63,248 bases of DNA from the IMG/VR virus record IMGVR_UViG_3300019887_000001, positions 1-63,248 of that record. One strand, written 5' to 3'. This DNA comes from a virus. Taxonomy: Duplodnaviria > Caudoviricetes. The translations under genes were made by a program, and so were the position numbers. The notes beneath the pieces are model-generated. The model did not search any database, was not told the origin of the DNA, and worked only from the letters and a program-made list of their open reading frames with translations. Below are positions 1 through 63,248 of the stretch, one piece after another; position 1 is the stretch's first letter, and the number at the start of each line of letters is the position of its first letter.

Positions 1-617
1 TGCAGAAAATCGCTGAGCGCGGGCGGTGTCGTCGAGTCGGTCGGTGCCGGGGTTGCCGCGCCTCCGCCGAGCGCGGCCCCGACGGTCGACGTGACTGTGT
101 TTGCGGCAGAACCAACCGCGCTTGCCGCCGTGCCAACCGCGCTCGCAGCACCACCGAGCCCGGCGCTACTGAGGAAATCGCTAAGGGACGGCGGGGATGG
201 TGGCACGCCCGCTCCGGGCGAAGTACCGTCAGAGGCTGCGGGGGCAGCCTGCGGCGACGGTGCCGGAGCGGGACCACCCGCGGCAGGCGGGGGAGGGGAA
301 AGACCTGCCGAGGTCAGGAAGTCGCCGAGCGACGGCGGGGTCGTGCTGTCCGGAGCGTTCGCGGATGGTGCCGGCGGGGGAGGTGCGACCGACGTCGGCG
401 GCGTGATCGGTGCTGCTGGTGGTGCCGCGACCGGTTCTGGTGGTGCTACCGGTGGCGTGACGGGTTCAGGTGGAGGGGGCGGTGTTGGTGGCGGCGGAGG
501 CGGTTCCGGGATCGGCGGCGCAGACTGAACGTCTTCTTTGATCAGGTTGGCGTGCTGCCCCAGAGCCGTCGCATGGAAATCATTTACTAGTTCGTCCGGA
601 AGAAAAATTGCAGGCAT
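1..617 (-). CDS. N-terminal part of giant internal virion protein (runs off left end, continues at 63248)
   Basis: ATG at 617 (MPAIFLPDELVNDFH...), open to position 1; Pro-rich with repeated PPxL(G/S)DFLxSAGL motif; not in ORF track because it has no stop in the window. Confidence 0.8.
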   Translation of the reverse strand, partial: MPAIFLPDELVNDFHATALGQHANLIKEDVQSAPPIPEPPPPPPTPPPPPEPVTPPVAPPEPVAAPPAAPITPPTSVAPPPPAPSANAPDSTTPPSLGDFLTSAGLSPPPPAAGGPAPAPSPQAAPAASDGTSPGAGVPPSPPSLSDFLSSAGLGGAASAVGTAASAVGSAANTVTSTVGAALGGGAATPAPTDSTTPPALSDFL

Positions 618-700
618 CAGACCGCGTACAATCTGCAGCAGTCAGAAGAGCCGGCGCGTGTCACCGCCCGGCTCGCGGCACCAGAAAGGACAATCTTCTG

Positions 701-973
701 ATGCGTTCTCATCGTAACCAACGGCACGCCACTCACGGGCGCACTCGCGGCCTGCCGAATTGTTTCATCTGCGGGTTCCCATGCCCGCCACAGTTTGCGT
801 TCAACGTCGAAGGCGACTTCGGCACCTGGGCGCACCCTGATTGTTTCTCGTTTACGCTTGGTGACCCAGACAGCTCAACGCCACCTCGCGCGCTCAGCCG
901 TGGCCAGCGACTGACCCATACCTGCGGTAACCCGATGTGCGTCAGGCCTGACCACCTTGAGATCGCAGAGTGA
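701..973 (+). CDS. Small Cys-rich protein with degenerate HNH motif
   Basis: HTCGNPMCVRPDHL at C-terminus; AAAGGA before ATG 701; GTGA overlap with the next HNH gene. Confidence 0.55.
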   Translation: MRSHRNQRHATHGRTRGLPNCFICGFPCPPQFAFNVEGDFGTWAHPDCFSFTLGDPDSSTPPRALSRGQRLTHTCGNPMCVRPDHLEIAE

Positions 974-1587
974 TGGTCAAAATAGCCTGCGTCTGCCGTC
1001 GTTGCGGAAACACCTTTTACCGGAAGCCATCGGTAGTCGCGAATGGTCGCGGCGTGTTCTGTAACTGGGCTTGCCAGCACCCGTACAACGGTGATCCAGC
1101 CGACTGGTTTCCGCCAATGCTTGCACCCCGCGCAGGGTGTCTTGTCTACACCGGGCCACTCAACGCAGACGGCTACGGACAATTGGGTCATTTTGTATTC
1201 GGAAGCCAACTCGCCCACCGATTGGCGTGGCTGCTGGCATTCGGGGCTATTCCGGATGGGCTGCTCGTGTTGCACCGTTGCGATAATCCGCCGTGTTGCT
1301 TGCCTGCGCATCTGTGGCTTGGGACAGACGCTGATAACACCGCTGACATGGACGCTAAGGGCCGGCGTGTGGTGCCGGCGAGCATCTACATGCATGGAAG
1401 CGCGGCGTATGCGGCGAAATTGACCGATGTGCAAGTTGAAAGCATTCGCCATCAAGTAACAACGACACTAGAGCCGGGGAGCACATACCCACGCCGAGGA
1501 ACCGGAATTATTGCCAGCCTCGCGCGAGAATACAGCGTGTCTGTCAGCACAATTCGTAACATAGTGCGCCACCGGTTTTACGACTAA
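970..1587 (+). CDS. HNH homing endonuclease with N-terminal Zn finger and C-terminal HTH
   Basis: AHRLAW...VLHRCDNPPCCLPAHLWLGT..DNTADM HNH motif; CRRC/FCNWAC; antisense to virion operon. Confidence 0.88.
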   Translation: MMVKIACVCRRCGNTFYRKPSVVANGRGVFCNWACQHPYNGDPADWFPPMLAPRAGCLVYTGPLNADGYGQLGHFVFGSQLAHRLAWLLAFGAIPDGLLVLHRCDNPPCCLPAHLWLGTDADNTADMDAKGRRVVPASIYMHGSAAYAAKLTDVQVESIRHQVTTTLEPGSTYPRRGTGIIASLAREYSVSVSTIRNIVRHRFYD

Positions 1588-3677
1588 CCTGCACCGGCTA
1601 CCGATGGTGCGGCAGCTTTCTGTCCGATACGAGAGCGATCGTATTGAGCTTGAAAGCCTTGGACATCTGCACCTAATGCAGCTCCTCCGCCTTGCATCAT
1701 CGAGGTTTCCGTAGGAGTAAGACCCTCCAAAGCCTGCGGAGAAAGCGCCTGTCCACCCTGCGAGTAGAGCTTGGCGAGCGCGTTCTGGGCCGATTGCGTG
1801 TCACCACCCGCCGCAGGCGTAACGTTGCCACCAGACGGAGTCACGTTGCCCTGGGCTGGAGTTTGCAGGTTGAAGAGTTTTGAAACGTCGGACGGTGTCG
1901 CCATCTGTGATCCATCGGACGGTGTCGACGCTCCGGCTTTGATCGCCGCAGCGTAGAACTGTCCTAAATGGTTCGGGTCGAAAGAGGAAACGCCGTCGCC
2001 GGTCGCGTTCGGACCTGCACCCGGTGCGTATGAAATGCCGTATTGCTGTGGAGGTGTGCCAGGTGCAATGGGCGCTGCGGTGTAGGAACCCGTCGGTGCG
2101 GCTGGTGCGGCTAGTGCGGCTGGTGCGGCAGGCGCGGGCGCGTTCGGGCCTGCACCCGGCATGTAGCTGATGCCGTATTGCTGAGGCGGGGTGCCGGGGG
2201 TGGGGGCAACGGCGGTGATCGGGCCGGTCCCGCTGCCAGTAGCTGCTGGGGGGGCGGGCTGATTCTGAGCGGCGACCGCTGCTGCAGTTGCGTCGGCTTG
2301 CCACTTCGCGGCTCCGCCGCCACCGGCCGCGTTGTACTGCGCCTGCACCGCGGGCGACTGGTTGACGAAGTCCTCCTGGTGGATGTTGATCGGCGCCTGC
2401 AGCGGCTTCCCAGCGACTGCTGCCGCCGTTGCGTCCTGTTGCCACTTGGCCGCGCCGCCCGCTCCGGGCGCGTTGTATTCGGCCTGCACCGCCGCGGGCT
2501 GAGACGTGAAGTCCTCCTGGTGGATGTTGACCGGACCCGGACCGCTCGCAACGGTAGTCGCGCGGTCAACTGGATTCGCGGAAGTTGCGGGGGCTGCTGG
2601 GGTTGGAGCGTATTGCGTGGGATTTGCTGCGAGCGAGGCAAGGTAGTTGGCCGTGTTCTGTGTGCCGGTTGGCGCACCGGGGGCGGCCGGTGCGGGTTGG
2701 CCGGGTACTGGCTGGCCGGGTACTGGCTGACCTGTCGGCGGCATCGGCTGCCCGTTCGCGCCCATGCCGCTGGCCAAACTCTGCAGCGTGTTCGGTGCCG
2801 ACGGCATCGCGCCGGCCGCGGGTCCGCCGAGCGCCGCGGTGGACTGCCCGCTCAGCAGTTGGTTCATAAACCCGGGCAGCGACGAGTTGCCCGCGACGCC
2901 TCGGCTGAAGTTCGCGGCCTGGATCCAGTTCTGCGGACCGGTCAGCGACGCCGCGGTCTTCAGCGTGTCGAGCCCGAGCTGCCCCTGGCTGACGCCGAGC
3001 TGCCCCTGCGCGACGCCGAGCGTGCCGCGTTGGTTGGCGGCCGTATCCGCTTCGGTCTGGACGTTCAGCGCGAGTTGCCCCGTCTGGATCTGCGTCGCGA
3101 GCGCTTGCTGGTCCTGCTGCACCGCGAGCTGGCCGGACTGGATACGGTTGGCGAGCTCCTGCGCCGCGGTCGCGTTGGTGAGCTGCCCGGTCTGAATGCG
3201 GTCCTGCAGCGCTTGCTGTGTCGTCTGGAGGTTCTCGGAGAAAACGGCGGACCGTTTCAACTCGTCGAACTTCGACTGCTCGAGCGCGGCCGTCTGCTGC
3301 TGGATGGCGAGCTGCGGCAGTCCCTGTTGCTTCCACATCGCCTGCTGCTGAGCGAGCGTCGCGTCGAACTCACGCGCCGTTTCGGTGAGCTGCTTGATGC
3401 TGAGCCCAGACGAGGCCTGCATCGCGGAGACGTAGCCGGCCAGATCCTGATTGCCAGGCGCTACGGGTGCTGCGCCTCCGCCGCCGCCCCCTCCTCCGCC
3501 GCTGTTTCCGCTGCTCATGCCTGCACCGGAGTTGGAGCCAAATGTGCCGCCGCCCTGCTGCTGAGAAAGGCTGGCGCCGGTCTGACTCGCAGCGTTGCTC
3601 TGCGCGTCGGCCAGCGAGTTGCCCTGGACGGTAACTGAGCCACCCGCGACCGTGTTCGGCAAGGTATACGAAGCCAT
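1584..3677 (-). CDS. Internal virion/ejection protein (Gln/Ala/Gly/Pro-rich, internal repeats)
   Basis: 697 aa; Q-rich helical segment; two tandem duplicated motifs; lies among large low-complexity late genes. Confidence 0.65.
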   Translation of the reverse strand: MASYTLPNTVAGGSVTVQGNSLADAQSNAASQTGASLSQQQGGGTFGSNSGAGMSSGNSGGGGGGGGGAAPVAPGNQDLAGYVSAMQASSGLSIKQLTETAREFDATLAQQQAMWKQQGLPQLAIQQQTAALEQSKFDELKRSAVFSENLQTTQQALQDRIQTGQLTNATAAQELANRIQSGQLAVQQDQQALATQIQTGQLALNVQTEADTAANQRGTLGVAQGQLGVSQGQLGLDTLKTAASLTGPQNWIQAANFSRGVAGNSSLPGFMNQLLSGQSTAALGGPAAGAMPSAPNTLQSLASGMGANGQPMPPTGQPVPGQPVPGQPAPAAPGAPTGTQNTANYLASLAANPTQYAPTPAAPATSANPVDRATTVASGPGPVNIHQEDFTSQPAAVQAEYNAPGAGGAAKWQQDATAAAVAGKPLQAPINIHQEDFVNQSPAVQAQYNAAGGGGAAKWQADATAAAVAAQNQPAPPAATGSGTGPITAVAPTPGTPPQQYGISYMPGAGPNAPAPAAPAALAAPAAPTGSYTAAPIAPGTPPQQYGISYAPGAGPNATGDGVSSFDPNHLGQFYAAAIKAGASTPSDGSQMATPSDVSKLFNLQTPAQGNVTPSGGNVTPAAGGDTQSAQNALAKLYSQGGQALSPQALEGLTPTETSMMQGGGAALGADVQGFQAQYDRSRIGQKAAAPSVAGAG

Positions 3678-5545
3678 TACATTGCTCCTCCCCGCGCAGC
3701 CTGGATACGCGCGACGTCAGCGGGCGTCGCAAAAGGTGAGCCATCCGGTGCCAGCATCGTCTGCTGATGAGACGCCGCGTTCTGCGCCGCGAGCGCGGCG
3801 CTCTGGTCCGGTGCTGTTGGTGCGGGCGACGGCGGCGGCGCGGCCTGTGGTCCGAGCGCCGGGTTACCGAGCGCCTGAGCCGCGAAGTCCGGGGGCGGAG
3901 GTGGCGGGGATGCCGCTGGTGCGGGTGGGCCACCCGTGTTGACCGCGCCGGGTCCCGCGCCGAGCATGAACGACGGTGTCGAGTTTCCCGCGTAGTTCGG
4001 ACTGCCGGGCGCAACCGTGCCCGCAGTGCCTGGCGCTGCGAGACCGGTCGTCGGATCGGTGATCGCTGTCGCCGCGTCCGCCCGTGGCTGCGCGTTCGGG
4101 TCGATGATCGGCTCGCCTGGCGCTGTCGTCGAGCCGGGTGCCGCGGGGGTCGTCTTGGCGGCGAGCGCTTTCGCGGCGGCGTCTTCAGGCGCCGGCGAGC
4201 CATTCGCCATGCCCTCGAGGAACTTCTGCCCGTAACGCATCATCCCCTCAAGTGCCTGGCCTGCGAGCGCGGACCCTGGCGGTAACGCCTTGTTGATCTC
4301 GGCGAGCGCCGACAGGCTGTTCTGCAGCAGTGTGTTGCCAGCGTTCATGCGCGCGGTCTTCGACGCCGCGTCGGTCGAGTACTGCGAGGTCTGCTGACCG
4401 ATGTCCTGGCCGCGTCGCGCCGTTGCGTCCTGCGCCGCCTGAGCCGTCGCGGTCTGCGCGAGCTGCGCCTGGCCGAGGGTGTCCTGCGCGGTCTGGTGGC
4501 GCTCGGTGTTGTAGGCCGCGACGTCCGACGAAGCACGTCTGGCGTCGCCGTCCGCCTCGACCCACGCCTGATGCAACTCGGTCGCCTTCTGGGCCTGCTC
4601 CGCACGCACCGACGCTGCGTCCTCCCCATTCGACACGCGTGTAGCGAGGTCAGCCTGAACCTGCGACGCGTACGCCGTCGCGGCCTGTGCCGCCGCGGAC
4701 ACCTTCGCGTTCGACTGCGACACGGCCAGGTTGCCGTCGGCAATCCGCTGCGCGTCGGTGTCGGTGTAGGCAACGGTCGTGGTCGGACCTGCCGACGGGT
4801 CGGCCGCGATCGCCGCGGGTGTTGGCGGCGTGACGACGACCATGTGATTGCCGACCTGGACCGTCTTGGTGCCGGTCGTGGTGTGGTCCCACGTCGGGTT
4901 GATCTCGGTCCGAACCGTGTCGGCTGCCGTGGTGGTCCCGTCGGGGAGCACCGTCCCAGCCGGCACGCGGTGCATGATGTACTGGTCGCTCGCGGTCGGC
5001 GTGCCGATGATGTCGGACGCGGGCGTTGCCTCAGCCTTGGCGATCGCGTCGGCGACCGTCGCCGCACGCCCGTTCAGCGAACTGAGCAGCGTTGTCTCTG
5101 CGCTACTCAACCCGTCAGGCGTGCCCTGCTTCGCCAGCAGTGGGGCGATCTGGTCGTTGATCGACTTGAGCTGTGCTCGGCCGCCGGCGTCCGATCCGAC
5201 ACCGATCCGAGGAGGCGTGGTGGGCAACGCCGCGGGTGCTGCGGGCGCGGCGGGTGTGGGCGCTCGCGCGGGGGGTAGCGGCGACTGGGGCGGTAGCGCA
5301 GTGGCGTCCCCCCCGCTGGCAAGTTGTGTCGGGGCAACCGGGGTCGCGGCACGTGGCGGAGTTGTTGGTAATGCTCCCGGTGCTGCTGGCGTCGTCGGTG
5401 CGTTCTGCGCGGTCGCGGCGGCCTGCCAGAGCCCGACGTCACCCTGCAGAGGCCCGTTGAGCGGCGTGCCCTGCGCCGTCGTGATCTGCCCCTGGTCGTC
5501 GATGACGTAGGACGCACCCTGATACGTGAACGGCGTGGATGCCAT
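3677..5545 (-). CDS. Internal virion/ejection (DNA pilot-like) protein
   Basis: Ala/Gln/Thr-rich; TAAQDATARRGQDI segment typical of pilot/ejection proteins; TGATG-coupled start at 5545. Confidence 0.62.
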   Translation of the reverse strand: MASTPFTYQGASYVIDDQGQITTAQGTPLNGPLQGDVGLWQAAATAQNAPTTPAAPGALPTTPPRAATPVAPTQLASGGDATALPPQSPLPPARAPTPAAPAAPAALPTTPPRIGVGSDAGGRAQLKSINDQIAPLLAKQGTPDGLSSAETTLLSSLNGRAATVADAIAKAEATPASDIIGTPTASDQYIMHRVPAGTVLPDGTTTAADTVRTEINPTWDHTTTGTKTVQVGNHMVVVTPPTPAAIAADPSAGPTTTVAYTDTDAQRIADGNLAVSQSNAKVSAAAQAATAYASQVQADLATRVSNGEDAASVRAEQAQKATELHQAWVEADGDARRASSDVAAYNTERHQTAQDTLGQAQLAQTATAQAAQDATARRGQDIGQQTSQYSTDAASKTARMNAGNTLLQNSLSALAEINKALPPGSALAGQALEGMMRYGQKFLEGMANGSPAPEDAAAKALAAKTTPAAPGSTTAPGEPIIDPNAQPRADAATAITDPTTGLAAPGTAGTVAPGSPNYAGNSTPSFMLGAGPGAVNTGGPPAPAASPPPPPPDFAAQALGNPALGPQAAPPPSPAPTAPDQSAALAAQNAASHQQTMLAPDGSPFATPADVARIQAARGGAM

Positions 5546-5691
5546 CAGGAAACCCGTACCCACCAGTAATGGTCGCCGATATCGCGCATCAAGAACTCCA
5601 TGTGTCCATCAACCACTCTCGGGCCATCCCAGACAACGTGCCACCGTCCGCAGTTCCACCAATGCCAGGAACGCCTGAGCCATCCCATCAT
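5545..5691 (-). CDS. Small Trp-rich hypothetical protein (48 aa)
   Basis: MMGWLRRSWHWWNCGRW...; ATGA overlap upstream and TGATG overlap downstream fill the gap exactly. Confidence 0.55.
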   Translation of the reverse strand: MMGWLRRSWHWWNCGRWHVVWDGPRVVDGHMEFLMRDIGDHYWWVRVS

Positions 5692-6362
5692 GACGGTTGC
5701 CCTTGCTGCGTCGGTTCGGGTGGCGGAAGCCCTGCGGGCCCCGTCGTCGACGGCAATGCGTCAGGCGTGTTGCCCTTCGCCGTCTCTCTGTGCGAGATGG
5801 CGAGAAGTTGCTCTGCCCTAGCCACGGCTTGCTCAGGATTCAACTGATCCAACAGAGCAATTTTGGATCTGTACGGATAAGTTGACTCGAGCGCGCCTCG
5901 CTCTGCGACCGCGTACGGGTCCGGGTCGTTGTGCTGCATGGCGAGCTGCAGCAACTGGTCGTGCTGACGCCAGAACTCCTGCGGCGCGGCCTGTCCGAAC
6001 GGGCTGAAGTGCCACATCTCCTGAATCACCGACGGGTCGGCCGGATTGGTCCCCGTCGGATGCTCACCAATGTTGGCTGCAAGACGCGCCGCCTGGTCGT
6101 TGGCCTGCTGCACGATCAACGCGGCCTGTCGCTCGAACGGGTTCGAGCTCTTCGTCATGTCCGGCGCGTCGACCAGCTTCGCGTCTGGCGGCACGGTCGG
6201 GGATGGCGGCTGGGTCGCCGCGTCTGGAGGTGCCGGCGGCAGGATCGGCGGGGCCGGGCCCGTCTGTGGCGGCGCGCCCGGCGCAACGTCCGGCAACGGC
6301 CCGGCAGACGTCGGGTCTGGCGGAGGCGGGGGACCTGCGGGTGGCGGACCTGGCGGCATCAT
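5688..6362 (-). CDS. Pro-rich hypothetical protein (probably virion-associated)
   Basis: ATGA-coupled start at 6362; helical core flanked by Pro-rich arms. Confidence 0.6.
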   Translation of the reverse strand: MMPPGPPPAGPPPPPDPTSAGPLPDVAPGAPPQTGPAPPILPPAPPDAATQPPSPTVPPDAKLVDAPDMTKSSNPFERQAALIVQQANDQAARLAANIGEHPTGTNPADPSVIQEMWHFSPFGQAAPQEFWRQHDQLLQLAMQHNDPDPYAVAERGALESTYPYRSKIALLDQLNPEQAVARAEQLLAISHRETAKGNTPDALPSTTGPAGLPPPEPTQQGQPS

Positions 6363-6568
6363 GGCAGCGGGGTGAAGTACTTGACGCCCTTGAGATGAGC
6401 ATCCCTCAATGCGATGTCGAGGTCGGTGTGAAACGCGCAGAAGCGTTTGCCGCCCGTAATCCAGTCCACTTCCCATATGGGGGTCGGGTCTTCACCCCAA
6501 TTCATGATCAGGCTCGACCCATGCTTGCGCATCTCTTCGATGCGTTCCGCGAGTTGCAACGCGCTCAT
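6359..6568 (-). CDS. Hypothetical protein
   Basis: 69 aa, coupled on both sides, globular composition. Confidence 0.65.
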   Translation of the reverse strand: MSALQLAERIEEMRKHGSSLIMNWGEDPTPIWEVDWITGGKRFCAFHTDLDIALRDAHLKGVKYFTPLP

Positions 6569-6924
6569 CAGCCCGGCCGACGTTGGAACGCGCCCTGTGC
6601 GGCTCGAGCTAGGCCGAGTGGCACCTTGCGTTTGCCCGCCTTCGACGGGTTCGGTCGTGGTGCCGGGATCGGCATCGGCGGAATCGCGGCACCCTCGGCC
6701 ATTGCCTCGGGTGGCTCGTTGTCCATCATCTCCGAGCCACCCGCCGGCGACGGCGCAGCCCCTTCGTCGGCGTCCGCGGTCAGCCCGATGTTCTCTTGCT
6801 TGGAACGGTCGAGCAGACCCTTGTCCATGGCTTCCTTGTGCTTCTGGGGGCCCGTTTTTGCCCCATATTTCTTAATGAAGCCGGCGCGAGTCCGCTGCCC
6901 GAGCGGTGTGAGTGCTGATGCCAT
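6568..6924 (-). CDS. Small basic phage protein (paralog of 6924-7100)
   Basis: LTPLGQRTRAGFIKKYG..TG...HKEAMDKG; TGATG-coupled start. Confidence 0.65.
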   Translation of the reverse strand: MASALTPLGQRTRAGFIKKYGAKTGPQKHKEAMDKGLLDRSKQENIGLTADADEGAAPSPAGGSEMMDNEPPEAMAEGAAIPPMPIPAPRPNPSKAGKRKVPLGLARAAQGAFQRRPG

Positions 6925-7100
6925 CAGGTCTGCTTCTCCTTCGCCTGGCGTTTGCGGATCGACCCACCGGGCTTCTCCATCTTTTTCGCGTCGATCGTGC
7001 CTTTGTTCATGGCACCGTAGAACACCGCGTCTGCACGCTTTTGCCCGTATCTTTCCTGAAACCCTTGAAGTACTCTTGCTCCTAGTTTCGTAAGGGGCAT
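6924..7100 (-). CDS. Small basic phage protein (MPLTK..G...YG...VFY...NKG type)
   Basis: Motif I recognise from small genes in phage head operons; ATG at 7100. Confidence 0.7.
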   Translation of the reverse strand: MPLTKLGARVLQGFQERYGQKRADAVFYGAMNKGTIDAKKMEKPGGSIRKRQAKEKQT

Positions 7101-7102
7101 CA

Positions 7103-7777
7103 GTGGACACATCCCATAACTGCGTTCTGTGCGGCGTTACGATCAATGATCGTCGCCACCCCAACAAGCCGACGTGTAGCCGCGCATGCGCAGGGCTGCT
7201 TAAACGAACGGTTCCTCCCCGTGAGTGCGAAGGATGCGGACGCCAGTTTCGCGCACTTGCAATAGGCGTCCGCTTCTGCTCCCGTGCTTGCGCCAGTCCG
7301 CGCTATGGATGGCGCCGGCAATTCCGTGAAGACCGCCGGTGTCCGATCTGCGGGATAATGTTCAACACTCAGCGGCTGTCGAGTAAACGCTATTGCTCGC
7401 GGCAGTGCGTAGGAAAGCGACTGCGGTTGGCTGAGCGACCGTGCGTCACATGCGGCGTAGCATTCCAACCTAAAACTGGACGGGTGCGCGCATGTTCGCG
7501 CTCTTGCGGTCGGCGTCATGCGCTTGGATTGATGGGATGGGCGCACCTCTCGGGTGTGCAGGCGAAGAAATATCTTCGTAGGACGGTGAGCGCTTGCCAA
7601 GTATGCGGCTGGAATACTGAACCCGCAGTGCTGGAGTTGCACCACCGTGATCGGAACCGCAGTAACAACAATGCCGTCAACCTTGCGCTCGTCTGCCCCA
7701 ACTGCCACGCGCTCGACCACTTCCATGCGAAGGATGGCCAATTCGCTAACAATCTCGGCAAACTGCGCGCCGGCTAA
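7103..7777 (+). CDS. HNH endonuclease with four CxxC...CSxxC Zn-finger repeats
   Basis: CQVCG...LELHHRDRNRSNN...NLALVCPNCHALDH; antisense insertion flanked by CATCA repeats. Confidence 0.88.
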   Translation: MDTSHNCVLCGVTINDRRHPNKPTCSRACAGLLKRTVPPRECEGCGRQFRALAIGVRFCSRACASPRYGWRRQFREDRRCPICGIMFNTQRLSSKRYCSRQCVGKRLRLAERPCVTCGVAFQPKTGRVRACSRSCGRRHALGLMGWAHLSGVQAKKYLRRTVSACQVCGWNTEPAVLELHHRDRNRSNNNAVNLALVCPNCHALDHFHAKDGQFANNLGKLRAG

Positions 7778-7782
7778 AAACA

Positions 7783-10170
7783 TCACTGCGTCTGCCCGAG
7801 CATCTGCGGCGCCGCGACGACGCCACCGGACGGCATCGCCGCCGGCGCGCCTGTCGCGCCAGCAACACGGGCCTGCGGCCCTGTTCCGAGAGCTCCTGCC
7901 ATTACCCCACCCATCGCGGACTGCGCGACGTTGCCAACCTCGACACCCGCGTTCCCCGGCGGCACGCCCCCGTCTGACTGGTTGAGCAGGTCCGTCGGGC
8001 GGGCAGGCATCAAAGCTGTAGGGACACCGCCTGGACCCATCTTGCCCTGCTGCTGCAGGTTGGCGATCGTGGTCATCTCCGTGTCACCCTGGATCTTCGC
8101 CGCCAGCTTCCACACGAGCTGCTGCCCGTTCGGCGACTTGAGCGCGGTCTCGACGTTGATGCGGTCGACCTCCTCGTCGGGTTGCTCTTCGCCCCAGCCT
8201 TCCTGCAACCACGTGTACAGGCTGAGCGCGCCACCCTTCCACCACTGAAACATTCCCTGAGCAAGTGGCAAGTTGCTGCCCTTGCGCATCGGGAAGATGA
8301 CCTCGACAGACCAGTCGCCGAGCAGGTCTTTGGTCGACAGCGGCAGCAGATCGTGATGCTTCTCCGTCTTCGGGTCGTATCGCGTGTAGACCGGGATCGG
8401 TTCGCCGAGCAGATCCGAGATGCTCGACGCCTGCTCGAGTAGGCACTCGGACGTGCGTTTCATCGCCGCCATCGCGCCCGCAAGGATCTGCCCGAGCGCG
8501 TTCTCGCCGGACGCCTGCGCGACCGCCTGAGAGAATCCGCCGTCGGCCGGATCACCTGAGGTCATCGACTGCGCCGGGCCGAACCGCTCGAGCAGATTGA
8601 GCGCCATGGTGACGAACCACGAGATGTCCTTGTCGACGCCCGCGTGGACGGCTGGCGTGATCTTGCCCGCGACATAGCTGACAGACCCACGGTGAACTTT
8701 GACCTTCATGGGCCGACCGTCTTCCGTCCAGAACTTCGGGTCGACCTGAGACGGGTCCGCGAACCACCCGCCGAAGCCGACCTCGTACGCGTGGTGGACC
8801 AGGCTCGACACCGTCTGATTCACGCCCATAATCAAACTGCTGAAGATGCTGAGCAGCGGAATGCCCTTCTTGTCGGGGTCGCGCTCGGAGGGATGATGAG
8901 CGCCGTAAAAGTACCCGCCGGGCACCTCGGTGATCCCGTACTGCTCGGCCAAATTCACGAAGGCCGTAGTCCGCTTGAGCTCTACGTCACCTGTGTCGGC
9001 GTTCTTGATCGGTTTGCGCAGATACGTGGGATAGACCTTGTTCGCCTGGCGGCTGTCCGCAGGAGCGTCGCCGACCTGATAAAAGATGCCGCCCGGCACA
9101 ACCAGCTCGTACAGGGTGACCTGCAGTCCCCCGCCCAACAGTACCGAGGTGGGACTATAGGAGCCGCCCTCGTCGTTGGGCGTGTCCTGGGCACCGATCA
9201 GGTCCCAGTCGAATCCGAGCGCCTTCAGGCTTCGAACACTGCGGACGGTGCGGACAAGTAACGCGTCGACCTTGCCGGTCGCCGGATCGACGCCGATCGG
9301 CAGGGTGATGTCTGCACTGAGCACCTCGACGACGAACGGTAAGGCGCGCGCCCGCGCGTCGGCCTCGTAATCGTCGAACGCTTTCGCGCTCTTGACGTAG
9401 TCGAGCTTGAACGCGTGCGGCTGATCGGCGTAGAACGCGTCGTCGGGGTCGCGCCCGTCCGCGTCGCGGGTGAAATACGGGTGGATCTTGGTGCCCGACG
9501 GGTCGTCGTCTTCTGGCTCGGTGAAGTCGAGCAGATGACTCCACGACGCCGGCCGCGGCAGCACCAGCAGTCCGTACTCGCCGTCGTTGGCACCATGCGC
9601 GACAAAGCTTTCCCACAGGTCTTCGCCGCCCGCGCGCAGCTCGCCGAGCACGCCAGACTTGCCGGGTGCGCCGAGCCAGTGCTCGACCTTGTCGGCGAGT
9701 CGCGTTGCCATCGGGCCGGGCCCCGACGGACGTCGCACCCCGGGTTTCTTCCGCACGAGGTACTGGATGATGTTCTGCACCATCAGCATCGAATGCGGGA
9801 TCGTCACGCGGAACGCGTCGGCGTTTTCGATGTCGAGCGGCACGTGCGGACGGATCTCGTTGCGGCGGAGTTGTCCCGCTTCGGCGATGCGGCGCCTCGA
9901 GCGGCGGAAGCGTGCGTAGTTGTCTTTCCACAGGTCGCCGAGGTCGAGCGTGCGCGCGTCGCTTGCGACAGCCGTCTGTCGCGATCCGCCGGGGCCCGCC
10001 CACGTCGCGGTCCTCGTCTTCGGTCGGCGGGGCGTGCGTTCGATCGCCTTCGACTGCGGTGCTTCGGACGTGCCGGAGGTCGTCGAGGTGTCCGTGCCGA
10101 CCTGCTGCGAGGCAACCGGTCCGTGGCCGATGCGCGACTTGCCCTTGCCGCTGAGCTGCTGTTCGGCCAT
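7783..10170 (-). CDS. Portal protein
   Basis: 795 aa, downstream of terminase; GIPLL, alpha/beta core and Gln/Gly/Pro/Met-rich tail as in podoviral portals; assignment mainly by size and synteny. Confidence 0.72.
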   Translation of the reverse strand: MAEQQLSGKGKSRIGHGPVASQQVGTDTSTTSGTSEAPQSKAIERTPRRPKTRTATWAGPGGSRQTAVASDARTLDLGDLWKDNYARFRRSRRRIAEAGQLRRNEIRPHVPLDIENADAFRVTIPHSMLMVQNIIQYLVRKKPGVRRPSGPGPMATRLADKVEHWLGAPGKSGVLGELRAGGEDLWESFVAHGANDGEYGLLVLPRPASWSHLLDFTEPEDDDPSGTKIHPYFTRDADGRDPDDAFYADQPHAFKLDYVKSAKAFDDYEADARARALPFVVEVLSADITLPIGVDPATGKVDALLVRTVRSVRSLKALGFDWDLIGAQDTPNDEGGSYSPTSVLLGGGLQVTLYELVVPGGIFYQVGDAPADSRQANKVYPTYLRKPIKNADTGDVELKRTTAFVNLAEQYGITEVPGGYFYGAHHPSERDPDKKGIPLLSIFSSLIMGVNQTVSSLVHHAYEVGFGGWFADPSQVDPKFWTEDGRPMKVKVHRGSVSYVAGKITPAVHAGVDKDISWFVTMALNLLERFGPAQSMTSGDPADGGFSQAVAQASGENALGQILAGAMAAMKRTSECLLEQASSISDLLGEPIPVYTRYDPKTEKHHDLLPLSTKDLLGDWSVEVIFPMRKGSNLPLAQGMFQWWKGGALSLYTWLQEGWGEEQPDEEVDRINVETALKSPNGQQLVWKLAAKIQGDTEMTTIANLQQQGKMGPGGVPTALMPARPTDLLNQSDGGVPPGNAGVEVGNVAQSAMGGVMAGALGTGPQARVAGATGAPAAMPSGGVVAAPQMLGQTQ

Positions 10171-11687
10171 CAGGTGACGACGATACTGCCGATGTCGAGC
10201 GGGTTCGGCGCACCGATCATGATGAACCTCAGCGTGTAGCTGCCGGCCTTATTCGGGTTGACCACGCCGACCGGAAACGCCGTCTCGGTCTGGGCCACCG
10301 CCGCGTGGTCGCCGTATGCAACCACCGCACCGGTGCCGCTCAGCCACTCGTAGAACAGGTCGCTGCCGGTGGTCGTGAAGGTGAGCGGGATGACCCCATT
10401 GCCGCCGTGCGACGGGTTGCTGAGCGTGCCCGGCACGCTCCACGTCACCTCGACCGCGGGGACCGGCGTCGCAGTCCGTGTCGCGAGTGGCGGTGCTGTC
10501 GGCGTGCTCAGAACTGCGGGAGTTGGCGTCGCGGTTGGCTGCGGGTTGCCGCCGCCGCCGATGCCGCTGATCTGGTTCGGGATGTCCGCGCTGCACTGGC
10601 CGTTGTTGATGTCGGCGATGCAGGAATTAATTTCTCCGATCCACTGTGGCCTCACGATGGCGTTGCCGTTCGTAAAGCTCGACGACACAATCGTCACCTT
10701 CTTGCCGGAAACCCCACCGTCAAGCATGCTCGAGAGGATCAGCGCCTGCGACGCCGCGGTAATCGCGTGGATGGACTCAGGCAGCGCGCGGTGCGGGTTC
10801 AGCGTGTCGACGGTATTGCTACCGATGACCGTCAGCAGCGTCGGCGCCGCGGCTCCGCCGTACTGCACCCAGTACTGGGTGCGCGATCCGTATTCCTCGC
10901 GCCAGCCGACGATCGTCTCCTGGCCCGGCGTCGACAGGTAGAACGTCGTGTTGTTGTTGCTGCCCGCGCCATTCAGGAACTGGTTGCCGTACGCGTCGGT
11001 CGAATACACGCCGTAGTCGTTCTCGGCCAGGTTGAGCTGGGTGAACACGTTGTCGAGCGTGTTGAACGTGACCAGCAGCACGCCGATGTGATTCTGCGAA
11101 GCGCCGATGTTCCTGAACGCGTTCTCCGCCGCCGATCCGGACGTACGCGGGTCGCCGACGCTGAGCCCAACTCCGTAGTGCTCGAAGCTCAGGTTGTGAA
11201 AGTCGACGCCCTCCGTGCCGAGTCCCGGCGACGCGTTGCCGATCGTCAGGCCGACGTGGTTCGGGTCGCTGTCGCCAGCCGGTCCGCCGCTGAACTTCAG
11301 CCCGCCGAACGTGCCCTTGATGTAGTTCTGGATGGTCAGCGCGTGCTCGCCAGGAAACGAGTTGATGACCGCGAGCTCGGGCCCGTCGCCGCGCACCTCG
11401 CCGTAGATCGGCGCGTTACCCGGACGGATCATGTAGAGCGGATGCACGAGATAGTGGCCGCTGCCAAAATCGAGCACGCCGCCGGTGTCGACCTGCTGGT
11501 TGGACAACCACTGGTCGATCGCGGCCTGGACCGCGGCCGTGTCGTCGGTCGTGCCGTTGCCGACCGCGTAATCTCGCACCTTGACGACGTTGTTCGGCGC
11601 ACTCACCACGTCCACCGGTGCGGCCCGGAAGCCGAACCCGGAACCGATCAGCGGCAGGAAAACGATCAGCCAGCGGATCGGACTCAC
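10170..11687 (-). CDS. Pectate-lyase-like beta-helix protein with N-terminal signal peptide
   Basis: VKVRDYAVGNGTTDDTAAVQAAID...LDFGSGHYLV; hydrophobic N-terminus; PT linker and small C-terminal domain. Confidence 0.75.
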   Translation of the reverse strand: MSPIRWLIVFLPLIGSGFGFRAAPVDVVSAPNNVVKVRDYAVGNGTTDDTAAVQAAIDQWLSNQQVDTGGVLDFGSGHYLVHPLYMIRPGNAPIYGEVRGDGPELAVINSFPGEHALTIQNYIKGTFGGLKFSGGPAGDSDPNHVGLTIGNASPGLGTEGVDFHNLSFEHYGVGLSVGDPRTSGSAAENAFRNIGASQNHIGVLLVTFNTLDNVFTQLNLAENDYGVYSTDAYGNQFLNGAGSNNNTTFYLSTPGQETIVGWREEYGSRTQYWVQYGGAAAPTLLTVIGSNTVDTLNPHRALPESIHAITAASQALILSSMLDGGVSGKKVTIVSSSFTNGNAIVRPQWIGEINSCIADINNGQCSADIPNQISGIGGGGNPQPTATPTPAVLSTPTAPPLATRTATPVPAVEVTWSVPGTLSNPSHGGNGVIPLTFTTTGSDLFYEWLSGTGAVVAYGDHAAVAQTETAFPVGVVNPNKAGSYTLRFIMIGAPNPLDIGSIVVT

Positions 11688-13612
11688 TGGTCGGAGCTGT
11701 ACCTGACGATATTGGTGCCGTCGCCCGCGAGGATGCAGCGCTTACCCTGGCCGACGACGATGCCGGTCCCCGTCGCGCCCTTCACCGTCAGCGTGAACGC
11801 GCCGGTCGTGTTGTTAAAAATTCGGTATTCCTTGCCGGACGCCTTGTCGACGATGACGTTGATGTTCGCCGTGATCGCGCCCGTGTACTGGTGCTGCGTG
11901 TACGCGTTGAGCTCGGGCGACAGCACCACGTCCGCGGCTCCCGCGACGCTCCACACCAGCTCCTGGCGAATACCCTCCCAGATCAGCCCGGGTAGCTGCG
12001 GATTTGGCGGTAGGTAATTACAGATGCTGATCTTGTCAATCCGATTCAGCGCGACCTGATCCGCGGTGAGCGGTGAGCCCTGGTTCGCAACGGGCGGGTA
12101 GCGCACCGCGCTGCGCCCACTGCCAGAAATGATGCCCGAGCGGATGTAGCCGAAGTCGACGTACTCAAACATGCAGTCGGCTGGCATAACCTGCCACACG
12201 CCCGAGTAGTCGAACGTGATCGCGGTCATGTGCCCGGTGCCGGTTGGATTGCCGACCGACTCGAACGCCAGGTGACGGAAGCGCATGTTGTCGCAGGTCT
12301 GCAGATAGATGCCGTACAGATGGACCGTGTCGGTGATCGGCGCGGTGACGATCAGCACGTTCTCCCAGTGGTCGAACCAGCAGTCGGTCGTCGCGGCGAC
12401 GCCGTTGCCCAGTACGTAGATGCCTCTGGCAAACGTGATGTCCGGGATCTGAACCGTCCAGTTCTTGTAGGTGTTCGCGCTGTGGTTCGGGCCGATCGCG
12501 ATTGGTGCCAGAGATTGCAGCGGATGGATGTAGTGACCTGCCGTGCTGCAGCCGGCAATGGTGACGTTGAAGCTGTCGCCACCCTGAACGGCAGACTCTT
12601 CTAGCCCGACCGCCGCGGTAGGGTAAATCGAAACCGTCCCGCCGGTGAACGCTGCCGGGCTGGTGGCGTTGGTAATCGTCGCCACGTTCGAGGTGACCGT
12701 GGCGATGACGTAATTTCCGTTCCAGGTGTCATTGGCCCCACTGATAAGGATCCTGGCCCCAGCGGTCATCGCCGTGCCGCCAGGCATCGTGACGGTCCAC
12801 TTCGTTCCGTCGGCAACGACGGCCCCAGCCGTGAGTACAGTGCCCGCCCAGCTCCCGACACCGTCGATGTACAGGTTCTGGATGCCCCAACCCATGAACG
12901 GGCCAGCCACCCTCATCAGGGTCATCCCGTTGGTGCCCGCGAACAATCTCGTCGTGCCGCGATCGACGCCGTTCACGTTCAGCCAGAAGTTGTTCGGCCA
13001 CGGTCCCTGCGGGTAGCCACCCTTGAGCACCATGCCCATCTGGGTCGACATGCCCGCGCTCTGCCCGCCGTTGCCGAGATTGATCGTGGTGTTGCACCGA
13101 TAGTCGCCGGGCGGCACGTACACCTCGCCACCCGTCGCCGGCAGCGCCGCCAGAGCCGCGTTGAGCGCCGGCGACGAGTCGGCAGCGCCGGTCGGGTCGG
13201 CGCCGAAGTCAATTGCGTTCAGGACGTGCGACGATGAGCGCATGGTGCCCGTGCCGAGCGCGGTGCCCTTGATCGTCCCGCCGTCGTTGGCCCACACCCG
13301 AAGCGACCCGTTGGTGGTGTCCTTGAAGATCGCGAACTGGCCAACCGGAATGTCGGCAGTGGTCGGCAGTCCAGCCTTGGTGCGAATCGCAACGGTCGTC
13401 ACGTCGGAACCGAGCGCGGCCCCGGTCGCTGCGCCCGCGGCCAGCTTCGCCGCGGTGACTGCACCCGAGGCGATGACGTTCGACCCGGCTGAGCCGGTGA
13501 CGTCGCCGGCGAGTGTGCCGCCGCCTCCGCCGCCACCCTCGACAGCAATCAACGCTGCTACCAACTCACTCTTCCGTCGCAACGCGAGCGGGGTTACGTC
13601 GTCACCAGGCAT
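11684..13612 (-). CDS. Tailspike/depolymerase, beta-helix
   Basis: NAIDFGADPTGAADSSPALNAALAA...GGEVYVPPGDY; LAGDVTG fibre motif at N-terminus. Confidence 0.8.
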   Translation of the reverse strand: MPGDDVTPLALRRKSELVAALIAVEGGGGGGGTLAGDVTGSAGSNVIASGAVTAAKLAAGAATGAALGSDVTTVAIRTKAGLPTTADIPVGQFAIFKDTTNGSLRVWANDGGTIKGTALGTGTMRSSSHVLNAIDFGADPTGAADSSPALNAALAALPATGGEVYVPPGDYRCNTTINLGNGGQSAGMSTQMGMVLKGGYPQGPWPNNFWLNVNGVDRGTTRLFAGTNGMTLMRVAGPFMGWGIQNLYIDGVGSWAGTVLTAGAVVADGTKWTVTMPGGTAMTAGARILISGANDTWNGNYVIATVTSNVATITNATSPAAFTGGTVSIYPTAAVGLEESAVQGGDSFNVTIAGCSTAGHYIHPLQSLAPIAIGPNHSANTYKNWTVQIPDITFARGIYVLGNGVAATTDCWFDHWENVLIVTAPITDTVHLYGIYLQTCDNMRFRHLAFESVGNPTGTGHMTAITFDYSGVWQVMPADCMFEYVDFGYIRSGIISGSGRSAVRYPPVANQGSPLTADQVALNRIDKISICNYLPPNPQLPGLIWEGIRQELVWSVAGAADVVLSPELNAYTQHQYTGAITANINVIVDKASGKEYRIFNNTTGAFTLTVKGATGTGIVVGQGKRCILAGDGTNIVRYSSDQ

Positions 13613-13624
13613 GTGGAGACTCCT

Positions 13625-15292
13625 CTATCGCATGCCCGCGAGGGCAGCTTTCTGCCAGTCGGGAATCTCTGCGGATCCTTCCTGGTACTGAATGGGGCTC
13701 GAGTGGCCGAGCAAAATCTTCTGACCGCGAATGCGCTCGAGCTTCTCCACCGCGAGCCTGATCAGATACGCCAGGGTGTCAACCTGATCGTCGTGTTGCG
13801 ATTTTGGAAATTGGCTCATCTCGCGCGACAGCGCCGGCCACCAGCGCGAGCGACGGTCAACCGTGATCAGGCCGGCTTTCGCGCGACCGGGGATAATCTG
13901 CGCTCGGGTCACTTTGTCCGCGTCGGCGATGACGACCTCGAACGTGCAGGTGAAGTTGCGGTCCTCGCAGTACGTCTGCAGGCGCCGACACAGATCCATC
14001 GTCGCGCCCTCGCGTTCGTACGCCCGTTTTTCTATGCCGACGATGATCGGCCGCCACAGCAGGATCCAGTCGCCGATGGCTTCCTCGTGGCGACGATCGC
14101 CGAGGTGCTCGCGGAACACGTCGATGAGGTGAATGCGTGGTAGGACCGCGGAGCGTTCGACCGCACCGAGCATCCCGACAGTCCAGTCGCTCGTCTCGGA
14201 GTCCGAGTAGTTGAGGTCAAACGACATGATGAGGTCGACCGTTGACGCCTCGAGCTGCGGGGTCTGCACAAACCACTCGGGGTTGAGCACCATCCCCGCG
14301 CGTGGTGTCGGGCGCTGCTGATACTGGCTCGAGTACGCGTAGGGACCGAGCTCAATCTTGCGGCGTTCGATGGTCTCGCGGGAATATCGCAGCGGCGTCA
14401 GCAGCGCGCCGTCGACGCTGCGCGGGTCATGCGGCCGATGCGTTAGGCTGCACACGCCGGTACGCGGTGCAGCTTGATCAACTGCCGTAAGTGCGTGGCC
14501 CTCCGGGTGGCGCGTAGCCGCGGCCGGTACCTCGTACTCCTCCTGGAGCTCGATGTGGTGAACCGTCGGGCCCTCGCGGTCGAGCCAGTCCGCGGACGCG
14601 TCTTCTTCGTGCACACGCTGGCCGATGATGACCCGACAACCACCCGGCAGTACCCGCGACGGATACACCTCGCGGAGCGTCGTCAGCACGCCGTTTCGCA
14701 CAAGGTCGGACTCTGCCTGCTCAACGTTGTGCGGGTCGTCGATCAGCACGCGGTGCGCGTGGTTGCCCGTGTTGCCGCCCGCGATCGACGTCGCGATCCG
14801 CCACCCGGTCGCGTCGTTCAGGTAGTAGCCCTTGACATTCTGGTCAGACGCGAAATCCCACGGAACGCCCTTCTGCGCCGCGTACCACGGGCTCATCATC
14901 AGTCGCCTGGTCCGAACCGCGTCGCGTAACGCGAGCGTGTCCTTGTAGGACGAGGTCAGCCAGCGCGTCCACGGGGCCCACGTCCACTCCCAGGCCGGCC
15001 AGAAGACCGCGGTCACGAGCGACTTGCTCGACCCTGGCGGCTCGTTGATCAGCAGGTCTCGCTCGTCGAGCTGGCCCATCGACAGCGCCTGCAGGTGCTC
15101 ACAGAGCATGTCGATGTGCCAGCCGCCAACGAACGGCACCGCCGGCTCGAGGATCTTCCACGCGCCGCGGACGAAGTCGTTGAGATCGATCTCGGGATGC
15201 GCGTCAGCCGGCGGGGTCCACGGCTCCGTTTCGAGGAGTTCGATGCTCGGCGCTGCCGCTATTGCCGTTTCCGTTGTCGTCGCCAGTGCCAA
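13625..15292 (-). CDS. terL: Terminase large subunit
   Basis: Walker A NEPPGSSKS, Walker B VLIDDPH, YQQRP, nuclease SFD...HDDQVD; start uncertain (frame open to 15517; TTG 15292 chosen to limit overlap with terS). Confidence 0.95.
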   Translation of the reverse strand: MALATTTETAIAAAPSIELLETEPWTPPADAHPEIDLNDFVRGAWKILEPAVPFVGGWHIDMLCEHLQALSMGQLDERDLLINEPPGSSKSLVTAVFWPAWEWTWAPWTRWLTSSYKDTLALRDAVRTRRLMMSPWYAAQKGVPWDFASDQNVKGYYLNDATGWRIATSIAGGNTGNHAHRVLIDDPHNVEQAESDLVRNGVLTTLREVYPSRVLPGGCRVIIGQRVHEEDASADWLDREGPTVHHIELQEEYEVPAAATRHPEGHALTAVDQAAPRTGVCSLTHRPHDPRSVDGALLTPLRYSRETIERRKIELGPYAYSSQYQQRPTPRAGMVLNPEWFVQTPQLEASTVDLIMSFDLNYSDSETSDWTVGMLGAVERSAVLPRIHLIDVFREHLGDRRHEEAIGDWILLWRPIIVGIEKRAYEREGATMDLCRRLQTYCEDRNFTCTFEVVIADADKVTRAQIIPGRAKAGLITVDRRSRWWPALSREMSQFPKSQHDDQVDTLAYLIRLAVEKLERIRGQKILLGHSSPIQYQEGSAEIPDWQKAALAGMR

Positions 15293-15695
15293 GCGACGGT
15301 CGACCCTCGGGATGATCTGGATCGGGCGTCTGTGCGTCGTCAGGTCCAGCGGGGCGGGGTCGGAAACTAGCGACGATCCTAACGACTTGATCCCAAGAGA
15401 CTTCATCGAGGCGGGCCAGAGCCTCACCCGTCTGTTTTTCGATCCAGTCAGGTCGCGCAGTAACGAGGGCTCGAGATCGAATTCCGCGGAGGGTCTCGAC
15501 GACCGTGTCGAAGACAAGATTGCCTAGTTCTTCCTGCGACCTGAGCCCCACCCGGGGCCCATCCTGGTCGTACCAGCGCTCGATGGTCTGGTGAGAGACC
15601 TGCAGGTCGCGCCCGATCGTGCGCGCGCTCTCGCCGAACGTGCGACGTTTGATGGCTTCGGCGCGAAGAGCCGCCGTGTACCGACGTCTTGGCAT
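15204..15695 (-). CDS. terS: Terminase small subunit (N-terminal HTH)
   Basis: ESARTIGRDLQVSHQTIERW HTH, directly upstream of terL; GAGG RBS. Confidence 0.75.
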   Translation of the reverse strand: MPRRRYTAALRAEAIKRRTFGESARTIGRDLQVSHQTIERWYDQDGPRVGLRSQEELGNLVFDTVVETLRGIRSRALVTARPDWIEKQTGEALARLDEVSWDQVVRIVASFRPRPAGPDDAQTPDPDHPEGRPSLGTGDDNGNGNSGSAEHRTPRNGAVDPAG

Positions 15696-15847
15696 GTCAC
15701 CTCGGAGCGATCATCCTTCTGCAAAGGTGAGCGTTCGCCCGCGGTCGGTCGGGGTGTTCGCGCGCTGCTGTGTGCGAGTATGCGCGCGACGAGGTCTTGC
15801 TCGCCCCGCCTGACTGGGCGGTTTGTTCGCGGTCTTATGCTGTGGGC

Positions 15848-16378
15848 GTGGTCGCGCTCGTCCCCGACAACATCCCAGGCGAGCTCAAGAGCCTGGACCG
15901 CTGGTGCCTGTGGCGCTACGAAGAGGACGATTCGGGCCGAATCAGCAAGCCCCCCTACCAGGCTCGCGCACCGAGTCTACGCGCGTGGCCGAACGACCCG
16001 GACACCTGGGCGCCGTTCTGGCAAGCATTGAATGCGCACAACACCACCCGCCGCTCGGACGGCATCGCCATCGCACTGGAGCCCGACCTCGGCATCCTTG
16101 GCATCGATCTGGATTACCTCGACCGTTGGACTGACCGCGACCAGCCGTGGGACATCGTGCGCACGATCAACTCGTACACCGAACTGTCGCCGTCACTGAA
16201 CGGCTATCGGATCTTCTGCTACGCCGACATGCCCGAGGGTCGCCGCGTGCGAGATTTCGTGCAACTCAGTAATCAGCGAATTTTCACCGTGACGGGCAAC
16301 ACCCTGAACGTCAGCCGCCACCTCGAGCATCGTCAGGCTCAGGTGGACGAGGTGCATCACGTATTTCTCGGTACATGA
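15848..16378 (+). CDS. Stand-alone primase-polymerase (AEP/NrS-1-like) domain
   Basis: IPGELKSLDRWCLWR..KPPY, GIDLD, SYTELSPS.NG.R motifs; TATGCT-6nt-GTG leaderless start. Confidence 0.8.
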   Translation: MVALVPDNIPGELKSLDRWCLWRYEEDDSGRISKPPYQARAPSLRAWPNDPDTWAPFWQALNAHNTTRRSDGIAIALEPDLGILGIDLDYLDRWTDRDQPWDIVRTINSYTELSPSLNGYRIFCYADMPEGRRVRDFVQLSNQRIFTVTGNTLNVSRHLEHRQAQVDEVHHVFLGT

Positions 16379-16559
16379 CCACGCCGACCGCGGTCGGATG
16401 ATCGATCACCTTCTCGACGAGGATCTGGCGACCTGACGCGCCAACGCGCCACAGATACACGTTCGGACTGAGCATGCCCATCTCGTCGAGGTACGCCTGG
16501 GTCGTCCACCCGCACTGAAGACGGTCGGCGATCGCAGCCGCGAAGATCTCACTGCACAT
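16311..16559 (-). CDS. Hypothetical protein
   Basis: Continues minus-strand operon; 3' end overlaps prim-pol gene. Confidence 0.4.
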   Translation of the reverse strand: MCSEIFAAAIADRLQCGWTTQAYLDEMGMLSPNVYLWRVGASGRQILVEKVIDHPTAVGVVMYREIRDAPRPPEPDDARGGG

Positions 16560-17052
16560 CGAACTCGACCGAGCGCCACGGCACCACGTGGTAATAGTGC
16601 GCCGCGATCGCCGTCGCCGACGCGTCCAGGTAGTACGTGCCCGGCGGGAACGAGGTCGGGATATTGTCGATCACGGTGCGCGTGTCGTGGCAGCCAACGG
16701 TAAACGTGATCGTCGTCGTGTTGAGCGCCGCCCGCGTCTTGCCGTCGATCGAAACGAGCGACCGTTTACTTTCGACCTGCACGGTCGGTCCGCCGAACAC
16801 GTCGGAGTAGCACACGTGAAACTCGCCGACGAGCTGGTCGCCTGGATGCAGCGTCGGATGCAGGTCCGAAAAGTCCCAGTGGGCCGCGTCGGACGGATTC
16901 GACGCCAGCCGAAGCGGCAATTCCTCGAACTGCTCGGGCGACGGCGCGAACGTGTCGAGCAGGATCGGCGACCCGATCGCGCCCATGATCATCACCGTCA
17001 GCCCGCCGAAGAACAGCGCGAGCCAGACGGTCAGTTGCTTACTCTGGACCAT
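16549..17052 (-). CDS. Membrane-anchored protein with Ig-like beta domain
   Basis: N-terminal TM; IPTSFPPGTYYLDA C-terminal strand motif. Confidence 0.6.
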   Translation of the reverse strand: MVQSKQLTVWLALFFGGLTVMIMGAIGSPILLDTFAPSPEQFEELPLRLASNPSDAAHWDFSDLHPTLHPGDQLVGEFHVCYSDVFGGPTVQVESKRSLVSIDGKTRAALNTTTITFTVGCHDTRTVIDNIPTSFPPGTYYLDASATAIAAHYYHVVPWRSVEFDVQ

Positions 17053-17329
17053 CGGTCGGCTTGTCCTGACCCAGCTTCTCGGCGACGCTGTGAACGTCCG
17101 AGCGGATCTGCTCGGTTGACTGCAGGAGCAGTTCAGTCAGGTGCTCAACCTGGGCGAGCAACAGCGCGCGCTGCTCTTCCGAATGCTTGAGCTCTATTTC
17201 GAGTGCCGTCACGCGATCGCGGAGCGCGTCGACCTGGGCCGAGTCGGCCTTTTGCAGTAGGCCGACCGCGGTAAACATCAGCGTGGCGACGCTCAGGACG
17301 ATGCCGAGCACGGGCGCGAGGTCGATCAC
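17039..17329 (-). CDS. TM plus coiled-coil protein (lysis-module type)
   Basis: One N-terminal TM followed by heptad repeats. Confidence 0.6.
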   Translation of the reverse strand: MIDLAPVLGIVLSVATLMFTAVGLLQKADSAQVDALRDRVTALEIELKHSEEQRALLLAQVEHLTELLLQSTEQIRSDVHSVAEKLGQDKPTDGPE

Positions 17330-17607
17330 GAACGAATGAGCTTGTCGCCGAGCCCGGTTTTTTCTAAGAGTCCCACGATTGCGCCTGGACCGACGGCGAT
17401 CGGCGCGAACAGCAGAAACCCGTCCGCGGTAACGGCGGGCTCAGCGCGGTTCGGGCGACCGCTATTGAGCCCGCGCCAGTGGAAAGGCACGTGACACTCG
17501 GAGCACCGCACGCTGATTGCCACGTACAGCCAGGGAGGCTTGTCGTCGAAAACGTCGGTGACTTCCGGACTGAATTCCAGTTCAGAATGAGGGCAGTCCG
17601 GAGTCAT
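17326..17607 (-). CDS. Hypothetical Zn-binding protein
   Basis: CPH...RCSECHVPFHW. Confidence 0.6.
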   Translation of the reverse strand: MTPDCPHSELEFSPEVTDVFDDKPPWLYVAISVRCSECHVPFHWRGLNSGRPNRAEPAVTADGFLLFAPIAVGPGAIVGLLEKTGLGDKLIRS

Positions 17608-17648
17608 CGCATCAGTGCAGCGTCTGCGTGGTTCTACTCAGGTTCTAC

Positions 17649-18026
17649 TCAGGCGCTAGGAACGGAGCCGGTCGCGGGGGCGGTCGGGTCGTCGGAAGCC
17701 AGAGCCGTGGTGGACGCCTCGAGCGCGGCCGACGCGGCGTTCAACTGGTCGAGCTGAGCCTGGGTGACGGGCGTGCCAGGCACGATCGCCGCGATCGCGT
17801 CTTTCAGTTGCTGCATCTCGACCGTCGAGGCCGCGGTGTTGGCGCTGACGGCTGCGGTGTTGCGATCGAGATCGGACTGCAATTGGTCGGTCATGGTGAG
17901 CAGTGCCCTCTGGTTGAACTCCAGAACAATCGTGTTGGCGCCAAGATAGGTCGCCATCGATTGCAGGTAGCGGATGGTCGTGTAGAAGTCGGCGTTCGGA
18001 CCTGGGTCGGTCGGGAGCTTCAGCAT
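17649..18026 (-). CDS. Coiled-coil hypothetical protein
   Basis: Ala/Gln-rich heptads; start could be further downstream. Confidence 0.55.
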   Translation of the reverse strand: MLKLPTDPGPNADFYTTIRYLQSMATYLGANTIVLEFNQRALLTMTDQLQSDLDRNTAAVSANTAASTVEMQQLKDAIAAIVPGTPVTQAQLDQLNAASAALEASTTALASDDPTAPATGSVPSA

Positions 18027-18089
18027 TTGAGCATGCGTACGGCAGTCATAGTGTCTGCTGCAGACAGCATGCCCGTCGTAATTATCCGA

Positions 18090-18362
18090 TTACGGGGTGA
18101 GTCTGCCCGCCGCGAGGAAGTCGAACGCCGCGACCGCGGCCGCGAAAGAGATGTCCCAGACCTGCTTCGGCGTCAGCCCGGGCGACGTCGGAAGATTCGG
18201 CAGCACGTCGGTCTGCTGGAATGCGTGAAAATAGTTCTCGCGCGCCTCGAGCATGCCTGCGCGGTCGAGCCACAGTGTCGCGGTGCGCCGCCGCTGCCGC
18301 AGCGGATCTTCTTTGCCGTAGCCGAATGGCGGCGCCTCGTTTTCGTCCTTGAAGTGGGTCAT
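18090..18362 (-). CDS. Hypothetical protein
   Basis: ATGA-coupled, 90 aa. Confidence 0.6.
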   Translation of the reverse strand: MTHFKDENEAPPFGYGKEDPLRQRRRTATLWLDRAGMLEARENYFHAFQQTDVLPNLPTSPGLTPKQVWDISFAAAVAAFDFLAAGRLTP

Positions 18363-18592
18363 GACGCCAGCCGCCCGCTGACGCGCACGACACGGTAGCC
18401 GGCCGCGTAGATGCCGGCGAACACGCCCGCGACCGCCGCCCGCACGCCTTCGCGGTCTTTGTCGTTCAACTCCGCGTACGGCTTGTCCTGGTCTGGCTCG
18501 ATCGGAATCCCGGTCGCGTGGACCTTGACCAGATACGCGTTGTGGCCACTCTCGGCGAGGTCGTCGATCAACTCGGCGTGGTCGTCATCCAT
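18359..18592 (-). CDS. Hypothetical protein
   Basis: GGAGG RBS before ATG 18592; KPYAELNDKDRE motif. Confidence 0.6.
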   Translation of the reverse strand: MDDDHAELIDDLAESGHNAYLVKVHATGIPIEPDQDKPYAELNDKDREGVRAAVAGVFAGIYAAGYRVVRVSGRLAS

Positions 18593-18836
18593 GAGGCACC
18601 TCCTCCGCTTTGTTCGTGTCGGGCAGAAACGTCGCGTTCGGCATGATGTGGTCGGCAAGCTGCGGCGTCAACGCTTTCTCGAGATAGGCTGCCAGACCAC
18701 CGAGTAGTCCGAGCGCGAGCAGTCGCCAGTCTGGATCAGGCTTACTCACCTCGAGCGTCAGGATCGGGATCTCGACGAGCATGATGCCGAGCACCGTGCG
18801 TGCGATCAGCACCTGGACCTTTGGATCGACGGTCAT
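18585..18836 (-). CDS. Putative holin (2 TM)
   Basis: MTVDPKVQVLIARTVLG...DWRLLALGLLGGLAAYLEK; two hydrophobic helices. Confidence 0.5.
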   Translation of the reverse strand: MTVDPKVQVLIARTVLGIMLVEIPILTLEVSKPDPDWRLLALGLLGGLAAYLEKALTPQLADHIMPNATFLPDTNKAEEVPHG

Positions 18837-18853
18837 CGCTCTTCCCTCACGGT

Positions 18854-19168
18854 CTAACACGGCAACCCCCAGAAGCACTGCGCGCCCCACCACCCGTTGT
18901 ACGACGCGTATTGCGCCGCGACAACGCCAAGCAGAAAGAACACGACCGCGGAGAACAACACGACGATCACGAAAAAGCCCACGGACCAGTCGGTCAATTC
19001 CTTCGTCCGCGCGACCTGATCGACCTGCGACACCGCCTGGCGCTTCTGCACGCCGGCCTGGGCGTCCTGTTCGATGCCCTGCTCGAGCTGCTCGGATCGC
19101 AGGTCGTCGATCTGCTGCTGAAACCCTGGATCGTCGCGGCGTCGCTGAGGAGTCGGGCCCTCCGTCAT
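18854..19168 (-). CDS. Membrane protein (coiled coil plus C-terminal TM)
   Basis: ATGA-coupled to response regulator; GFFVIVVLFSAVVFFLLG. Confidence 0.55.
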   Translation of the reverse strand: MTEGPTPQRRRDDPGFQQQIDDLRSEQLEQGIEQDAQAGVQKRQAVSQVDQVARTKELTDWSVGFFVIVVLFSAVVFFLLGVVAAQYASYNGWWGAQCFWGLPC

Positions 19169-19866
19169 GGGTGGATGCTGTACCCGCGAGGCGTACGACG
19201 GCTGCAACCGTCGTACGCGGTGTGGATCGTCGGCGCGCCAGCAACGCTCGCCAGGCGTTTGCGCAGGCGTCCGATGTGAACGTGCACGAGGTGGCTGAAG
19301 CTCGGGTCGTCGCGTGGCCACACGACGAGCCCGAGCGCCTCGTGCTCGACCGTCTCGGGCGACGCTGCCACGAGCGCGGTCAGCAAATGAAACTCGGTCG
19401 GGGTGACGTGGAACGGTCTGCCGTTGATGTGCGCGAGATGACTTCGAGTTAGCTGTAACGTGCCGCACACGGTGTTTGGCCCGGGCGAGCTGGGTGCCGG
19501 TAGCTGGGCCGCGCATCGGCGCAGGACCGCTTCGATCCGCGCGTCCAGGTCGTCGAGGTCGAACGGTTTCGAGATGAAGTCGTCTGCGCCCATCTTGAGA
19601 CTGAGCACCCGATCGGCCTGAGATTGGCGCCCGCTGAGCACGATGATCGGCACGCTGCTCAGCGCGCGAATCTTCGGCACGAGCAGCGACCCGTCGCCAT
19701 CAGGCAACACGAGGTCGAGCAGCACCATGTCGGGCGGGTCGCTGCGGATGTGCTGCAGCGCGACGGCGCCGCTTCCGACCGGGACGATATCGAAACGGTC
19801 CTCGAGCGCGCTGGCGTAGACGTCGATCAGTGATCGGTCGTCATCGACGACCAGAATCGTTGGCAC
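19165..19866 (-). CDS. OmpR/PhoB-family response regulator (receiver plus winged helix)
   Basis: ILVVDDD, VLLDL (phospho-Asp), GADDFISKPF, VTPTEFHLL, VHVHIGRLRKRL. Confidence 0.93.
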   Translation of the reverse strand: MPTILVVDDDRSLIDVYASALEDRFDIVPVGSGAVALQHIRSDPPDMVLLDLVLPDGDGSLLVPKIRALSSVPIIVLSGRQSQADRVLSLKMGADDFISKPFDLDDLDARIEAVLRRCAAQLPAPSSPGPNTVCGTLQLTRSHLAHINGRPFHVTPTEFHLLTALVAASPETVEHEALGLVVWPRDDPSFSHLVHVHIGRLRKRLASVAGAPTIHTAYDGCSRRTPRGYSIHP

Positions 19867-19879
19867 CGATCCGCGCGAA

Positions 19880-20122
19880 TTACTGCGACTCGTCGAGCAC
19901 TGCGACGGTCCCGCATTTTTCGCAATGCACGCGAACCGAGTGGGCCGCGGTCAGCGGCACGGTGATCGTGCGGACCTGGCGACCGCGCGGACTGAGACGC
20001 ATGACGACGCGGTCGGCGTATCGGCGCCAGAGCCCCTTGCCGCAGCCGGCGCAATGCACCCAGGTAAACGGCTCGCCGGCCGAGCCTCCCGGTATCGCTG
20101 GTTCCGCGGCCATCGCTGCCAA
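19880..20122 (-). CDS. Zn-ribbon protein (Com-like)
   Basis: HCAGCGKGL...VHCEKCGT; first gene after a hairpin leader. Confidence 0.5.
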   Translation of the reverse strand: MAAMAAEPAIPGGSAGEPFTWVHCAGCGKGLWRRYADRVVMRLSPRGRQVRTITVPLTAAHSVRVHCEKCGTVAVLDESQ

Positions 20123-20146
20123 AATTCTGACCCCTTTGAGGAACGC

Positions 20147-20178
20147 AAAAAGCCGCCGACCCTGAAGGGATCGGCGGC
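20147..20178 (-). terminator. Intrinsic terminator-like hairpin plus U-tract
   Basis: GCCGCCGATCC-cttcag-GGTCGGCGGC followed by a T run on the minus strand. Confidence 0.6.
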
Positions 20179-20278
20179 CTGGATGCTGCCTCTGCGGGAA
20201 TGTTCAGGATCGGCGGCCTACGAGCTGCCTCGTGGGCTCAGTGTGTACCCCCCGTCAAGGGGTCGTCATGAAGTTCGG

Positions 20279-20542
20279 TCATGCCATTCCAGACTTGAGC
20301 AGACGACAGAACTCGTCGAGCTCTTCGTGCAGGCTGGTGATGAACTCCATGTCTTCTGGCGTCGGCTCGTCGCCTCCGTCGAGGTGCTCAAGCATCATCG
20401 ACGCCCACATTGCCGCGCCGGCGTAGAACGCCCGCCGCATCTCCCGGTACTGAGTGCTGCCGTGCGCTGGGATATGCGCCGTCTCGACGAGGCGGTTCCA
20501 CTCGCCTTTGAGCGTCGGGCGATCGATCAGCGGTGTGACCAT
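20279..20542 (-). CDS. Hypothetical protein (EMRRAFYAGA type)
   Basis: QYREMRRAFYAGA motif familiar from small phage proteins. Confidence 0.7.
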   Translation of the reverse strand: MVTPLIDRPTLKGEWNRLVETAHIPAHGSTQYREMRRAFYAGAAMWASMMLEHLDGGDEPTPEDMEFITSLHEELDEFCRLLKSGMA

Positions 20543-20544
20543 GG

Positions 20545-20844
20545 TCAGCGTCTCCGTCTGATTGGTTTGACCAGGCCCATGTCGCGGGCCTGCTCGCGGG
20601 TTGGCAGGATGATCGGGTGCTCTGCCCGCTGCTCGTCGGTCAGGTTGTGGAGCACCTCGTCACCGACCTGGGAGGCGATGCTGAACGCGAGCGCGAACAT
20701 GCCCGCGTCACCCTCGTCGCCGCGGTACGCCGTGTCGATCGTGCCGTCTTCGTTCTCGATGATCACCAGCACGGATCGATTCTGTGGGTCGTCGATGCGC
20801 CGCTGAAGGCGCTCAAAGGCGAAGGCGTCGTTTAGATTCGTCAC
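20545..20844 (-). CDS. Hypothetical protein
   Basis: GTGA-coupled to HNH gene, GGAG RBS. Confidence 0.6.
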   Translation of the reverse strand: MTNLNDAFAFERLQRRIDDPQNRSVLVIIENEDGTIDTAYRGDEGDAGMFALAFSIASQVGDEVLHNLTDEQRAEHPIILPTREQARDMGLVKPIRRRR

Positions 20845-21395
20845 GGCACATTTCTCCATATTTGCCGCGAGACTATCTGCGATATGTGCCCGCTGCTAAT
20901 TCCGTACGTCTGCCCGAGTGTCCTTAGCGAGTCGCCCGCTGCACGACGGCTGCGAATTGTTCCGACAATGTCAACCGTAAGCTTCGCAGCGCCGCAGTTC
21001 GCACCGTTGAAGTCCGCAGCGCGACCCTTGGCATGCATGTCCTTGATGTTGTCGCTCATTGTCCCAAGGAACAGATGGCTTGGACGGGCGCAGGGGCGAT
21101 TATCGCAGCGATGCAATACCTGGATGTGGCCTAAGCGCGGCCCTCGCATGCAGGGGTGGTTCCCATAAGCGAGTTCCCACGCGATGCTATGATCAGAGCG
21201 AGTTCGTTGCTCCGCAGGTACCCAGATTTCGGCATAGTTTGGCCCCGGGGGACCACCACGCGCCGGACATGCCGGCCAACACTGATCTAGTTCAGGACGA
21301 TGTGGCGGAAGCGGGCCGTCTTTGTCCACGCGCTCTTCCAGCAATTGCCTTAGGCTCAGTGAAGCCTTTCTTGTTCGGTGGTAGCCATAACTCAT
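20841..21395 (-). CDS. HNH homing endonuclease with C-terminal HTH
   Basis: VLHRCDNRPCARPSHLFLGT..DNIKDM..KGR; AKLT...HTH. Confidence 0.88.
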   Translation of the reverse strand: MSYGYHRTRKASLSLRQLLEERVDKDGPLPPHRPELDQCWPACPARGGPPGPNYAEIWVPAEQRTRSDHSIAWELAYGNHPCMRGPRLGHIQVLHRCDNRPCARPSHLFLGTMSDNIKDMHAKGRAADFNGANCGAAKLTVDIVGTIRSRRAAGDSLRTLGQTYGISSGHISQIVSRQIWRNVP

Positions 21396-21429
21396 AACCG
21401 TTGTGACCCCACGCTGGAGTTCAGGTCGC

Positions 21430-21657
21430 TCATAGTCGCTCCGGTTTCTGGTCGCGGCTGAACAGTCCGGACACCTGAGACCTGCCGGCCTGGTCGCGCC
21501 CGAGGTGGAACGTGACGACGCCCTTCGTCGACGGCAGGTCGAGCTCGACGTGCTCGTCGATCCAGCGTTTCATACGCGCACGACGGGACTCGGTCGGGTC
21601 GAGGTGCTCGGCCTGCACGTCTTCGAGGGTCGCACGCCCGTTGACGCGAAAGCTCAT
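21430..21657 (-). CDS. Hypothetical protein
   Basis: ATGA-coupled start MSFRVNG. Confidence 0.5.
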   Translation of the reverse strand: MSFRVNGRATLEDVQAEHLDPTESRRARMKRWIDEHVELDLPSTKGVVTFHLGRDQAGRSQVSGLFSRDQKPERL

Positions 21658-21860
21658 TTCGCGTAGCTCCTGAGGCCGTAGAGCGGGCAGTGGCGTTCGT
21701 GGCCCAGGACGGCGTACTTGCACGTGCACACCGTCTGAGCAGCCTGTTTGAGGCCTTCCCGTGCACGTCGGATGCAATGGATCGCTGCCCACTTGGTCGT
21801 GTCCTGCACGGACGCGAGCAGCGCCTGCTCGGCCATGTCGAGCTCCTCGAGTGGGCTCAT
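21654..21860 (-). CDS. Hypothetical protein
   Basis: CTC...H..HCP motif; coupled. Confidence 0.55.
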   Translation of the reverse strand: MSPLEELDMAEQALLASVQDTTKWAAIHCIRRAREGLKQAAQTVCTCKYAVLGHERHCPLYGLRSYAK

Positions 21861-22105
21861 CGCGGCACCCACCGATTGCCGACGACGACACCCTTTCGCC
21901 AGGCGTACGACACGACCTGGACGCGGTCCTCGCAGCCGAGTTTTGCGAACACGCCCGCGAGGTAGTAGTGGACCGTGTTGGCCTTGACGCCGAGCTCGCG
22001 ACAGAGCGTCTTCGTCGACGACGCGCCGTGCATCAACAACGCCACCAGCTCTGCCTCACGTGGCGTGAGCTGATCCGCCGACGCGCACGCCGCCTCGAGC
22101 GTCAC
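21857..22105 (-). CDS. LuxR-type HTH regulator (stand-alone)
   Basis: LTPREAELVALL..G......RELGVKANTVHYY....FAKLG...R.Q.V.YA...G. Confidence 0.88.
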   Translation of the reverse strand: MTLEAACASADQLTPREAELVALLMHGASSTKTLCRELGVKANTVHYYLAGVFAKLGCEDRVQVVSYAWRKGVVVGNRWVPR

Positions 22106-22107
22106 GG

Positions 22108-22950
22108 CTAGGGCACGACCTGCTCGGGCGTCTGGGCCTGTTCGCTCGAGCGCGTGCCACGCTTGCGGGTGATGCCTGACTGGGACTTCCAGTCGGGTAT
22201 CGCCTCGTCGATTTCGTCAGGCACGTGCCCGTTGCCATTGCTCGTCGAGGATTCAGCCGGCTCAGGGTAAGCGTCTGAGTCCGGCTGGTCCTCCCCCGCG
22301 ACCTGATTTTGTCCCTCAACGCCACCAGTCGCGGAAGCCTCAGCAACGTGTTCTGTTTCGACAACCGTCCCGTTCGCGTCGACCGTCGTCGTCCGATCGT
22401 GCGGCTTCGCCTCGACCTCGTCGTCATCATCGGCACTCAGATCGGGGAACTTGATCTGCATCGTGCGTCCCGTTTCGCGTACCGCTTTGGCAAACAATTG
22501 CTGTTCGGGAAGCCAGATGCCGTGCCTGCGAATGACGTCCGAGAACTCGCTGACGTCGGGCCCAACAGTTGCCCAGCTATAGGTCGTTTCGCCCGACCGT
22601 TTGTTGACGTGCTCGCGGCGAATCATGCGACACAGCAGGTGGTCGACGAGCGCCTTGCGCTGGGTCAGCAACGCACGCGCCCAACGCTTTTCGTCGATCA
22701 GCACGATGTAGTCCGAGGGCATGCTGGAAACGTGCCCGATCGACGACAGGAACCGCTGCAGCGGGTTCGACCGTGAAGACGTCCCGAGCACGACGTGGCC
22801 GCCGGACGCGCGCTTCGAGGTCGTCGTCAGCCACAGGATGTGCGCCTCGAGCAGATGCTCGTGATGCGCGTCGATCAGGTCCTGGGCGATCTGAATGACG
22901 TCGATCGCCGCGCGCCGAATGGACGTCTCAGCCACGATTCTGTCCCCCAC
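22108..22950 (-). CDS. Phage metallopeptidase-like protein (degenerate HExxH) with acidic tail
   Basis: HHEHL..A.I, DYIVLID...W, ALVDHLLCR, DVSEFSDVIRRHG.W. Confidence 0.7.
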   Translation of the reverse strand: MGDRIVAETSIRRAAIDVIQIAQDLIDAHHEHLLEAHILWLTTTSKRASGGHVVLGTSSRSNPLQRFLSSIGHVSSMPSDYIVLIDEKRWARALLTQRKALVDHLLCRMIRREHVNKRSGETTYSWATVGPDVSEFSDVIRRHGIWLPEQQLFAKAVRETGRTMQIKFPDLSADDDDEVEAKPHDRTTTVDANGTVVETEHVAEASATGGVEGQNQVAGEDQPDSDAYPEPAESSTSNGNGHVPDEIDEAIPDWKSQSGITRKRGTRSSEQAQTPEQVVP

Positions 22951-23120
22951 ATCCAGATGCGCTGCCTGTATCAGACATATTCGCGACCCCTGAATCGATG
23001 AATTTGACCATATAGCCTCCTGAGTTCACTTGACTAGGGTTTCGTGCTGCGCGCGGTTGCTCGACGTGTCACGCCTACATTTCGAGTGCCCGTTGATCTG
23101 GATCCGCAAGCTCCTTTTCT

Positions 23121-23316
23121 GTCCGGGATAGGTTTCCGGGTTTGTCGGACGGGGATACCCGGAAAGTCCTGAGTTGAGCGGGTGGGTTTTGAGATGCCGG
23201 AAACCCGGACGCCCTATAGACAGGTAGCCGTTTCCGGGTTTGGGTCTTTTGGGCCCCAATAACCCGGACGTAGAAACCCGGAATAACCCGGAAACGACGA
23301 ATTCTCTCCGGGTTAT
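23121..23316. repeat. Iteron-like repeats (A/T)ACCCGGA, about 9 copies in both orientations; candidate replication origin
   Basis: e.g. GTTTCCGGGTTTG twice and GAAACCCGGAATAACCCGGAAAC, directly downstream of primase-helicase. Confidence 0.65.
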
Positions 23317-25409
23317 GCATGCCGTGACCACTTCGAGATGACGCCTCGGCCGCCAGGGTTCGTCTCATCGCCAGAGGTGAAGCGCTCCCTCCGCGCACTC
23401 ATGCACTTCCTAGCCGCCTCAGGGGTCACGTCGAGCCGGCCGCCGATCTCGGCGAGCGTCATGGGCTGACTCAGGATGTCCCAGATACGTTCCTCGAGCT
23501 TGCGGTGCCCATCGAGTTGAGGCACGTCTCGGATGTTGTTCGAGCTAAAAGTGACGGGCCCATCTGCACCATCGAATACCATCTGAATTCCAAAAGGCCG
23601 CGGCAAACGCCCGTCATTGACTTTCTTACAAAAGAAGCCGAGATCAACGAGGTCGGATTCTTCACGATTGACACGCTCGACGTACCAGGTTCGCCGCGCT
23701 TCGTTGTGCCAGAATGTTGAGCCGAACGGACGCTCGGTGTCACCCCCGCGGTTTATGTGAGCAACCGTAATCGTGGTAATGCCAATGCTGAACAAGGACC
23801 TGAAGTAGCGCAGCGCGACGTCTGCTTTTTCAGGTTCACCGCCGCATGCCGCGGCGGCCGAGTCGATGACTAAGCCGACAATGTTGTACTCATCAATCGT
23901 GCGTCTGAGCGCGTCGACTAGATCAGGTAACGGGATCCCGTCCGACGGACGATAGCGCACCAACCCACTCGACATGCGCTCGAGCCCGAGTCCTTGCGCG
24001 ACACGCCCCATGCGGCGTCCATAGTTCGGTTTGCCCGTCTCGTAGTCGAGCACCATCCATCGGCCCGGCCGTGTCTGGAGCCCACAGAAAGGTTGCCCCA
24101 GCGCGGCACACGAGATCAGCGCGAAGACCAGGTAGCTCTTGCCCGCGGACCCGTCGCCGAAGATCACCGTCGGTTCGGCGTTGGGCAGCAGGACGTCTAC
24201 ATGAAACGCCTGGGTGACCGAGAACTCGATTTCGGCGGTATCGACCGATGGGTCACTCCCAAGGAACCCATCGCGGACCAGGGTGAACGCCTGGTTCAGT
24301 AACTTCGTCCAATTGAAGTCCTTTCCCAAGTCGTAGAGCGCGTCGAGTGTGCGGCGAAACTCGGTAACCTGGGACAGCGACTGGATATTCAGCCTCGCTG
24401 ACAGGGGATCCCTGCCTGGCGTGCCCACCAGCTCAACACGCACGTCCGTGTCCAGTGCCCGCACGCTTTTCTGTAGCTCCCGACAGGTGATGATGACCTC
24501 ACCAATCACTGACGGAAGACGAACGCGAATCGCATTGGTGTCCAGAAATTCACGGATCGACCGCTCGAGAACAGGTACCTCGATCGCCTCGAGCGTGCCG
24601 CCAGTCGCGAAGTAGTCGAACGCGTCCCCCTTCTCTGCCACGTCCACCACGACAAGCGACGTACGGCTGGCAATATCGCGGAGCTGCACGTCGACGCGCT
24701 GCATCAGCCCGCGCCCGACCGCGTCGTTGTCGGGCCAGAGCCGCACGACTCGACCACGGAGGACCTCGAGCGCGTCACCGAAATCGGTCGTACTCGCGCC
24801 GCCGGCCAGGGTCACCGCGAGCAGTCCCCGGGTACGACAGGCTTCGGTCGCCTTCTCGCCTTCGACGAGGTACACGGGCTGCTCGGGCGGTGCGTTCGCG
24901 ACCAGCTCCGCACCCCACAACGGCATGTCTGCCACCTTCAATGGCGCGATGCCGGCCGCCCACGTCCCGCCCATCTTGCGCCACCTGAAGGTTTTTTCTC
25001 CACCCTGCTCCCAGCGGCCCTTCTCAGCCACGACAGTCCCGTCAGTGCCGCGGTACACGTACACCCGTGTCGGCTCGCCGATCGCGTGCGACGGATACGG
25101 GGGCGGGCTATGCATCGGCACCACGCCGTTGGCCGTCGGTCGTTTTCGTTCAACGCCGAGACCGTCCAGGATGTCGCGGAAACCACAACCAGCAAAGCAC
25201 TCGAGCCCATATTTCGTGCTCAACGACAGTGATCGATTGTGGTGCTTGGTCCCGTCAGGATGAGCCGGGCAGTACGACCAGACCCGTCCTTCTCCGTTCG
25301 GGTAGTCAACCTCGCGCAGCGGGTTACCACTCGGTGACCGCAACCGCGGCAGCAATTCTCGGTACATCGCTTCGCGTCGCTCTGGGCCGAGCAGTGGCTC
25401 CATGCTCAC
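23313..25409 (-). CDS. Primase-helicase (Zn finger, TOPRIM, RecA-like helicase, wHTH)
   Basis: CPAHPD...CFAGC; LVEGEK; WPDNDAVG; GDGSAGKS; LVIDS. Confidence 0.9.
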   Translation of the reverse strand: MSMEPLLGPERREAMYRELLPRLRSPSGNPLREVDYPNGEGRVWSYCPAHPDGTKHHNRSLSLSTKYGLECFAGCGFRDILDGLGVERKRPTANGVVPMHSPPPYPSHAIGEPTRVYVYRGTDGTVVAEKGRWEQGGEKTFRWRKMGGTWAAGIAPLKVADMPLWGAELVANAPPEQPVYLVEGEKATEACRTRGLLAVTLAGGASTTDFGDALEVLRGRVVRLWPDNDAVGRGLMQRVDVQLRDIASRTSLVVVDVAEKGDAFDYFATGGTLEAIEVPVLERSIREFLDTNAIRVRLPSVIGEVIITCRELQKSVRALDTDVRVELVGTPGRDPLSARLNIQSLSQVTEFRRTLDALYDLGKDFNWTKLLNQAFTLVRDGFLGSDPSVDTAEIEFSVTQAFHVDVLLPNAEPTVIFGDGSAGKSYLVFALISCAALGQPFCGLQTRPGRWMVLDYETGKPNYGRRMGRVAQGLGLERMSSGLVRYRPSDGIPLPDLVDALRRTIDEYNIVGLVIDSAAAACGGEPEKADVALRYFRSLFSIGITTITVAHINRGGDTERPFGSTFWHNEARRTWYVERVNREESDLVDLGFFCKKVNDGRLPRPFGIQMVFDGADGPVTFSSNNIRDVPQLDGHRKLEERIWDILSQPMTLAEIGGRLDVTPEAARKCMSARRERFTSGDETNPGGRGVISKWSRHA

Positions 25410-25621
25410 GGGATGACTTCCCGTTCGGCCAGTACTGTCCCGAGCAGACTCAGCAGGATCCGCGTCTGCGGCCCAGCGTCACCGTTCAGCGTCCCAGGCA
25501 GGACCGCGCTGAGTAACGCGGCGATCGACGACGTCGGCAACGACCTCGCCAGCTCGAGCGCTGAGGCGATCTCCGAGTCGAGCGACTCAGGTTCGGATGG
25601 GGTAAGATGCTCTTGCGGCAA
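25406..25621 (-). CDS. Hypothetical protein
   Basis: Coupled to primase-helicase (GTGA), GGGAAG/GAGG-type RBS in its 3' end. Confidence 0.4.
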   Translation of the reverse strand: MPQEHLTPSEPESLDSEIASALELARSLPTSSIAALLSAVLPGTLNGDAGPQTRILLSLLGTVLAEREVIP

Positions 25622-25803
25622 GGTGGTGACTCATTTCCTTGTCCGACGCGCCTCGGGAGTCGCAAGCTCGCCGAGGCACTTCTTTTGGTCGAATGCGAGT
25701 CGATCTTACAACAATCTGTCTGGTGCAGGGGTCAGGACTGCATGGCTCAGACACAATCGTAAGCAGTATCATTTTTGTAACGATCGACGCAATGGTCATT
25801 GCG

Positions 25804-26118
25804 TCACAACGCAACCGACGCGGGCCGTCCGATCAAAATGCCCGTGATCGTTTGCTTGTCTCGTGGCCTCCAAACGAACGTCTCTACCCCCGCTTCGGCC
25901 AGTGCCGCGAGCCACACGTCCTGAGCTTCCGTCACCCGTCCCGTGTCGCTCTTCAGCTCCGCCGCGATCGCCCGTCGCCCCCGAACCATGAATAAATCCG
26001 GAAAGCCTGACGCCGACCGCCGCGAGTCGAACGTGTGGAAGCAGTGCCAGCCGAGCTGCTGCGCCAGGTCGACGATCGCGGCCTGGAACTGCTTTTCGCT
26101 CTCCTGCGGCAGCGTCAC
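25804..26118 (-). CDS. VRR-NUC nuclease
   Basis: SEKQFQAAI..LA...GW, GFPDL, AELKS..GR....Q..W, VWRP. Confidence 0.88.
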   Translation of the reverse strand: MTLPQESEKQFQAAIVDLAQQLGWHCFHTFDSRRSASGFPDLFMVRGRRAIAAELKSDTGRVTEAQDVWLAALAEAGVETFVWRPRDKQTITGILIGRPASVAL

Positions 26119-26315
26119 AGCCCGAGCCCGGGTAGCGGCTCGTGGCCAGCTCGAATCATGGCGATGTACTCCGGGATTGGACGGGTCCCGTTGCACTGTG
26201 GGAACGCCGGGCAGCCGAGGAACTTTGAGCCGTTCGCCTTGTTCATGCGTTCGACCATCGGCTCCGCGTTGCAATCTGGACACTTCAGCGGTGGGACCTT
26301 GACCCGCTTCGTCAT
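26115..26315 (-). CDS. Topoisomerase C4 Zn-finger-like protein
   Basis: CPDC...MVER.....GSKFLGCPAFPQCNGT. Confidence 0.8.
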   Translation of the reverse strand: MTKRVKVPPLKCPDCNAEPMVERMNKANGSKFLGCPAFPQCNGTRPIPEYIAMIRAGHEPLPGLGL

Positions 26316-26533
26316 GTCGGCAGCCGCGCGAACTGCCCGTTGACCCAGCCGTGTGTGCCGGCCAGCGTCACGACCGCGCGCCAGGCGTATTGTGTGTGCG
26401 CCGGCGAGCAACACATCGCGTCCGGACGAGCGAGAAATAGTCGCCCGCACCACACGCAGTGATGCTCGACCTGCAACCGCGCCGCCCGCATCCGCGCGAT
26501 CGGCGTTCGTGCCCTCGTGTCATGCCGCGTCAT
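26312..26533 (-). CDS. Zn-finger hypothetical protein
   Basis: CVWCGRLF.....AMCCS; coupled. Confidence 0.55.
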   Translation of the reverse strand: MTRHDTRARTPIARMRAARLQVEHHCVWCGRLFLARPDAMCCSPAHTQYAWRAVVTLAGTHGWVNGQFARLPT

Positions 26534-26748
26534 CAGGCCACCTCCGCGCGTTTGCTGCGCCAGTAGCACGCCCGACACATTTGCAGCCACGGCAGCTTCG
26601 CGAAGCCACACGCGCACAGGTCGTACTGCTCGAACGGTGCGCACATCGGCGACTGACAGCCGACCGCCCGCAATGCCACGTGCAGCCCATGCACCCACGT
26701 CTCCTCCGCCAACGTCGGCGGCGCAATCGGACCAGGACTCCGCCACAT
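26533..26748 (-). CDS. Cys-rich hypothetical protein
   Basis: CACG...CRACY; TGATG-coupled on both sides. Confidence 0.55.
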   Translation of the reverse strand: MWRSPGPIAPPTLAEETWVHGLHVALRAVGCQSPMCAPFEQYDLCACGFAKLPWLQMCRACYWRSKRAEVA

Positions 26749-28019
26749 CAGAATGCAGCGGGCGCCTGCTCCGCCTGAGCCTGCGACTCCATCCGGTCCT
26801 CGAGCTTCTCGATTGCGCGAATGACCTCCTCTTTTGAGGCCGGGAATGAGGCAATCAGACAGTCATCCCGTTCGACCTCGCGCCGACCCGCTTCCTCGAA
26901 CAATGTCGTCAGCTTCTGCGCGAGCTGCGACCGTGGTCCAACCGTCTCAATCTTGTCCGAAGCAGCAGGCGCAGATCCGTCCGTATCCGTCGATCCAGTC
27001 TCCTGGTCTTCCGGTTTTGGGTCTGTTGCCTGCAGGACCTCGCCAGACTGCGGGTCAACTCCCGCGGTCTGTGCCTTCCTGTTGTTGACCAGCGTCCGCA
27101 ACTGCTTACCCGCTTTGATCAACTCGTCGTCGGTGCGCGCGCCCGCGCGTGCGATCCAGTCCATCTCCTGGCCGACGATGACGTGCAGCTCAATTGCTTC
27201 CTTCACCAGGCTCGCGTACGCGTCGACCAGCCCACGATGACGCTCTGTCTGCTCAGGTGGTGCACTGGCCTCTGGACGCGGCTTAGCCTCTTCTGCGGCG
27301 ACCTCCGCGTGTGCTGCAAGGGCTGGACGCAATGGCGGCCCGCCGAGCGCGAACGACTCCTCGTCCGAACCGTGGATGCGCGCGTACTCTGCTGCCCGCA
27401 TCGGCACCTCAAGTCGCTCCATTTCCTCTTCGTGGGCCAACTCCAGCTCGTTCGTCTCACCCGGGCACGCTCGCAGCAACGAATGCATCTCCGCGGTTTT
27501 CGCCAGCATGTGCGCCGGCTTCTCGCGCCAGAATTGCGTGTCCCCCTTGAACTCGCGATAGTTGATAACTGTCCAGAGAGGTTCCTTCGCTCCGCGCATC
27601 CATACGCCAACCCGAGCTGCCGCAGGAGGCGTGTCCGAAGTCCAGATGTCTTTCCAGACACCGTCCTCAGCGCACCATTGCGGCCCAACCTGACCCGCGT
27701 AGGTCTTTGACCGCGACGCGATCAGGCGGACTCCGTTGATGCCCGTCTGCGGCGTCATGACGTACTTGCCGGCGTTCTTGTCGAAGCGTTGGATGAACCA
27801 GATCTGCCGCGGGACCGAGAGCGGGTCGAGACGCGTCCGCTGACAGACCAGGCCGATATGGTCGAGCTCGGCGAGCGTCATCGGCTGTTTCCACCCGCGC
27901 CCAATTTGCTCGATCACCTGACCGATGCGGTCCTCGCCAAAGACCTCGAGCGCGACCGGTGCCTGACGGTAGTCGATGATCGCCATCGCGGTCGACGGCT
28001 GTTGTTGAGTGACGGTCAT
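26748..28019 (-). CDS. bet: Single-strand annealing protein, RecT/Bet family
   Basis: LDP..RQIWFI.R, QTGINGVR.IA.RS..YAG, W.EKPAHMLAK.AE...L.RA.P. Confidence 0.85.
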   Translation of the reverse strand: MTVTQQQPSTAMAIIDYRQAPVALEVFGEDRIGQVIEQIGRGWKQPMTLAELDHIGLVCQRTRLDPLSVPRQIWFIQRFDKNAGKYVMTPQTGINGVRLIASRSKTYAGQVGPQWCAEDGVWKDIWTSDTPPAAARVGVWMRGAKEPLWTVINYREFKGDTQFWREKPAHMLAKTAEMHSLLRACPGETNELELAHEEEMERLEVPMRAAEYARIHGSDEESFALGGPPLRPALAAHAEVAAEEAKPRPEASAPPEQTERHRGLVDAYASLVKEAIELHVIVGQEMDWIARAGARTDDELIKAGKQLRTLVNNRKAQTAGVDPQSGEVLQATDPKPEDQETGSTDTDGSAPAASDKIETVGPRSQLAQKLTTLFEEAGRREVERDDCLIASFPASKEEVIRAIEKLEDRMESQAQAEQAPAAF

Positions 28020-28261
28020 GGGTGGAACTCCGAAAAGGCGTGATTGACGGCTATAGCGCGTAGCGCGGATTGCTCAGGGGCTTCCCCGCCCTCGCACAGG
28101 TCGCACGGGACCTCGATAGTGCAGTTGCACGGCGTCGAGGGCGAGCATTCGCCACAGGTACAGGCGATGGTTGCGCTCACTTTCGCGTGCGCCTCGCACT
28201 CGTGGACGACGTGCATCAGTGGACAATCGTCGCTCGTGAAGTACGAGTGGAACATTTTCAT
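28016..28261 (-). CDS. Cys-rich hypothetical protein
   Basis: Many Cys; coupled. Confidence 0.45.
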   Translation of the reverse strand: MKMFHSYFTSDDCPLMHVVHECEAHAKVSATIACTCGECSPSTPCNCTIEVPCDLCEGGEAPEQSALRAIAVNHAFSEFHP

Positions 28262-28446
28262 GGAGAACCCTTTGGATCAGGAAGTGGAACAATCAGCACG
28301 TCCGACCGGGGACACCAGGACCCGCGACAGGTGATGCCGTGTGAGTCTGCGTCCAGTAGAAAATCCAGGTCGTCGTCGATGGGAACCCCGTACGCCCCGG
28401 AGTAGATCCCGCCTGGTACCGGCACGAGGATGCTCAACCACGTCAT
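28258..28446 (-). CDS. Hypothetical protein
   Basis: ATGA-coupled both sides. Confidence 0.5.
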   Translation of the reverse strand: MTWLSILVPVPGGIYSGAYGVPIDDDLDFLLDADSHGITCRGSWCPRSDVLIVPLPDPKGSP

Positions 28447-28820
28447 TGCGGTAAGAGCAAGGCTTGCTCACTCCATTGGTAGAGCTGGGTGCGCACGTCC
28501 GCGACCCGTGTTGCCGGCGTGCACGCGTCGGTCGCCCACCACAGGTCGCCCTCCGGACCGACGATGACCTCGGCGACCTGCCAGGGCTCGTCCGGCATGC
28601 GCCGCACCGCATAGAAGCCCGCCGTTCTCGGCGCCTCACGTGTCGCCCGCGGCCTCAACGGGGCCCAGTGGGTGACAGACACTCCGGACATCTCCTCGTC
28701 CTCGAGGATCTCGCCGTCGCGCAACCGCTCTTCTCGCCGCGCGATTTCGCGATCCGATTCCCACTCGTCCTCCAGGTACGGCGGCACGAACTCCGCCTCT
28801 CGCGCCCATGGCAATCTCAT
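28443..28820 (-). CDS. Hypothetical protein
   Basis: GGAGG RBS before ATG 28820; PRTAGFYAVR motif. Confidence 0.55.
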   Translation of the reverse strand: MRLPWAREAEFVPPYLEDEWESDREIARREERLRDGEILEDEEMSGVSVTHWAPLRPRATREAPRTAGFYAVRRMPDEPWQVAEVIVGPEGDLWWATDACTPATRVADVRTQLYQWSEQALLLPQ

Positions 28821-28839
28821 TGGTCCTCCACCCGTAGCG

Positions 28840-29325
28840 TTAGCACCCGGACACCGTCCATTGAGAACGTCTGCCCATAGCCAGGTCGTACGCCATAACT
28901 CGACGCACATCGCCAAGGCTGTGGATGTTCAGCCACGGCATGCCCATCTCAGCGGTGTGCGCGCGCCACGTTGCTGGCATGTACTGACCAGGTCCCGTCG
29001 CTCCTGTGCCATGACGGTTAAGCACGTCAAGGCCGCCACTTTCCTTGGCGATAATGCAGTCGATCTGACCGGAAGCCGGTGGCGAACCGGCTCCGGTTCC
29101 AACACCGCTCGCTGGTTGGGCGAGCAGTCCTTCAAAACGCAGATAACTCACGGCATCGACCCCTGGCTGCGCCGCCAGGGCATCGGCGAGGTCACCTGGA
29201 TCAATCCCCACCTGATGCGCTAGCGCGACCGCATCGTCTTCCTGGGCCGCGTGAATCGATAGGGCAGCGCCGGCTACAACGCCTACGACCAATCCAAAGA
29301 TTGCCCCGAACGCGATCCTTGCCAT
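28840..29325 (-). CDS. Exported lysozyme-fold transglycosylase (Rpf/SLT-like)
   Basis: N-terminal TM/signal; CIIAKESGG (catalytic Glu), GPGQYMPATW, C-terminal QW...GC. Confidence 0.78.
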   Translation of the reverse strand: MARIAFGAIFGLVVGVVAGAALSIHAAQEDDAVALAHQVGIDPGDLADALAAQPGVDAVSYLRFEGLLAQPASGVGTGAGSPPASGQIDCIIAKESGGLDVLNRHGTGATGPGQYMPATWRAHTAEMGMPWLNIHSLGDVRRVMAYDLAMGRRSQWTVSGC

Positions 29326-30630
29326 TCAGTCTCCCCTTCGCATCATGTGGTCGACCGCGACAAGCCGATGCCCTAGCCACTCAGCGACAGTGGCGATAAC
29401 GCCGTTGCCGCACATCCGGTAGCGATGGCTGTCAGGGATCTCACGACCGTCAGCAGTCCAGCGTGTGTGCTCATCAGGCCAACCCATGAGGCGCTCACAT
29501 TCAAGTGGCGTCAGGCGACGAACACCGCAGCCGGGCCCGCTGACAGCGGGTCCGGCTGCTATCCCTAATCCCGTACCGACTTTGATCGGCGGGCACGTAT
29601 CGCCTGCATTGACGCCACGTGTTCCGCCAGTTGGTTGGAATGCGATCAGGTTGTCTGAGCAGTCGCCACGCGGACTGGAATGCCCATGATGTCCGTCGCT
29701 GGCGCGCTTCGCGCCAGCGACTACAAAGTTCTCAGTCTCGCCATCCATGCGATAGCCCGACGCGCGTGCCCTCACGGCACGCGCGTCGGGCTCAATGACG
29801 AGGTTCAGATCATCTTCGTGGTGTCGACCGGGAAGATTGCTGTTTGGGTGGCCGCCGGCCGTACGGCCGGCGGCCACATGGAGTTGCCCTGGCCATGCTT
29901 GATCGGCTCGGACGTTGCCGTGGTGACTTCCGATAGTGCCTGCAACGCTGTTAGCAGCGCTGGTGGGAGTTCCTTGCCCCGCTTCGCGGCGCGGCGCAGG
30001 ATGCCCGCCGCAGCTTTCGCAGACAGCCAGTACTTGCGCGGCACGGCGCGCGTCTCCAAGACATCCGACAAGGATCGGACGACGGCGCCGCTGGGGCACT
30101 CCGAACCAGCGGCCGTCCAGTATCCGCCAGGCCACGCCATACCCTGCGTCGACCAGGGTCCGCAGAACGATGCCGAAGTCAATTCCTGGTCGCTCGGGAG
30201 GACTGGATAAAAGTCCAGGGACATTCTCAGCGGCGATCCATCGTGGCCGCAGTTCTCGCACCACCCGCGCGAACTCATAGAAGAGACCGCTTCGCTCGCC
30301 GGAAAGTCCGGCCCGTTTACCGGCCACGCTGTGGTCCTGGCAGGGCCATCCTCCGTAGACGAGATCAACACTGGCGGCAGCGAGTGCCGTTCCTCCCAGC
30401 CGTTGAGCGTCGGAGACGTGGTCGTGTCCGACCACGTCTCCGCATCGCCCTTGAAGTGCGGCCGCGTCCACTTGGCGAACATCCGTTATGCACTCCGTCT
30501 CCGGCCAGTGGCGCGCGAGCACCTCTAGGCACCAGGGATCTTGTTCGACCTGAAGCATCGTGCGGATGCTGGCTCGGTCGAAGCCGATTTCAAAGCCACC
30601 CGCACCACTGAATAGTGAGACGGCCTTCAT
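29326..30630 (-). CDS. C5-cytosine DNA methyltransferase
   Basis: SLFSGAGG, GGWPCQ, ENVPG, PQRRRR, RRLTPLECERLMG, GNGV; TAATG-coupled ATG at 30630. Confidence 0.95.
   Translation of the reverse strand: MKAVSLFSGAGGFEIGFDRASIRTMLQVEQDPWCLEVLARHWPETECITDVRQVDAAALQGRCGDVVGHDHVSDAQRLGGTALAAASVDLVYGGWPCQDHSVAGKRAGLSGERSGLFYEFARVVRELRPRWIAAENVPGLLSSPPERPGIDFGIVLRTLVDAGYGVAWRILDGRWFGVPQRRRRPILVGCLGDARRAAQVLAVCESCGGHPAPRREAGQGTPTSAANSVAGTIGSHHGNVRADQAWPGQLHVAAGRTAGGHPNSNLPGRHHEDDLNLVIEPDARAVRARASGYRMDGETENFVVAGAKRASDGHHGHSSPRGDCSDNLIAFQPTGGTRGVNAGDTCPPIKVGTGLGIAAGPAVSGPGCGVRRLTPLECERLMGWPDEHTRWTADGREIPDSHRYRMCGNGVIATVAEWLGHRLVAVDHMMRRGD
29805..30482 (-). CDS. Overprinted alternative-frame ORF inside the methyltransferase
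   Basis: SLSDVLE...VPRKYWLSAKAAAGILRRAAKRGKELPPAL..AL, a motif I recall from alternate frames of phage C5-MTases. Confidence 0.65.
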   Translation of the reverse strand: MFAKWTRPHFKGDAETWSDTTTSPTLNGWEERHSLPPVLISSTEDGPARTTAWPVNGPDFPASEAVSSMSSRGWCENCGHDGSPLRMSLDFYPVLPSDQELTSASFCGPWSTQGMAWPGGYWTAAGSECPSGAVVRSLSDVLETRAVPRKYWLSAKAAAGILRRAAKRGKELPPALLTALQALSEVTTATSEPIKHGQGNSMWPPAVRPAATQTAIFPVDTTKMI

Positions 30631-30743
30631 TACGCACTCACCGCGGGACTCAGCACGTAGGCGACCACAAAGATGATCACCGCGGCGGCCACCATCAGAA
30701 TCCACAGCAGCACTTCGCCCCCGCCGCTTTCGTCGCGGGTCAT
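30630..30743 (-). CDS. Small single-TM protein (37 aa)
   Basis: MTRDESGGGEVLLWILMVAAAVIIFVVAYVLSPAVSA; coupled both sides. Confidence 0.5.
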   Translation of the reverse strand: MTRDESGGGEVLLWILMVAAAVIIFVVAYVLSPAVSA

Positions 30744-31141
30744 GGCTTCTGCACCGCTTCCTTGAAGCCATCCATGAGGCGGTCTTCCATGAGGGCTCGA
30801 ACACGTTTGAACTCCGCAGTCGCGGCGTTGCCTGCCGGCTCAATCTCCGAGTCGGTGTACGCCTTACAGCTAATGTCGACGCCGCGCGTGGACGTCTTCA
30901 CTTCGACGCTGCTGACGCGCTCCGAGGATCCCTTCCCCTGCGCATCGAGCGTCGCATTGATCTGCTGGAGCTGGTCGAGGATTGCCCCGAGCGTGTCCTC
31001 CAGGGATGGGCGATAACGGTTGCGCACCGATGCTGGCTGCTTGTCGAAGTCTTCGGTGTGGATGTCAGGACTCTTGTCGCCGGCCATGATCGCGGCTGCC
31101 GTCGCGTCCCGCTGCCATCGCGCGGCACCACCGTCACTCAT
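30740..31141 (-). CDS. Early protein sharing a motif with virion protein 1584-3677
   Basis: GGAARWQRDATAAA...IHTEDF..QP..V...Y. Confidence 0.7.
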   Translation of the reverse strand: MSDGGAARWQRDATAAAIMAGDKSPDIHTEDFDKQPASVRNRYRPSLEDTLGAILDQLQQINATLDAQGKGSSERVSSVEVKTSTRGVDISCKAYTDSEIEPAGNAATAEFKRVRALMEDRLMDGFKEAVQKP

Positions 31142-31641
31142 CGGATGACCCCTGAACGCTTGGTGAACGCGACGTCATCGGCGATCCACTCGACCTCTTG
31201 CTCGCTCAGGTCGGAGCCGTCGAGGACCTCGCCGGAGTCATGCATGTTGAGCGGCTGCGCGCCAATCACCGCGAGCGCCTCTTCGCTCTCCCGCTGGCGG
31301 TTCCACTCCTCGTTCTGCGCAGCTCGAGCTACGTCGCGTTCAGCTCGTTTCTGCTCCTCGCACGCCTTGTGCGAGTAGTTGTCCCAGTCGAGGAGCGCGA
31401 TCTGGCAATAGCCACACACGCGCGGCTGCGGGTTGACCGCGCGACGGATGTTCAGCGTTTCCGACTCGCCGAGCTGCACGCGGACCTGCGCGGTCGCACG
31501 CGCCATCAGCACGATAGTGACCTGCTCCGGATCCTCACCATCTCCGACCTCGGCGGTGTAGGACACCTCAGTCTGTTGGTGGCCATAATTACCATCTGAA
31601 AACATCTTCGAAACGCGGACGCTGACCGTGGTGACCTTCAT
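31138..31641 (-). CDS. Hypothetical early protein
   Basis: VSV..SK....GNY.....E....AEV..GED motif plus Zn finger; coupled to cro. Confidence 0.7.
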   Translation of the reverse strand: MKVTTVSVRVSKMFSDGNYGHQQTEVSYTAEVGDGEDPEQVTIVLMARATAQVRVQLGESETLNIRRAVNPQPRVCGYCQIALLDWDNYSHKACEEQKRAERDVARAAQNEEWNRQRESEEALAVIGAQPLNMHDSGEVLDGSDLSEQEVEWIADDVAFTKRSGVIR

Positions 31642-31850
31642 GCCGCCGCCCCAGTTGGCTCACTCGCGCGAAGCGAACTCTCAGAGACCCCGAGGATGTC
31701 CGCAGACATTGAGAAGAAATTCTCAGGCGGAGTCTCTTTGCCGTTCAGCCAGCGGCTGATCGTCGCCTCGCCTATTCCAAGACGTCGCGCGAGTTGGGCC
31801 TGGCTCATCCTCGGGACCTGATTGCGCAGTGCCGCTTTGATCGGATGCAT
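31638..31850 (-). CDS. cro: Cro-like XRE HTH protein
   Basis: MSQAQLARRLGIGEATISRWLNG; GGAGGAG RBS; divergent from repressor. Confidence 0.88.
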   Translation of the reverse strand: MHPIKAALRNQVPRMSQAQLARRLGIGEATISRWLNGKETPPENFFSMSADILGVSESSLRASEPTGAAA

Positions 31851-31876
31851 TCGCTCCTCCTCTTACTGCTGCATGC

Positions 31877-31906
31877 AGATTACCTTCCTGAGCCATACAG
31901 AGTCAA
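31877..31906 (-). promoter_or_regulatory. Sigma70-type promoter for cro/early operon
   Basis: TTGACT-18 nt-TAATCT on minus strand. Confidence 0.6.
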
Positions 31907-31934
31907 CCGTTCACAATTTCCATATGTAACAATC

Positions 31935-31963
31935 TTGACACTGCAAGGATTCGGCAGTAGGCT
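31935..31963 (+). promoter_or_regulatory. Sigma70-type promoter for repressor-integrase
   Basis: TTGACA-17 nt-TAGGCT. Confidence 0.72.
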
Positions 31964-31965
31964 GC

Positions 31966-32502
31966 ATGAAACAGATGCAGACCCCATTTGGCCAATGGTT
32001 GACTGAAAAGCTCGATGAACGTGGCTGGATCGCTGCCGACCTGACCAGAGCATCCCAGACGCCCGACAACCCCCGCGGACTCGATTCTGGCCTCATCAGC
32101 CGCTGGTTACGCGACGGGCCCCTGGCGGCCACCCCGACCCACGCCGAGACGCTCAGCCGTCTGGCGCACGCGTTCAGGGTCCCCGACAGCGAGGTCTACC
32201 GCGCCGCCGGTCGCCTCCCGCCCGACATTCCGTCGAACCCGATCCAGAGCGAGCTCGAAGAGCGTCTGCACCACCTCGGCACGATCCTGAGCAAGTACCC
32301 GCGAGCGTTCTGGCTCGCCGTGATTGAGGCGAGCGAACACTTTGCCGAATCGACGACGCCCCCGCCTTCACCCCCGGTTAGCGCCACCAAACCACACGTA
32401 CTTAACGCGCCCAGTAGGTCGCTAACTACGGCCACTTCGCGTCGCCGCAAGCGGTTAACGGATTCACAACCCGCCTTTGTGCCCGTCTCTCTCGCCGCCT
32501 GA
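31966..32502 (+). CDS. Immunity repressor (XRE HTH) with C-terminal -LAA tail
   Basis: FGQWL...LDERGW..ADL.R...GL....ISRW...LA.AF.V....VYRAAG; start may be ATG 31975. Confidence 0.82.
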   Translation: MKQMQTPFGQWLTEKLDERGWIAADLTRASQTPDNPRGLDSGLISRWLRDGPLAATPTHAETLSRLAHAFRVPDSEVYRAAGRLPPDIPSNPIQSELEERLHHLGTILSKYPRAFWLAVIEASEHFAESTTPPPSPPVSATKPHVLNAPSRSLTTATSRRRKRLTDSQPAFVPVSLAA

Positions 32503-32520
32503 TGCGCACGTAACGCGATT

Positions 32521-33567
32521 GTGACTCGACGGCCCCCGTCAATTCCCCTAGACGGGGCGGTACCGAAGACTGCCGATCCTTCTATCTTCCGCACCCTGAA
32601 CGGGAGGAAGATCGTGGATCTGTATGACGCAGCTTCGTACCACCAGTTAGCGCTCAACGCCGCAGGCAAGTCGCCGAACACCCTCAAGCTGTACCTGCTG
32701 TACGAGAAACGCTTTCTGGAATACCTCAACGCACGTCATATCGCCGCCGACCTGGACGCGCTGAACCCACTCTACGCACGCCAGGCCGTGCTCTGGTTTC
32801 AACAGCGCCGCGTTGGCACCCGCGGCGGCGTGTCCGCAACCGCGATGTTCCTGAACGTGCTCAAGACCTGGGCGTCGTTCCTCGAAGCGGAAGGCGTGTG
32901 GGCCGACTCGCCATTACGCCGCGTGCAGCGGGTCAAGGTGAGGAAGCTCGAGCGCCAGCCGTACACGCGAGCCGAGTGCAACGCGCTGTTGTATTCGTGC
33001 TCAGCCAGCTCGTCGCCGGAACGCGACCGATTCCTCGTGGAGCTGCTGCTCGGGTCGGGCGCGCGGATCGGCGAGGTGACCGGTCTGCGGCTCGGCGACG
33101 TCCGCTGGGATCGACGCACGATCCGCGTCCTCGGCAAGGGTAACCGTGAGCGGACGGTCCCGATCGGCGACCCCGAGCAATCCGACGGTGGGCCGGTCTG
33201 GCGCTCGTGGCGTGTGTACCTGAAGGTGCGCGCGGCGCAGGTCGATCGGATGCGCGGGCGCGCGCACGACCAGCTCTTTCTGACCCTGGCCGGCTACCCG
33301 CTGACCGCGGAAGGCGGTGCCGACGTCATCCGTCGCCTGGGTGGATCCGTCGGCGTCGAGGGTGCCCTTCCGCATCGTTTTCGCCACACCTTCTGCACGG
33401 TGTATCTGACGCGGTACCCGGGCGACGAGATCGGCCTGCGCCGCATCGTTGGCCACCTGTCCAAAGCCGTGCTCGCCGACTACGTCCATCTCGCGAACGC
33501 CGAGATCGCGCTGCGTGCCGGCCACGGGTCGCCGATGAGTGTCTGGCTTACTGAGAAGATTCGCTAG
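32521..33567 (+). CDS. int: Tyrosine integrase
   Basis: GARIGE, GKGNRER, HRFRH, GH, DYVH catalytic residues intact. Confidence 0.93.
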   Translation: MTRRPPSIPLDGAVPKTADPSIFRTLNGRKIVDLYDAASYHQLALNAAGKSPNTLKLYLLYEKRFLEYLNARHIAADLDALNPLYARQAVLWFQQRRVGTRGGVSATAMFLNVLKTWASFLEAEGVWADSPLRRVQRVKVRKLERQPYTRAECNALLYSCSASSSPERDRFLVELLLGSGARIGEVTGLRLGDVRWDRRTIRVLGKGNRERTVPIGDPEQSDGGPVWRSWRVYLKVRAAQVDRMRGRAHDQLFLTLAGYPLTAEGGADVIRRLGGSVGVEGALPHRFRHTFCTVYLTRYPGDEIGLRRIVGHLSKAVLADYVHLANAEIALRAGHGSPMSVWLTEKIR

Positions 33568-33943
33568 TCGTTTCCTGATCGGCCCAGGCGCGCAGCACGC
33601 GAATCAGTTGGGTGTTGAGACTCCGCCCCTCCCGCGCGGCCAACATTTTTGCCGTTGCAAGCAGGTCCTCAGGAAAGCGAACGGTACGGTGCAGTCTGGA
33701 GAGCGCTGGGTCACGCGGCGCACGTGGGCGCACCCCGTCTCCTTTGAGTTTGTTGCATAGCGAATGTGCTGGTTGCAGATTGGGCATCGTGTCCAAGCCA
33801 CCCTTGGCCCGCGCAATGACGTGGTCGATCTCCATATCGCCCCGCGCCACAGGTGTTCGGCAGATCCCACATAGTCCGTCGGCGCGTTCCCACAGGAAGT
33901 CGCGGAGCGCGTCAATCGTTGCCACGCTCAGGCCTCTTGGCAA
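33548..33943 (-). CDS. HNH nuclease fused to Arc-like ribbon-helix-helix
   Basis: CGIC..EIDHVIARAKGG...NLQPAH..CN..K; then TVRFPEDL.......AAREGRSLNTQLI. Confidence 0.82.
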   Translation of the reverse strand: MPRGLSVATIDALRDFLWERADGLCGICRTPVARGDMEIDHVIARAKGGLDTMPNLQPAHSLCNKLKGDGVRPRAPRDPALSRLHRTVRFPEDLLATAKMLAAREGRSLNTQLIRVLRAWADQETTSESSQ

Positions 33944-34073
33944 GTGCCCATGTCAGTAGCCATTTGACGGCAGCAGCCCTCGACTCAAAGCGCTGACTAA
34001 AACGGAACTCGTCGAGTTGGGCAATCAATTCGGGAGGTGCGACGAAGTTGAGAACGGGGGGCTTTTGTGACAT
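33912..34073 (-). CDS. CopG/RHH DNA-binding protein
   Basis: LNFV.PPELIAQLDEFRF.QRFESRAAAVKWLL; leaderless ATG at 34073. Confidence 0.75.
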   Translation of the reverse strand: MSQKPPVLNFVAPPELIAQLDEFRFSQRFESRAAAVKWLLTWALAKRPERGND

Positions 34074-34136
34074 ATTGCCAGTATAGACGACCACGTAGCC
34101 ATTGTCCATACGTCTTGTATCGGCTATACTCACTGC
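34074..34136. promoter_or_regulatory. Back-to-back leaderless promoters with overlapping -35 boxes
   Basis: Plus: TTGTCC-17-TATACT-6-ATG(34137). Minus: TGGACA-17-TATACT-6-ATG(34073). Confidence 0.75.
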
Positions 34137-34328
34137 ATGAGCCAGACAGTACCAGGGACTGAACCAGTACTCGAACGACTCGGCGCGATGATCGCCACCC
34201 TCGCTGGCGCGGTCGCCGCCGCCGACCTGTACCTCAACTCGTACGACACCTCGGCCCCGTCGCGCATCAAGGCCGAAACCCGCCTCGTCATCGAAGAGGC
34301 AATGGCGCTCATCAGACCACGGTCATGA
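34137..34328 (+). CDS. Hypothetical protein
   Basis: Leaderless first gene of plus-strand operon. Confidence 0.65.
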   Translation: MSQTVPGTEPVLERLGAMIATLAGAVAAADLYLNSYDTSAPSRIKAETRLVIEEAMALIRPRS

Positions 34329-34570
34329 GCGACAGCATGGACATCGCGGTAGCGACCGACCACTTACGCGAAGTCCGACGAACCCTCCAAGCCATCAATG
34401 GCTGCCCCTTCAACCTTCCGGACTACGAATTAGATTCGGCCATCGACATGTTGACTCGCCTCGCCAACAACGCAGCCATCATCCGCCACGAAGCCGTCGT
34501 CGCCAAGGCGCGCGCACTCAAAGCGAAGCGCGCCTTTGATCGCGACATGAGAAAGGCTCTCCGCTCATGA
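34325..34570 (+). CDS. Hypothetical protein
   Basis: ATGA-coupled. Confidence 0.6.
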   Translation: MSDSMDIAVATDHLREVRRTLQAINGCPFNLPDYELDSAIDMLTRLANNAAIIRHEAVVAKARALKAKRAFDRDMRKALRS

Positions 34571-34691
34571 GCCGCAAGCCCTGGATCCAAGCTCGCAACC
34601 CGAACGTCTTCGTCATCCTGTGCTCCCAGTGCGGGCAGCACCACGACCGTCGCATCGCCTGCGGCACACTCGGGAAGTCGGTCTCGAAGTC

Positions 34692-35036
34692 ATGACGTAC
34701 CAAACCCTGACTGTCGGCAAGACTGTCGCCGAACGCCGCGTGCAACGAGCCGAGGTCCTGGCATCGAACAGCCGCCAGTGGATCGCTTGTTCGACTCGAT
34801 TTGCCGGTTCAGCTCGCGGCGAATCGGTGGTGTGGGCCATCCCGTCGCAGTCGGTGCTCGGCCTGTGGCACCTCGCTACGGACCAGGGATGCGGATGCCA
34901 CGATGCACGGCGCCGCAGCGGTCGCTGCAAGCACCAACTCGCAATCCGATTGGTCCTCGCACAACATGGGCTCCGCCCCGAAGAGCGGACAAACAGCCGT
35001 CGCAACGGACATGTCAACGGAAAGGTTCTGCCATGA
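34692..35036 (+). CDS. SWIM Zn-finger protein
   Basis: IPSQS...WH.....CGC.D......RCKHQLA. Confidence 0.72.
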   Translation: MTYQTLTVGKTVAERRVQRAEVLASNSRQWIACSTRFAGSARGESVVWAIPSQSVLGLWHLATDQGCGCHDARRRSGRCKHQLAIRLVLAQHGLRPEERTNSRRNGHVNGKVLP

Positions 35037-35357
35037 CCCACCCCACTCGCACCCGTCCGCATTGCCAGGGGTCGGACCGGAGAACGCATCGAACGTGCAG
35101 CTATCTGGCGGCAAGACGGACTCGCTGTCACTCGCGGACTGGCCCCCGATACGGGCTACACCATCACCCACGTTGAGAGCGGCTACGCGCTGGTCATCAA
35201 CATCCCGACCCAGGCTCGCGCTCGTAAAGCCGCAGAGCGCTTCCTGTCACTCGGGAATTGGAACGTATCGCGTACCACCCTCCTCAAAAATAGCGCCATG
35301 AAAGTCGCCTCGCGTGAACTCAAAGCTGAGCTGCGGGCCGAAGGGATTTTGTCATGA
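35033..35357 (+). pseudogene. Gene whose ATG (35033) is out of frame with its coding body (35037-35357)
   Basis: Body GLAVTRG...YTITHVESGY ends in ATGA overlap with next gene; removing one C after the ATG restores the frame. Confidence 0.55.
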
Positions 35358-35539
35358 CTGTCGATATCAGCGTTGCCCACCTCGGCGACCGCTCCGTCTT
35401 CATGCCGTTGACAGAGCACGGCGCGCGCTGGCTGAACACTCACATCCAGGGGTACATGTTCAGCGGGCGCGCGGTCGTTTCCTACGCCTCCGCCGACCTG
35501 ACCCAACGCCTCCGCGACGCAGGACTGGTGGTCGCGTGA
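35354..35539 (+). CDS. Hypothetical protein
   Basis: PLTEHGARWL..HI motif; coupled. Confidence 0.65.
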   Translation: MTVDISVAHLGDRSVFMPLTEHGARWLNTHIQGYMFSGRAVVSYASADLTQRLRDAGLVVA

Positions 35540-35736
35540 GCATACCGATGACCTTCGCTGAGTGGATGACCGCCATCGCCCAGACGTACTGGGACATCAA
35601 CTACCCCGAGTTTTGTCGTCGTGCGGGGTTCTCGGAAGATGACTATTCGGACGACAAGTGGCACACGTGGCTCGCACTCGCCAAGTGCCTCAAAGCGTTC
35701 GATGCGGGCACGCTCGAAAGGATCGTGCAGCCGTGA
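35536..35736 (+). CDS. Hypothetical protein
   Basis: GTGA-coupled; INYPEFCRRAGF. Confidence 0.55.
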   Translation: MSIPMTFAEWMTAIAQTYWDINYPEFCRRAGFSEDDYSDDKWHTWLALAKCLKAFDAGTLERIVQP

Positions 35737-35915
35737 CTGACTTCAAGGCTTGCCCTGGCACACGCCAGCCTACTGTCAAACGCTACAAGATCAAGCCAAC
35801 ATATCGAACCGGCGACTACGCCGATCGCTACGGCCGCGGTCACTGCTCCGTCTGCGGTAAAGACGTCACCTGCCATAAAGACAAGTCTGCGGTACGCCAC
35901 AAGGCCACCCAATGA
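35733..35915 (+). CDS. Small Zn-binding protein
   Basis: CPGT...GHCSVCGK...RH. Confidence 0.55.
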   Translation: MTDFKACPGTRQPTVKRYKIKPTYRTGDYADRYGRGHCSVCGKDVTCHKDKSAVRHKATQ

Positions 35916-36277
35916 CCACCCAGCCCCACAGCACCATCATCGCCGCGCTCGCGGCCTGCCGTAAAGCCTTCCAAACGAAACTCGACACCGGCGCCTGCAT
36001 GCATGACCGCAGTGATTGGAAAGCGCTCCACACCGCGACCGTCATCGCCCTCGCCGCAGCCAAGGAACAGCGCGCTGAGGTACTTCGACTCAAGAGATTG
36101 GTGCATCAGGCATTCGACGCTATCGACAACCACCCGTCCCAGCCGAAACGGTTCGTGAAATATCCCTGCGCTGACTGTGGCGAACCGGTCTCTAACGCGG
36201 GCTTCGCCCGCCGATCGCACGAGCGCGGCACCATTCACCGTGCTGCTCTCGACGCTAAAGCGCGGTCGACAAGCTGA
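35912..36277 (+). CDS. Hypothetical protein with C2H2-like tail
   Basis: YPCADCG......F....H....H. Confidence 0.55.
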   Translation: MTTQPHSTIIAALAACRKAFQTKLDTGACMHDRSDWKALHTATVIALAAAKEQRAEVLRLKRLVHQAFDAIDNHPSQPKRFVKYPCADCGEPVSNAGFARRSHERGTIHRAALDAKARSTS

Positions 36278-36462
36278 TGGCCCGCGGCGTCAAACGCGAC
36301 TCGCCACGCGACCTCCAGATCCGCATCGGCGCCGCGCTCGACAACATCGAAGACCTCAGAGCCCAGGTTGTCACTCGCGAACGCGCCATCGAAGCCGAAC
36401 GCCGCCTGATCACCGAACTCGAGCGCCGGCTTGCCGAAATGGAAACTGCCGCAGACACCTAA
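36277..36462 (+). CDS. Small coiled-coil protein
   Basis: TGATG-coupled; heptads. Confidence 0.55.
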   Translation: MARGVKRDSPRDLQIRIGAALDNIEDLRAQVVTRERAIEAERRLITELERRLAEMETAADT

Positions 36463-36491
36463 CGCGCCTGCGGCAGTCCGGTCACCTCAGA

Positions 36492-36947
36492 TCAAAAAGG
36501 GAGATCATCGAGGTTCACTGGTGCCAGCGCGTCGGCCGGCTCCGTCGTGCGTCGAGCCCGCTCGTTCGCTGCATGGACCGGCTCGCCGCGACTCGCGTAC
36601 TCTGCCGACCCGCTCGTTGGCGCGTCTCGAGGAGATAAATTGGTCACCTCGTCGCACCACACGTTCAGCCCAGCCCGCGGCTCGTTCTCACGCGACATGT
36701 ACGCGTCGATCGACAGGTTCCCAATCACGTGGACCCTCGACCCCTTCCCCAGCTTCCGCGCGTACTCGAGCTGCCGACCCATGACCGTCACCCGATACCA
36801 ATCCGTGTGGTCGGTGCACTCGTCCGACTGTGGCACCTTCCGCCGCTCGTTGACCGCGACATTGAACTGTAACCGCTCTTTGCCATCCTGCGTAAATCGC
36901 GACTCAGGATCGCTGCCGAGATTGCCAATCAACATGATCTTCTGCAT
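36492..36947 (-). CDS. ssb: Single-stranded DNA-binding protein
   Basis: IMLIGNLGSDPESRFT, TDWYRV, LGKGSRV.V.G, C-terminal DDLPF. Confidence 0.95.
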   Translation of the reverse strand: MQKIMLIGNLGSDPESRFTQDGKERLQFNVAVNERRKVPQSDECTDHTDWYRVTVMGRQLEYARKLGKGSRVHVIGNLSIDAYMSRENEPRAGLNVWCDEVTNLSPRDAPTSGSAEYASRGEPVHAANERARRTTEPADALAPVNLDDLPF

Positions 36948-37200
36948 GACTTGAATTCCCTCGCCCGCCAGATGCACGGGCCCGTTTTGTTCGTCCTCAA
37001 TCGATGAACCGACGCGATCCTCTCCTCCCCTCGACAGAGCCTGCCGACCGAAGTGATACAAGTCACGGACCCTGGAAGCGGGTCGCTGTCAAGGCCGAAG
37101 AGCGGAGACGGGAAGGGGCCCCGCGCTCTTCGGAACGTGGGGTAGGTTCCCGCCGGAGCGTGCCTTGACTGGACCCGCTGGAAGGCGTCACCCTACACGA

Positions 37201-37398
37201 TCACTTCTGGTCGTCAGGCGCCCACACGCGCCACACTGGCGTACGCACGAACTCCTCCTCGTACCCAACCGGATTCCAGTTGACTGCCTCCGAGTCGGTC
37301 ACCCCGTACTCAACCAGCAGCACCCCGGCGTTCTCGTCCAGGTCGACCTCGAGCACCGTCATGTCGTCGCTCTTCACGGCGTCAGCCACATCCCCCAT
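37201..37398 (-). CDS. Acidic hypothetical protein
   Basis: 65 aa at end of the T4SS-like operon. Confidence 0.45.
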   Translation of the reverse strand: MGDVADAVKSDDMTVLEVDLDENAGVLLVEYGVTDSEAVNWNPVGYEEEFVRTPVWRVWAPDDQK

Positions 37399-37522
37399 GC
37401 AGCGCTAGCACCGGCAAGAGCAAAACAATGGCGATCACACCTAAAACGATCATGATCACGCTCAACACCGTCGCCTGCACTATCGTGTTCCGCTGTTCTC
37501 GCTTGAATTCCTCGTCATTCAT
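37382..37522 (-). CDS. Small single-TM protein (46 aa)
   Basis: MNDEEFKREQRNTIVQATVLSVIMIVLGVIAIVLLLPVL; ATGA-coupled to the VirD4-like gene. Confidence 0.55.
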   Translation of the reverse strand: MNDEEFKREQRNTIVQATVLSVIMIVLGVIAIVLLLPVLALHGGCG

Positions 37523-39180
37523 GGCGCCACGTCCGCGTACTGCGCATGCCCCGTCGGCAGCTCGCCCCGCTCCCGAGCATGTCGACGCCTCAAGTTCTCA
37601 GCCCGCGTACACGCCTCAAGATGATCAACGCACGCCTTGATGTCGCACACGTGGTCGACCGTCCACCCCTTCTGCATCACCCCGTGCTCCCACTCGCAGA
37701 TCAGTCGATGCGCCTGCTCGTACTTGCGCCTCGTCGGCACCCACACCCGCGGATACCCGTCAACGTCGAAATTCCCGACCCACGTCCGCCAGCCATCCTT
37801 CACCTTTACGTGCCGATACACCATGCCTCGAAGATCTTCCTCTGGTTCCGTCCCTCCGTTACCTTCCGCAGTCGGTTCCATCTCGACGGCGGGTTCCTCC
37901 GCAGGTCCCTCCGCGAGCACCTTGACGTTGACCTCGAGCACGTACGGCAGCGCGATCCGCGCCATGCCCCACCTCCCATCCATGCGGTCAACCGGCCGCA
38001 CGCGATACGCGCACTCGCCCGTCCCGAGCCACATCAGGTCGTCGCGCATGACCGTCGGCGTACCGCTGGCGAACTTTCCGAGGGTGACGTTATTAATTCG
38101 ATGATCGTTTTCAGAACGCGGGACCTTGAGCGGAAACAACCGACTCAACGCGTCCGCGTCGTCGGGATCCCCCTGCGCCAGGATGACCTGCCAGGCCGTC
38201 TCCTGAAGCACCTGATTGCCGAGACCGTGCACCGCAGCTTCGAGCTGGCTCAGCCCGTGCGCAGCAACGACCACCCCGACCCCCGCGTCTCTCGCCCGGG
38301 CGAGCAGCGGCTCGAGGTGACGCGCGTGCTTGCCGAGCGCGCCAACCTCGTCGACGACGAGTAAGCAGGACGTCCCGACCGGCACCGCGGTACAGGCCCG
38401 CTGCAGCGCAACGAGCGCCCACGCGCCGATGATGCGCGCCAGCGACGGGTAGCGCCGACTGTCCAGGCTGACGAGCAGCGTCGTCTTGCCCTGCACGACA
38501 TCCTCGAATCGAGCCGCGTCGATGCCCGCACCCAGACTAGGGCCGGCGGCAGAGTCGAGCAGTCTCGTCACCCGCATGAGCGCCGTCGCCATGCCGGACA
38601 ACTCCGTTACAGACGCGGCCGCGAGCTCTGCTTGCCAGATCGGCACCCGCGGCCTACGCTGATTCCGCTTCAGCGCGGCGGCCAGCATGGTGGGGTTGAG
38701 CAGTGCTTCGACTGCTTCTAGCGTTGGAGGGGTCGCCTCCCAACGCAAGAGGTGACCGATCCACTGACACGCTCGGGCGGCCGCCTCGCTGAAGACTTCC
38801 GCCGGGCCCTCGTGGCGCGCGGCTTCGGTGAGCTGCTCGGCCAGTACCGTCGGGTCAGGGTCCAGCAGGTCGAGCTTGAGCCGCCCGCCGATCGTCCACA
38901 CCAGGCCGCCCGCGGCGGCGATCGCCTCCTGCATCGCCCGCGAGCCCTTCGCGTCGATGACGATGCACGGGCCGATGCTCGCGTGTCCCTGGACGAGGAG
39001 GCTGAGTAACGTGGTTTTGCCCGAGCCCGGTGCGCCGAATACCGCGCCATGGTGGCCCAGCTCGCGGCGAGAAAGACTGACCGTCTCGAGCGCTGACCGA
39101 TAACCGATCCCGACACGCCCATGCCGATGCCCGATGCCATGCCGCGCGCGTGCCGCCGCGATCCAGCCGGGTCGCCTCAC
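37519..39180 (-). CDS. VirD4/TraD-like coupling ATPase fused to C-terminal HNH nuclease
   Basis: HGAVFGAPGSGKT, IVIDAKG, LVVDEVG, ARARDAGVGVVVAAH; C-terminal DGYPR..AHRL...VDHVC...AC..HLEA.T..EN. Confidence 0.85.
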   Translation of the reverse strand: MRRPGWIAAARARHGIGHRHGRVGIGYRSALETVSLSRRELGHHGAVFGAPGSGKTTLLSLLVQGHASIGPCIVIDAKGSRAMQEAIAAAGGLVWTIGGRLKLDLLDPDPTVLAEQLTEAARHEGPAEVFSEAAARACQWIGHLLRWEATPPTLEAVEALLNPTMLAAALKRNQRRPRVPIWQAELAAASVTELSGMATALMRVTRLLDSAAGPSLGAGIDAARFEDVVQGKTTLLVSLDSRRYPSLARIIGAWALVALQRACTAVPVGTSCLLVVDEVGALGKHARHLEPLLARARDAGVGVVVAAHGLSQLEAAVHGLGNQVLQETAWQVILAQGDPDDADALSRLFPLKVPRSENDHRINNVTLGKFASGTPTVMRDDLMWLGTGECAYRVRPVDRMDGRWGMARIALPYVLEVNVKVLAEGPAEEPAVEMEPTAEGNGGTEPEEDLRGMVYRHVKVKDGWRTWVGNFDVDGYPRVWVPTRRKYEQAHRLICEWEHGVMQKGWTVDHVCDIKACVDHLEACTRAENLRRRHARERGELPTGHAQYADVAP

Positions 39181-39183
39181 GGT

Positions 39184-39444
39184 TCAGAGATAGCCATAGC
39201 ACGGTCCATCCGCGAACTTGCGCTCCACCTCGTGCAGCACCTGCTTTGCCAACCCTTTGATATCAATGACCTGATCGATGAGCACGTCCCTCACTGTCTG
39301 CTGACACCAGACCCCATCGCTCAACCGCGTGAACCGGTAACCGGTCCAGTGCCCGTCGTTACTATGCCGTGTCTCAATCTGGAAGCCGGGTGGCCGTAGG
39401 CTGAAAATCACAGCAGTAAGCGGGTTGAACTGTGGATGTGCCAT
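39184..39444 (-). CDS. Hypothetical protein in T4SS-like operon
   Basis: TGATG-coupled, 86 aa. Confidence 0.55.
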   Translation of the reverse strand: MAHPQFNPLTAVIFSLRPPGFQIETRHSNDGHWTGYRFTRLSDGVWCQQTVRDVLIDQVIDIKGLAKQVLHEVERKFADGPCYGYL

Positions 39445-39638
39445 CAGTGCAGCGGAACAATCTGAGTCGAGTAGATCGTTGCGGTTTTGCCTGGTGCCTG
39501 GTCGATGACGTCGATCTCAATGCTCGACGGCCTGCTCTCCCGCGGCCACAGCACGAGCAGGACCACGATCACGAGCGCCAGAATGGTCGCTATCAGCATC
39601 CACTGCTCGCGCGTCCAGGTCGCAACGTTCAGGTTCAT
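39444..39638 (-). CDS. Small single-TM protein
   Basis: WMLIATILALVIVVLLVLWPR; coupled both sides. Confidence 0.6.
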   Translation of the reverse strand: MNLNVATWTREQWMLIATILALVIVVLLVLWPRESRPSSIEIDVIDQAPGKTATIYSTQIVPLH

Positions 39639-39778
39639 AGGCCGATGTAGAACATCGTGCGCGTATCGCGCGACCGGTCCCGCGGAATCTTCAGCTTCGT
39701 CCTCGGCACCCTCGCAGCCCGATACATCAGCCAGTACAGGCCGACGCACACGATCCCCAGTACGACAAGCCCTATCAC
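39635..39778 (-). CDS. Small single-TM protein
   Basis: GLVVLGIVCVGLYWLMYR; GTGA-coupled to VirB4-like gene with GGAGG RBS. Confidence 0.6.
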   Translation of the reverse strand: MIGLVVLGIVCVGLYWLMYRAARVPRTKLKIPRDRSRDTRTMFYIGL

Positions 39779-41895
39779 GACACGCCCTCCTTCCTGATCG
39801 GAATCGGCTCGGCCTCGACCACCGGGTCTGAGTGGAAGGCGGCATGCTCCCGAGCGCTGAGCCGATCGAAAAGATCGAGCCAGACCCGTCGCAGTCCGCT
39901 GACGAGTAGTCCTGTCCCGATTCCCGCGCGACGCACCATCCCTTTCTCGTCGGCGCTCAACTCGAGCGCGTCCGCCACCTCGGCCAACTCCCGCGGTTGC
40001 TGCGCTCCGCACCACCACGCGTCGCAGTTGCCCTGCACCGCGCGGCCGACAGCCGTGCCGAACCATGACGACGGTCGCTGGGTCAGCACGTGAAAACTCT
40101 GTCCCCAGTGCCGCGACCGCTGCACTGCCTGACGCATCGCTCGTTCACCCGCGGGATCCTCAGACACCGTGATCGCCTCGTCGACAAACACGATCGACCT
40201 GCCCGGATGCGCCAGCATGTGCTGTTTGATCACATTCGTCCACGCCGCGAAGATCGCCCCGACGTGAGCCTCGTCGACCTCGCTCAGGTCAAGGATGACT
40301 ACTCCGTCGTCGCGATGCAGCACGATCTCGCGTGCGTCCCGCGCGTCTCGCGGCGTGAGCTTCCGCCCGCCGAGGTACTCGAGGAAGCGTCCGCAGTGCT
40401 CATGTTGCTCGTCCTGGTCGATGCCGAAAATACGGATGCCTTTGACGAGGTGCAACCGTGACGTCAGGATGTGGAACCCCATACCCTTGCCCGCGTTCGT
40501 CGCGCCGTACCAGCTCATGTGGGGTCCCTTCGACGTCGACACGTACGGCGTGAAGATGCACGGCCGATTGCCCGCGTTGCCCCACGGCACGCCGTTCGGT
40601 AGCTGTAGATAGCCATCCGACCACGGGTACGTCCGCGACACGGTCCGTGTGTCGACGAGGTGCGTCCGCCCCGTCATCGGCTTCGTTCGTACCGGGTCGA
40701 GCTGCAACAACCCATCTCCCTGCTCCCAGCGCAGGTTGTGGAGCTTGCCGCCGAGGGTCTTCACGTAGTCCTCGGTCTTGCGCGACCGTTTCCGCACATC
40801 CTGCCGCGACGACCCGCGAACGAGCACCGTCACCGCGACGTTGAACGGCTTCGTGTAGCGGTGCTCGAGCGCGTAGCGCAGGTCGGTCAGTTGCTCGAGC
40901 GCGACCATCCGCGCGGCAGACGGATTCGACGTCTCGAGTTGCCTGATCTTGACGTCGACGACCCACGCTTTCACGTACGTCTCGTTCTGTGGCACCACGT
41001 CGATCGCGATATCGAGCGCCTCATCACCGGCGAACAGCGGAGACGCCCAGTTGGTCAGAATCGCCGCCGGAAACTGACCGAGCGCGTACGCCCGTGTCCA
41101 CCATCCGTCGGCCTGCACCTCGGTCGTGCCCTCTTCCATGACTTCCGGTCCGTCGCGTGCCTCGGTCGCCTGCGGGTTCCACGTGAGCGTTCGCAGCAGC
41201 GGCACGTCCTCAGCCGGTACTCGCGACGCCTCGAGGTGCGCCTGCCGCAGCGCCTTCTCGAGCGCGGTCGTCCGAAACGCCAATTCCGACTCGTTCTGTG
41301 CCGGTACGACAAGCAACCTGTCGCGATCGATCAGACTGTGTTGCGCCAGCTCGCTCTCGAACCACGCGCCGAGATCGCGGGCCACCTCGAGTGGATGATT
41401 CCGCAACGCCTCGACGACCGGCAGCGTCGTCAGCGGGCGCCCGCGGATGACAATCTTGATCGGGTGCGTCAGCCCGTTGAGGATGGCGCCCCACTGAGCG
41501 CGCGCCTGGTGCCGCGCCTCGTCGCTAGCCGTCTCCAGGTTGATGGTTGGCATGCGATAGATCGCGACTGGCGTCGCCGGGCTCGTCGGCAGTTGCGCGC
41601 GATAGGTGCGCTTGACGAACCTCAGCGCGGCGAAGGTGCCATGCTCGGCCGGCGGCTTGAGCCACCAGGCCGTGTACGGCGAGATGAGTAGCGGCGGCAA
41701 TAGCGCGGCGCCGATCGTCGGCGGCAGCAATCCGTTCGTCGCCTGCCAGGCCGTGTACCCGAGGGGTATCCCGAGGAACACGCCCGCGTAGAGCGTCGGC
41801 ATGAGAAATCGGGCCGGAAATGGCCCGATGCTCTGCTGCGTCTCGAGATGCGAGGGTACTAAATAATGCTGCTCGCCAGACGATTCTTCAGCCAT
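39775..41895 (-). CDS. PrgI/VirB3-like membrane domain fused to VirB4-like ATPase
   Basis: YLVP.HLE...SIGPF plus 2 TM; NL...S.....Q....W..ILNGL.HPI.I; GATNAGKG; IDQDE; VFVDEA; RSRHWG.....LTQRP. Confidence 0.85.
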   Translation of the reverse strand: MAEESSGEQHYLVPSHLETQQSIGPFPARFLMPTLYAGVFLGIPLGYTAWQATNGLLPPTIGAALLPPLLISPYTAWWLKPPAEHGTFAALRFVKRTYRAQLPTSPATPVAIYRMPTINLETASDEARHQARAQWGAILNGLTHPIKIVIRGRPLTTLPVVEALRNHPLEVARDLGAWFESELAQHSLIDRDRLLVVPAQNESELAFRTTALEKALRQAHLEASRVPAEDVPLLRTLTWNPQATEARDGPEVMEEGTTEVQADGWWTRAYALGQFPAAILTNWASPLFAGDEALDIAIDVVPQNETYVKAWVVDVKIRQLETSNPSAARMVALEQLTDLRYALEHRYTKPFNVAVTVLVRGSSRQDVRKRSRKTEDYVKTLGGKLHNLRWEQGDGLLQLDPVRTKPMTGRTHLVDTRTVSRTYPWSDGYLQLPNGVPWGNAGNRPCIFTPYVSTSKGPHMSWYGATNAGKGMGFHILTSRLHLVKGIRIFGIDQDEQHEHCGRFLEYLGGRKLTPRDARDAREIVLHRDDGVVILDLSEVDEAHVGAIFAAWTNVIKQHMLAHPGRSIVFVDEAITVSEDPAGERAMRQAVQRSRHWGQSFHVLTQRPSSWFGTAVGRAVQGNCDAWWCGAQQPRELAEVADALELSADEKGMVRRAGIGTGLLVSGLRRVWLDLFDRLSAREHAAFHSDPVVEAEPIPIRKEGVS

Positions 41896-41901
41896 GACCG
41901 A

Positions 41902-42144
41902 TCAGGGCAGTCCGAAGACGCCTTTCAGCCACAACCCGAGCGCGCCACCACCCCCGACAAGGAAACTCCCGCCGAGCGACGCCATCAACAGTTTTTTGAT
42001 GAACCCGCCAATATGCATGTCGAAGATGGAAAAATAGAAGGCAAGACCGCCGAAGATGATCGTCATCGTCAGCAGTCCCGCGCCGAGCAGCGCGGCGCCC
42101 GTGGCAATGGCCGTAAACGCGGTAACGAGTGGTGTAACTGGCAT
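41902..42144 (-). CDS. VirB2/TrbC-like pilin-type membrane protein
   Basis: 80 aa, two hydrophobic helices separated by a basic IKKLL loop; between VirB6-like and VirB4-like genes; GGAGG RBS. Confidence 0.6.
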   Translation of the reverse strand: MPVTPLVTAFTAIATGAALLGAGLLTMTIIFGGLAFYFSIFDMHIGGFIKKLLMASLGGSFLVGGGGALGLWLKGVFGLP

Positions 42145-42159
42145 CGAACGTCCTCCAGT

Positions 42160-43197
42160 TCAGTCGTAGTTGTTGAATCGATGCGTTGCGTTGGCGGCCT
42201 GCATCGCGGAGTAGGACCGCATGGCCGCGGCTTGAGATCCTGCCGATATCGCTGCTCCTCCCACACCTCCGAATACGACCGCACCGGATCTGACCCCGGC
42301 CCCGAGCACGCCGCCAAGCGACGCGCCCGGCGTGCGCGCCAGCCAGTCGACGAGGTCGGCCGCCGCGATGAATGCCGCCCCGGCACCTAAAAACGCAAGG
42401 ATGCCTGGCGTGAGCACCGCGATGCCCCACCCGATCGCAACCGCGGCCGTCGCTAGCACAACGCCCATCAGCCGCCCGACAAACTCGCGTGTCCACAGCG
42501 ATGTGACCCACGCGCCCTCAGGGATGAACCCGGCGATGATCGCGACGGGTGCCCAGGCGATCGCGACAGCGACGTGCACGACGTTCGACAACAGCTTGAG
42601 ACACAGCCTGATGCCGAGCACGAACATCAGCAACAGGCTGAACGCGAAACTGAGCGGGTTGCCCTGGTTGACCTGCGTCGGGATCGTCGCGGTGATGCTC
42701 GCGAACGCCGTCGCGGTGATCGATTGCACCGCGGCCTGCTCGATGTCGATGGCGTGGCCGATCCCCCATGGCAGCAGCGACAGTATCGCGATCGACTTCA
42801 CGATCCGCCCGAGTGCTTCGTCGAGGATGCCACCTCCACCAACGATGCCGCGGTAGTACGTACGCAGCCCGAGCAACACGATAGACAGCACCAGGCCGGC
42901 TGCGGCGATCTGGGTGCCCGCGGCAAAGAGCGCCGCTACGGGCGGGAACTGATCGGTGAGCGCGTGCGGGATGTCGACCAGGGTGACCTTCAGAATGGCC
43001 AGGAACATCTGCAGCAGGGCCGTGTAGAGCGCGTCGGTGAGCGCGCCGAAGATGGTGGCACCGATCATCGGCAGGTTCTGACTGACGCCGGTCCAGATCG
43101 CCGCGCCGATGACGTCGAGCTGGCCGATGAGCGCCTGCCAGAAGCCGTTGAAGTTGATCTGAATCGGTCCCGTCGACTGCGCGAATTGATCAGGCAT
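42160..43197 (-). CDS. VirB6/TrbL-like polytopic membrane protein
   Basis: Six or more TM segments, APVAIIAGFIP....TSLW.REF motif, Gly/Ala-rich tail. Confidence 0.75.
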   Translation of the reverse strand: MPDQFAQSTGPIQINFNGFWQALIGQLDVIGAAIWTGVSQNLPMIGATIFGALTDALYTALLQMFLAILKVTLVDIPHALTDQFPPVAALFAAGTQIAAAGLVLSIVLLGLRTYYRGIVGGGGILDEALGRIVKSIAILSLLPWGIGHAIDIEQAAVQSITATAFASITATIPTQVNQGNPLSFAFSLLLMFVLGIRLCLKLLSNVVHVAVAIAWAPVAIIAGFIPEGAWVTSLWTREFVGRLMGVVLATAAVAIGWGIAVLTPGILAFLGAGAAFIAAADLVDWLARTPGASLGGVLGAGVRSGAVVFGGVGGAAISAGSQAAAMRSYSAMQAANATHRFNNYD

Positions 43198-44053
43198 CCT
43201 CAACCCTCCTGGTGACGGTACGCGGTTTCCAGACCGCGACTCGGCGCCGTGTCATGAGCCAACTCAACGCTGCGACGATGACGATGATCGCGGCGAGCCC
43301 CTCGAAGAAACCGCCCCAGTCCCAGTGACCCTCAATCGGTGGGATCGTCGCGCCGGCGATGACCAGCGGCGTGGGAGTCGCCGTAGAGGTCGCTTGCAGG
43401 GTCCCTGTGGGGGTCGCCGTGCGCGTGCCTGTCGGGGCGACCGTGGGCGTAGACGTCGCTAGGGGCGTGCCTGAGAGCGTTGACGTGGGCAATGGCGTGT
43501 AGGTCGGGTACGGCGTATAAGTTGGTTGTGGGTCGATGGCACTGGCCGGTGCTTCGGGGGCGCTCGGCTGCGGACGTGGCGGCGGGGGCAGTACTGCGAG
43601 CGAAGTGGGAGGCGCAGCAGGAATGGGAGTACGCGTTGGCTCGACGGACGGTTCCTCAGACGCTTCGTCTGCTGTCACGTCTGTCATTGGATCTGGACAC
43701 GGCAGCGGCACGTAGACGTCCGGATCGTCTTCCGACTCGACGAACACGATGTCTCCGTTATCGTCTACTTGCCAGCAGGGGGCGTCGGTCGGCGTCGGGG
43801 TCTCGACCGATACGGGTTCGCTCGTCGGGGACGGGGTGGACGTCGCTACCGCGACCGGTACGAGACTCGCAGTCGCCCTCGTCGTTGGGGTTGTGGTAGG
43901 GCACTCAGGTCGCCTCTGCGCGATGCAGTTCGCCGTCTCAGCCGTCGCGTGGGTCGCAACAGTCGCGGTCCTGTCGGCTCGGATCTGGTCGTCATTCTGA
44001 TCGGCCCCAAAGAGCCGCACGGCCAGGAGAACCGTGATGACTGTTGCAGGCAT
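43190..44053 (-). CDS. Cell-surface protein (signal peptide, Pro/Thr stalk, C-terminal TM anchor)
   Basis: PTYTPYPTYTP and TATPT repeats; TM followed by RRR. Confidence 0.7.
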   Translation of the reverse strand: MPATVITVLLAVRLFGADQNDDQIRADRTATVATHATAETANCIAQRRPECPTTTPTTRATASLVPVAVATSTPSPTSEPVSVETPTPTDAPCWQVDDNGDIVFVESEDDPDVYVPLPCPDPMTDVTADEASEEPSVEPTRTPIPAAPPTSLAVLPPPPRPQPSAPEAPASAIDPQPTYTPYPTYTPLPTSTLSGTPLATSTPTVAPTGTRTATPTGTLQATSTATPTPLVIAGATIPPIEGHWDWGGFFEGLAAIIVIVAALSWLMTRRRVAVWKPRTVTRRVEDA

Positions 44054-44098
44054 ATTGCGGTATGCTAACGCAACCGTGCCGGGGTGTTACAAGTGACA
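44054..44098. promoter_or_regulatory. Divergent control region with two inverted repeats (candidate operators)
   Basis: TTGCG-N9-CGCAA and TGTTAC-AA-GTGACA; TAGCAT-8 nt-ATG on minus strand, TATGCT on plus. Confidence 0.45.
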
Positions 44099-44320
44099 AA
44101 CGAAACTGTTGCGGTTCCGGGCCTTGCCTGGCGGCGACAGCATCTCTTCTTTTCGCAGACAGAGCTCGCGCGCGTGTCCGGGATCACCCGTCAGACCATC
44201 GCGCGCCTCGAGGGTGGCGACCGCGCCGCGCCGCGAACCGTCCGCAAGCTCGCTGAGGCGCTAAATTGCGAGCCTCAGGAGTTGACGTTGCAGCTATCCG
44301 CTAGCGGTAGGACTGAATAG
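44084..44320 (+). CDS. XRE-family HTH regulator, divergent from the T4SS-like operon
   Basis: SQTELARVSGITRQTIARLEGG...TVRKLAEAL. Confidence 0.88.
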   Translation: MLQVTNETVAVPGLAWRRQHLFFSQTELARVSGITRQTIARLEGGDRAAPRTVRKLAEALNCEPQELTLQLSASGRTE

Positions 44321-44486
44321 GTCTAAGTTAGGGATGACAAAGCTGGCCTGTTTCAACTGTGAACGCTGTACGTGGAACCCCGGCGCGGACTGCGGCAAGC
44401 GCGAGCACTCGCACTGCGAGAAGTGCGGACACTGCATCGGTCGTCACGTCTCCGTCGCCCTACCGCTTGATAACGATAAGAGGCAC

Positions 44487-45212
44487 TTAGCAGGCCCAGA
44501 GGTGGATATTGCCCTGCCCGAGGCGATTGGCGAGCGCGAGTTGTCCCTTGAGGTTCGCGGTCGCAAGGATCGGGATCAGGTTCGCATCTACTCCGGTCGC
44601 GCGCATCTCAGCGAACGCTGGTGTCGGCCACAGGTTCGGGCTCGGGTACGACGCCGCGGTCTGAAGCCCTCCGTAGACCTCGAGCGCGAGCGCGCCGCAC
44701 CCCGCGGCCAGATTCGGCAGGCTGTTGCGGAACGCACCCAGTCCCCATCCATTCGGCACGACCGTTGCCGACACGTTGCCGCTCAGCGCTTCCTGGTCGG
44801 GTAACGCATTCCAGAACGTCGACCACCACGCGTCGATCGCGGCAGGATCGTCGCCGAGGGTCCAGAACGAATCGGGCTCGAAGTTCGCCGAGTAGTACCC
44901 GGATGCTGCCGCGAAACCTGCCGCCAGCTCGGGACTGGACTGATCGACCGGTACGCCCCACGCGCCAAAGCCGAGTCCGGCGGCCTCAACGGCAGCCCTG
45001 ATCGGGCCAACGTCGGCCGGTGACGCGACGCACATGTCGGTCGGCAATGACTGGCGACACTGCGTCTGCGGCCACTGTCCGAAGTGCGTCGGCAGCAACA
45101 GCGACGGCGCAGCGTTGACCGAAGCGGCGAGGTTGCGCACGGTGTCGATGGCCGAGGTGAGCGACCCGAGCGCGGTGAAGGGTGTTATCCAGACTGTCAG
45201 GGACCTGTTCAT
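44487..45212 (-). CDS. Putative glycoside-hydrolase-like (TIM barrel) endolysin
   Basis: GFGAWGV, NFEP, alternating beta/alpha pattern; near holin-like gene; GGAGG-like RBS; function tentative. Confidence 0.45.
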   Translation of the reverse strand: MNRSLTVWITPFTALGSLTSAIDTVRNLAASVNAAPSLLLPTHFGQWPQTQCRQSLPTDMCVASPADVGPIRAAVEAAGLGFGAWGVPVDQSSPELAAGFAAASGYYSANFEPDSFWTLGDDPAAIDAWWSTFWNALPDQEALSGNVSATVVPNGWGLGAFRNSLPNLAAGCGALALEVYGGLQTAASYPSPNLWPTPAFAEMRATGVDANLIPILATANLKGQLALANRLGQGNIHLWAC

Positions 45213-45481
45213 GATGAGGAAATCCTCCGTAACCCCGCTTCCGGAAGGTGCTGCGCCCAGAACCGTCGCCACCAGAGCAGTCCGTTGAGCGCGCGCTGGT
45301 CCTCGACCATCATGCGGTGAGCGCTGCAGGTGGTGTTCCGATAATCCCCTTCTTCGCTGTACGTACAGTCGCAGAAACGATCGACAGCCGCCATGAGCGC
45401 GATGGTCTCGTCAGGCGTGCCGTGAAAGATGGTCTGCTCGCGTATAAAAATCACGCGGACGGAACAACCGTCCTCCCCCAC
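45209..45481 (-). CDS. Hypothetical protein
   Basis: FCDC.......TCSAH...DQRALNGLL. Confidence 0.55.
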   Translation of the reverse strand: MGEDGCSVRVIFIREQTIFHGTPDETIALMAAVDRFCDCTYSEEGDYRNTTCSAHRMMVEDQRALNGLLWWRRFWAQHLPEAGLRRISSS

Positions 45482-45651
45482 CAGTAATGCGACAGCACCG
45501 CGAGGAACGCGACGAGCGCAATAAGGCCGACAAGGGGGTCCGGCCAGCTAATGTGAAAGATGAACTGCAGCAGCCACGGCAACCCGTACCAGACGATGGC
45601 GAACGCCAAACACGCAAGCGCGATGCGGAGCAGCCACTGGATCCAGGTCAC
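45451..45651 (-). CDS. Putative holin (2 TM)
   Basis: Two TM helices; AGGAGG RBS. Confidence 0.55.
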   Translation of the reverse strand: MTWIQWLLRIALACLAFAIVWYGLPWLLQFIFHISWPDPLVGLIALVAFLAVLSHYWWGRTVVPSA

Positions 45652-45663
45652 GACAGGTCCTCC

Positions 45664-46095
45664 TTATGACGGGGCGTACGCGACCCAACCGAACGTCACG
45701 TTGGATCCCGCGTTCCCGTTGTGGAAATAGATCTCGAACCCGGTCGTGGTCACCAACCGCACGACCGCGGGGAAATCGTTCTTTGGGTCGCCGCCGATAA
45801 TCTGCTGATTCACCACGACCACCGGTGTGGACACGAACGGCGTGCCAAACGTGATCAATCCCGTGCCCTGGTCACCTCCGCCGGCGGGCGCAACGGTCTT
45901 TAGCCCGTATTCCACGTGCCCTGGGCCAGGAGGTCCGGTTGCCCCCGCAGGTCCGGTCGCTCCCGCGGCACCGGTCGCGCCCGTGGCACCAGTAGCGCCG
46001 GTCGCTCCCGTCGGGCCGGTCGGTCCCGCGGGCCCTGTTGCCCCCGTCGCGCCCGCCGCGCCGTTTGCCCCGACGTGCAGTGGTGTGTAGGTCAT
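45664..46095 (-). CDS. Collagen-like fibre protein with C-terminal lectin-like domain
   Basis: GXY repeats; [15 protein letters not shown]...TTTGF.I....W.A. Confidence 0.8.
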
Positions 46096-46111
46096 ACCGC
46101 CCTCCGAATGG

Positions 46112-46687
46112 TCAGTAGAACGCGTCTCGCCCTACTGTCTTGGCGAATGCGAGGACAGCGGCATGAGCCTGCTCCTCCGTATCGAACGTGCCAAGGTAAT
46201 AGCGTTGCTCGTCCACCTCGAGCCGGCCCATCCATCGCTTGTGGTTCGGGTGCACTCCACGAAACCGCGAGCGTGTGCCCGTCCGTTTGGAACTGTTGAG
46301 TTGATTGATTCCGGTTCCGTCGCGGAGATTTGAGCGACGGCAGTTGTGTGGATCAAGATCGATATGATCAACAGTCTTGACCCCCGGCATCAGCATGCGA
46401 TGTAGATACTCGTCCCGACCCTTGAGTCGCGTTCGTGCGTAGCCATCGCTGTTGTTTTGCCAGAGATGTTTCGCTAGGGACGGAAAGTCGGCGAGATCCA
46501 CAATCCAACGCACGCCATGCGGGTCGCTGAGAACTCCTACTTCGCCCTCTATGAAGTTCCGCGCACGGAGACGCTCGAAGAATGGGACCTGTCCCCTGGC
46601 TGTCGCGTAGTAGCAACGCGCGCACATTCCGCGACAATAGGCCGCTCGTTCTCTGCATCGAGCACACATCATGTCTGCCTGCCGCAT
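46112..46687 (-). CDS. HNH-AP2 homing endonuclease
   Basis: YLHRML...[14 protein letters not shown]; SRFRGV...W....[11 protein letters not shown]. Confidence 0.9.
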
Positions 46688-46715
46688 ACAGGAACATCAT
46701 ACTGCTCTCCATTAC

Positions 46716-47369
46716 TCAGCAGGCACGCCAATTAGCTCCATCTGCCTTGTAGGTCATCGCGTCGCCAGGCAACACGACGCCATCCATGACAAGTCCGGTG
46801 CTGAGATTGACCGAGCCGCCGATCACTCCGCCCGAGGTCGAGTTGACCGTCGTCGTGCCGATGACCGCGCCGACCGTAATCGGCCGATTGGTCGTCGTCG
46901 CGTCTGGCAGGGTGACGACCACGCCGGCGTTGCACCACACGAACATGATCCCCGGCCCGACCACGTAGTTGATTGCCGTCGCGACCCAGGCCGCGGCGTA
47001 AAGCTGCTCGAGCGTGACGGTGCCGGTGCCCGCGTAACCGCCGACTCCGTGGACGTGGTTGCCCTCCGCGGCGATGCCTGCGCCGGATCCGATGTCGACG
47101 ATCGGCGTCTGAGCTGCCCCGCCCGCGCGCGACACTTTGGCGCCGGTGTGGTCGACCGAAAACAGCGGCGTGACTCCGTCTGGTGCGTAAATGATGACGC
47201 CGCGACCTGACGGGTCGGTGTTTTTGATCGTGTACGCATACGCGATCGGGTCACTGACGGTTGTCGCCAGGGGCGTGTTGCGGCGCGCGGTCAGCGCGTC
47301 GATGATCTGCTGGATGTCTTGCGCGGCCGCCGGAGTCTTGCCGAAAACGACGTCGTCGAATGATGGCAT
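46716..47369 (-). CDS. Tail fibre-associated protein
   Basis: AAEGNHVH and VTLPDA...Y.ADG.NW motifs. Confidence 0.6.
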   Translation of the reverse strand: MPSFDDVVFGKTPAAAQDIQQIIDALTARRNTPLATTVSDPIAYAYTIKNTDPSGRGVIIYAPDGVTPLFSVDHTGAKVSRAGGAAQTPIVDIGSGAGIAAEGNHVHGVGGYAGTGTVTLEQLYAAAWVATAINYVVGPGIMFVWCNAGVVVTLPDATTTNRPITVGAVIGTTTVNSTSGGVIGGSVNLSTGLVMDGVVLPGDAMTYKADGANWRAC

Positions 47370-49412
47370 CTAGGACCATGACCTCCCGCTGTCCCACGGC
47401 ACGCCCGCGTCGTACCCGAATGGTGGCCCGGCTGCGACACCGAAGACCGACATCGTGACCGCGATACTCAACACGCGGCTGCCTGTTTCCACCGCTTCAA
47501 CCTCTGACGGGCCTTCGATCTTCAGCACGCGCACAATCAGCGCGCCCCCCTCCGCGACCAGGCGCACGCGGTTGCCGCTGCGCGATAACGCGGCAAGCTT
47601 GGCAACCTGATTCTCAGACCCGCGGGAACTGAGCGCCCCGGATCCGTAGCGTTCGTCCCGTCCGAGCTGCAGCACGTAGCGGCGCACCTCGCGCACATCC
47701 GGATTCGGCAGCCAGCGCACGCTGACCCGGCGGGTGATGGCCGGCGACGTCGGGGCGCTCGACAGGTCAATCCGAAACGTCGGGCGCTCGGTGATGAACG
47801 CGGCGCCAACCGGCACGAGCGCGCGCGGTCCACTGGTGAACGTGCCGAGTTGGGTGAACGAGCCCGACGTCCCTTCCTTCGCCGCGCTGACCTTGACGTT
47901 GTTGCCGCCAGTCAAATTCTCGGACATGACAAGGACTTCTTCGATGTCCTTATTCATCGCATCATCCCCGCCATCCTCCGACGGCAGGATGACGTAGCAC
48001 GAGGTCGCGAAACGGCGCGCGCGCCCCGACTTGAGATCGCCGTACGGCGTGGAGTACGCGAGCGGAGCCCAGAACGCCGACACCGTGCCGATGTTGTTCT
48101 GGCCGAACATCCACAGCCGCGGTCCGTCCGGCGCGAGTCCGGTGATGTGCATCGCGGTGACCTTGAACCCGCGCAGCACGATCGGTGCGACGTTCCACAC
48201 GAACGGCCCGAGCTCGGGACCCCTGATCGCCTCAACGCCTGCAGCTTCGCCAGGCATACGGCCGATCAGTTGACCGGAGGACGCCTCGCGCCCCCACATG
48301 ACCCAGGTGACGTTGTTGATGGGGTCGTACTGCGAATAGATCAGGTAACTGCCGCGCGACAGGAGCGCGGTGCCATACCCCGCGACCGGCGTCTCGTTGG
48401 GCAGCAGCGTCATCGGCGTAATCGGCTCGCCGATCGCGTACTGGGTGCCCGCGACCGCGACCCGATACAGGTCGTAGCCGGCGGAGCAATACGCCGTGCC
48501 GCTTTTGGTGAGCGCTGCCAGACCACCGGTCGGGAGTGGCCCCATCTCCGCCTCGGGTAACAGATTCGGAGCGAGGCCAGACGAGTCGAGGTCCCGCAAC
48601 CCGTCGGTACACGCGATATATAAGTGGTCGCGACTCGTCGCGAAACGCGTGATCGGCGCACCGACGTCGATCGCCGGACTGCCGAACCCCGGCGTCCACG
48701 AGGTGTCATTGCGCGGGTTCGTCTCGCAGTAGCGGATCCCGCGCGCCCCGAATTGAGCGATCAGGCGCTCGGTCGTGATGATCGACGGCGACACTCCGGT
48801 CGTCCAGAACACGGTCGCGAGCGCGCCCGTCGGAGGCACGGGGTTGGAGCCGAGCAGCACCGACGTCCAGGCGCCTCCGTCCGGGCGCTCGAGCAGACTG
48901 GTGACCGACAGATTGTTGTGCGAGAGGAACAGGCTCGTGCCGAACCGCTTCAGCGCGTAGCCCACTCCACCGACACCCAGGTCGGCGTCTTGCGACGGTG
49001 GTGGCGCGAGCTCCTGTCCCGCGCTCAGGCAAAATACGTAGCGACCGGCAGCGACGTAAACGTTCCCGTCGGCTTCGGCAACGCCGTCCGGACGAGGCGC
49101 AACCGTCGCTCCAGTCAGCGCGACCGCGGTCACCTCCGGGCCCGGCATGAGCAACCCCGGGTCGACGGTCCAGACGTTCTCGCCGTAGGCCACCATGCCG
49201 TTGACGCTGACGGTTCTCGAAGCGCCCGCGCCGCGGTGAAAGGTCGTGTACTCGATCGGGTCGAGCGTCGCGTCCCCGACTGGCGACATGTTCGCCAGCT
49301 TGATCTTCGGTACGTACTGGACTGACGATTGCCTCTCGCCCAGCGTGCCGCGCGCGGCGGGATAGCTGTCGCCATCGAGCGTCAGGTCAATCGCGAATTC
49401 AACCGCAGCCAT
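47370..49412 (-). CDS. Tail nozzle/tubular protein B-like
   Basis: 680 aa beta-rich; follows adaptor gene as in podoviruses (synteny). Confidence 0.6.
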   Translation of the reverse strand: MAAVEFAIDLTLDGDSYPAARGTLGERQSSVQYVPKIKLANMSPVGDATLDPIEYTTFHRGAGASRTVSVNGMVAYGENVWTVDPGLLMPGPEVTAVALTGATVAPRPDGVAEADGNVYVAAGRYVFCLSAGQELAPPPSQDADLGVGGVGYALKRFGTSLFLSHNNLSVTSLLERPDGGAWTSVLLGSNPVPPTGALATVFWTTGVSPSIITTERLIAQFGARGIRYCETNPRNDTSWTPGFGSPAIDVGAPITRFATSRDHLYIACTDGLRDLDSSGLAPNLLPEAEMGPLPTGGLAALTKSGTAYCSAGYDLYRVAVAGTQYAIGEPITPMTLLPNETPVAGYGTALLSRGSYLIYSQYDPINNVTWVMWGREASSGQLIGRMPGEAAGVEAIRGPELGPFVWNVAPIVLRGFKVTAMHITGLAPDGPRLWMFGQNNIGTVSAFWAPLAYSTPYGDLKSGRARRFATSCYVILPSEDGGDDAMNKDIEEVLVMSENLTGGNNVKVSAAKEGTSGSFTQLGTFTSGPRALVPVGAAFITERPTFRIDLSSAPTSPAITRRVSVRWLPNPDVREVRRYVLQLGRDERYGSGALSSRGSENQVAKLAALSRSGNRVRLVAEGGALIVRVLKIEGPSEVEAVETGSRVLSIAVTMSVFGVAAGPPFGYDAGVPWDSGRSWS

Positions 49413-50609
49413 CTATTTCAGATACGACCACCAGTTGGTGTCGAAAACCGTCGCCGGATGGTTTGAGCGCTCGCGCGGGTGCGGCAGCCCGCGAAACTTG
49501 GCCAGGTTCGCCTTGGTGCGCTGGTTCTCGGCGAGCTTCAGATAACGCGCCGCGGCGGCACCGGTCGTCGTCTGCGACAGCGCGTCCCAGCAATGGCAGA
49601 GCGCGACCTCGACGAGAAACGCCGGCTGAAAGAGGTGCTCGTCGGTGTCGTTCTGCATGCCCTGTTGCTGGTCGGTCCAGACCCCGTCGATCTTGATCAG
49701 CGTGTCGCCCGGGCGCGTCATCTCAACCGACATCGCCGCACCTGTTGAGATCCCCGGCGGCACGTCGAGGTCGACGACCGAGCCCTGGCGCCGCACGCTG
49801 AAGCCGCCCCACGGCATGACCGCGAGTCCCGTTGAGAGCACCGGCCCGTAGTACTCGCTGACCGCTTCAGGGTCGAGCCAGTCGCCAATGGCCGACAGGT
49901 CGTAGGTCGCTTGATTCGCGACGCCTGGCACGGCCGTGCGGTCGAGCACCCAGCATTCGGCGAGCGCGAGGTTGATAGCCTGCCGCAGGCCGAGCATGCC
50001 CCCCAGCTCCTCAGGAGGAAGAAGCTTGGTCAGCTCGACCTGCGTGCCCGCGACGATCTGACTGACGAACGGGGGGGCGATCGTCAGCGTGCCATCGGAC
50101 GGATTGAGCGCCGTTTCGCCGATTGTCCGAATGGCGCCGGCACTCACGCCGTCGGTTGGCATGACCCACCAGCCGCGATATCGGTTGGCGTCGAGCTGGT
50201 TCGCCAGGTTGGCCGAGATCAGCGACGTGCCGCCGATCGTGCCGTCGGCCGAGGTCGTCGCGACCTGGAGCCCGCCGAGGCGCCGCGCGAGCATACGGCG
50301 AGTCGCCTTCAACGACCGCCGAGCGCCTTCGCCGGTGGTTGAAGGGTCGGGAATGACGGGCCAGGCGGGCGAGAATGGTCCGAGTAGGCCGAGCGGTCCG
50401 TAACGCGCGATGCGATACCAGTCCGAGTTGGCACCGGCTGGGTCGAAGTACGTGTAGGACGTTTGGTGCAGCACGTACGGGATCAGCGAAACGAGCGAGA
50501 ACGCGCCTAGGTTGGTCGCGTTTGGGCCCTTCTCGAGACGGATCCCGGTCCACGTGCCGATCAGCGTGTCAACAACCGCCTCCGTAAGTTGGATCGTGTT
50601 GCCTGCCAC
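49413..50609 (-). CDS. Head-tail adaptor/tubular protein A-like
   Basis: TAGTG-coupled GTG at 50609; LRQAINLAL...YDL segment; synteny. Confidence 0.58.
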   Translation of the reverse strand: MAGNTIQLTEAVVDTLIGTWTGIRLEKGPNATNLGAFSLVSLIPYVLHQTSYTYFDPAGANSDWYRIARYGPLGLLGPFSPAWPVIPDPSTTGEGARRSLKATRRMLARRLGGLQVATTSADGTIGGTSLISANLANQLDANRYRGWWVMPTDGVSAGAIRTIGETALNPSDGTLTIAPPFVSQIVAGTQVELTKLLPPEELGGMLGLRQAINLALAECWVLDRTAVPGVANQATYDLSAIGDWLDPEAVSEYYGPVLSTGLAVMPWGGFSVRRQGSVVDLDVPPGISTGAAMSVEMTRPGDTLIKIDGVWTDQQQGMQNDTDEHLFQPAFLVEVALCHCWDALSQTTTGAAAARYLKLAENQRTKANLAKFRGLPHPRERSNHPATVFDTNWWSYLK

Positions 50610-50788
50610 TACACGGTCTCTTGTTCTGAAAACGGTGATGTATCGACGGCAGGTAAGTCGGCGTCCCCGCGCCGAAGCGTCTCGAGTTGCTGCCGGAGCA
50701 GCGCGATCTCTTCGTTTGCGAGATGCAACTCGGCGACCTTGCTGCCGAGCACCTCGAGGAGCTTTTCGGGCGTGATCGTCCGCGCCAC
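50609..50788 (-). CDS. Small coiled-coil protein (fibre chaperone-like, 59 aa)
   Basis: LLEVLGSKVAELHLANEEIALLRQQL; TAGTG-coupled both sides; below ORF-track cutoff. Confidence 0.6.
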   Translation of the reverse strand: MARTITPEKLLEVLGSKVAELHLANEEIALLRQQLETLRRGDADLPAVDTSPFSEQETV

Positions 50789-51654
50789 TAGCTCGCCGGT
50801 CCGATCGCGGACTTGTGCAGGTTGCCGCTGGAATCGATGACAACGTAGTGGTCGCTGGCGGCGAAGGCGCCTAACCCGCTGAACCTGATGGCGCCAGTCG
50901 CGCGAAGCGAGAGGTTGTCGGTGGCCCCGCCGGAGGGGGTGGCGATGTCGATGCCGTAGTTGCTCGTGTCACCAGCGGTGATCGCGTCGATGTTGATGCC
51001 GCGGGCGATGGTGATCGTGGAGCCGGCACCCTTGGTTGGGTTCAGGAGTCGGAGGTCTGTGACGCTTCCTACGGTGTAGGCCGACGCGTTGGATTGAGCC
51101 CGCACCGTGATACCTTCCGCTGCACCCGTCGCGGCTGCCGACGGCGTCGCATCGACCAGGATGCCGTACTGGGTTGTGCTCGATGCCAGGATGGCGCCAT
51201 TGACGTAGATGCCTTTGTCGACCGCTGCCGCCGCACCGACGCCGAGATTGCCTGCAGTCACTCGCAGACCACTCGCGGTGACGGTGAGGCCGGCTCGGAC
51301 GGTGACGAGCCCCGCGTTGGTGATGAGTAGGTTGTCCGCAGTGTCGGCGTTGTTGCGGTGTGAGAATGAAGTCGCGCCAGGAATAAGTTTGCCGACCGCG
51401 GTTGAGACGGTAATCAGCGTCGTGCTCAACCCGCCGGCGCCACTAGCGATGAGCGTCTTGGCGGTGTTGTCCCAGGTCAGCCCGCTGTCCTGAATGACTT
51501 GAGCGGTCGTATTGCCGACGACGAGCTGGTTGACCGCGAGCGACAGCGGGATCTGGACCTGCAGCGCGTTGACCGCGGTCGCGAGGTCGTCGTGGTGCTG
51601 CGCGTGAACGCCTGATTCGCTATCAGAGCCGGCGAACGTAGTGGTGAGAGGCAT
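50788..51654 (-). CDS. Fibre/spike virion protein
   Basis: HHDDLATAVNALQ, SGLTWDN, GNLGVG motifs. Confidence 0.65.
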   Translation of the reverse strand: MPLTTTFAGSDSESGVHAQHHDDLATAVNALQVQIPLSLAVNQLVVGNTTAQVIQDSGLTWDNTAKTLIASGAGGLSTTLITVSTAVGKLIPGATSFSHRNNADTADNLLITNAGLVTVRAGLTVTASGLRVTAGNLGVGAAAAVDKGIYVNGAILASSTTQYGILVDATPSAAATGAAEGITVRAQSNASAYTVGSVTDLRLLNPTKGAGSTITIARGINIDAITAGDTSNYGIDIATPSGGATDNLSLRATGAIRFSGLGAFAASDHYVVIDSSGNLHKSAIGPAS

Positions 51655-52607
51655 TAGCGACCCGCTCCGATCAGCATGAAAGTCTCCTGTCCAGCTTCGG
51701 CGTTGCCGACCGTTGGCGGCTGGACCTCGAGAACGAAGAGTGACGGCAGCGGCGGCGGCGGAGCCTCGAGTAGAACACCGGCCACTATCGGCAAGGCGAG
51801 GATGACAGCTGCCGTCATCGTGATCGAGAGCGGCGTGAACAGCACACCGGTGACCTGGAGCCCTTGCAGGATGATGGGCGGCGCGCCGCTGCCGTCGAAC
51901 GAACCACCGTCGAACGTCCCGCCGTCGAACGTCTGCGGGAAAAGGATTACGCCGATAATGAAACGCTCAACGAGTACGCCAGCTTCGACGAGTGGCGTCA
52001 GGACGACAGTCCCGGCAAACATGATCGTGCCAGCCGAGGTCAGCGACCCGGTGACGACGACCGTGTTCAGCACGACCGCACCTGGCGCGTCGAACGCCTC
52101 GGCCAGCGTGCCTCCGGCAACGACGGGCGTCAGCACGACCGCGCCCGGGGCGTCGAACGTTTCGGCGAGCGTGCCTGCAACCGACAAACCGTTCAGAACG
52201 ATGGCGCCGGTAAGCGTTCCGCTGGATATCGTCAGCGCGCCGCTCTCGATGAGTGTGCTCAGAACGATGGCTCCGGTTGCACTGAACGTCTCGACGAGCG
52301 TTCCGCTGACCGACAACCCGGGCAGAATGATGTCGCCAATGAGCGACCCGCTGGACATCGCCAGCGCGCCGCTTTCGACGATCGTGGTCAGAACAATGGC
52401 ACCGCTCGCGGTGAACGTTTCGGCGAGCGTGCCGCTCACGGCGAGCGGCGTCAGGACAATAACGCCCGTGGCGTCGAACGTTTCGACCAGGGTGCCGCCG
52501 ACGACGACGGAGCTAAGGATGACCGGGGGGAGCCCGCCCCCGCCGAACAGCCCGCCATCGAACGTGCCGCCATCGAATGACGTCGCGCCGATGACGAAGC
52601 CGGCCAT
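51654..52607 (-). CDS. Beta-repeat virion protein (~20-aa repeats)
   Basis: About 9 repeats of GTLxETFxAxGAIVL; FDGG repeats at both ends. Confidence 0.65.
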   Translation of the reverse strand: MAGFVIGATSFDGGTFDGGLFGGGGLPPVILSSVVVGGTLVETFDATGVIVLTPLAVSGTLAETFTASGAIVLTTIVESGALAMSSGSLIGDIILPGLSVSGTLVETFSATGAIVLSTLIESGALTISSGTLTGAIVLNGLSVAGTLAETFDAPGAVVLTPVVAGGTLAEAFDAPGAVVLNTVVVTGSLTSAGTIMFAGTVVLTPLVEAGVLVERFIIGVILFPQTFDGGTFDGGSFDGSGAPPIILQGLQVTGVLFTPLSITMTAAVILALPIVAGVLLEAPPPPLPSLFVLEVQPPTVGNAEAGQETFMLIGAGR

Positions 52608-52613
52608 GAGTCC

Positions 52614-53033
52614 TTAGGCCGCGAGCGCCAGAGTCAGACTGCTCGCCGACACCGCCGCGCCCGCGGAGATCGCGGTCGAGTTGATGATCAGATCCGTACT
52701 CGCCGTGCCAACGGTCCCGTCGAGCATCGGCGTGGTCCCGAGTGAGTCCCAGATGCGGAACCAGGCCGCGGTACCGGTTGCTGCCGCGCTCGCCGCCGCG
52801 GTGATCGCGTTCGCGGTGATGATGTAGGACGTGCTCGCGACCGCGGCCGGCCCGTTGAACGAGGTCGCGTTCATCGTCAGTTCGGCGAGCATGACCTGGG
52901 CACCGATCGCGGTATCCGCGTCCGTTGGTTGCGCGCCGCTATAGATACGGAGCTTGCCAGAGTTGCACGCCGTCGTAATCGTGTCGAGCATCGCCTTGCG
53001 GCGGGCCGCGCTGACTTTTGGGTTGAGCGCCAT
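52614..53033 (-). CDS. Virion structural protein (decoration/fibre base)
   Basis: GKLRIYSGAQP..AD, TGTAAWFRI, DGTVG....DL..NST. Confidence 0.7.
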   Translation of the reverse strand: MALNPKVSAARRKAMLDTITTACNSGKLRIYSGAQPTDADTAIGAQVMLAELTMNATSFNGPAAVASTSYIITANAITAAASAAATGTAAWFRIWDSLGTTPMLDGTVGTASTDLIINSTAISAGAAVSASSLTLALAA

Positions 53034-53086
53034 AGAGCGTGTCCTCCGCGGACGATGGGGGTCCGCGATGGACCCCCGCTAAACAG

Positions 53087-53581
53087 TCAGCCGCCGAGGA
53101 CCTGCTCGATGGTGTCGCCAGTGGTCAATCCCTCGGGCAGATTTCTGAGGTTGGCGTAAAGACGGCCCTCACCGATCTTGTGCCCGTCCAGACCACGAAC
53201 CTTCTCGCCAGACTGCAGGTCGAGCAGCAGCATGTGCCCATGGACAACATCGCCCTCGCCGAGCAGTCCCCACTCGGATACCGGTCGCCCGACCATGCCC
53301 GCGATCTTCCGACCAATCGGACTCAGCAGAGCCGCGCGGTCCTTACTCAGCGGCGCGCGGACCGACTCCGCAATAGACGGAGGCTCGAGCACGCTCTTGA
53401 TGTTGCCGCCGGCGACCTCGCCCTCGGGCGTCGCGTGCGACATGCCGTGCGCGCCGGCGTCGCCGCCGGGTGCGGTCGCGGCCGCTTCCTTGCCGTCGAT
53501 GACGACGACGCGTGTTTCGCCTGGCTTCGCTGCTTCTGTTGTGGTTGCGAGCCCCGTTTCGGGCGCAGTTGATTCAGTCAT
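53087..53581 (-). CDS. Hypothetical head-region protein
   Basis: AAGGA RBS; in late operon. Confidence 0.6.
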   Translation of the reverse strand: MTESTAPETGLATTTEAAKPGETRVVVIDGKEAAATAPGGDAGAHGMSHATPEGEVAGGNIKSVLEPPSIAESVRAPLSKDRAALLSPIGRKIAGMVGRPVSEWGLLGEGDVVHGHMLLLDLQSGEKVRGLDGHKIGEGRLYANLRNLPEGLTTGDTIEQVLGG

Positions 53582-53594
53582 GACATCTGGTCCT

Positions 53595-54311
53595 TCACTG
53601 TCCGTTGTGGTCGTAGCGAACGCCGAGCTCTTGCGGCCGCGGCGGGAGTCCGTCCGGAATGAGACGACCCTCGCCGGCTCGCCCCGGGCTTCCGACGGTG
53701 ACCGACTGGCTGCCGGCGAGGAACTGACTGCGCTGCGGATCTGGGATCAGTGGCAGTCCCTGCGGGGCGCCGCTCATCGGCCGTCGCCGCTGGGTGTACT
53801 CGACCAGGCGCGCGACCGAAGACGGCACGTTGGCGATCTCGCCGACGCTGATCGGGTACTCAAGCCCGTTGATCCGCATCACGCGCGGCGGGTACAGCCC
53901 GGTGACCGCGTGGATCTTGTCCTCGTCCTGGTCGGGATTCAGGAACACCGGCTCGCGTGGCTCCGTCTTCCACGACTCGAGCGTCATCTCGCGCTGCTTG
54001 CGATCGTTCGCCAACTCGGCCTGGGTGTCGGCGTTCGTCTTCTTGCCGCCGTTGGTGGCGCCAGACAGGTTGCCGCTGACCAGCTCGATGATCTGCGCCT
54101 GCATGCCGGCCATCTGGGCCTGCATCTGGCTCATAAGTTGGAACATGTCGGCCTGGGTGATCTCGCCGACGTTCGGAGAGGCTTTCAGGATCGGCGCGAG
54201 CTTCGCCGCAGCTTCTTCGGGATCGCGGTCGATGACCGCGGTCGCCTCTTCGGTTCGATCTTTCTGACGCAGCAACGCGGACGCCGCGGTGCCGTTATTG
54301 GGTTGTGGCAT
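53595..54311 (-). CDS. Capsid-associated protein
   Basis: AGGAGG RBS before ATG 54311; RINGLEY.I..GE...VP.SVA. Confidence 0.65.
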   Translation of the reverse strand: MPQPNNGTAASALLRQKDRTEEATAVIDRDPEEAAAKLAPILKASPNVGEITQADMFQLMSQMQAQMAGMQAQIIELVSGNLSGATNGGKKTNADTQAELANDRKQREMTLESWKTEPREPVFLNPDQDEDKIHAVTGLYPPRVMRINGLEYPISVGEIANVPSSVARLVEYTQRRRPMSGAPQGLPLIPDPQRSQFLAGSQSVTVGSPGRAGEGRLIPDGLPPRPQELGVRYDHNGQ

Positions 54312-54356
54312 AGGGCTATTCCACCTCCTGTGGAGTCCGTACAATTGGCAACACTT

Positions 54357-54388
54357 GGCCCCCGCGATGTTGGAAGCATCCGGGGGCC
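54357..54388. terminator. GC-rich hairpin downstream of MCP
   Basis: GGCCCCC-G(C)GATG-loop-CATCC-GGGGGCC; no clear U-tract. Confidence 0.35.
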
Positions 54389-54414
54389 TGGACACCGAAG
54401 GGAGTAAAGCTTCG

Positions 54415-54888
54415 ATGCCAAGCGGAGTTTACGCGCGGTTGCCGCTCGCGGAGCGGTTCTGGATGAAGGTCATCTGCGATTTGGCCACTGGGTGCTGGTT
54501 TTGGACCGCGAGCCTGTTGCCCTCCGGCTACGGCAGTTTCGGCATACATGGCGAAACCTTTACGGCTCCCCACGTCTCGTGGTTTCTGCACTACGGCGAC
54601 TGGCCGACTCGATGGGTACTTCACCACTGCGATGTGCGGCGCTGCGTTCGGCCTGACCATCTCTTTCTGGGAGATCATCTGGCCAACATGGATGACATGG
54701 TCAAGAAGGGCCGCTCTCGTCGTGGCGAGCGAACCAATCTGGCGAAACTGACCGACCAGCAGGTAATTGCGATGCGTGCAGCCTTCCGAGCCGGCATGAG
54801 CCGGATGGCACTCGCCGCCGAGTACGGACTGGATCATTCGACCGTCGCGTACATTATTCGCCGTAAAACATGGGCGCATTTGCCATAA
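54415..54888 (+). CDS. HNH homing endonuclease with C-terminal HTH
   Basis: RFWMKV...GCWFWT, VLHHCDVRRCVRPDHLFLG...NMDDM..KGR. Confidence 0.9.
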   Translation: MPSGVYARLPLAERFWMKVICDLATGCWFWTASLLPSGYGSFGIHGETFTAPHVSWFLHYGDWPTRWVLHHCDVRRCVRPDHLFLGDHLANMDDMVKKGRSRRGERTNLAKLTDQQVIAMRAAFRAGMSRMALAAEYGLDHSTVAYIIRRKTWAHLP

Positions 54889-54909
54889 ATACCACGCCGA
54901 TATGGCTAA

Positions 54910-55905
54910 TCACCCAGCTACGGCGGTCTCAATTCTGAGTATTCGTGCCGCGTCAAGTATCTTAGCGCAATAAGCAACTTTCCAGCCTGCGACCCCGTAC
55001 TGCTGCAGCGGGTCGACCTTCGATGGCGTGTTCGCGGGCACAACCATGATGTCGATGCCGGCGTTGTTCGTCTCGGCGTTCAGGTTGCCGATCGTCTGAG
55101 AAGCCAGGTCGACGGCGCCGAACGCGTACGGGCCCCAGATCAGCGCGGCGTGGACGTCGACACCCGCCGCGCCAGCACCCGTGAAGATCGGGTTGGCCGT
55201 GCTGACGTCGAAGTTGACGCCTTCGATCTCGCCGACGGTGCCACTCATGAACGACGCCGGCGCGGCGTAGCGCATGATGTCGAGCCAGCCGCCGGTCGCA
55301 GCGTCGGCCTTCAGGTCGTACTTCTGCGACGGAGTGACGGAGCCGTGGTAACGCGCGTCGGGAAACCGCGGCACGTTCGCCTTTTCCATCGTGCGAACGG
55401 CCTTGCGAACCTCGGACATGACGAAGTTCATGCCCGCCGCGACCGTCACCCTGGAGACTGCCGTCGAGGCGTACTGAACTGTCGAAGACGCGCCCAGCTC
55501 GGTCGCGGTCAGCGTGTGGACCGACAGACCGGCTTGCTCACCTTCGACGTCCATGACGTTGGACATCGACGGGTCGATGCCCGCGCGAATGAGCAGGTCT
55601 GAGACCTTTTGGAACGCCCCGTACTGGGCGAGCGTCGAGGTTACCGCGGTGACGGTCAGCGACCCCTCAGAAGGCGGCGTGCCTTCAGTCAGCGCCGACG
55701 TCGCGGCTGGGAGACTGCCCCACTTGCGCCACTGGATGCCCGTACCAGTGTTGCTGCCGATCGTGTCGGTCATCGCGTCTTTGAGCAGCGGCAGGTACGG
55801 GAGCAGACGCCTCAGCGTCTTGGCCACGTAATACGATCGCTGCTCGACCGTCAACGTGGCGTAGGTCTGTACGGAAATTTGCTTTACCCGCGTCTTTCTA
55901 TACAT
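54910..55905 (-). CDS. Major capsid protein (N4-gp56-like)
   Basis: LTEG.PP, LAQYG, V..M..ANVP, G.VGEIEGV.F, DPLQQYG..GWK; true start uncertain (see findings). Confidence 0.92.
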   Translation of the reverse strand: MYRKTRVKQISVQTYATLTVEQRSYYVAKTLRRLLPYLPLLKDAMTDTIGSNTGTGIQWRKWGSLPAATSALTEGTPPSEGSLTVTAVTSTLAQYGAFQKVSDLLIRAGIDPSMSNVMDVEGEQAGLSVHTLTATELGASSTVQYASTAVSRVTVAAGMNFVMSEVRKAVRTMEKANVPRFPDARYHGSVTPSQKYDLKADAATGGWLDIMRYAAPASFMSGTVGEIEGVNFDVSTANPIFTGAGAAGVDVHAALIWGPYAFGAVDLASQTIGNLNAETNNAGIDIMVVPANTPSKVDPLQQYGVAGWKVAYCAKILDAARILRIETAVAG

Positions 55906-55907
55906 CC

Positions 55908-55922
55908 TGCTATAATGAGCAG
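55908..55922 (+). promoter_or_regulatory. Extended -10 leaderless promoter for antisense HNH gene
   Basis: TG-C-TATAAT then 6 nt then ATG 55923. Confidence 0.7.
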
Positions 55923-56873
55923 ATGTATGGGTGTGGGGCTTGTGGGTTGTTGAAGGTGGCGGCCGACTTCTATCGGGACCTGCGGTACCCGGAGTGGACT
56001 CCGCGGAGTTACTGCAAGGCGTGTATGGCCGCGAAGCGCAAGGCCCCTAACGTTCACTGGTTGGCGAAGCCGTGCACCGGATGTCGACGAATGGTCCCGA
56101 TGGACGGGTTCTACTTCCAGAAACAAGGTTGGCTCATGCAGCCGTGTAAGGCGTGCCGTGCGGCCTACCGTCCAGCACGCCTCGAAGTCACTGAGTCGCG
56201 ATGTAGTAAGTGCAAGCTGACGAAGCCGGCCGCAGCGTTCGGTGCTGATGCGAACAAAGCCTCGAGACTCGCATCTTGGTGTTTGACTTGTACGCGCGCT
56301 AGGCGCCCCGCCACCATCGTCGTGCCGTCCGAGAAACGCTGCCCGACGTGCGACACGACGAAACCAGCCGACGAGTTCTACCGGACGGATCGTCGGCCCG
56401 ATGGGTTGTATGCCCGCTGCAAAAATTGCCACAATGCGCGGGCATATCCCGGCCAGAAGCGCTACAAAGCAGCGAACAAGGAACAGGTGGCGGAGTGGAA
56501 TCTGCGATGGCACCACGAAAGTTGGTCGCCTGAAGCAAAGGCCGCGTCGATTCAAAAACTGAAGGAATGGAATGCGGCCAATCCGGATGAGCACGCCATT
56601 CGAGGCGAACGACGTCGCGCGCGCATTGCCGGCACTCTCCCCAATGATTTCACTGGCACGCAGTTCAAAGCACTGAAAACTCTTTACCGAGGGCGCTGCG
56701 CGTACTGCGGTAAGAAACCGAAGCCACCAGACACGTTGGTAATTGAGCACGTCATCCCAGTCTCGAAAGGTGGGCCGAATACGCTCAGCAACATCGTGCC
56801 ATCGTGCGGACCATGTAACGACAAAAAACACGCGAACCGCGCGCCAACTCATCAGCCGACGTTGCTCATATAG
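55923..56873 (+). CDS. HNH endonuclease with four Zn-finger repeats
   Basis: Repeated CxxC...K....F....CK.C; CAYCG...EHVIPVSKGG.N...NIVPSC..CN..K. Confidence 0.9.
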   Translation: MYGCGACGLLKVAADFYRDLRYPEWTPRSYCKACMAAKRKAPNVHWLAKPCTGCRRMVPMDGFYFQKQGWLMQPCKACRAAYRPARLEVTESRCSKCKLTKPAAAFGADANKASRLASWCLTCTRARRPATIVVPSEKRCPTCDTTKPADEFYRTDRRPDGLYARCKNCHNARAYPGQKRYKAANKEQVAEWNLRWHHESWSPEAKAASIQKLKEWNAANPDEHAIRGERRRARIAGTLPNDFTGTQFKALKTLYRGRCAYCGKKPKPPDTLVIEHVIPVSKGGPNTLSNIVPSCGPCNDKKHANRAPTHQPTLLI

Positions 56874-56890
56874 GACATAGGCGGAAACTC

Positions 56891-57901
56891 CTAGGCTTGA
56901 CTGAGGTCAACGCCGAGCCACTTGCCCGCGCGAACCTCGCGGTCGAATTCCTCGTTGCTCATACCGGTCTTTGGGTCAATTGCTCGATCTCGCCAACTAC
57001 CGCCGGATGGCACGGCCTGTCCGTTCAACACCGCGGGTTGCGGCGCGCCTGACAGCTGCCTGGTTTTCAGCGACTTGTTCTCGGCGCGTAATCTCGCGAC
57101 GATCTGGTCCGACTCGGCCTTGGCGGCCTTCTTGCCTGCATCGAACGCCAGAGCGTGCATCGTGCGCGCCCCGGCGACTCCATTCGGCGCCTGGTTCAAT
57201 TTCGCCAGGCCCGTGTCGCCAATGCCCTCGAGACTTTTCAGCGCATTCCAGTCGGCCGAGAATGCGCGTGTGACCTGCAGCTCAGCGGCCCGATAGATCG
57301 GGCCCGCCAATTCGGCCCACTGCGTCATCTCGGCGACGTCCTGGCGCTCCTGGTCGGTTGCGGTCCCCCGCACGACCTTGTCGCGCAGGTTGTCGTAGCG
57401 AAACCGACCGTTGCTCTCGACGGTGTAGCCGCTGATCTCGGCGAGCTGGGTCAGCACGTGGTGGTCCGCGGCTTTCATCGCGCCGAGCTCGCCCTGTGCG
57501 CGAGCGACGATCGCTTGCGCTTCGGCGAGGTCTTTCTTGTGCTGCTCGAGCTCGGCGGCGAACCGTGCCGCGTCGCGCCGCGAGTACTTTGGTTGCTCAG
57601 AAGTTGTGGACTGGGGCTGTTCGGCTTCCTGCGCCTCGTCGGCGGGCTCTGCTGCTACCCCTTCGTCCTCGTCGTCTTCGACCACACCCTCGTCGTCATC
57701 GGAGTCATCAGGCTCTGGCGCTTCCTGCCGATTCGACGATCTCTGCGGAATTTGCTCCTCAGCTTCGACGTCCCGTTGAGCGTTTGCGGCGATTTCCGCT
57801 TGCGCCATCTGGTCGTCGAGTTGAGACGCCCACGCGTCGATTGAGTCGGTCGGTGCCGGCGACGTGCCTGGTGTACTGGTTGCGGGTTCGAGTGGCTGCA
57901 A
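56891..57901 (-). CDS. Capsid scaffolding protein
   Basis: Acidic disordered N-terminus and coiled coils, upstream of MCP; AGGAG RBS before TTG. Confidence 0.72.
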   Translation of the reverse strand: MQPLEPATSTPGTSPAPTDSIDAWASQLDDQMAQAEIAANAQRDVEAEEQIPQRSSNRQEAPEPDDSDDDEGVVEDDEDEGVAAEPADEAQEAEQPQSTTSEQPKYSRRDAARFAAELEQHKKDLAEAQAIVARAQGELGAMKAADHHVLTQLAEISGYTVESNGRFRYDNLRDKVVRGTATDQERQDVAEMTQWAELAGPIYRAAELQVTRAFSADWNALKSLEGIGDTGLAKLNQAPNGVAGARTMHALAFDAGKKAAKAESDQIVARLRAENKSLKTRQLSGAPQPAVLNGQAVPSGGSWRDRAIDPKTGMSNEEFDREVRAGKWLGVDLSQA

Positions 57902-57925
57902 ACTGTCGACTCCTGAAACCGTCGG

Positions 57926-57964
57926 GGAAAAACAAGACGGGCACCCTTGTCAGGAGGGTGCCCG
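57926..57964 (-). terminator. Terminator-like hairpin in leader of scaffold/capsid operon
   Basis: CGGGCACCCT-cctgaca-AGGGTGCCCG then TCTTGTTTTT. Confidence 0.55.
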
Positions 57965-58136
57965 CATGTCCCGGCTCTTGTGAGCCGGCCGAGGTGATTG
58001 CAGTATGCGCCCGAACGAGATCCGTTCGCCCCGCCCGCTCAGGCGGTTTCATTGCTCAGGCGCAACCGAAACCACACGCCTGATCCCTTGGGAGGATGTA
58101 AGAAATCGGTTACATTGCGACCACAAGGGGACTCCG

Positions 58137-58433
58137 ATGAAACGCTCTCTGATCATTCTCGGGCTCGCGGCAACACTCGCGATTACCACGTCAGCGACAG
58201 CCCTGGCCCAGTCCGCAACAACCTCGGTGACCAATTACGGCGACGGCCGCGCGTCTTCCTTCACGACGACCTACACCGACCCCTACGGATCGTCGTCGGT
58301 AACGAACTATGGATCCGGCGCACCGTCGTCAAACACGACGACTTACGCGAATCCCTACGGATCCTCTTCGGTCACCAACTACGGCGACGGTAGTGCGTCC
58401 TCATCCACGACCACCTACGGCGTGCAGCCATGA
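58137..58433 (+). CDS. Secreted Ser/Thr/Tyr/Gly repeat protein
   Basis: Signal peptide ending ALA-Q; three 24-aa repeats SVTNYGxGxxSSxTTTY. Confidence 0.8.
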   Translation: MKRSLIILGLAATLAITTSATALAQSATTSVTNYGDGRASSFTTTYTDPYGSSSVTNYGSGAPSSNTTTYANPYGSSSVTNYGDGSASSSTTTYGVQP

Positions 58434-58618
58434 GATCTCTCCTCGAAGCCGCAGCACTGCTTGGCGGTATTTGCGCGGTCGCGCTGTTCTCAGGCGGCAG
58501 CATACTCATTGGCACGATCCTGTTCGGAGCGTTGATTGCGGGGTTCGGTCTGTACTTCCGCGCTTACCCCGAACGGGCTGAAGCTCTCAGGCGCAGCAAC
58601 CCAGCCAACTTCGCCTAG
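58430..58618 (+). CDS. Small 2-TM membrane protein
   Basis: ATGA-coupled to repeat protein. Confidence 0.65.
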   Translation: MRSLLEAAALLGGICAVALFSGGSILIGTILFGALIAGFGLYFRAYPERAEALRRSNPANFA

Positions 58619-61600
58619 GGTGGCGTGCCGAGGGACAACACATCAGTCCCAGCACCAACAAGCCCACCCGCGGCCGCGGTGTTCGATGTGTTCGTCAGTG
58701 CGCCGCCTGTCGCAGCGTCGATCGCGGCCTTGAGCTTGTTCAAGCGCTCAGTGTCGACCCGATCACGCTGAGTGAGTTTGAACCCGGCCGGGTCGTCGAT
58801 CCGCATGCGCATTTCACCCCTGCTCGGCCCGAGCGCCTTCGTGTACTGAGCGAGTTTGGTTTTTGCCTCGGCGATCTGCAGGTTCTGCTCCGCGATCTGC
58901 TGCGGCGTGCCGGTAACGTTGCGATACTGAGGCGTCTGCTGCCACTGCAACAACGCGGTGTTGTGCGGGTCGCGCGCGATGTTTCCGCCAAGGTCGATAT
59001 TCGCGGCTTTGCGCGCGGTTGCCAGTGACTTCGAGAGCGCGTTCGCTTTCTGAGCGTCGGTGAGTCCGGCGTAGGCCGGATCGGCCATCGTATTGAGCGC
59101 GTACAGGTTGACGGCGTTGCCAACCGTTCGCTGGATCAACGATTGCTGGTCGGGCGCCTGCGCGGCCCCCTGGTAGCCGCCGATGCCACTCACAGACGGC
59201 GGGGTGATACCTATGGCTTGGCCGGCCTGACGGAGCCGCATCACTTCGTTGATGACCGGTCCACCAGACCCGCCGCTCGTCGCGGTGATCACATCCGGCG
59301 AGCTGCCGCGCTTGGCCATGAACGTGCCAAGGCCGGCTTGTTCGTTGGGTAACACGCGCCCGAGCACATCGCGACTCAGCGGTACGTTCTGGCGCAGTCC
59401 TGGCAGGTTCTGGCTGAGGACCTGGCCGATGTCGCCTGAAACAGGCTTGCGTGCACCCTCCGTATCGGCAGCCCTGGTGAGACTGGCGACAAGTCCACTC
59501 TCAGGAACAAACCCGCCCGCAAGCGAGCCGCCGAACTGAGCGATAACCGATTGAGCAGTCGGCCCGCCGTGAATCACCGTGTACAGATCGCTCAGTGTCC
59601 GCAGCCCGGTGGCGTCGCCGAGGTAGCTCACCGTGCGGTCGGCCATATCGAGGGCAACCTGCTCAGGCGTGGCTGCGGTCGTCGTCTTCAGACCCGTCGT
59701 CGGGTCAACCTGTTTCTGTGGATAGTTTGTCGCGTCGGCGTAGTTGCCAGCCAATGCGAACGGAACCGCGAGCGGGCCGAGCAAGTGGTAGTCAACGTAT
59801 CCAAGGCCCGGAACGTAGACGCTGTGGGCCTGCCAGCCTTTTGAGACGAGCATCTTGCGCTCGTCGGGATCCGCAGGACCATTGCCGGTGATCGAGCCGT
59901 CGAGTGCCTTGGATGCCAGGTAACCCGTGAGTGCCGTCCCAGCGATGTTGTTGGTGAGCCGATCGCTGAGTGGAGTGACCGCGCCGCCAAGTTTGTTGAA
60001 GCCACTGGCGTAAGGACCTGCACCGCGCAATCCGCGCAGCACGTCGAAGCCAGTCCCAACAAGCCCGATGGGTGACTTCTCAATGCCCTGCGCAAATGCC
60101 TGAGAAGCGATCTTGACGACGGGGAACAGCGCGTTGCCTGCGACGGGCACATTCGCGATGTTTTGCATGACTGTCTGAATAGTGCCCGCCTCGCCACGCA
60201 AAGCCCCGCGGCTGCCGATATCCTCAGCTTTGGCGATCGCTTGCTGGTTCAGCCCCAGACTCGGATCATTGATCAGCTCGCTAACTCGTCTGACAAAGTC
60301 CGGACCGTGAAGTCCCTCCGAACTGGCGACTTCGCCTGCTTGCGCTCCGAGCTCCATGTGTTTGATCGCTTGCTGGGCGACATTCTGGAATGCCGAGTGC
60401 AGCGCGGCGCCGGTCGCCTGCTGAGCCCTCAACGCCCCGGCCAGGATCGGATTGTCGACGCGGTTGGCGATATTGGTCGGGGCAGCATAAAAGTCCCTGA
60501 TGGCCGAGCCGAACGCGTCGCCTGAACGCGCGAGCGCGGCCGACATTCCGATGCTACGGCCGGCGATGCGGTCGAATTGCGCCCCCTGGCCGGTAAGCGG
60601 TGAGGCAAGTGTTTGGACGACATCCTTACCCGTTTGGGTAGCGAGTGACCACGCGGGCGCAATGATCGAGTTGACGGCCACGTGCGTAAGCGTCGAGAGA
60701 CCGCTGATGACGTTGCCCGAGTGAACAGCTTTCAGGATGTCTATCGCGGTTGGTGGCTCACCTGGAACAGCCGGCGGTTCCGCAGGCGCACCAGGGGGTG
60801 TGCCGGTAGTTGTTGGTGGTTCGACGGGGGGTGTTGGAGGCTCACCAACACCCCCCGTCGTCGCAGAAGCCGGCCGTGTCTCGGCAGGCGTGCGCGGTAG
60901 TTGGGCTTCCAACTCGGATACGTCATAGCCCCGGTCCTTCGCCATGTTGACGAGACCCTGAAGTAGCGTGTCGCCCTGCTGCGCTGGTGGCGTCAGGTCA
61001 GCGGCTGCAGCGTTTGGCGCAATGCCTGGCACAGACGGCTCGCCGGCGCTACCGATACCACGCTCCGCCGCTGCTGCAACATCAGGTGCCGTAGCCTCAA
61101 CGGCGGACGCCGCATCTGGTGCCGCATTCTGAAGTGCCGCGAGCGCCTTGCCCGGACCAGACGCAGTAATGCTGCCCTCGCTCATCTGTGGGAACTTCGC
61201 GCGGAGATCCGTGACTGCCTGTTGTGCACTGGACAGTGCGGCTTCGAGTGCTTCAGGCGATGACTTGGCGACGACGTCGGCCAGCTCCGCCGCGGCCTTC
61301 TCGCCACCCGCGCCCGGTGACAGACTCGTGACGTCCGCGGCAGCGCCGAGGATGACGCCCGCTGCGCCGAGGATGTCACCCTGCCCGGTTGCTCCCTGAA
61401 ACTGGCCGGGTGCCGAGAGCAACGGGGTGAGGACGTCGGGGACGACCTGGTTGCCGCCGACGTTGACGCCAGCGGTGCCAGGACCTGACGGAATCGGTTG
61501 ATTCGCGGCTTCCCGGAGTTGATCGAAGACCGTCGGCTGCGGCGTCTGTCCCGCGAGCGGCCCCTCGGGCGGCGTGTACAGGTTGGGTCGCGCGATCGGG

Positions 61601-63248
61601 TTCGTCAGCGTGTCGGACGGCGTGGGCTGCCCGCCGCGCGGCACGTTGGAAACGTCGGTCGAGATGACGTTGCCGTACTGGTCTTTGGGTTGCGCAGCCG
61701 GCGACGGGTTGACGCTCGTGTCCGCGGGCAAGTTCGCGGCCATCGTCGCCCCTCCGCCGCCGGTCAGGTGCTGCACCAGGCCCGTGATCGCGTCGGTGAG
61801 CTGCGACCCGAAGCGCTGGACCGGGTTCTGGTCTGGTTGATTCGTCGAGGTCACTGCCGTGGGTGTGGCAGGCGTTGGCGCGCTCGGGACGGGTGTCGCG
61901 GCACCCGAAGCAACCGTCGCGTCTAGCGCCTGCTTGAGGGCTGTTTCGCGCTGTGTGGCTTCCGCGTTCAGGTCGGACTGCTTCTGCGCCGTCTGCCTGT
62001 TCAGCGCGTCGAGGTCTGAGGTCGCCGACGTTGTCTGCACCTGAGCCTGAGCCGTGTTCGCCTGCGCGTCCGCGCTGAGCTTTGTGTAGTCAGGTCCGAC
62101 TGGCGTCGTCGTGTCACTGGCACCGCCACCGACGGGCCCCCCGCCGCCGCCGAACATCGCGTCGTAGTTCTGGCCGGCGCGCTCAGGCGATACCGAAACC
62201 TGCCCGTGCTGCTGGGCGAACGTCGCCAGATCGGAACCGACCAGGCCCAGCTTGACGCCAGACTGGATGGCCGCGCCGAGGTAGCCGGGACTGTCGGGTG
62301 TGCCGATCGCCCATCGAACGGCATCGAGCGGAGCCTGCTCGATCGCGTCCCTCGCCTGCGCGAGGCTGACGCCGAGGTGCTGCGCGTACGCGTTGAGTTG
62401 TCCCGCCCGGCCACCCTCCTCACCGAAGAATTGCAGCGGACCGGCCGACGAGCCCGCGTCGCCGCGCGCGTTGTTGAGCCCGCCTTCGGTGACAAGCACC
62501 GACTGCAACGCCTTCTGCCCTTCGACGCCGAGCCACGACGCCGCCTGAGCGCCACCCGACAGGATCGCTTGCCCGGCGTCGCCGATCCTGCCCGCAAGTG
62601 CGCCCCCGCCGCTCAGCCCCGCAGTCGTCGCAGTCGCGCTCGAGGTCGTCGACGCGACGGACGGGTGCGGACTGTTCGGGTTGTCGGCGTAGAGCGCGGC
62701 GCGGACCGCACCACCGCTCTGCGACATGCCGTTGATCTGCGCCTGGGACATCCAGGCGGAGCCACCGCGGAGGTCGAGGCCGCTGGTGCCGACGTGATAC
62801 TGGACTGTCCCATCGGCACCCTGCCGCGCCGAGTCGATGTAGTAGTAGTGGCCAGGCGTGTCGAGGATGACCGGGTTACCGTTCATCGAATCCTGCTGGA
62901 CGTGATTCCAGTCGACGGTCGTCTCCAGTTTGGTAGCCACTCCCAACTTGGTGAGCAGAGCCTGCTCACCAGTCACGCCAGACATGCCTGCATCAGAGGT
63001 CCATCCAACGGCGCGCGCCAGGTCGGTAGCCTCCTGTGCGGTCGGGTTGCGGCCCATCTGCCGCGCGAATCCCACGCTCGCGGCGATTCCGCACGCTGCG
63101 TAGGCGTCCGCCGTCGACAGCCCCATGCCGAACTGCGACTGATGGGTGTCGCCAGCCGGCGGCGTCGGGTTCGCGAGCGGATTGGTCAACGTGTCGCTCG
63201 AGGTCGGGACGTTGGTCGGTGTCGCGGGCGCGGGTGATGGCCCCAGAC
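58615..63248 (-). CDS. Giant internal virion protein, C-terminal part: C39-like peptidase, lysozyme-like and helical polyvalent domains
   Basis: Frame open to the window end; Q...AACG...PGHYY; VTEGG....GD...SAGPLQF; RDVLG C-terminal motif. Confidence 0.8.
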   Translation of the reverse strand, partial: LGPSPAPATPTNVPTSSDTLTNPLANPTPPAGDTHQSQFGMGLSTADAYAACGIAASVGFARQMGRNPTAQEATDLARAVGWTSDAGMSGVTGEQALLTKLGVATKLETTVDWNHVQQDSMNGNPVILDTPGHYYYIDSARQGADGTVQYHVGTSGLDLRGGSAWMSQAQINGMSQSGGAVRAALYADNPNSPHPSVASTTSSATATTAGLSGGGALAGRIGDAGQAILSGGAQAASWLGVEGQKALQSVLVTEGGLNNARGDAGSSAGPLQFFGEEGGRAGQLNAYAQHLGVSLAQARDAIEQAPLDAVRWAIGTPDSPGYLGAAIQSGVKLGLVGSDLATFAQQHGQVSVSPERAGQNYDAMFGGGGGPVGGGASDTTTPVGPDYTKLSADAQANTAQAQVQTTSATSDLDALNRQTAQKQSDLNAEATQRETALKQALDATVASGAATPVPSAPTPATPTAVTSTNQPDQNPVQRFGSQLTDAITGLVQHLTGGGGATMAANLPADTSVNPSPAAQPKDQYGNVISTDVSNVPRGGQPTPSDTLTNPIARPNLYTPPEGPLAGQTPQPTVFDQLREAANQPIPSGPGTAGVNVGGNQVVPDVLTPLLSAPGQFQGATGQGDILGAAGVILGAAADVTSLSPGAGGEKAAAELADVVAKSSPEALEAALSSAQQAVTDLRAKFPQMSEGSITASGPGKALAALQNAAPDAASAVEATAPDVAAAAERGIGSAGEPSVPGIAPNAAAADLTPPAQQGDTLLQGLVNMAKDRGYDVSELEAQLPRTPAETRPASATTGGVGEPPTPPVEPPTTTGTPPGAPAEPPAVPGEPPTAIDILKAVHSGNVISGLSTLTHVAVNSIIAPAWSLATQTGKDVVQTLASPLTGQGAQFDRIAGRSIGMSAALARSGDAFGSAIRDFYAAPTNIANRVDNPILAGALRAQQATGAALHSAFQNVAQQAIKHMELGAQAGEVASSEGLHGPDFVRRVSELINDPSLGLNQQAIAKAEDIGSRGALRGEAGTIQTVMQNIANVPVAGNALFPVVKIASQAFAQGIEKSPIGLVGTGFDVLRGLRGAGPYASGFNKLGGAVTPLSDRLTNNIAGTALTGYLASKALDGSITGNGPADPDERKMLVSKGWQAHSVYVPGLGYVDYHLLGPLAVPFALAGNYADATNYPQKQVDPTTGLKTTTAATPEQVALDMADRTVSYLGDATGLRTLSDLYTVIHGGPTAQSVIAQFGGSLAGGFVPESGLVASLTRAADTEGARKPVSGDIGQVLSQNLPGLRQNVPLSRDVLGRVLPNEQAGLGTFMAKRGSSPDVITATSGGSGGPVINEVMRLRQAGQAIGITPPSVSGIGGYQGAAQAPDQQSLIQRTVGNAVNLYALNTMADPAYAGLTDAQKANALSKSLATARKAANIDLGGNIARDPHNTALLQWQQTPQYRNVTGTPQQIAEQNLQIAEAKTKLAQYTKALGPSRGEMRMRIDDPAGFKLTQRDRVDTERLNKLKAAIDAATGGALTNTSNTAAAGGLVGAGTDVLSLGTPP

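Follow-up and report, generated by a model that had tools for sequence, protein, structure and literature searches.

The window (the whole 63,248-nt stretch of viral DNA that we analyzed) contains a gene for a free-standing HNH endonuclease, HNH1, that lies inverted between a long portal-like gene and the gene of a small basic protein, both of which are read from the minus strand (Table 1). Opposite HNH1, the minus strand holds a bridging or "relay" ORF that is codon-aligned with the endonuclease gene, covers all of it and, as in coupled gene pairs, shares overlapping stop and start codons with its neighbor at either end. Its frame is open from stop to stop between 8083 and 7103, and the earliest start codons within it are ATG 7783 and GTG 7786, the latter giving 228 instead of 227 codons. 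On the plus strand, the two junctions read CATCA (7098-7102 and 7781-7785), spaced by 683 nt. The original prediction had described precisely this arrangement, including the CAG TGA TG end of the portal-like gene, the start codons ATG 7783 and ATG 7100, and the CATCA pair, and all of its coordinates proved accurate. A third TGATG (6922-6926) joins the stop of the small gene to the start of the next, paralogous gene (6568..6924). We place the start of the small gene at ATG 7100 rather than 7112 because the N-terminus encoded from there is conserved in a related contig, L001.

Table 1. Coordinates of the inverted HNH genes, the frames opposite them and the adjoining features
Feature	Position	Strand	Basis
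Portal-like upstream gene, 795 aa	7783..10170	-	ORF; ends ...CAG TGA; stop TGA 7785-7783
Upstream TGATG junction: portal stop TGA and relay ATG 7783-7781, 1-nt overlap	7781..7785	-	Sequence
Bridging (relay) ORF antisense to all of HNH1 in the codon-aligned frame; 227 codons and a stop	7100..7783	-	ORF list, sequence
HNH1, free-standing HNH endonuclease gene, 224 aa, GTG start, TAA stop	7103..7777	+	ORF; phrog_1271
Shine-Dalgarno-like AAGGGG of HNH1, antisense to small-gene codons 2-3	7092..7097	+	Sequence
Downstream TGATG junction: relay stop TGA (7102-7100) overlapping small-gene ATG 7100	7098..7102	-	Sequence
Small downstream gene, 58-aa basic protein, N-terminus MPLTKLGARV	6924..7100	-	ORF; kept in L001
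HNH2, T7 gp7.7-like, HNH_3 family, between major head gene and next gene	54415..54888	+	phrog_1872, E = 1.1e-25
Relay frame 2, in frame with and open from the stop of the major head gene; first ATG 54879; stop TAG 54318-54316	54316..54909	-
HNH3, endonuclease VII / HNH, between scaffold-like and major head genes	55923..56873	+	phrog_1035, E = 2.5e-40
Relay 3, mini-ORF plus 322-aa ORF antisense to HNH3	55884..56878	-	Sequence, Shine-Dalgarno energies

HNH1 matches phrog_1271 (E = 3.3e-25) and 13 further PHROG families, mostly annotated as HNH endonucleases, as well as Pfam family HNH_3 at E = 1.5e-4 (21.8 bits, below the gathering cutoff of 24.8). CxxC...CSRxC repeats mark its N-terminus, and an alignment with six homologues has H180, H181, D183, N185, N193, C198, P199, N200, C201, H202, and H206 as invariant residues, as expected for the His...Asn...His and Cys pairs of a beta-beta-alpha-metal motif. 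A profile comparison further gave a weak hit (E = 0.0078) on 6me0, in the HNH domain of a group II intron maturase. Homologues are up to 52% identical, and HNH1 as lone query against viral contigs retrieved no relative. Its GC3 is 0.63 compared with about 0.8 in the adjacent genes, and the duplex of its AAGGGG motif with the anti-Shine-Dalgarno sequence (-7.5 kcal/mol) ranks within the strongest 13% of gene starts in the genome. The portal-like protein is 72% identical to its homologue in L001 and matches no family in Pfam or PHROGs; its nearest clusters and structural matches in the ESM Atlas are P22_portal / SU10_portal (TM 0.5-0.57), which we take as a lead and not as proof.

Identical contigs span both HNH1 junctions in three soil-metagenome DNA runs (two studies, one possibly the source), so the junctions are no assembly artefact; a joint without the HNH gene did not occur in these three runs. 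Searching a phage collection with the region (nucleotide) and the portal-like protein gave no match. An Rfam scan of 6300-8300 was empty as well, which argues against an intron or known RNA there, and promoter and terminator scans of the same interval returned a single minus-strand sigma-70-like site inside HNH1 (7382-7355) and two plus-strand terminator-like sites, all at chance level.

Empty sites and two further inverted HNH genes

L001 has no HNH gene at this place: only 1 nt separates its portal stop from the start codon (ATG) of the small-gene homologue. This empty site supports the prediction that HNH1 is an insert at a coupling site, placed exactly at the stop/start junction of the portal-like and small genes. 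Two more inverted HNH genes, HNH2 and HNH3, flank the major head gene of the same genome (Table 1). HNH2 is missing at the corresponding site of L002, L003, L004, and L005, while HNH3 is missing in L002, L003, and L004, but L005, L006, and L009 carry a homologue at the identical site and with unchanged orientation. All three genes therefore display the presence/absence polymorphism at one conserved site that characterizes free-standing homing endonuclease genes, as do the cultured Gordonia phages described below. In the HNH-less relatives, the junctions that are interrupted in the window are ATGA or TGATG overlaps or leave 1-3 nt between the genes.

Opposite HNH2, the frame stops 4 nt ahead of ATG 54311, the start of the next gene, just as described in the original prediction, which had listed it as a weaker third case (54879-54316); this ATG has a strong Shine-Dalgarno sequence of its own (-11.6 kcal/mol). 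Opposite HNH3, a Shine-Dalgarno-led mini-ORF of 8 codons (56878-56852) ends with a TGA overlapping ATG 56852 of the 322-aa ORF. The stop of this longer ORF (TAA 55886-55884) lies 19 nt beyond ATG 55905, the earliest ATG in the major head ORF, and 5 nt before an ATT that stands where relatives have their start codon; among 67 starts in the genome, ATG 55905 has the weakest Shine-Dalgarno sequence. A GTG start of the major head gene at V7 that would overlap the stop of relay 3 was considered and rejected, the codon being GTA.

Antisense stop codons are avoided beyond chance

Since the bridging ORF is codon-aligned with HNH1, its stops would correspond to the sense codons TTA, CTA, and TCA. HNH1 contains none of these among 15 CTN, 7 TCN, and 3 TTR codons, and the three inverted HNH genes of the genome together contain none among 38 CTN, 19 TCN, and 14 TTR codons, leaving all three antisense frames open. 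In a genome of 64% GC, codon bias alone could produce such "shadow ORFs", with the two TGATG motifs as coincidences: an aligned antisense frame is open in 20 of the genome's 74 ORFs, and codon usage of the other 71 ORFs gives open-frame probabilities of 0.108 for HNH1 and 0.144 and 0.038 for the other two inverted HNH genes. The open frame of HNH1 by itself (P about 0.11) is therefore only mildly unlikely and not significant. However, A-ending codons outside the antisense-stop set make up 19% in the HNH genes vs 12%, i.e., only the three critical codons are depleted. Among ORFs of at least 199 codons, the aligned antisense frame is open in 4 of 30, and two of these four are HNH genes.

Related contigs add further instances, as the HNH3 homologues of L005, L006, and L009 (51-57% identity) and the HNH2 homologue of L009 are all spanned by an open antisense ORF (chance probabilities of 0.116 for L005 HNH3, 0.025 for L009 HNH3, and 0.124 for L009 HNH2). 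At conserved residues, 39-54% of codons are identical compared with 40% expected from independent draws, so these homologues are effectively independent samples, and multiplication over the six inverted HNH genes (three in the window, L005 HNH3, L009 HNH3, and L009 HNH2) yields a joint probability of about 2e-7. The claim that the frame is open beyond chance was thus borne out once independent instances were counted.

The chance origin of the double junction, named beforehand as an outcome that would speak against the prediction, was simulated by keeping the HNH1 protein fixed and resampling codons with random spacers of 0-20 nt. Over 30,000 trials, a loose double junction arose in 2.1%, but the tight type seen here in only 103 (0.34%).

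Recurrence in other viruses and in cultured Gordonia phages

We surveyed HNH_3 genes in 80 viral loci, of which 79 were analyzed and 75 remained after dropping pairs with at least 70% identity. The strands of neighboring genes were assigned by a heuristic using GC3 and ORF length; PHROGs confirmed 3 of 20 neighboring proteins, so the reality of these neighbors rests on those two properties. Of 19 antisense-embedded HNH genes, 11 had an open aligned antisense frame where 3.98 were expected (Poisson-binomial tail 1.4e-4), compared with only 1 of 26 co-oriented ones (Fisher p = 7e-5), and this difference held at a GC content of at least 0.55 (9/14 vs 1/16, p = 0.0014) and under a longer gene-start rule (8/19 vs 0/26). 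CTA and TCA account for 9 of 216 CTN and TCN codons in the antisense-embedded class compared with 31 of 245 in the co-oriented class (p = 0.0014), whereas A-ending codons of the other four-fold families are similarly frequent (18.7% vs 16.0%); the depletion is specific to TTA, CTA, and TCA.

The geometry at the frame ends recurs as well, and the bridging ORFs usually terminate in an overlap of the ATGA or TGATG type with the next gene. Among the 11 open loci, 8 have a bridging ORF whose stop overlaps a start codon opening at least 50 codons (background 22.7%, p = 6e-4), and in 10 of 11 it lies at most 5 nt from such a codon (background 33%, p = 1e-4). All 12 spanning ORFs of the antisense-embedded class use the aligned frame. 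The frame of L113 is fully open over 249 codons in a contig of only 41% GC. The expectation that antisense HNH genes elsewhere would have the same arrangement, with an ORF that begins at or beside the upstream stop and ends on the start of the following gene, was therefore borne out in unrelated contigs. The arrangement is nevertheless not obligatory, since 1-9 antisense stops interrupt the frame in 8 of the 19 antisense-embedded HNH_3 genes, and 3 do so in the inverted HNH gene of Gordonia phage Belphegor. A separate survey of the HNH1 family, covering 65 mostly low-GC loci after de-duplication, was sensitive to the gene-start rule, with open frames in 4/13 vs 1/27 under the short rule and 1/13 vs 0/27 under the long one. 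The C-terminal His of HNH_3 genes did not significantly prefer CAT, which reads ATG on the antisense strand (5 CAT and 6 CAC in inverted genes vs 4 CAT and 9 CAC).

Cultured phages of Gordonia present the same geometry. In Vivi2, the ORF bridging the inverted gp38 starts 6 nt past the gp37 stop and ends with TGATG on the annotated start of gp39, while the ORF across the inverted gp43, like that across its Nordenberg counterpart gp35, begins at the native start of the endolysin gene and ends with ATGA where this start occurs a second time. Vivi2 also has two co-oriented HNH genes, with 1 and 3 stops in the antisense frame. Chance expectation for an open frame is about 0.5 in the high-GC3 genes of Vivi2, which on its own would suit an explanation by codon bias. 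The insertion is defined by the HNH-less sibling Ailee, whose left flank is 97% identical to Nordenberg through the first endolysin codons and whose right flank is 74% identical; overall, the Gordonia phages fall into a set with the HNH gene and a set without it, with flanks that are 94-99% identical. The part of the Vivi2 genome note that concerns the HNH genes describes them as transcribed leftward and says no more on them (PMC4991695).

A cistron that may carry translation through the insert

The best reading of these data, to which we assign a probability of about 0.7, is a bridging ORF under selection that would preserve translation through the insert. HNH1, a homing-type gene, was inserted in inverted orientation into a stop/start junction of a minus-strand late structural operon, whose mRNA therefore has to cross 683 nt of foreign DNA in antisense direction. 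Selection would then hold the codon-aligned frame free of stops, at no other cost to the HNH gene than avoiding synonymous TTA, CTA, and TCA; the ends of this frame are bound to the neighboring genes through the 1-nt TGATG overlaps. Ribosomes finishing the portal-like gene would re-initiate on the overlapping ATG, translate the 227 codons of a relay whose product would itself be functionless, and then stop at the start codon of the small gene and begin anew from it. The benefit could be a transcript that stays covered by ribosomes and escapes Rho-type polarity or decay, with the ancestral translational coupling kept. The sequence itself does not reveal a dependence on coupling: ahead of ATG 7100, anti-Shine-Dalgarno pairing has an average strength for this genome (-4.9 kcal/mol, 37th percentile), and the gene following HNH2 has its own, very strong Shine-Dalgarno sequence. 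We also slightly favor the broader view that inverted homing-endonuclease cassettes commonly carry or evolve a bridging cistron that would be translated throughout and pass ribosomes to the displaced start; such a cistron may arise by capturing the initiation signal of the interrupted gene or by coupling to the upstream stop.

An unlikely alternative is that the antisense ORF is a true overlapping gene with its own function, perhaps a regulator of the endonuclease or an immunity factor. The frame does stay open in the homologues at 51-57% identity, and long antisense ORFs that are translated have been reported in Pseudomonas (PMC8850804). However, one and the same arrangement is seen with HNH genes of three unrelated architectures in a single genome and with survey HNH genes that are only about 41% identical. 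The ORF invariably uses the aligned frame, the one that costs least to hold open, and its ends are tied to stop and start codons of the neighbors rather than to signals of their own. None of the bridging ORFs scanned has a family match: those across HNH1, in L010 and L113, and across Vivi2 gp38 match nothing in Pfam, and the one across HNH1 matches no PHROG either.

It also seems improbable that the CATCA copies, which the original prediction had called a target-site-like duplication, are a genuine target-site duplication (transposition-like or microhomology-mediated) with the in-frame relation as a by-product. The 5-nt direct repeat does border the insert exactly, deleting 683 nt gives back one TGATG junction, and the ATG TTT TTA beginning at the upstream ATG shares 7 of 9 bases with the small-gene start of L001 (ATG CCT TTA). 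In addition, the first endolysin codons of Nordenberg and Vivi2 are truly duplicated around the inverted HNH gene, which makes the idea reasonable, though unproven for the window. But a duplicated target should be single in the empty site, and L001, which at 72% portal identity is no strict control, reads TAA-G-ATG instead of TGATG. Five bases are too few for testing, and they would be shared simply because both junctions are the same type of stop/start overlap; at other relay loci, the motifs at the two ends differ, e.g., TGATG upstream and ATGA downstream in L059. Target duplications are not known to result from HNH homing by double-strand-break repair, and a duplication would leave the aligned and open frame to be accounted for, at about 1/3 x 0.11. 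Chance combined with codon bias is disfavoured and very unlikely, given the joint probability over six genes, the dependence on orientation in the survey, the codon-specific depletion, the low-GC example of L113, and the rarity of tight double junctions in simulation.

Like the free-standing homing endonuclease genes of other phages (T4 seg/mob, T5 hegA / F-TflIV, T7-group gp7.7), the HNH genes described here sit between conserved genes and are present or absent among close relatives at one site, and the Nordenberg flank is diverged on one side, as co-conversion predicts; tblastn found relatives of the T5 hegA and T7 7.7 types. In the relevant sections of a T4 review, the homing genes described are co-oriented, and overlap or coupling is discussed as a means of expressing or limiting the endonuclease itself (PMC2988022). 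Here, in contrast, the endonuclease gene is inverted, and coupling would serve the host operon, which reads through it. The ATGA and TGATG motifs are those of translational coupling in phage operons, as at 6922-6926, but in this case two coupling sites are joined by a long ORF antisense to a foreign gene, an intermediate cistron that encodes no recognizable protein and seems present only for translation. Shadow ORFs of GC-rich genomes likewise are codon-aligned and open through missing TTA, CTA, and TCA, yet the absence observed here exceeds the prediction from codon usage, depends on orientation to the operon, and reaches a contig of 41% GC. Leader and upstream cistrons load ribosomes for a downstream gene, and translation suppresses Rho-dependent polarity; as in those systems, translating would matter and not the product, though here over 190-350 codons atop a mobile gene. 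Searches of the literature on the topic turned up no account of an ORF that bridges an inverted HNH gene.

If this selected bridging ORF is real, a selfish gene is tolerated backwards and without harm inside an essential, tightly coupled late operon of a soil phage, the needs of that operon shape the synonymous codons of homing endonuclease genes, and there is a class of ORFs selected solely for being translated. Were bridging cistrons general, they would be an unrecognized way of making the insertion of a mobile element nearly neutral for operon expression, and hundreds of shadow ORFs opposite HNH genes would be translated and selected for translation itself. Some structural genes could even depend on the relay, candidates being the major head genes here, in which ATT or ATC stands at the canonical start position. 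The idea is directly testable in the Gordonia phages, which are in culture both with and without the insert. For annotation, a stop-free frame opposite an inverted HNH gene that is tied to its neighbors by ATGA or TGATG should be treated as a feature and not as noise, a rule that also reveals mis-set start codons such as those of the Nordenberg and Vivi2 endolysins.

Anatomy of the inverted HNH loci

The window has a GC content of 64%, and most genes of this 63,248-bp contig lie on its minus strand. Three HNH endonuclease genes (HNH1, HNH2, and HNH3) are inverted within this minus-strand operon, and each is opposed by a stop-free frame on the operon strand that we call a bridging ORF or relay (relays 1 to 3). 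At HNH1, re-reading of the sequence at 7098-7786 confirmed the original prediction exactly, with a TGATG overlap at each end of relay 1.

Features of the three HNH loci in the window
Feature	Coordinates	Strand	Remarks
Portal-like ORF	7783..10170	minus	795 aa; last codons CAG TGA
Relay 1	ATG 7783 to TGA 7102-7100	minus	no stop between; first A shared with the TGA of the portal-like ORF
Small downstream ORF	6924..7100	minus	58 codons; ATG 7100 begins on the A of the relay 1 TGA
HNH1	7103..7777	+	224-aa HNH endonuclease; phrog_1271, E 3.3e-25
HNH2	54415..54888	+	after the major head gene, in the minus-strand structural block
HNH3	55923..56873	+	between the scaffold-like and major head genes, same minus-strand structural block

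Three soil-metagenome DNA runs from two studies, one of them possibly the source, yielded identical contigs that span both HNH1 junctions. HNH1 scored under the cutoff for Pfam HNH_3, and aligning it with six homologues showed no variation at the HNH residues. Its N-terminal two thirds (7103-7600, + strand) contain the motif CxxC(G)...CSRxC four times; these repeats, which gave only a faint zf-C2HC_2 match in Pfam, are probably zinc-binding DNA-recognition modules. The 795-aa upstream protein had no match in Pfam or PHROGs and is grouped by the ESM Atlas with P22/SU10-type portals (TM 0.5-0.57), for which "portal" would be a reasonable label, taken as a lead only.

The related viral contig L001, whose portal is 72% identical, shows HNH1 to be an insertion: no HNH gene lies between its portal and the homologous small gene, and just 1 nt separates the portal stop from the ATG of the latter. 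Since the L001 homologue begins with the same MPLTKLGARV as the product of the window's small gene, ATG 7100 is the true start. The small basic genes downstream of the portal are two tandem paralogues in both genomes (window 6568-7100; L001 8228-8699); both begin with MPLTKLGA- or similar, TGATG joins the pair in the window, and neither has a Pfam or PHROG match. The genes corresponding to the neighbors of HNH2 and HNH3 are contiguous in three other related contigs (L002, L003, and L004), with neither HNH gene present. Stop/start junctions that are interrupted by HNH genes are tight in HNH-less relatives, reading ATGA (L003), TGATG (L005), TAA + 3 nt (L004), and TAA + 1 nt (L001). A 1524-aa ORF (window 58615-63189, minus strand) immediately precedes the scaffold-like and head genes.

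From the major-head stop onward, the frame of relay 2 meets no stop until 4 nt upstream of ATG 54311, as had been noted earlier for a weaker third case. Relay 3 opens with a Shine-Dalgarno (SD)-led mini-ORF of 8 codons; the long ORF begins at an ATG that overlaps the mini-ORF's TGA. Among the genes that follow the relays, the SD-like region is ordinary for the small gene at ATG 7100, the SD is strong for the gene downstream of HNH2, and the SD of the major head ATG is the weakest in the genome.

Open antisense frames and chance expectation

Relay 1 is exactly codon-aligned antisense to HNH1, and an antisense ORF in this register stays open so long as the HNH gene avoids TTA, CTA, and TCA. Under the codon usage of the remaining 71 window ORFs, the chance of such an open frame, P(open), is 0.108 for HNH1, and 20 of 74 window ORFs have an open aligned antisense frame, so the HNH1 case by itself is weak. 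However, all three inverted HNH genes of the window lack these codons entirely (among 38 CTN, 19 TCN, and 14 TTR codons), with P(open) of 0.144 and 0.038 for the second and third, and A-ending codons elsewhere make up 19% in these genes versus 12% in the rest of the genome. Homologues of HNH3 with 51-57% identity occupy the same site in the same orientation in the related contigs L005, L006, and L009, the last of which also carries an HNH2 homologue, and in every case an antisense ORF of 185-346 codons stays open across the gene. For the three homologues with clean coordinates, the corresponding probabilities are 0.116, 0.025, and 0.124. The same codon is used at 39-54% of conserved residues among homologues compared to 40% expected for independent draws, so that they are effectively independent samples; the product of the probabilities over six genes is approximately 2e-7. 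The HNH3 homologue of L006 (1192-2185) is split into two overlapping frames by a frameshift or sequencing error, and it is still spanned by one operon-strand ORF of 294 codons.

In a simulation for HNH1, a tight double junction arose in only 0.34% of trials, which answers the refuting condition set with the original prediction, namely that such double junctions are common by chance.

Bridging frames beyond the window

Viral contigs were surveyed with a profile built for the family of HNH2 (Pfam HNH_3); of 594 confirmed loci, we retrieved the best 80. One locus without an in-frame stop and four that were at least 70% identical to another were excluded, leaving 75 whose median pairwise identity was 41%. 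Neighboring genes were called by a rule combining GC3 and ORF length, and each HNH gene was classed by the strands of its two neighbors. Antisense-embedded genes, with both neighbors on the other strand, had an open frame in 11 of 19 cases versus 1 of 26 for co-oriented genes (Fisher p = 7e-5). This difference persisted among loci with a GC content of at least 0.55 (9/14 versus 1/16; p = 0.0014) and under a longer gene-start rule (8/19 versus 0/26; p = 3.5e-4). Local codon usage predicts 3.98 open frames among the 19 embedded genes, compared to the 11 seen (tail 1.4e-4). A strand-wide mutational bias does not explain this pattern because the depletion is codon-specific: CTA and TCA account for 9 of 216 CTN and TCN codons in embedded versus 31 of 245 in co-oriented genes (p = 0.0014), while the other four-fold families show no depletion of A-ending codons (18.7% versus 16.0%).

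The same junction geometry recurred at these other antisense HNH genes. The bridging stop overlaps the start codon of a frame of at least 50 codons (as ATGA, GTGA, or TAATG) in 8 of the 11 open loci and lies no more than 5 nt from such a start in 10, against backgrounds of 22.7% and 33%, respectively, in long open stretches as a whole, a set that also includes real genes. As we read the junction table, 8 of the 11 bridging frames have their first start codon no farther than 10 nt from the stop of the upstream gene. A separate survey of the HNH1 family yielded mostly low-GC loci and gave no firm contrast between embedded and co-oriented genes; its loci include one (L113, 41% GC) in which an open frame of 249 codons spans the whole inverted HNH gene. 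In L010 (2495-3136), an unrelated viral contig (62% GC) fetched for another reason than the survey, a 211-codon ORF spans an inverted HNH_3/AP2 endonuclease gene, starting 3 nt past the upstream stop and ending 3 nt ahead of the next start.

Cultured Gordonia phages show the same arrangement. About the HNH genes of Vivi2, its genome note states only that no other genes point leftward (PMC4991695). Vivi2 carries four of them: there are 1 and 3 antisense stops in the co-oriented pair and none in the inverted pair. Opposite Vivi2 gp38, the bridging ORF begins 6 nt past the gp37 stop and ends with TGATG on the annotated gp39 start. Opposite Vivi2 gp43 (gp35 of phage Nordenberg), it begins at the native ribosome-binding site and ATG of the endolysin gene, and its terminal ATGA falls on a duplicate of that endolysin start. 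Compared to the HNH-less sibling phage Ailee, identity is 97% through the first endolysin codons, then comes the insert, and then an endolysin that is 74% identical. The insertion in Nordenberg and Vivi2 duplicates a gene start, and an open frame links the copies, as originally proposed. In the window, the two CATCA copies are not demonstrable as a target-site duplication: the sole empty site available (L001) reads TAA-G-ATG, and two overlaps of the same type share five bases anyway. In both phages (Nordenberg, NC_055777, L237 2195-2270; Vivi2, L239 37402-37477), the endolysin as annotated probably lacks its first 25 codons: the ATG overlapping the relay stop is in frame with the endolysin, and the resulting N-terminus matches the Ailee endolysin from residue 1. 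The bridging arrangement is common but not universal, since three antisense stops interrupt the frame opposite the inverted HNH gene of phage Belphegor, which also infects Gordonia.

A possible role in translation and the start of the major head gene

The operon transcript has to pass through each inverted HNH gene, and 0.5-1 kb of untranslated sequence in a coupled late operon would leave the downstream cistron uncoupled and would be prone to Rho-dependent termination and decay; a stop-free frame tied to the stop and start of the neighbors could restore continuous translation. The aligned frame would be the one used because synonymous changes alone keep it open. From these sequence patterns, the bridging frame most likely keeps translation continuous across the inverted HNH gene, with either re-initiation or ribosome cover as the possible main benefit. 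Long antisense ORFs are known from GC-rich bacteria (PMC8850804), and a T4 review discusses free-standing endonuclease genes whose ORFs overlap the one before them, treating coupling as a means of limiting the nuclease (PMC2988022); these T4 genes are co-oriented, unlike the inverted HNH genes of the window. Full-text literature searches found no description of a bridging frame opposite an inverted homing endonuclease gene, and the arrangement appears to be a new variation on known parts. The finding matters for its generality and testability.

Relay 2 shares its frame with the major head gene (window 54879-54912); if the major-head TGA were read through, the capsid protein would gain approximately 197 residues. 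The bridging frame is likewise in frame with the upstream stop at two survey loci (L027 and L096), close to the one in three expected by chance. At the other end of the major head gene, the start is ATG, ATG, or GTG in relatives without HNH3, and the same position in HNH3-bearing genomes reads ATT (window 55876-55905), ATC/ATA (L009, approximately 3940-3965), or TTG (L006). In L009, the major head gene has no canonical in-frame start codon past the preceding stop, and in L005 (approximately 1810-1870), an ATT preceded by a strong AGGAGGG lies one codon earlier. These codons are 4-10 nt downstream of the relay stop, so translation of the major capsid protein may begin at a non-canonical codon that the relay supplies with ribosomes.

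Follow-up and report, generated by a model that had tools for sequence, protein, structure and literature searches.

A candidate type IV secretion-type gene cassette in the genome of a temperate tailed phage of uncultured Chloroflexota

In the viral record IMGVR_UViG_3300019887_000001, which was analysed over its whole length of 63,248 nt (the window), positions 37201 to 44320 are occupied by a single, tightly coupled operon on the minus strand together with a divergent helix-turn-helix regulator. The genes are joined by overlaps (GTGA, ATGA, TGATG) or by gaps of at most 15 nt, with TGAACCGTG as the junction sequence preceding the 553-aa gene, and all eleven frames, about 6.9 kb in length, are open. 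Such a coupled operon had been described in a sequence-only reading of this DNA; the junctions bear it out, and the elements listed there, including the divergent XRE regulator and an SSB gene, are all present where that reading had placed them, the end of the operon now being extended to position 37201. Since the gene order is conserved in other contigs, the block is more than a chance arrangement.

The divergent regulator (XRE-type helix-turn-helix, 78 aa from its translation; 44084-44320, plus strand) is followed, on the minus strand, by genes for a secreted, C-terminally anchored, Pro/Thr-rich surface protein of 287 aa (43190-44053), a TrbL/VirB6-like polytopic membrane protein of 347 aa with five hydrophobic segments (42160-43203), a two-helix membrane protein of 80 aa (41902-42144) and a VirB4-type ATPase of 706 aa carrying the motifs GATNAGKG and VDEA (39775-41895). 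Then come a 47-aa single-TM ORF (39635-39778; GC3 0.81), the start of which overlaps the VirB4 stop (GTGA), a 64-aa single-TM ORF (39444-39638) with an ATGA overlap upstream and a TGATG overlap downstream, and an 86-aa soluble ORF of lower GC content (0.56; 39184-39444). The 64-aa ORF also appears in the ORF listing in a longer form with an earlier start (39444-39845). The 86-aa ORF is in frame with the 553-aa gene, one TGA lying between them; it had no family match in Pfam, PHROG or PADLOC and no homolog in any fetched locus. The 553-aa product is a coupling-protein-like ATPase with an HNH nuclease (37519-39180, minus strand; GAPGSGKT, VDEV), and its stop is overlapped by a 46-aa single-TM ORF (37382-37522, minus strand). 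The final coupled gene encodes a 65-aa acidic protein (37201-37398, minus strand; GC3 0.85) without a family match in Pfam, PHROG or PADLOC. The SSB gene lies 140 nt downstream of the operon on the same strand (36492-37061; Pfam SSB E 3.6e-21, PHROG 44 E 1.3e-27) and has no homolog adjoining the cassette in any relative; it may belong either to the cassette or to the replication genes of the phage.

The record is a complete temperate tailed-phage genome (Caudoviricetes; CheckV completeness 100%) with an uncultured Chloroflexota as host. It encodes TerL (13625-15517; PHROG 38, E 6.8e-63), an HK97-type major head protein (54910-55905; PHROG 1357, E 1.6e-48) and, convergent with the operon, its sole tyrosine integrase (32521-33567, plus strand; PF00589, E 5.3e-23); a portal was identified by none of the libraries scanned. 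Both record ends map collinearly, 570 bp apart, in a relative phage, G002 (60,509 bp, with a 123-bp terminal repeat), so that the ends close on each other. The structural genes of the two phages are syntenic, and 18 of the 62 window ORFs have a match in G002, at 61% for TerL, 79% for the major head protein and 53-60% for tail genes. Among the 22 ORFs spanning 31966-46687 not one is matched, a search for VirB4 in G002 was negative, and the position corresponding to the block is occupied there by other genes. This is a variable stretch, with lysis-side genes on one side and the integrase and early genes on the other, and the block is internal to a complete phage genome rather than at a contig edge. 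In composition the block resembles the remainder of the phage, with a tetranucleotide r of 0.976 against the early region of the phage itself and 0.96 against the structural regions, compared to 0.924 against the homologous cassette in contig L001. No exact direct repeats of at least 14 nt bracket the block; the earlier description of a complete phage genome lacking both a second integrase and a boundary repeat thus stands.

The 706-aa ATPase is predicted from its sequence and its structural model to be a two-domain VirB4, with a RecA-type C-domain and a VirB4-type N-domain. The profile of its family (A1) matched the VirB4 structure 4ag5 in the PDB with E 5.5e-16, and the model (pLDDT 79) aligned to R388 TrwK/VirB4 (7o43) over 576 residues, covering model residues 100-694 (Z 26.2, rmsd 4.4), and to the VirB4 C-domain (4ag6) over 250 residues (Z 26.9, rmsd 2.7); HerA-type entries align only with the approximately 250 residues of the ATPase core. 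While the window protein itself gave no Pfam family at E<=0.1, AAA_10 was matched in 16 of its 30 relatives (best E 7.5e-6) and TraC_F_IV in two. Two N-terminal helices of the model (28-52 and 59-75) form a hairpin that may be VirB3-like. The Walker A motif, G-A-T-N-A-G-K-G, departs from the canonical G-x4-G-K-S/T; among the 30 relatives G469 and K470 are invariant, G471 is kept in at least 90%, and the D-E of Walker B is invariant. A quick tree nests the window VirB4 among the copies from contigs L001, L008 and L010.

For the 553-aa protein, both sequence and model point to a coupling-protein-like ATPase. Pfam TrwB_AAD_bind was matched with E 4.3e-12 (46.1 bits against a gathering cut-off of 20.5) and HNH_3 with E 5.7e-8, placing the ATPase at residues ~1-420 and the nuclease at ~450-540; PF10412 was found on 25 of 35 homologs, and the D-H...N motif of the HNH domain is kept in the window protein and in all eight fetched homologs. 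In the fold ranking of the model (pLDDT 77), which has an all-helical insert (110-209) between Walker A and B, TrwB came out on top (Z 26.2, 348 aligned), level with both the VirB4 C-domain (26.0, 321 aligned) and DndH-C (25.5), followed by DotL (24.8), HerA (22.7) and FtsK (16). Profiles, Pfam and fold matches together agree with the original assignment of the two ATPases to the VirB4 and coupling-protein types and not to HerA/FtsK packaging enzymes; the HNH nuclease had been missed. The 553-aa protein has no hydrophobic segment and hence no N-terminal TM anchor. Such an anchor is present in all seven long-form relatives (alignment A2) and absent from seven of the eight fetched short-form homologs, seven of which begin directly at an R-P-G motif; with 19 of the 35 homologs measuring 546-591 aa, the short form without N-terminal TM is a normal subfamily. 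By eye, an additional domain at the C-terminus of some relatives resembles a primase.

Among the membrane proteins, the 347-aa protein resembles TrbL/VirB6, in line with the initial proposal of a VirB6-like component. It obtained an Atlas feature score of 0.93 to TrbL_3/4 clusters, a match that the tool itself rates as a lead, all ten best family-bearing Atlas matches fall in one clan, and the structural TM was 0.55-0.62 to TrbL, TraJ and pLS20_p028 clusters. It had no Pfam match, its profile (A3) gave no significant PDB match, and homologs were found in 13 of 65 loci. The 80-aa protein, which had been called pilin-like, is present as a membrane protein, its two-helix layout with a basic loop being visible by eye; the loop has a conserved D-x-H-I-G-G-F-x-K sequence, and G33, K50 and G59 are invariant (alignment A5). 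The pilin label remains a lead: the A5 profile retrieved two PDB rows at E<=10, of which one was the Agrobacterium tumefaciens VirB2 (8exh), matched nearly over its full length at a non-significant E of 0.97, so that a VirB2-like subunit is possible. The 287-aa protein, with a signal-like N-terminal segment, a Pro/Thr-rich body and a TM segment at 249-267, is a candidate adhesin; no family in Pfam, PHROG or PADLOC matched it at E<=0.01, the one sub-threshold Pfam row being FAS_I_H (E 0.091), and its homologs take the equivalent position in L001, L008 and L010 and lie downstream of a VirB4-like gene in L006. By tblastn, L001/L009, L010 and L019 have a homolog of the regulator that is divergent from the operon, and ORF clustering (family F8) adds L008 to them. 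Within a 32-ORF set that contains the regulator, HTH_3 and related Pfam families gave one match each, the matching member being unspecified.

The cassette is conserved as a block in L001/L009, L008, L010, L019 and L020, and in Chloroflexota metagenome contigs its relatives are surrounded by ParA/ParB/DnaB genes or by integrases. The fusion of coupling ATPase and nuclease occurs in 10 of the 19 loci of at least 5 kb, the window included. In L010 and L020 integrases lie downstream in the same relative orientation as in the window, with only 24-33% identity. The cassette family comes so far only from soil Chloroflexota, where the block moves on plasmid-like and integrase-bearing elements; the window type rides mobile elements and not chromosomes. 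On chromosomes we found sister clusters, combining an NlpC/P60 hydrolase, a VirB6-like protein, a small protein and a VirB4-like ATPase without a coupling ATPase, among metabolic genes on a 1.66-Mb Chloroflexia contig and at three further loci. Three query patterns scanned against 2.9 million viral contigs and a tblastn search of 50,697 phage records did not reveal the cassette in another viral record, leaving one, metagenome-derived, phage instance. The suggestion that the block is a phage module was therefore not upheld, given a complete relative without it, no second viral record, and relatives in plasmid- or ICE-like settings. Because a close relative phage is without it, the cassette looks like captured cargo, accessory to the phage rather than part of its core. 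Two loci hint that the link with phage genes may recur: in L020 an integrase, regulators and a recombination ATPase of a phage family (phrog_1366, E 2.3e-79) come after the cassette, and in L010 a homolog of the scaffold-like gene of the phage lies 3 kb from the cassette.

In CONJscan a self-transmissible conjugative system is defined by a relaxase, a coupling protein, VirB4 and channel genes. A six-frame search with the relaxase families PF03432, PF02486, PF08751 and PF01076 yielded no matches with control genomes positive, and the Pfam scan of the 62 window ORFs contained no relaxase either. A VirB8-like protein and a wall hydrolase are likewise absent from the cassette. Hence the claim of a core conjugative T4SS is supported for the VirB4-type and coupling-type ATPases and, by resemblance, for the VirB6-like protein, but not for the full set. 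With the conjugative T4SSs of monoderms, namely ICEBs1 Con, pCW3 Tcp, pIP501 Tra and pCF10 Prg, as their components are generally named, the window shares a VirB4 with a VirB3-like part, a VirB6-like protein, a coupling-type ATPase, small membrane proteins, a surface protein and the one-operon arrangement. It differs from them in the relaxase, VirB8-like protein and hydrolase that were not found, in an anchorless coupling ATPase fused to HNH and in being part of a tailed-phage replicon. The chromosomal sister clusters have an NlpC/P60 wall hydrolase in common with these systems. R388 TrwK (7o43) and TrwB (1e9s) are alike in fold to the 706-aa and 553-aa proteins at a sequence identity of 13-15%, but the Walker A of the window VirB4 ends in G-K-G, and the VirB4 C-domain and DndH-C match the 553-aa protein as well as TrwB does.

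We propose, with a probability of roughly one half, that the cassette is a genuine and intact type IV secretion-type set, carried as phage cargo and acting most likely as a contact-dependent DNA channel. Its intactness is apparent from the open coupled frames, the Walker motifs and the conserved HNH motif. In a lysogen, the regulator would release the operon, upon which the surface protein would grip a neighbouring cell and a channel could be built from the VirB6-like protein, VirB4 and the small membrane proteins. The HNH domain might then cut or nick DNA at a recognised site, substituting for the missing relaxase, and the ATPase of the same fusion would feed the cut DNA into the channel. The cargo would be whatever DNA carries the site, the phage genome being the simplest candidate, and cell-to-cell spread of that genome is thus possible. 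That this temperate phage spreads its genome both in virions and by contact-dependent transfer, the HNH-coupling fusion replacing a relaxase, is a doubtful extension of the proposal. Against the proposal speak the absence of a detected relaxase, the lack of a VirB8-like protein and hydrolase, the G-K-G Walker A, the single, metagenome-derived phage instance and, for the coupling-type ATPase, the missing TM, the fold tie with the VirB4 C-domain and DndH and a match to the PADLOC model mad8 (E 2.6e-14).

The cassette could instead be a recent hitch-hiker, acquired when the phage recombined with a plasmid or ICE and neutral or being lost, without a role. That neither the sole complete relative nor any other viral record found carries it would fit, as would the absence of a detected relaxase and the low-GC 86-aa ORF, which precedes the coupling ATPase gene in the same frame, a single stop lying between them, and may be a scar. 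Such a history is nonetheless unlikely, considering the eleven open coupled frames over ~6.9 kb with conserved catalytic motifs and a composition already matched to the phage; moreover, the phage (63.2 kb), probably size-limited because its relative (60.5 kb) is similar in length, spends about 7 kb on the cassette.

The minimal composition, with no relaxase found, would also suit a membrane machine that imports DNA or has another non-conjugative task, serving the lysogen in DNA uptake, adhesion or protein export. Archaeal Ced/Ted import likewise combines VirB4-like, VirB6-like and small pilin-like proteins without a relaxase and is most like the chromosomal sister clusters, whose location among metabolic genes fits a host function. 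Ced is, however, archaeal and chromosomal and is not known to have a coupling-type ATPase or nuclease, nor are other DNA-import systems known to include a nuclease-fused coupling-type ATPase, which always accompanies the window type, itself carried on mobile elements. Import is accordingly improbable.

Highly improbable is an ATPase-nuclease defence or anti-plasmid system, with the membrane proteins as its sensors and the HNH-fused ATPase as the enzyme that would degrade DNA entering the cell. In its favour, defence genes are a frequent cargo of temperate phages in the neighbourhood of the integrase, mad8 matched both ATPases (E 2.6e-14 and 7.8e-6), and defence ATPases of the HerA and DndH types have a similar fold (Z 20-25.5). 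Yet mad8, a generic ATPase, was the only one of 5027 PADLOC models to match, beside a weak HerA P-loop row, the other seven window proteins scanned gave none, and the component set of a described system was not found; furthermore, the alignment of the 706-aa protein with VirB4 spans both domains, while HerA-type entries reach the ATPase core only, and a TrbL/VirB6-like partner is present. An assembler that joined a phage and a conjugative element is hardly credible even for a single metagenomic record, since phage genes flank the block on both sides and two false joins would be required, against a uniform composition, a length close to that of the complete relative and ends that close on each other.

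Gene flow through phages and gene flow through conjugative elements are usually regarded as distinct routes. Mixed phage and plasmid or ICE mobility is also seen in phage-plasmids and in the 'conjugative prophage' Phi1207.3 of Streptococcus pyogenes; the Phi1207.3 paper nowhere mentions type IV, VirB4, relaxase or FtsK, whereas the window encodes VirB4 and a coupling-type ATPase. According to a review, no conjugative phage-plasmid or prophage is known (PMC12282955). The present phage, complete and equipped with VirB4, a coupling-type ATPase and a VirB6-like channel, is a tangible candidate for an element using both routes, and if the dual spread were true, it would be the first conjugative phage and a relaxase-free start of conjugative DNA transfer. 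The nuclease-fused coupling ATPase, in an element family without a relaxase found in its one complete member, suggests a so far undescribed mode of DNA processing for transfer in Chloroflexota, a little-studied phylum. If the cassette is no more than cargo, it would still show that transfer machinery can move between conjugative elements and phages.

The minus strand of the window carries, between 37201 and 44053, eleven open frames that overlap or lie at most 15 nt apart and make up a type IV secretion-type operon, and we give roughly even odds to its being a functional DNA-transfer cassette that the phage carries as cargo. In order of transcription it encodes a 287-aa protein that starts with a signal-like segment, is rich in Pro/Thr along its body and is anchored by its C-terminus, a polytopic 347-aa protein, an 80-aa protein with two helices, a 706-aa ATPase (39775-41895), two single-TM ORFs of 47 and 64 aa directly after this ATPase, a soluble 86-aa ORF of lower GC (39184-39444), a 553-aa ATPase, a 46-aa TM ORF and, last, an acidic 65-aa ORF. 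A divergent HTH regulator (44084-44320) lies on one side and an SSB gene (36492-37061) downstream of the operon. The motifs quoted in the sequence-only reading were found in the translations. ORFs were called with a simple GC3 rule, by which small genes may be missed or given wrong starts. The 86-aa ORF shares its reading frame with the coupling-type ATPase, from which it is separated by one TGA followed by a GTG start two codons on, and its GC content is 0.56, that of the ATPase gene being 0.67; a gene inserted here, an N-terminal extension made by read-through and a scar are all possible readings of it. A promoter scan gave 0 sites, and 3 terminator-like sites were observed where 4.3 are expected.

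The 706-aa protein is a VirB4. Alone, it matched no Pfam family, and its sole PHROG match, through the C-terminal part, is a 'terminase' family. A profile of 30 relatives, among which Pfam recognised AAA_10 in 16 and TraC_F_IV in 2, matched the solved Thermoanaerobacter VirB4 at E 5.5e-16, and in the AlphaFold model of the protein (pLDDT 79) R388 TrwK/VirB4 was aligned over 576 residues and both domains with a Z of 26.2; HerA, DndH and packaging ATPases align to a core of about 250 residues only. Ahead of the VirB4 body, the model places two N-terminal helices (residues 28-52 and 59-75), which may correspond to a fused VirB3-like hairpin. The family has an unusual Walker A motif, ending throughout the alignment in G-K-G and not in G-K-S/T (no variation at G469 and K470, at least 90% conservation of G471), together with an invariant Walker B D-E.

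The 553-aa protein is, judging from its sequence, a coupling-protein-like ATPase with a fused nuclease domain: Pfam detects TrwB_AAD_bind (46.1 bits, gathering score 20.5) and, at the C-terminus, HNH_3. In its model (pLDDT 77), an all-helical insert separates Walker A and B, and the top fold match is TrwB (Z 26.2, 348 residues aligned), on a par with the VirB4 C-domain and DndH-C. Since HerA scored 3.5 Z units and FtsK 10 Z units lower than TrwB, the fold comparisons came out against a HerA/FtsK classification, which the sequence-only reading had named as fatal to its own proposal. Homologs of this ATPase occur in a long form, extended by an N-terminal TM and, at the other end, by a domain of about 300 aa, and in a short form of 546-591 aa, to which the window's protein and 19 of 35 homologs belong; among the eight short-form homologs fetched, seven have no TM and all keep the HNH motif. 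Long forms were seen in four of the fetched loci (L001:12619-15456, L008:12383-15229, L010:12495-15182 and L050:1759-4617), where the domain following the HNH is conserved, with D-x-D and H-T-T-W-S-H-like motifs; Pfam did not recognise it, and by eye it looks primase-polymerase-like.

The 347-aa protein resembles TrbL/VirB6 clusters in the protein atlas (features 0.93, structural TM 0.55-0.62); it gave no Pfam match, and the VirB6-like profile built on it had no useful PDB match. In the 80-aa family, two hydrophobic helices flank a conserved basic loop; its sole near-full-length PDB row was VirB2, at a non-significant E of 0.97.

Component names are those of ICEBs1, pCW3 and other single-membrane conjugative systems, with the archaeal Ced system as comparison. 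The cassette shares its ancestry and probable mode of action with conjugative type IV systems of single-membrane bacteria, but differs from them by its nuclease fusion and its location in a phage. Searches of openly available article texts listed no phage that has both VirB4 and a coupling protein, no HNH-fused coupling protein, and nothing relevant on Chloroflexi MPF. The paper on Phi1207.3, a 'conjugative prophage', does not mention type IV genes, and according to a 2025 review no conjugative phage-plasmid or prophage is known (PMC12282955).

The cassette could alternatively be inert cargo, a view on which both its missing components and the state of its coupling protein bear. For a self-transmissible system CONJscan requires a relaxase, and none was found here: six-frame searches for four relaxase families gave no match, and control genomes gave matches. 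The window's cassette shows no recognisable VirB8-like protein and no recognisable wall hydrolase. In Pfam, the 62 window ORFs include no relaxase, no ParA/ParB and no second recombinase, the last as anticipated in the earlier claim that the record holds no second integrase; a repeat search of 28-47 kb gave no exact flanking repeat, all repeat families being imperfect. A truncated, decaying coupling ATPase that had lost the TM and C-terminal domain of the L001 type was rejected, as short forms make up a common subfamily.

Comparison with other genomes indicates carriage as cargo: what the sequence-only reading took for a phage module is not a conserved one. The relative phage genome G002 (60,509 bp, 123-bp terminal repeat, rated 100% complete) has a counterpart for 0 of the 22 ORFs of 31966-46687, a stretch holding the integrase, SSB, cassette, lysis-side genes, collagen-like fibre and HNH-AP2 gene, and carries 9.5 kb of other genes at that position. 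Searches of 50,697 phage records returned no match for the block (megablast) or for VirB4 (tblastn). The coupling ATPase matched 38 of these records (tblastn), and among the 25 matches listed it did so by the HNH part only, from residue 437 onward. Pattern scans of viral contigs (the VirB4 and coupling-protein alignments and the homolog P0045) gave one HNH match and no relative of either ATPase, with a few peptide patterns by which diverged copies can be missed. VirB4-like matches at E<=1e-5 occurred in 57 of 401 Chloroflexota genomes (54 of 398 without the unpublished G177, G276 and G348), with close relatives in two only (G001 and G319). The phage major capsid protein (MCP) was matched in one of the 401, at 32% identity: G013, a genome in which nothing VirB4-like was matched. 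Close VirB4 relatives and MCP never share a genome.

A role in DNA import or another membrane function would be a further possibility, and it is best considered beside the relatives of the cassette. Counting the window's own copy, 64 database relatives of VirB4 were found at E 1e-3 or better, all hypothetical proteins, the few with a source name being mostly Chloroflexota MAGs; 7 genome and 58 metagenome loci were fetched. The order regulator, surface protein, VirB6-like, 80-aa, VirB4 and coupling-HNH is kept in L001/L009, L008, L010 and L019, and partly in L020. A quick tree of 51 of 61 protein ids and 11 locus translations, all of at least 650 aa, nests the window VirB4 among the L001, L008 and L010 copies (the long branch of P0056 is unreliable). 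Neighbours are ParA, ParB and DnaB helicase in L001, L008 and L050, and integrases in L010 and L020. A joint arrival of integrase and cassette as one ICE is not supported: the L010 and L020 integrases are 24-33% identical to that of the window, while their VirB4 proteins are 68% and 38% identical to the window's. The sister clade has no coupling ATPase and starts with an NlpC/P60 hydrolase; it was found within a 1.66-Mb Chloroflexia contig, surrounded by metabolic genes, and at three other loci (clusters L005:7631-12628, L004, L006 and L021: NlpC/P60 plus transglycosylase hydrolase, VirB6-like, small protein, VirB4-like). These chromosomal clusters may serve their host in DNA exchange or uptake.

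Alternatively, the ATPases and nuclease could serve in defence; here a PADLOC scan matched a single generic ATPase model, mad8, and nothing else. Neighbouring ORFs at L077:11459-12853, in the rest of the L001 contig, are by eye caspase-like and TIR-like, hinting at defence genes carried together with the closest long-form cassette by its plasmid- or ICE-like element. A phage nature of the L001 element was rejected: elsewhere on its 42-kb contig, no long same-strand virion-like operon was visible by eye and no window protein had a match, and a search of the whole MAG for phrog_38 and phrog_1357 gave two weak P-loop rows only, both on other contigs.

That a complete phage genome surrounds the operon, as first proposed, was upheld. 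The window is the entire record of 63,248 bp (CheckV 100% complete, class 'linear') and encodes a large terminase, a major head protein, scaffold-like and tail-spike-like proteins, RecT, a primase-helicase and one integrase. It has 18 of 62 ORFs in common with G002 (TerL 61%, a 795-aa protein 72%, MCP 79%, tail genes 53-60%). The window ends (1901-1620 and 63138-62152) adjoin in G002, 570 bp apart and in the same order (tblastn of frames spanning the joined ends), so that the record represents one whole genome, circularly permuted, and not a prophage with host flanks. Because this genome is complete, phage genes flank the cassette on both sides, and its GC, codon usage and tetranucleotides match the rest (tetranucleotide r 0.96-0.98, compared to 0.924 with the homologous L001 cassette), an assembly chimera of phage and other DNA is unlikely.

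PHROGs and Pfam gave no name to the 1524-aa, 795-aa, 697-aa and 680-aa structural proteins, the 795-aa protein had no useful PDB match, no portal was recognised with the libraries searched, and a tail-protein query gave no viral relative. Two pectate-lyase-type tail-spike-like genes (10170-13612), absent from G002, lie directly downstream of the large terminase and ahead of the 795-aa gene. The window further encodes an OmpR-type response regulator with receiver domain and Trans_reg_C (19165-19866) and, among its early-region ORFs, a LuxR/GerE-type regulator. Between tail and lysis-side genes, a 143-aa collagen-repeat protein adjoins an HNH gene (45664-46687), both without counterpart in G002; a Pfam scan of 32 ORFs covering this region gave one match each to an H-type lectin and an AP2 domain. 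The 1524-aa protein (58615-63189) and the scaffold-like 336-aa protein (56891-57901) are encoded upstream of the capsid gene. At L010:5-4838, about 3 kb from the cassette of that locus, a homolog of the 336-aa protein (34% identity) is preceded by a protein of at least 1203 aa that matched no PHROG family, and L054:1250-1660 holds a fragment of the 1524-aa protein near a VirB4 gene.

With these parts identified and captured in a complete phage genome, we return to the functional DNA-transfer cassette carried as cargo. Its strong form, in which the phage conjugates itself, we consider improbable. The expected product of the operon is a compact type IV channel of the single-membrane kind, into which the HNH-fused ATPase, the only DNA-processing candidate, may feed DNA after nicking or cutting a specific site, and the simplest substrate for such a channel would be the phage genome.

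Follow-up and report, generated by a model that had tools for sequence, protein, structure and literature searches.

The major capsid protein (MCP) gene of a tailed soil phage carries, after codon 2, a precisely placed antisense HNH insertion of 1000 nt, which separates the rest of the gene from its native RBS, ATG and codon 2. We propose, with a probability of roughly 0.6, that no splicing takes place and that ribosomes loading at the stranded RBS would be relayed by way of a mini-ORF and a long bridge ORF lying antisense to the HNH gene, restarting on the capsid gene at ATT 55878 or ATG 55905. Positions refer to the window, i.e., the whole 63,248-nt stretch of DNA that was analysed.

Results

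A 1000-nt antisense HNH cassette separates the capsid gene from its native start

The following features surround the insertion site, with the late operon on the minus strand.

56891..57901, minus strand: scaffold-like gene directly upstream of MCP (ORF; position and homology to the pre-MCP gene of relatives)
56873..56892, minus strand: stranded native MCP translation start, AGGAG, 9 nt, ATG, TCC (laid out as the MCP starts of L001-L003)
55923..56873, plus strand: intact HNH endonuclease gene, 316 aa, with Zn-finger repeats and HNH domain (Pfam, PHROG)
55873..56872, no strand assigned: HNH cassette (insertion), 1000 nt (junctions compared with insert-free relatives)
54910..55872, minus strand: MCP body, N4-gp56 family major capsid protein, VQTY to stop (homologues; Phage_capsid_4)

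After the stop codon of the scaffold-like gene (TAG 56893-56891), the minus strand reads AGGAG (56892-56888), 9 nt, ATG (56878-56876) and TCC (56875-56873), exactly as the initial annotation had described, and continues downstream of this relic start as TAT ATG AGC AAC GTC GGC TGA. At its MCP-side end, the insert reads AAA GCA A ATT (55878-55876) TCC (55875-55873), followed by GTA CAG ACC TAC. The earlier proposal that the MCP frame resumes exactly 1000 nt on also held: taking out 56872..55873 restores ATG TCC GTA CAG, i.e., MSVQTYATL, and insert-free relatives show the equivalent junction. The TCC repeat reported at both ends is present, but the true repeat flanking the cassette is an imperfect direct repeat of 6 nt with one mismatch (ATGTCC/ATTTCC). 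SD duplex energies were scored against an anti-SD motif (background median -3.0, 5% tail -6.9), and on this scale the relic ATG 56878 has -6.8 kcal/mol, in about the top 5% of background.

The MCP body is 79-88% identical to that of L001-L003 and has 255 homologues at E<=1e-20, several of which are named N4-gp56 family by their sources; its Pfam Phage_capsid_4 match is weak (E 2.3e-4). The gene at 56891..57901 matches no Pfam or PHROG family and is considered putatively scaffold-like from its position and its homology to the gene preceding MCP in relatives, homologues lying directly before MCP in L001-L003, L005 and G001. Insert-free relatives read AGGAG-N8-ATG GCA GTC CAG (L001), GGAG-N8-ATG GTC GTG CAG (L002 and L006) or GTG GTA GTC CAG (L003) at the junction, all four with scaffold stop, RBS, start, one codon and VQTY in that order. 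Among 34 fetched MCP homologues, 27 start (M/L/V)-x-(V/L)-x-TY, 2 begin at or immediately before V, and 5 begin internally. Of the 29 full-length homologues seen, 27 have the V of VQTY, which is also invariant in a 4-sequence alignment. Judged from these homologues, the native MCP start is M-x-VQTY. The initial annotation would have been overturned by HNH-free relatives starting with MYRKTRVKQIS; they instead start in the x-VQTY manner, and such an N-terminal extension, as would arise from ATG 55905, occurs in 0 of the 34.

The insertion is no product of misassembly, as contigs from two sequencing runs show. In run X1, which may be the source sample, a 2309-nt contig covers both insert junctions, and a 263-nt contig of run X2 (another sample, another study) covers the MCP-proximal junction (55774..56036) with zero differences, including identical ATT letters at 55878. 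The same genotype is thus found, unchanged, in runs from two samples and two studies. DNA excision, one of the rescue options first listed, lost ground here: a DNA form without the insert was sought among the matching contigs and none was seen, nor was any contig joined across the insert.

The HNH ORF matches Pfam PF01844 (E 3.6e-13, positions 1-46 of 47) and PHROG 1035 "endonuclease VII" (E 2.5e-40), and its nearest named relatives, at ~30% identity, are in actinophages, including cluster J. It lies antisense to the late operon, its stop codon touching the last C of the relic TCC, and occupies 951 of the cassette's 1000 nt, with at most 50 nt outside the ORF. An extended -10-like sequence, TGCTATAAT, ends 6 nt upstream of the HNH ATG as read from the sequence; a promoter scan returned no sigma-70-like promoter in 54200-57100. 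The cassette as a whole has no nucleotide match among 50,697 phage records. Eight HNH genes are present in the window. The cassette shows an intact nuclease domain, presence or absence at a precise site, and no detectable intron or intein (the product encoded opposite the HNH gene has no Pfam family and hence no intein domain). The best explanation of the capsid insert is a predicted free-standing HNH homing-endonuclease cassette.

An open frame runs antisense to the HNH gene between the relic start and the capsid gene

On the operon-sense strand, the cassette contains the following features.

56852..56878, minus strand: mini-ORF MSYMSNVG*, starting at the relic ATG (read directly)
55884..56852, minus strand: bridge ("relay") ORF, 322 codons, codon-aligned antisense to the HNH gene (ORF list)
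55900..55928, minus strand: predicted hairpin/palindrome, stem ~11 bp, pairing ATG 55905 with the complement of the HNH start region (fold)
55903..55905, minus strand: candidate MCP start ATG, giving MYRKTRVKQIS-VQTY, 331 aa (sequence, ORF list)
55876..55878, minus strand: candidate MCP start ATT, giving native-length MSVQTY, 322 aa (aligned with the L005 and L008 starts)

The TGA of the mini-ORF (56854-56852) overlaps the bridge ATG (56852-56850) as TGATG. At its other end, the bridge stops at TAA (55886-55884), 5 nt before ATT 55878, in a frame different from that of the MCP's GTA 55872. None of the 316 codons of the HNH gene in this capsid cassette (cassette d) is TTA, CTA or TCA, which read as stops on the opposite strand. 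The bridge product belongs to no Pfam family and matched only itself among 5.8 billion proteins. It was called a protein by the source annotation. The bridge-start ATG/GTG and the nearby TGA are forced by conserved T-H-Q codons of the HNH protein, and the sense strand has a terminator-like hairpin followed by a T-run at 56845-56827.

Candidate start ATG 55905 lies 19 nt upstream of the bridge stop and has an SD energy of -2.7 kcal/mol against the background median of -3.0, in agreement with the earlier statement that it lacks a good RBS. It falls inside the predicted hairpin, a local stem read from the predicted structure of a segment whose overall z-score is only -1.45. The SD of ATT 55878 is weak (-3.9), and AUU is a weak initiator codon. 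With a weak initiator, weak SDs and ATG 55905 in a hairpin, a many-copy protein would hang on a three-step restart chain.

In L005 and L008 this site holds diverged HNH genes, also in backward orientation (56% and 35% identity to the window HNH, respectively). Their MCP starts, ATT in L005 and ATG in L008, align with ATT 55878 of the window, and the L005 ATT has an SD (AGGAGG) 8 nt upstream at -10.8 kcal/mol. Sense frames are open over both antisense HNH genes (L005 1553..2593, L008 51..698), and the bridge stop is followed by the MCP start after 4-5 nt (TAG-ACTT-ATT and TGA-ACTAA-ATG, as compared to TAA-AGCAA-ATT in the window). The first 20 MCP codons beside the cassette are recoded in L005 and L008 (GC3 0.30 and 0.20 versus 0.75-0.85 elsewhere), an indirect hint that the predicted endonuclease may home. 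The cassettes of the window, L005 and L008 are homologous and therefore not fully independent.

Further antisense HNH cassettes carry bridges between genes

Three other antisense HNH cassettes (a-c) lie in the window.

54415..54888, plus strand: cassette c, second antisense HNH_3, directly downstream of MCP (HNH_3 E 1.2e-7; PHROG 1872 E 1.3e-25)
54316..54879, minus strand: cassette c bridge ORF, sharing the frame of the MCP stop (ORF list)
7103..7777, plus strand: antisense HNH gene of cassette b (PHROG 1271 HNH, E 3.3e-25)
7100..7785, minus strand: cassette b, with bridge ORF from ATG 7783 to TGA 7102-7100 (TGATG at both ends)
733..1587, no strand assigned: cassette a, with antisense HNH_3 at 973..1587 on the plus strand (PHROG/ORF evidence)

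The bridge of cassette b forms TGATG over the stop of the upstream gene (7785-7781) and again over the downstream native ATG 7100 (7102-7098); G001 is uninterrupted at this site, with a stop, 9 nt and ATG CCT TTA (MPLTKLGARVL). Cassette c is also missing in G001, where the MCP stop overlaps the start of the next gene, while in the window 4 nt separate its bridge's stop, TAG, from ATG 54311 of the next gene (SD AGGAGG). Insert-free G001 thus joins the same genes natively, by an ATGA overlap or a 9-nt spacer. Together with TGATG at 56854-56850, stop and start codons lie close at all of these junctions, as stop-N4-ATG at 54318-54309 and stop-N5-ATT at 55886-55876. Cassette a is a partial exception to the open-frame pattern: one CTA codon makes a stop (1470-1468), which limits the open sense frame to 1467..736, with a gap of ~130 nt.

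Stop-making codons are depleted in antisense HNH genes

Seven antisense HNH cassettes were examined, namely the four in the window (a-d) and those of L005, L008 and L098. For the four antisense HNH genes of the window, TTA, CTA and TCA made up 1 of the 90 CTN, TCN and TTR codons; the figure became 2/131 upon adding L005 and L008, and 2/159 upon adding L098, while the control, other A-ending codons of four-fold boxes, was unchanged in the respective sets (86/409, 127/615 and 155/746). The window's three same-orientation HNH genes have 10/58 stop-making and 50/220 control codons. By Fisher test, the depletion is significant against control codons (3e-12) and against same-orientation HNH genes (4e-5). 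With cassette d, the source of the idea, left out, the other six carry 2 stop-making codons in 1402, as compared to an expectation of ~14.6 (Poisson P ~6e-5; our own arithmetic from a 1.04% rate in 20 long genes). Nine non-HNH plus-strand ORFs have 33 such codons in 1766, so the depletion is not a strand effect.

Elsewhere, orientation was judged by a crude ORF-neighbour heuristic: none of 80 distant HNH ORFs has zero stop-making codons, and 8 of these 80 loci, with opposite-strand ORFs on both sides, still have 3-10. Among 9 relatives of the cassette c HNH, only L098, which has opposite-strand ORF neighbours, has zero (0/318), the other eight having 4-14. An antisense secreted-repeat gene in the window (58137..58433) contains 3 stop-making codons and no bridge. 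The open frame of cassette d alone is not rare, since 20 ordinary genes show an open frame of this kind in 10% of their 316-codon windows and the probability of zero stop-making codons given its Leu/Ser content is 0.11. From the pooled codon counts, we favour codon-level selection that keeps operon-sense frames open across antisense HNH cassettes, in a pattern that is not universal.

Proposed ribosome relay and alternative explanations

Each virion takes hundreds of capsid protein copies, and the protein's own RBS has been lost to a selfish insert, so a compensating mechanism must exist. We infer that the bridge is translated and feeds MCP initiation. The insert would stay in both RNA and DNA, and the late mRNA would read through the cassette. 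Ribosomes would load at the strong stranded RBS, translate the 8-codon mini-ORF, restart at the overlapping TGATG, translate the 322-codon stop-free frame antisense to the HNH gene and terminate at TAA 55886-55884, with capsid protein re-initiated beside this stop and beginning MSVQTY or MYRKTRVKQISVQTY. Re-initiation after the relay ORF was among the options originally offered for rescue, and it is favoured by the codon depletion in seven cassettes and by the stop/start architecture, with restart at one of the same two codons. Restart at ATT 55878, 5 nt past the bridge stop and yielding native MSVQTY, has a little under an even chance in our estimate; restart at ATG 55905, 19 nt before the stop and yielding an 11-residue extension, is a tentative and somewhat less probable choice. 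Ribosomes on the open sense frame would moreover coat the 1-kb antisense stretch, by which, we propose, polarity on capsid and later genes may be avoided.

Under splicing, another of the original options, the 1000 nt would be an intron that houses the antisense homing-endonuclease gene, and MSVQTY or MSLQTY would be made from the native RBS and ATG. The capsid intron of phage LittleE sets a precedent (PMC3706429), a U|...G| join is possible at this site, and the nearest named HNH relatives are in actinophages, cluster J among them. However, a covariance-model scan returned no Rfam intron at E<=10 in 55600-57100 (4 chance-level matches only) and none at E<=1 in L005 or L008, while the same scan detected Intron_gpI in LittleE as a positive control (E 1.5e-5, 30.7 bits); RF00028 was not found here. 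The HNH ORF moreover leaves little of the insert for a ribozyme, and cassettes b and c share the architecture yet sit between genes, where splicing is unneeded. The LittleE endonuclease gene has 2/177 stop-making codons, whereas the cassettes here are purged of them, which splicing would not select, and the U...G join gives MSLQTY, replacing the conserved V of VQTY with L. An intron is improbable on these grounds. Ribosomal bypass, likewise suggested at the outset, is far less probable still and can be practically dismissed. In T4 gene 60, matched codons flank a 50-nt gap, and bypass also needs a nascent-peptide signal, a hairpin at take-off and a stop codon following the one at which ribosomes leave. 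Of these, only the matched codons are present here, ribosomes from ATG 56878 having to leave at TCC and land on the identical TCC 1000 nt on; the codon after TCC is TAT, the ribosome would have joined only 2 residues and would have 1000 nt to cross, and chance alone would readily give a 3-nt repeat.

The bridge might instead be a by-product of G+C-rich codon usage that plays no role, MCP starting independently at ATG 55905 with the 11-residue extension. The template would be read-through late mRNA or a leaderless transcript made from a cassette-internal promoter. ATG 55905 is the sole canonical in-frame start, and -10-like hexamers end 6 nt before both ATGs, back to back (CATTAT-N6-ATG, and TATAAT-N6-ATG of the HNH gene). 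The nearest named HNH relatives come from phages infecting Actinobacteria, hosts in which translation is commonly leaderless (PMC11855218), and the open frame of cassette d alone has a chance probability of ~0.1. Yet the pooled codon-specific depletion over seven cassettes is hard to obtain by chance, the promoter scan over 54200-57100 gave no sigma-70-like site, and the CATTAT-N6-ATG arrangement is not kept in L005. An extension is likewise absent from all 34 homologues, and ATG 55905 is paired in the predicted hairpin on read-through mRNA. We regard independent initiation as unlikely, though the strongest of the competing explanations. An effectively dead capsid gene, in a phage that is defective or helped by co-infecting insert-free relatives or by rare repeat-mediated DNA excision, would fit an MCP without a canonical start having an RBS and the presence of insert-free relatives in soil metagenomes. 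It is very improbable, given an undisrupted MCP frame 79-88% identical to relatives, an identical sequence in the runs of two samples with no contig joined across the insert, intact MCP genes in L005 and L008 with the same arrangement, and a 6-nt imperfect repeat that is a poor excision substrate.

Discussion

Beyond this gene, we give about even odds to the idea that, in this soil-phage lineage, backwards HNH cassettes in tightly coupled late operons persist by carrying or quickly evolving a "translational bridge". Selection would purge endonuclease codons that read as stops on the opposite strand, ribosomes would be relayed over 0.5-1 kb of antisense sequence from an upstream stop or a duplicated start site, and the capsid start reached may be non-AUG (AUU). 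If true, this would be a previously undescribed sharing of both DNA strands between a selfish gene and a host operon. Confirmation would account for the lack of polarity when antisense homing-endonuclease genes occupy essential operons, and would define a class of long "non-protein" ORFs, translated only for translation's sake, that gene callers will mis-annotate. It would also provide a natural system for termination-reinitiation at non-AUG codons and a warning for annotation, as the capsid genes of such phages may start at ATT or ATA.

Translational coupling by termination-reinitiation is familiar from UGAUG/AUGA overlaps, e.g., trpB-trpA, and from restart near a stop in MS2. The TGATG overlaps between mini-ORF and bridge and at both ends of cassette b, and the stop-N4-5-start spacing elsewhere, are reminiscent of such coupled operons. 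In contrast to them, the upstream ORF here has 187-354 codons, lies opposite a real gene and has no recognisable protein product, and the capsid restart codon may be AUU. An antisense HNH gene in a late operon with a compensating sense-strand ORF was not found in the literature searched.

In LittleE, an 820-bp capsid intron carries a bottom-strand endonuclease gene, with splicing established by RT-PCR and N-terminal sequencing (Pope et al. 2013, PMC3706429). LittleE and the phage studied here are both high-G+C phages whose major capsid gene is interrupted by ~0.8-1 kb with an antisense endonuclease and which have insert-free relatives. LittleE has a separate 204-nt ribozyme segment, detected in our Rfam scan, and is spliced, whereas no ribozyme is detectable here; the insert here also lies after codon 2 with an open sense frame, while the LittleE endonuclease gene is unpurged. 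In common with free-standing phage HNH genes (T4 mob/seg; cluster J; PMC2988022, PMC3706429), the HNH genes here are intact, patchy among close relatives, precisely inserted at gene junctions and present in several copies per genome, and the flanks are recoded in L005 and L008.

The "hidden" ShiLan-domain HNH insertion in actinophage DNA methylase genes, described by Arsenault, Gosselin and Gogarten 2025 (PMC11855218), is similar in several respects. There too, the HNH gene nearly fills the insert, its stop codon falling within the final bases, neither intron nor intein features are found, and the host-direction frame is stop-free (bridge 56852..55884 here). The host reads through the insert, and leaderless HNH expression has been proposed (PMC11855218). 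The ShiLan HNH gene, however, shares the strand of the host gene in another frame, and the insert is read through in frame with the host protein and kept in it, whereas the HNH gene here is on the opposite strand and the open frame is a separate ORF tied to its neighbours by stop/start overlaps, an arrangement that also bridges intergenic insertions.

Displacement of the capsid start by an antisense HNH gene

The window, a viral record of 63 kb, has a G+C content of 64%, and its long ORFs lie nearly all on the minus strand. Within the late operon, the major capsid protein (MCP) gene is preceded by a 1000-nt insert, designated cassette d, and the coordinates given for this locus in the initial annotation were all correct on re-reading of the sequence:

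56893-91, minus: TAG stop of a scaffold-like ORF of 336 codons
56892-88, minus: AGGAG, overlapping the scaffold-like stop
56878-76 and 56875-73, minus: ATG and TCC of the stranded capsid start, the ATG lying 9 nt past AGGAG
55923..56873, plus: intact HNH endonuclease ORF (Pfam HNH, E 3.6e-13; PHROG 1035, E 2.5e-40)

The frame of the stranded ATG TCC continues as TAT ATG AGC AAC GTC GGC TGA (mini-ORF product MSYMSNVG). 1000 nt further, the minus strand reads ...GGG TAA AGCAA ATT TCC GTA CAG ACC TAC and enters a 320-codon capsid body ending at 54910. The HNH ORF occupies 951 of the 1000 nt of the insert, leaving at most 50 nt outside.

The capsid protein is a member of the N4-gp56 family, with 255 homologues at E≤1e-20, several carrying that name in their source annotation; named phages are distant capsid relatives only (≤32% identity). 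Three IMG/VR relatives (capsid 79-88% identical) and a metagenome locus, L006, are without the insert. Insert-free junctions run in the order scaffold stop, Shine-Dalgarno (SD) sequence and start, the start reading ATG GCA GTC CAG, ATG GTC GTG CAG or GTG GTA GTC CAG. Among 34 homologue N termini fetched, 27 conform to [M/L/V]-x-V/L-x-T-Y, two begin at or just before the V and five are internal-codon calls; none of the 34 extends beyond M-x-VQTY. Because insert-free junctions and homologue N termini agree, sequence comparison identifies M-x-VQTY as the native capsid N terminus and the stranded ATG TCC as its former start, in line with the MSVQTY start initially predicted upon deletion of the insert and with the proposed alignment of HNH-free relatives.

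Four close capsid homologues called from internal codons (P0022 and P0023, 287 aa; P0028 and P0033, 256 aa) lie on contigs of 1.7-11 kb. Insertions may likewise have displaced the true 5' ends of these genes, or the genes may use noncanonical starts.

Nature of the insert

Excision of the insert from DNA and splicing from RNA had both been raised as routes to an intact capsid message. A 2309-nt contig from soil-metagenome run X1, possibly the source sample, covers both insert junctions, and a 263-nt contig from run X2, of another sample and study, covers the capsid-side junction with 0 differences. An insert-free joined form was absent from the contigs of three soil-metagenome DNA runs, contigs showing presence only. 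As for splicing, Rfam models scanned against 55600-57100 (E≤10) gave four chance-level matches and no intron family, none was found in L005 or L008 (relatives with an antisense HNH gene at the same site; E≤1), and no Rfam family exceeded its gathering score in the whole window. The mycobacteriophage LittleE served as positive control: its capsid gene is described, in the available text of PMC3706429, as holding an 820-bp spliced intron bearing a bottom-strand endonuclease gene. Whereas the intron models detected nothing in cassette d, the same scan found the LittleE intron (Intron_gpI, E 1.5e-5) as a separate 204-nt segment adjoining the endonuclease gene. By every available test, cassette d is not an intron. 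An invertible or transposon-like element is likewise unlikely, because terminal inverted repeats are absent from the flanks of the cassette.

A nucleotide search of 50,697 phage records gave no match to cassette d. An 11-nt repeat, TATGAGCAACG (family D1), is within chance expectation by our own estimate. Cassettes b and d are bordered by short direct repeats that include the displaced gene's start codon, as read from the sequence:

7098-7102 and 7781-7785: cassette b, TGATG/TGATG
55873-55878 and 56873-56878: cassette d, ATGTCC/ATTTCC

The TCC repeat initially noted at both ends of cassette d is thus present, and is better given as ATGTCC/ATTTCC. It looks as if insertion copied a few bases of the target initiation site, the upstream copy now starting a bridge or a feeder mini-ORF. 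A flanking repeat of cassette c (~16 matches in 27 nt) was noticed on visual inspection alone and is not put forward as a result.

Bridge ORFs opposite antisense HNH genes

Eight HNH-type genes are present in the window, an unusually heavy homing-endonuclease-like load. Four are antisense to their own operons (cassettes a-d), three stand alone in the same orientation as their neighbors (e-g) and the eighth is part of a fusion with a larger gene:

973..1587, plus: cassette a HNH, antisense to operon
7103..7777, plus: cassette b HNH, antisense to operon
54415..54888 (about), plus: cassette c HNH, antisense to operon
20841-21395, 33548-33943 and 46112-46687, minus: HNH e-g, same orientation as neighbors
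37519-39180, minus: HNH at the C terminus of a larger gene

Opposite the capsid-site HNH genes, a stop-free sense-strand ORF, here termed a bridge, spans the insert:

56852..55884, minus: bridge d, 322 codons, codon-aligned antisense to HNH
L005, 1553..2593: equivalent bridge, TAG 4 nt before ATT
L008, 51..698: equivalent bridge, TGA 5 nt before ATG

The ATG of bridge d overlaps the mini-ORF stop as TGATG, and 5 nt separate its TAA from the downstream ATT 55878. In cassette b, both joints are TGATG overlaps, of upstream gene TGA with bridge ATG and of bridge TGA with the downstream gene's native ATG. The cassette c bridge is in frame past the capsid stop, and its terminal TAG precedes the ATG of the next gene (SD AGGAGG) by 4 nt. 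At L098, a locus with a relative of the cassette c HNH gene, a 354-codon sense ORF extends from 37 nt past the stop of a capsid-like gene to 17 nt before the next ATG. At the capsid-site cassettes, some features of the joints (the bridge-start ATG/GTG and TGA) are forced by conserved T-H-Q codons of the HNH protein. Cassette a is an exception, with one stop in the sense frame and a gap of ~130 nt.

The complete insert-free relative G001 (60.5 kb) has no HNH_3 gene; where the window has cassettes b and c, its genes are separated by a 9-nt spacer and joined by an ATGA overlap, respectively. Judged from these G001 junctions, the late genes appear to be natively coupled, a coupling that the cassettes would break. 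Bridge products matched no Pfam or PHROG family, and the frames look as though they are translated only for translation's sake. The bridge d protein found no relative but itself among 5.8 billion proteins, which speaks neither for nor against open frames elsewhere, as gene prediction usually picks the HNH strand.

A further antisense gene, 58137..58433 (+), has as its neighbors the scaffold-like gene and an internal-virion-protein-like gene of 1524 codons. Its product has a signal peptide followed by SSSVTNYG-like repeat units; it had no family match, and no bridge ORF runs over it, which counts against the bridge proposal.

Codon-specific depletion of stop-making codons

Taken singly, the open frame of cassette d might reflect G+C content, since 20 ordinary genes show an equally open frame in 10% of their 316-codon windows; the idea was therefore tested on the other cassettes. 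Stop-making codons, those read as stops on the opposite strand (TTA, CTA and TCA), number 1, 0, 0 and 0 in the HNH genes of cassettes a, b, c and d (901 codons) and 5, 2 and 3 in e, f and g (506 codons); the L008 HNH gene has one in 205.

Stop-making codons and other A-ending codons of four-fold boxes in HNH genes
Genes; stop-making; other A-ending, four-fold boxes
Antisense a-d; 1/90; 86/409
Antisense a-d, L005 and L008; 2/131; 127/615
Same-orientation e-g; 10/58; 50/220

Pooled over seven antisense cassettes (a-d, L005, L008 and L098), of which those at the capsid site in the window, L005 and L008 are homologous to each other, stop-making codons stand at 2/159 versus 155/746 for control codons (Fisher 3e-12) and versus 10/58 in sense HNH genes (Fisher 4e-5). 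Without cassette d, the source of the hypothesis, the other six hold 2 stop-making codons in 1402, against ~14.6 expected at the 1.04% rate of 20 long genes (Poisson P ~6e-5, by our own arithmetic). The depletion in antisense HNH genes is codon specific. It is not a strand effect, because nine non-HNH plus-strand ORFs (integrase, repressor-like gene and others) hold 33/1766. The remaining two opposite-strand frames have 4-14 stops each.

None of 80 distant IMG/VR HNH ORFs, including 12 from loci of 62-69% G+C, has zero stop-making codons. Among nine relatives of the cassette c HNH gene, L098 alone has opposite-strand ORFs on either side, and it alone is free of stop-making codons (0/318, versus 4-14 in each of the others). 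Counterexamples are eight distant HNH loci that lie between opposite-strand ORFs, by a crude neighbor heuristic, and are not purged.

Candidate capsid starts and a proposed translation path

L005 carries its antisense HNH gene (56% identical to that of the window) between scaffold and capsid genes, and L008 has a partial one (35% identical) at the same site. The capsid-side junctions align:

Window: GCGGGTAAAGCAA-ATT TCC GTA CAG
L005: AGGAGG-N8-ATT TGC GCG GTA CAA
L008: AGGAG-N10-ATG TGT GCC GTG CAA

By this alignment, ATT 55878 is the counterpart of the start position in L005 and L008. Predicted SD energies (kcal/mol) are -10.8 for the L005 ATT (very strong), -3.9 for ATT 55878 (weak), -6.8 for the stranded ATG and -5.6 to -7.4 for insert-free capsid starts; at -2.7, ATG 55905 has none, as had been suspected. 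In the predicted fold of the read-through RNA, ATG 55905 sits in an ~11-bp hairpin with the complement of the HNH start region and ATT 55878 is unpaired; z-scores for the folding of whole segments (-1.45 and +1.29) do not stand out. ATT 55878 is a candidate restart favored by the L005/L008 alignment, conserved N-terminal length and its position past the bridge stop, and ATG 55905, which would give a capsid N terminus of MYRKTRVKQISVQTY..., is a candidate favored by its cognate start codon.

Late transcription would pass through cassette d, and ribosomes loading at the stranded capsid RBS would make MSYMSNVG and restart at the overlapping ATG (TGATG) into the bridge. They would traverse it, melting the hairpin over ATG 55905 on the way, terminate at TAA 55886-84 and reinitiate at ATT 55878 or ATG 55905. 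Ribosome cover of the antisense kilobase might also oppose Rho-type polarity. Of the reinitiation route proposed initially, the bridge, TGATG and stop-N5-ATT spacing were found; the restart itself is one that we infer.

A more distant insert-free locus, L009 (1150-1230), has ATA at the capsid start position and a 9-codon mini-ORF (ATG GCA ... CAA TAG) whose end overlaps it as ATAG, on a short contig that may contain errors. Together with GTG and TTG elsewhere, this ATA suggests that capsid initiation in the clade often proceeds via coupling and non-AUG codons. In L005 (2607-2680) and L008 (713-790), the first ~20-24 capsid codons beside the HNH cassette have been replaced by synonymous codons ending in A or T, with GC3 at 0.30 and 0.20, respectively. 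GC3 is 0.75-0.95 over the remainder of the gene and in every other relative, the window included, where the 5' end is not recoded. Such recoding resembles either immunity of a target site or a co-conversion tract left by a homing endonuclease.

A terminator-like motif on the late-sense strand (56827-56845, minus), an 8-bp G+C-rich hairpin followed by TTTTTTGTCGTT, falls at bridge codons 3-9 and is not conserved in L005. Such motifs number 4 in 54200-57100, within the shuffle expectation of 2.8 ± 1.9. The motif counts against the proposed path; if functional, it might have to be suppressed by ribosomes that follow closely. A scan of 54200-57100 gave no sigma-70 promoter sites. A near-perfect palindrome (55900-55928) lies between the HNH start and ATG 55905, each strand having a -10-like hexamer, 6 nt and ATGTAT (plus, TGCTATAAT GAGCAG ATG; minus, CATTAT AGCAGG ATG). 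L005 retains TACAAT GAGCAC ATG upstream of its HNH gene, and the palindrome region is possibly a leaderless promoter for the endonuclease gene.

Distribution and comparison with known systems

The phage has been met in metagenomes only. Scans of 185,579 species genomes with the MCP alignment and the HNH protein found no prophage relatives and so yielded no named host. Viral-contig scans gave no match for the HNH genes of cassettes a and b and one relative only (31% identity) for the cassette d HNH protein. A tyrosine integrase and repressor-like gene at 31966-33567 (+) and an OmpR-type response regulator at 19165-19866 (-) were also noted; by gene content, a temperate lifestyle is probable.

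Precedents exist both for free-standing HNH genes located at gene junctions and for a capsid gene that contains an antisense endonuclease gene (available text of PMC3706429). A full-text literature search of limited coverage turned up no account of bridging ORFs on the sense strand opposite antisense homing-endonuclease genes. Nearest in concept is the ShiLan HNH insertion of actinophages which, in the available text of PMC11855218, is same-strand and out of frame, with stop-free read-through in the host frame. In contrast to ShiLan, the HNH gene here is on the opposite strand, separate coupled ORFs take the place of an in-frame domain, and the initiation region of the capsid gene is displaced.
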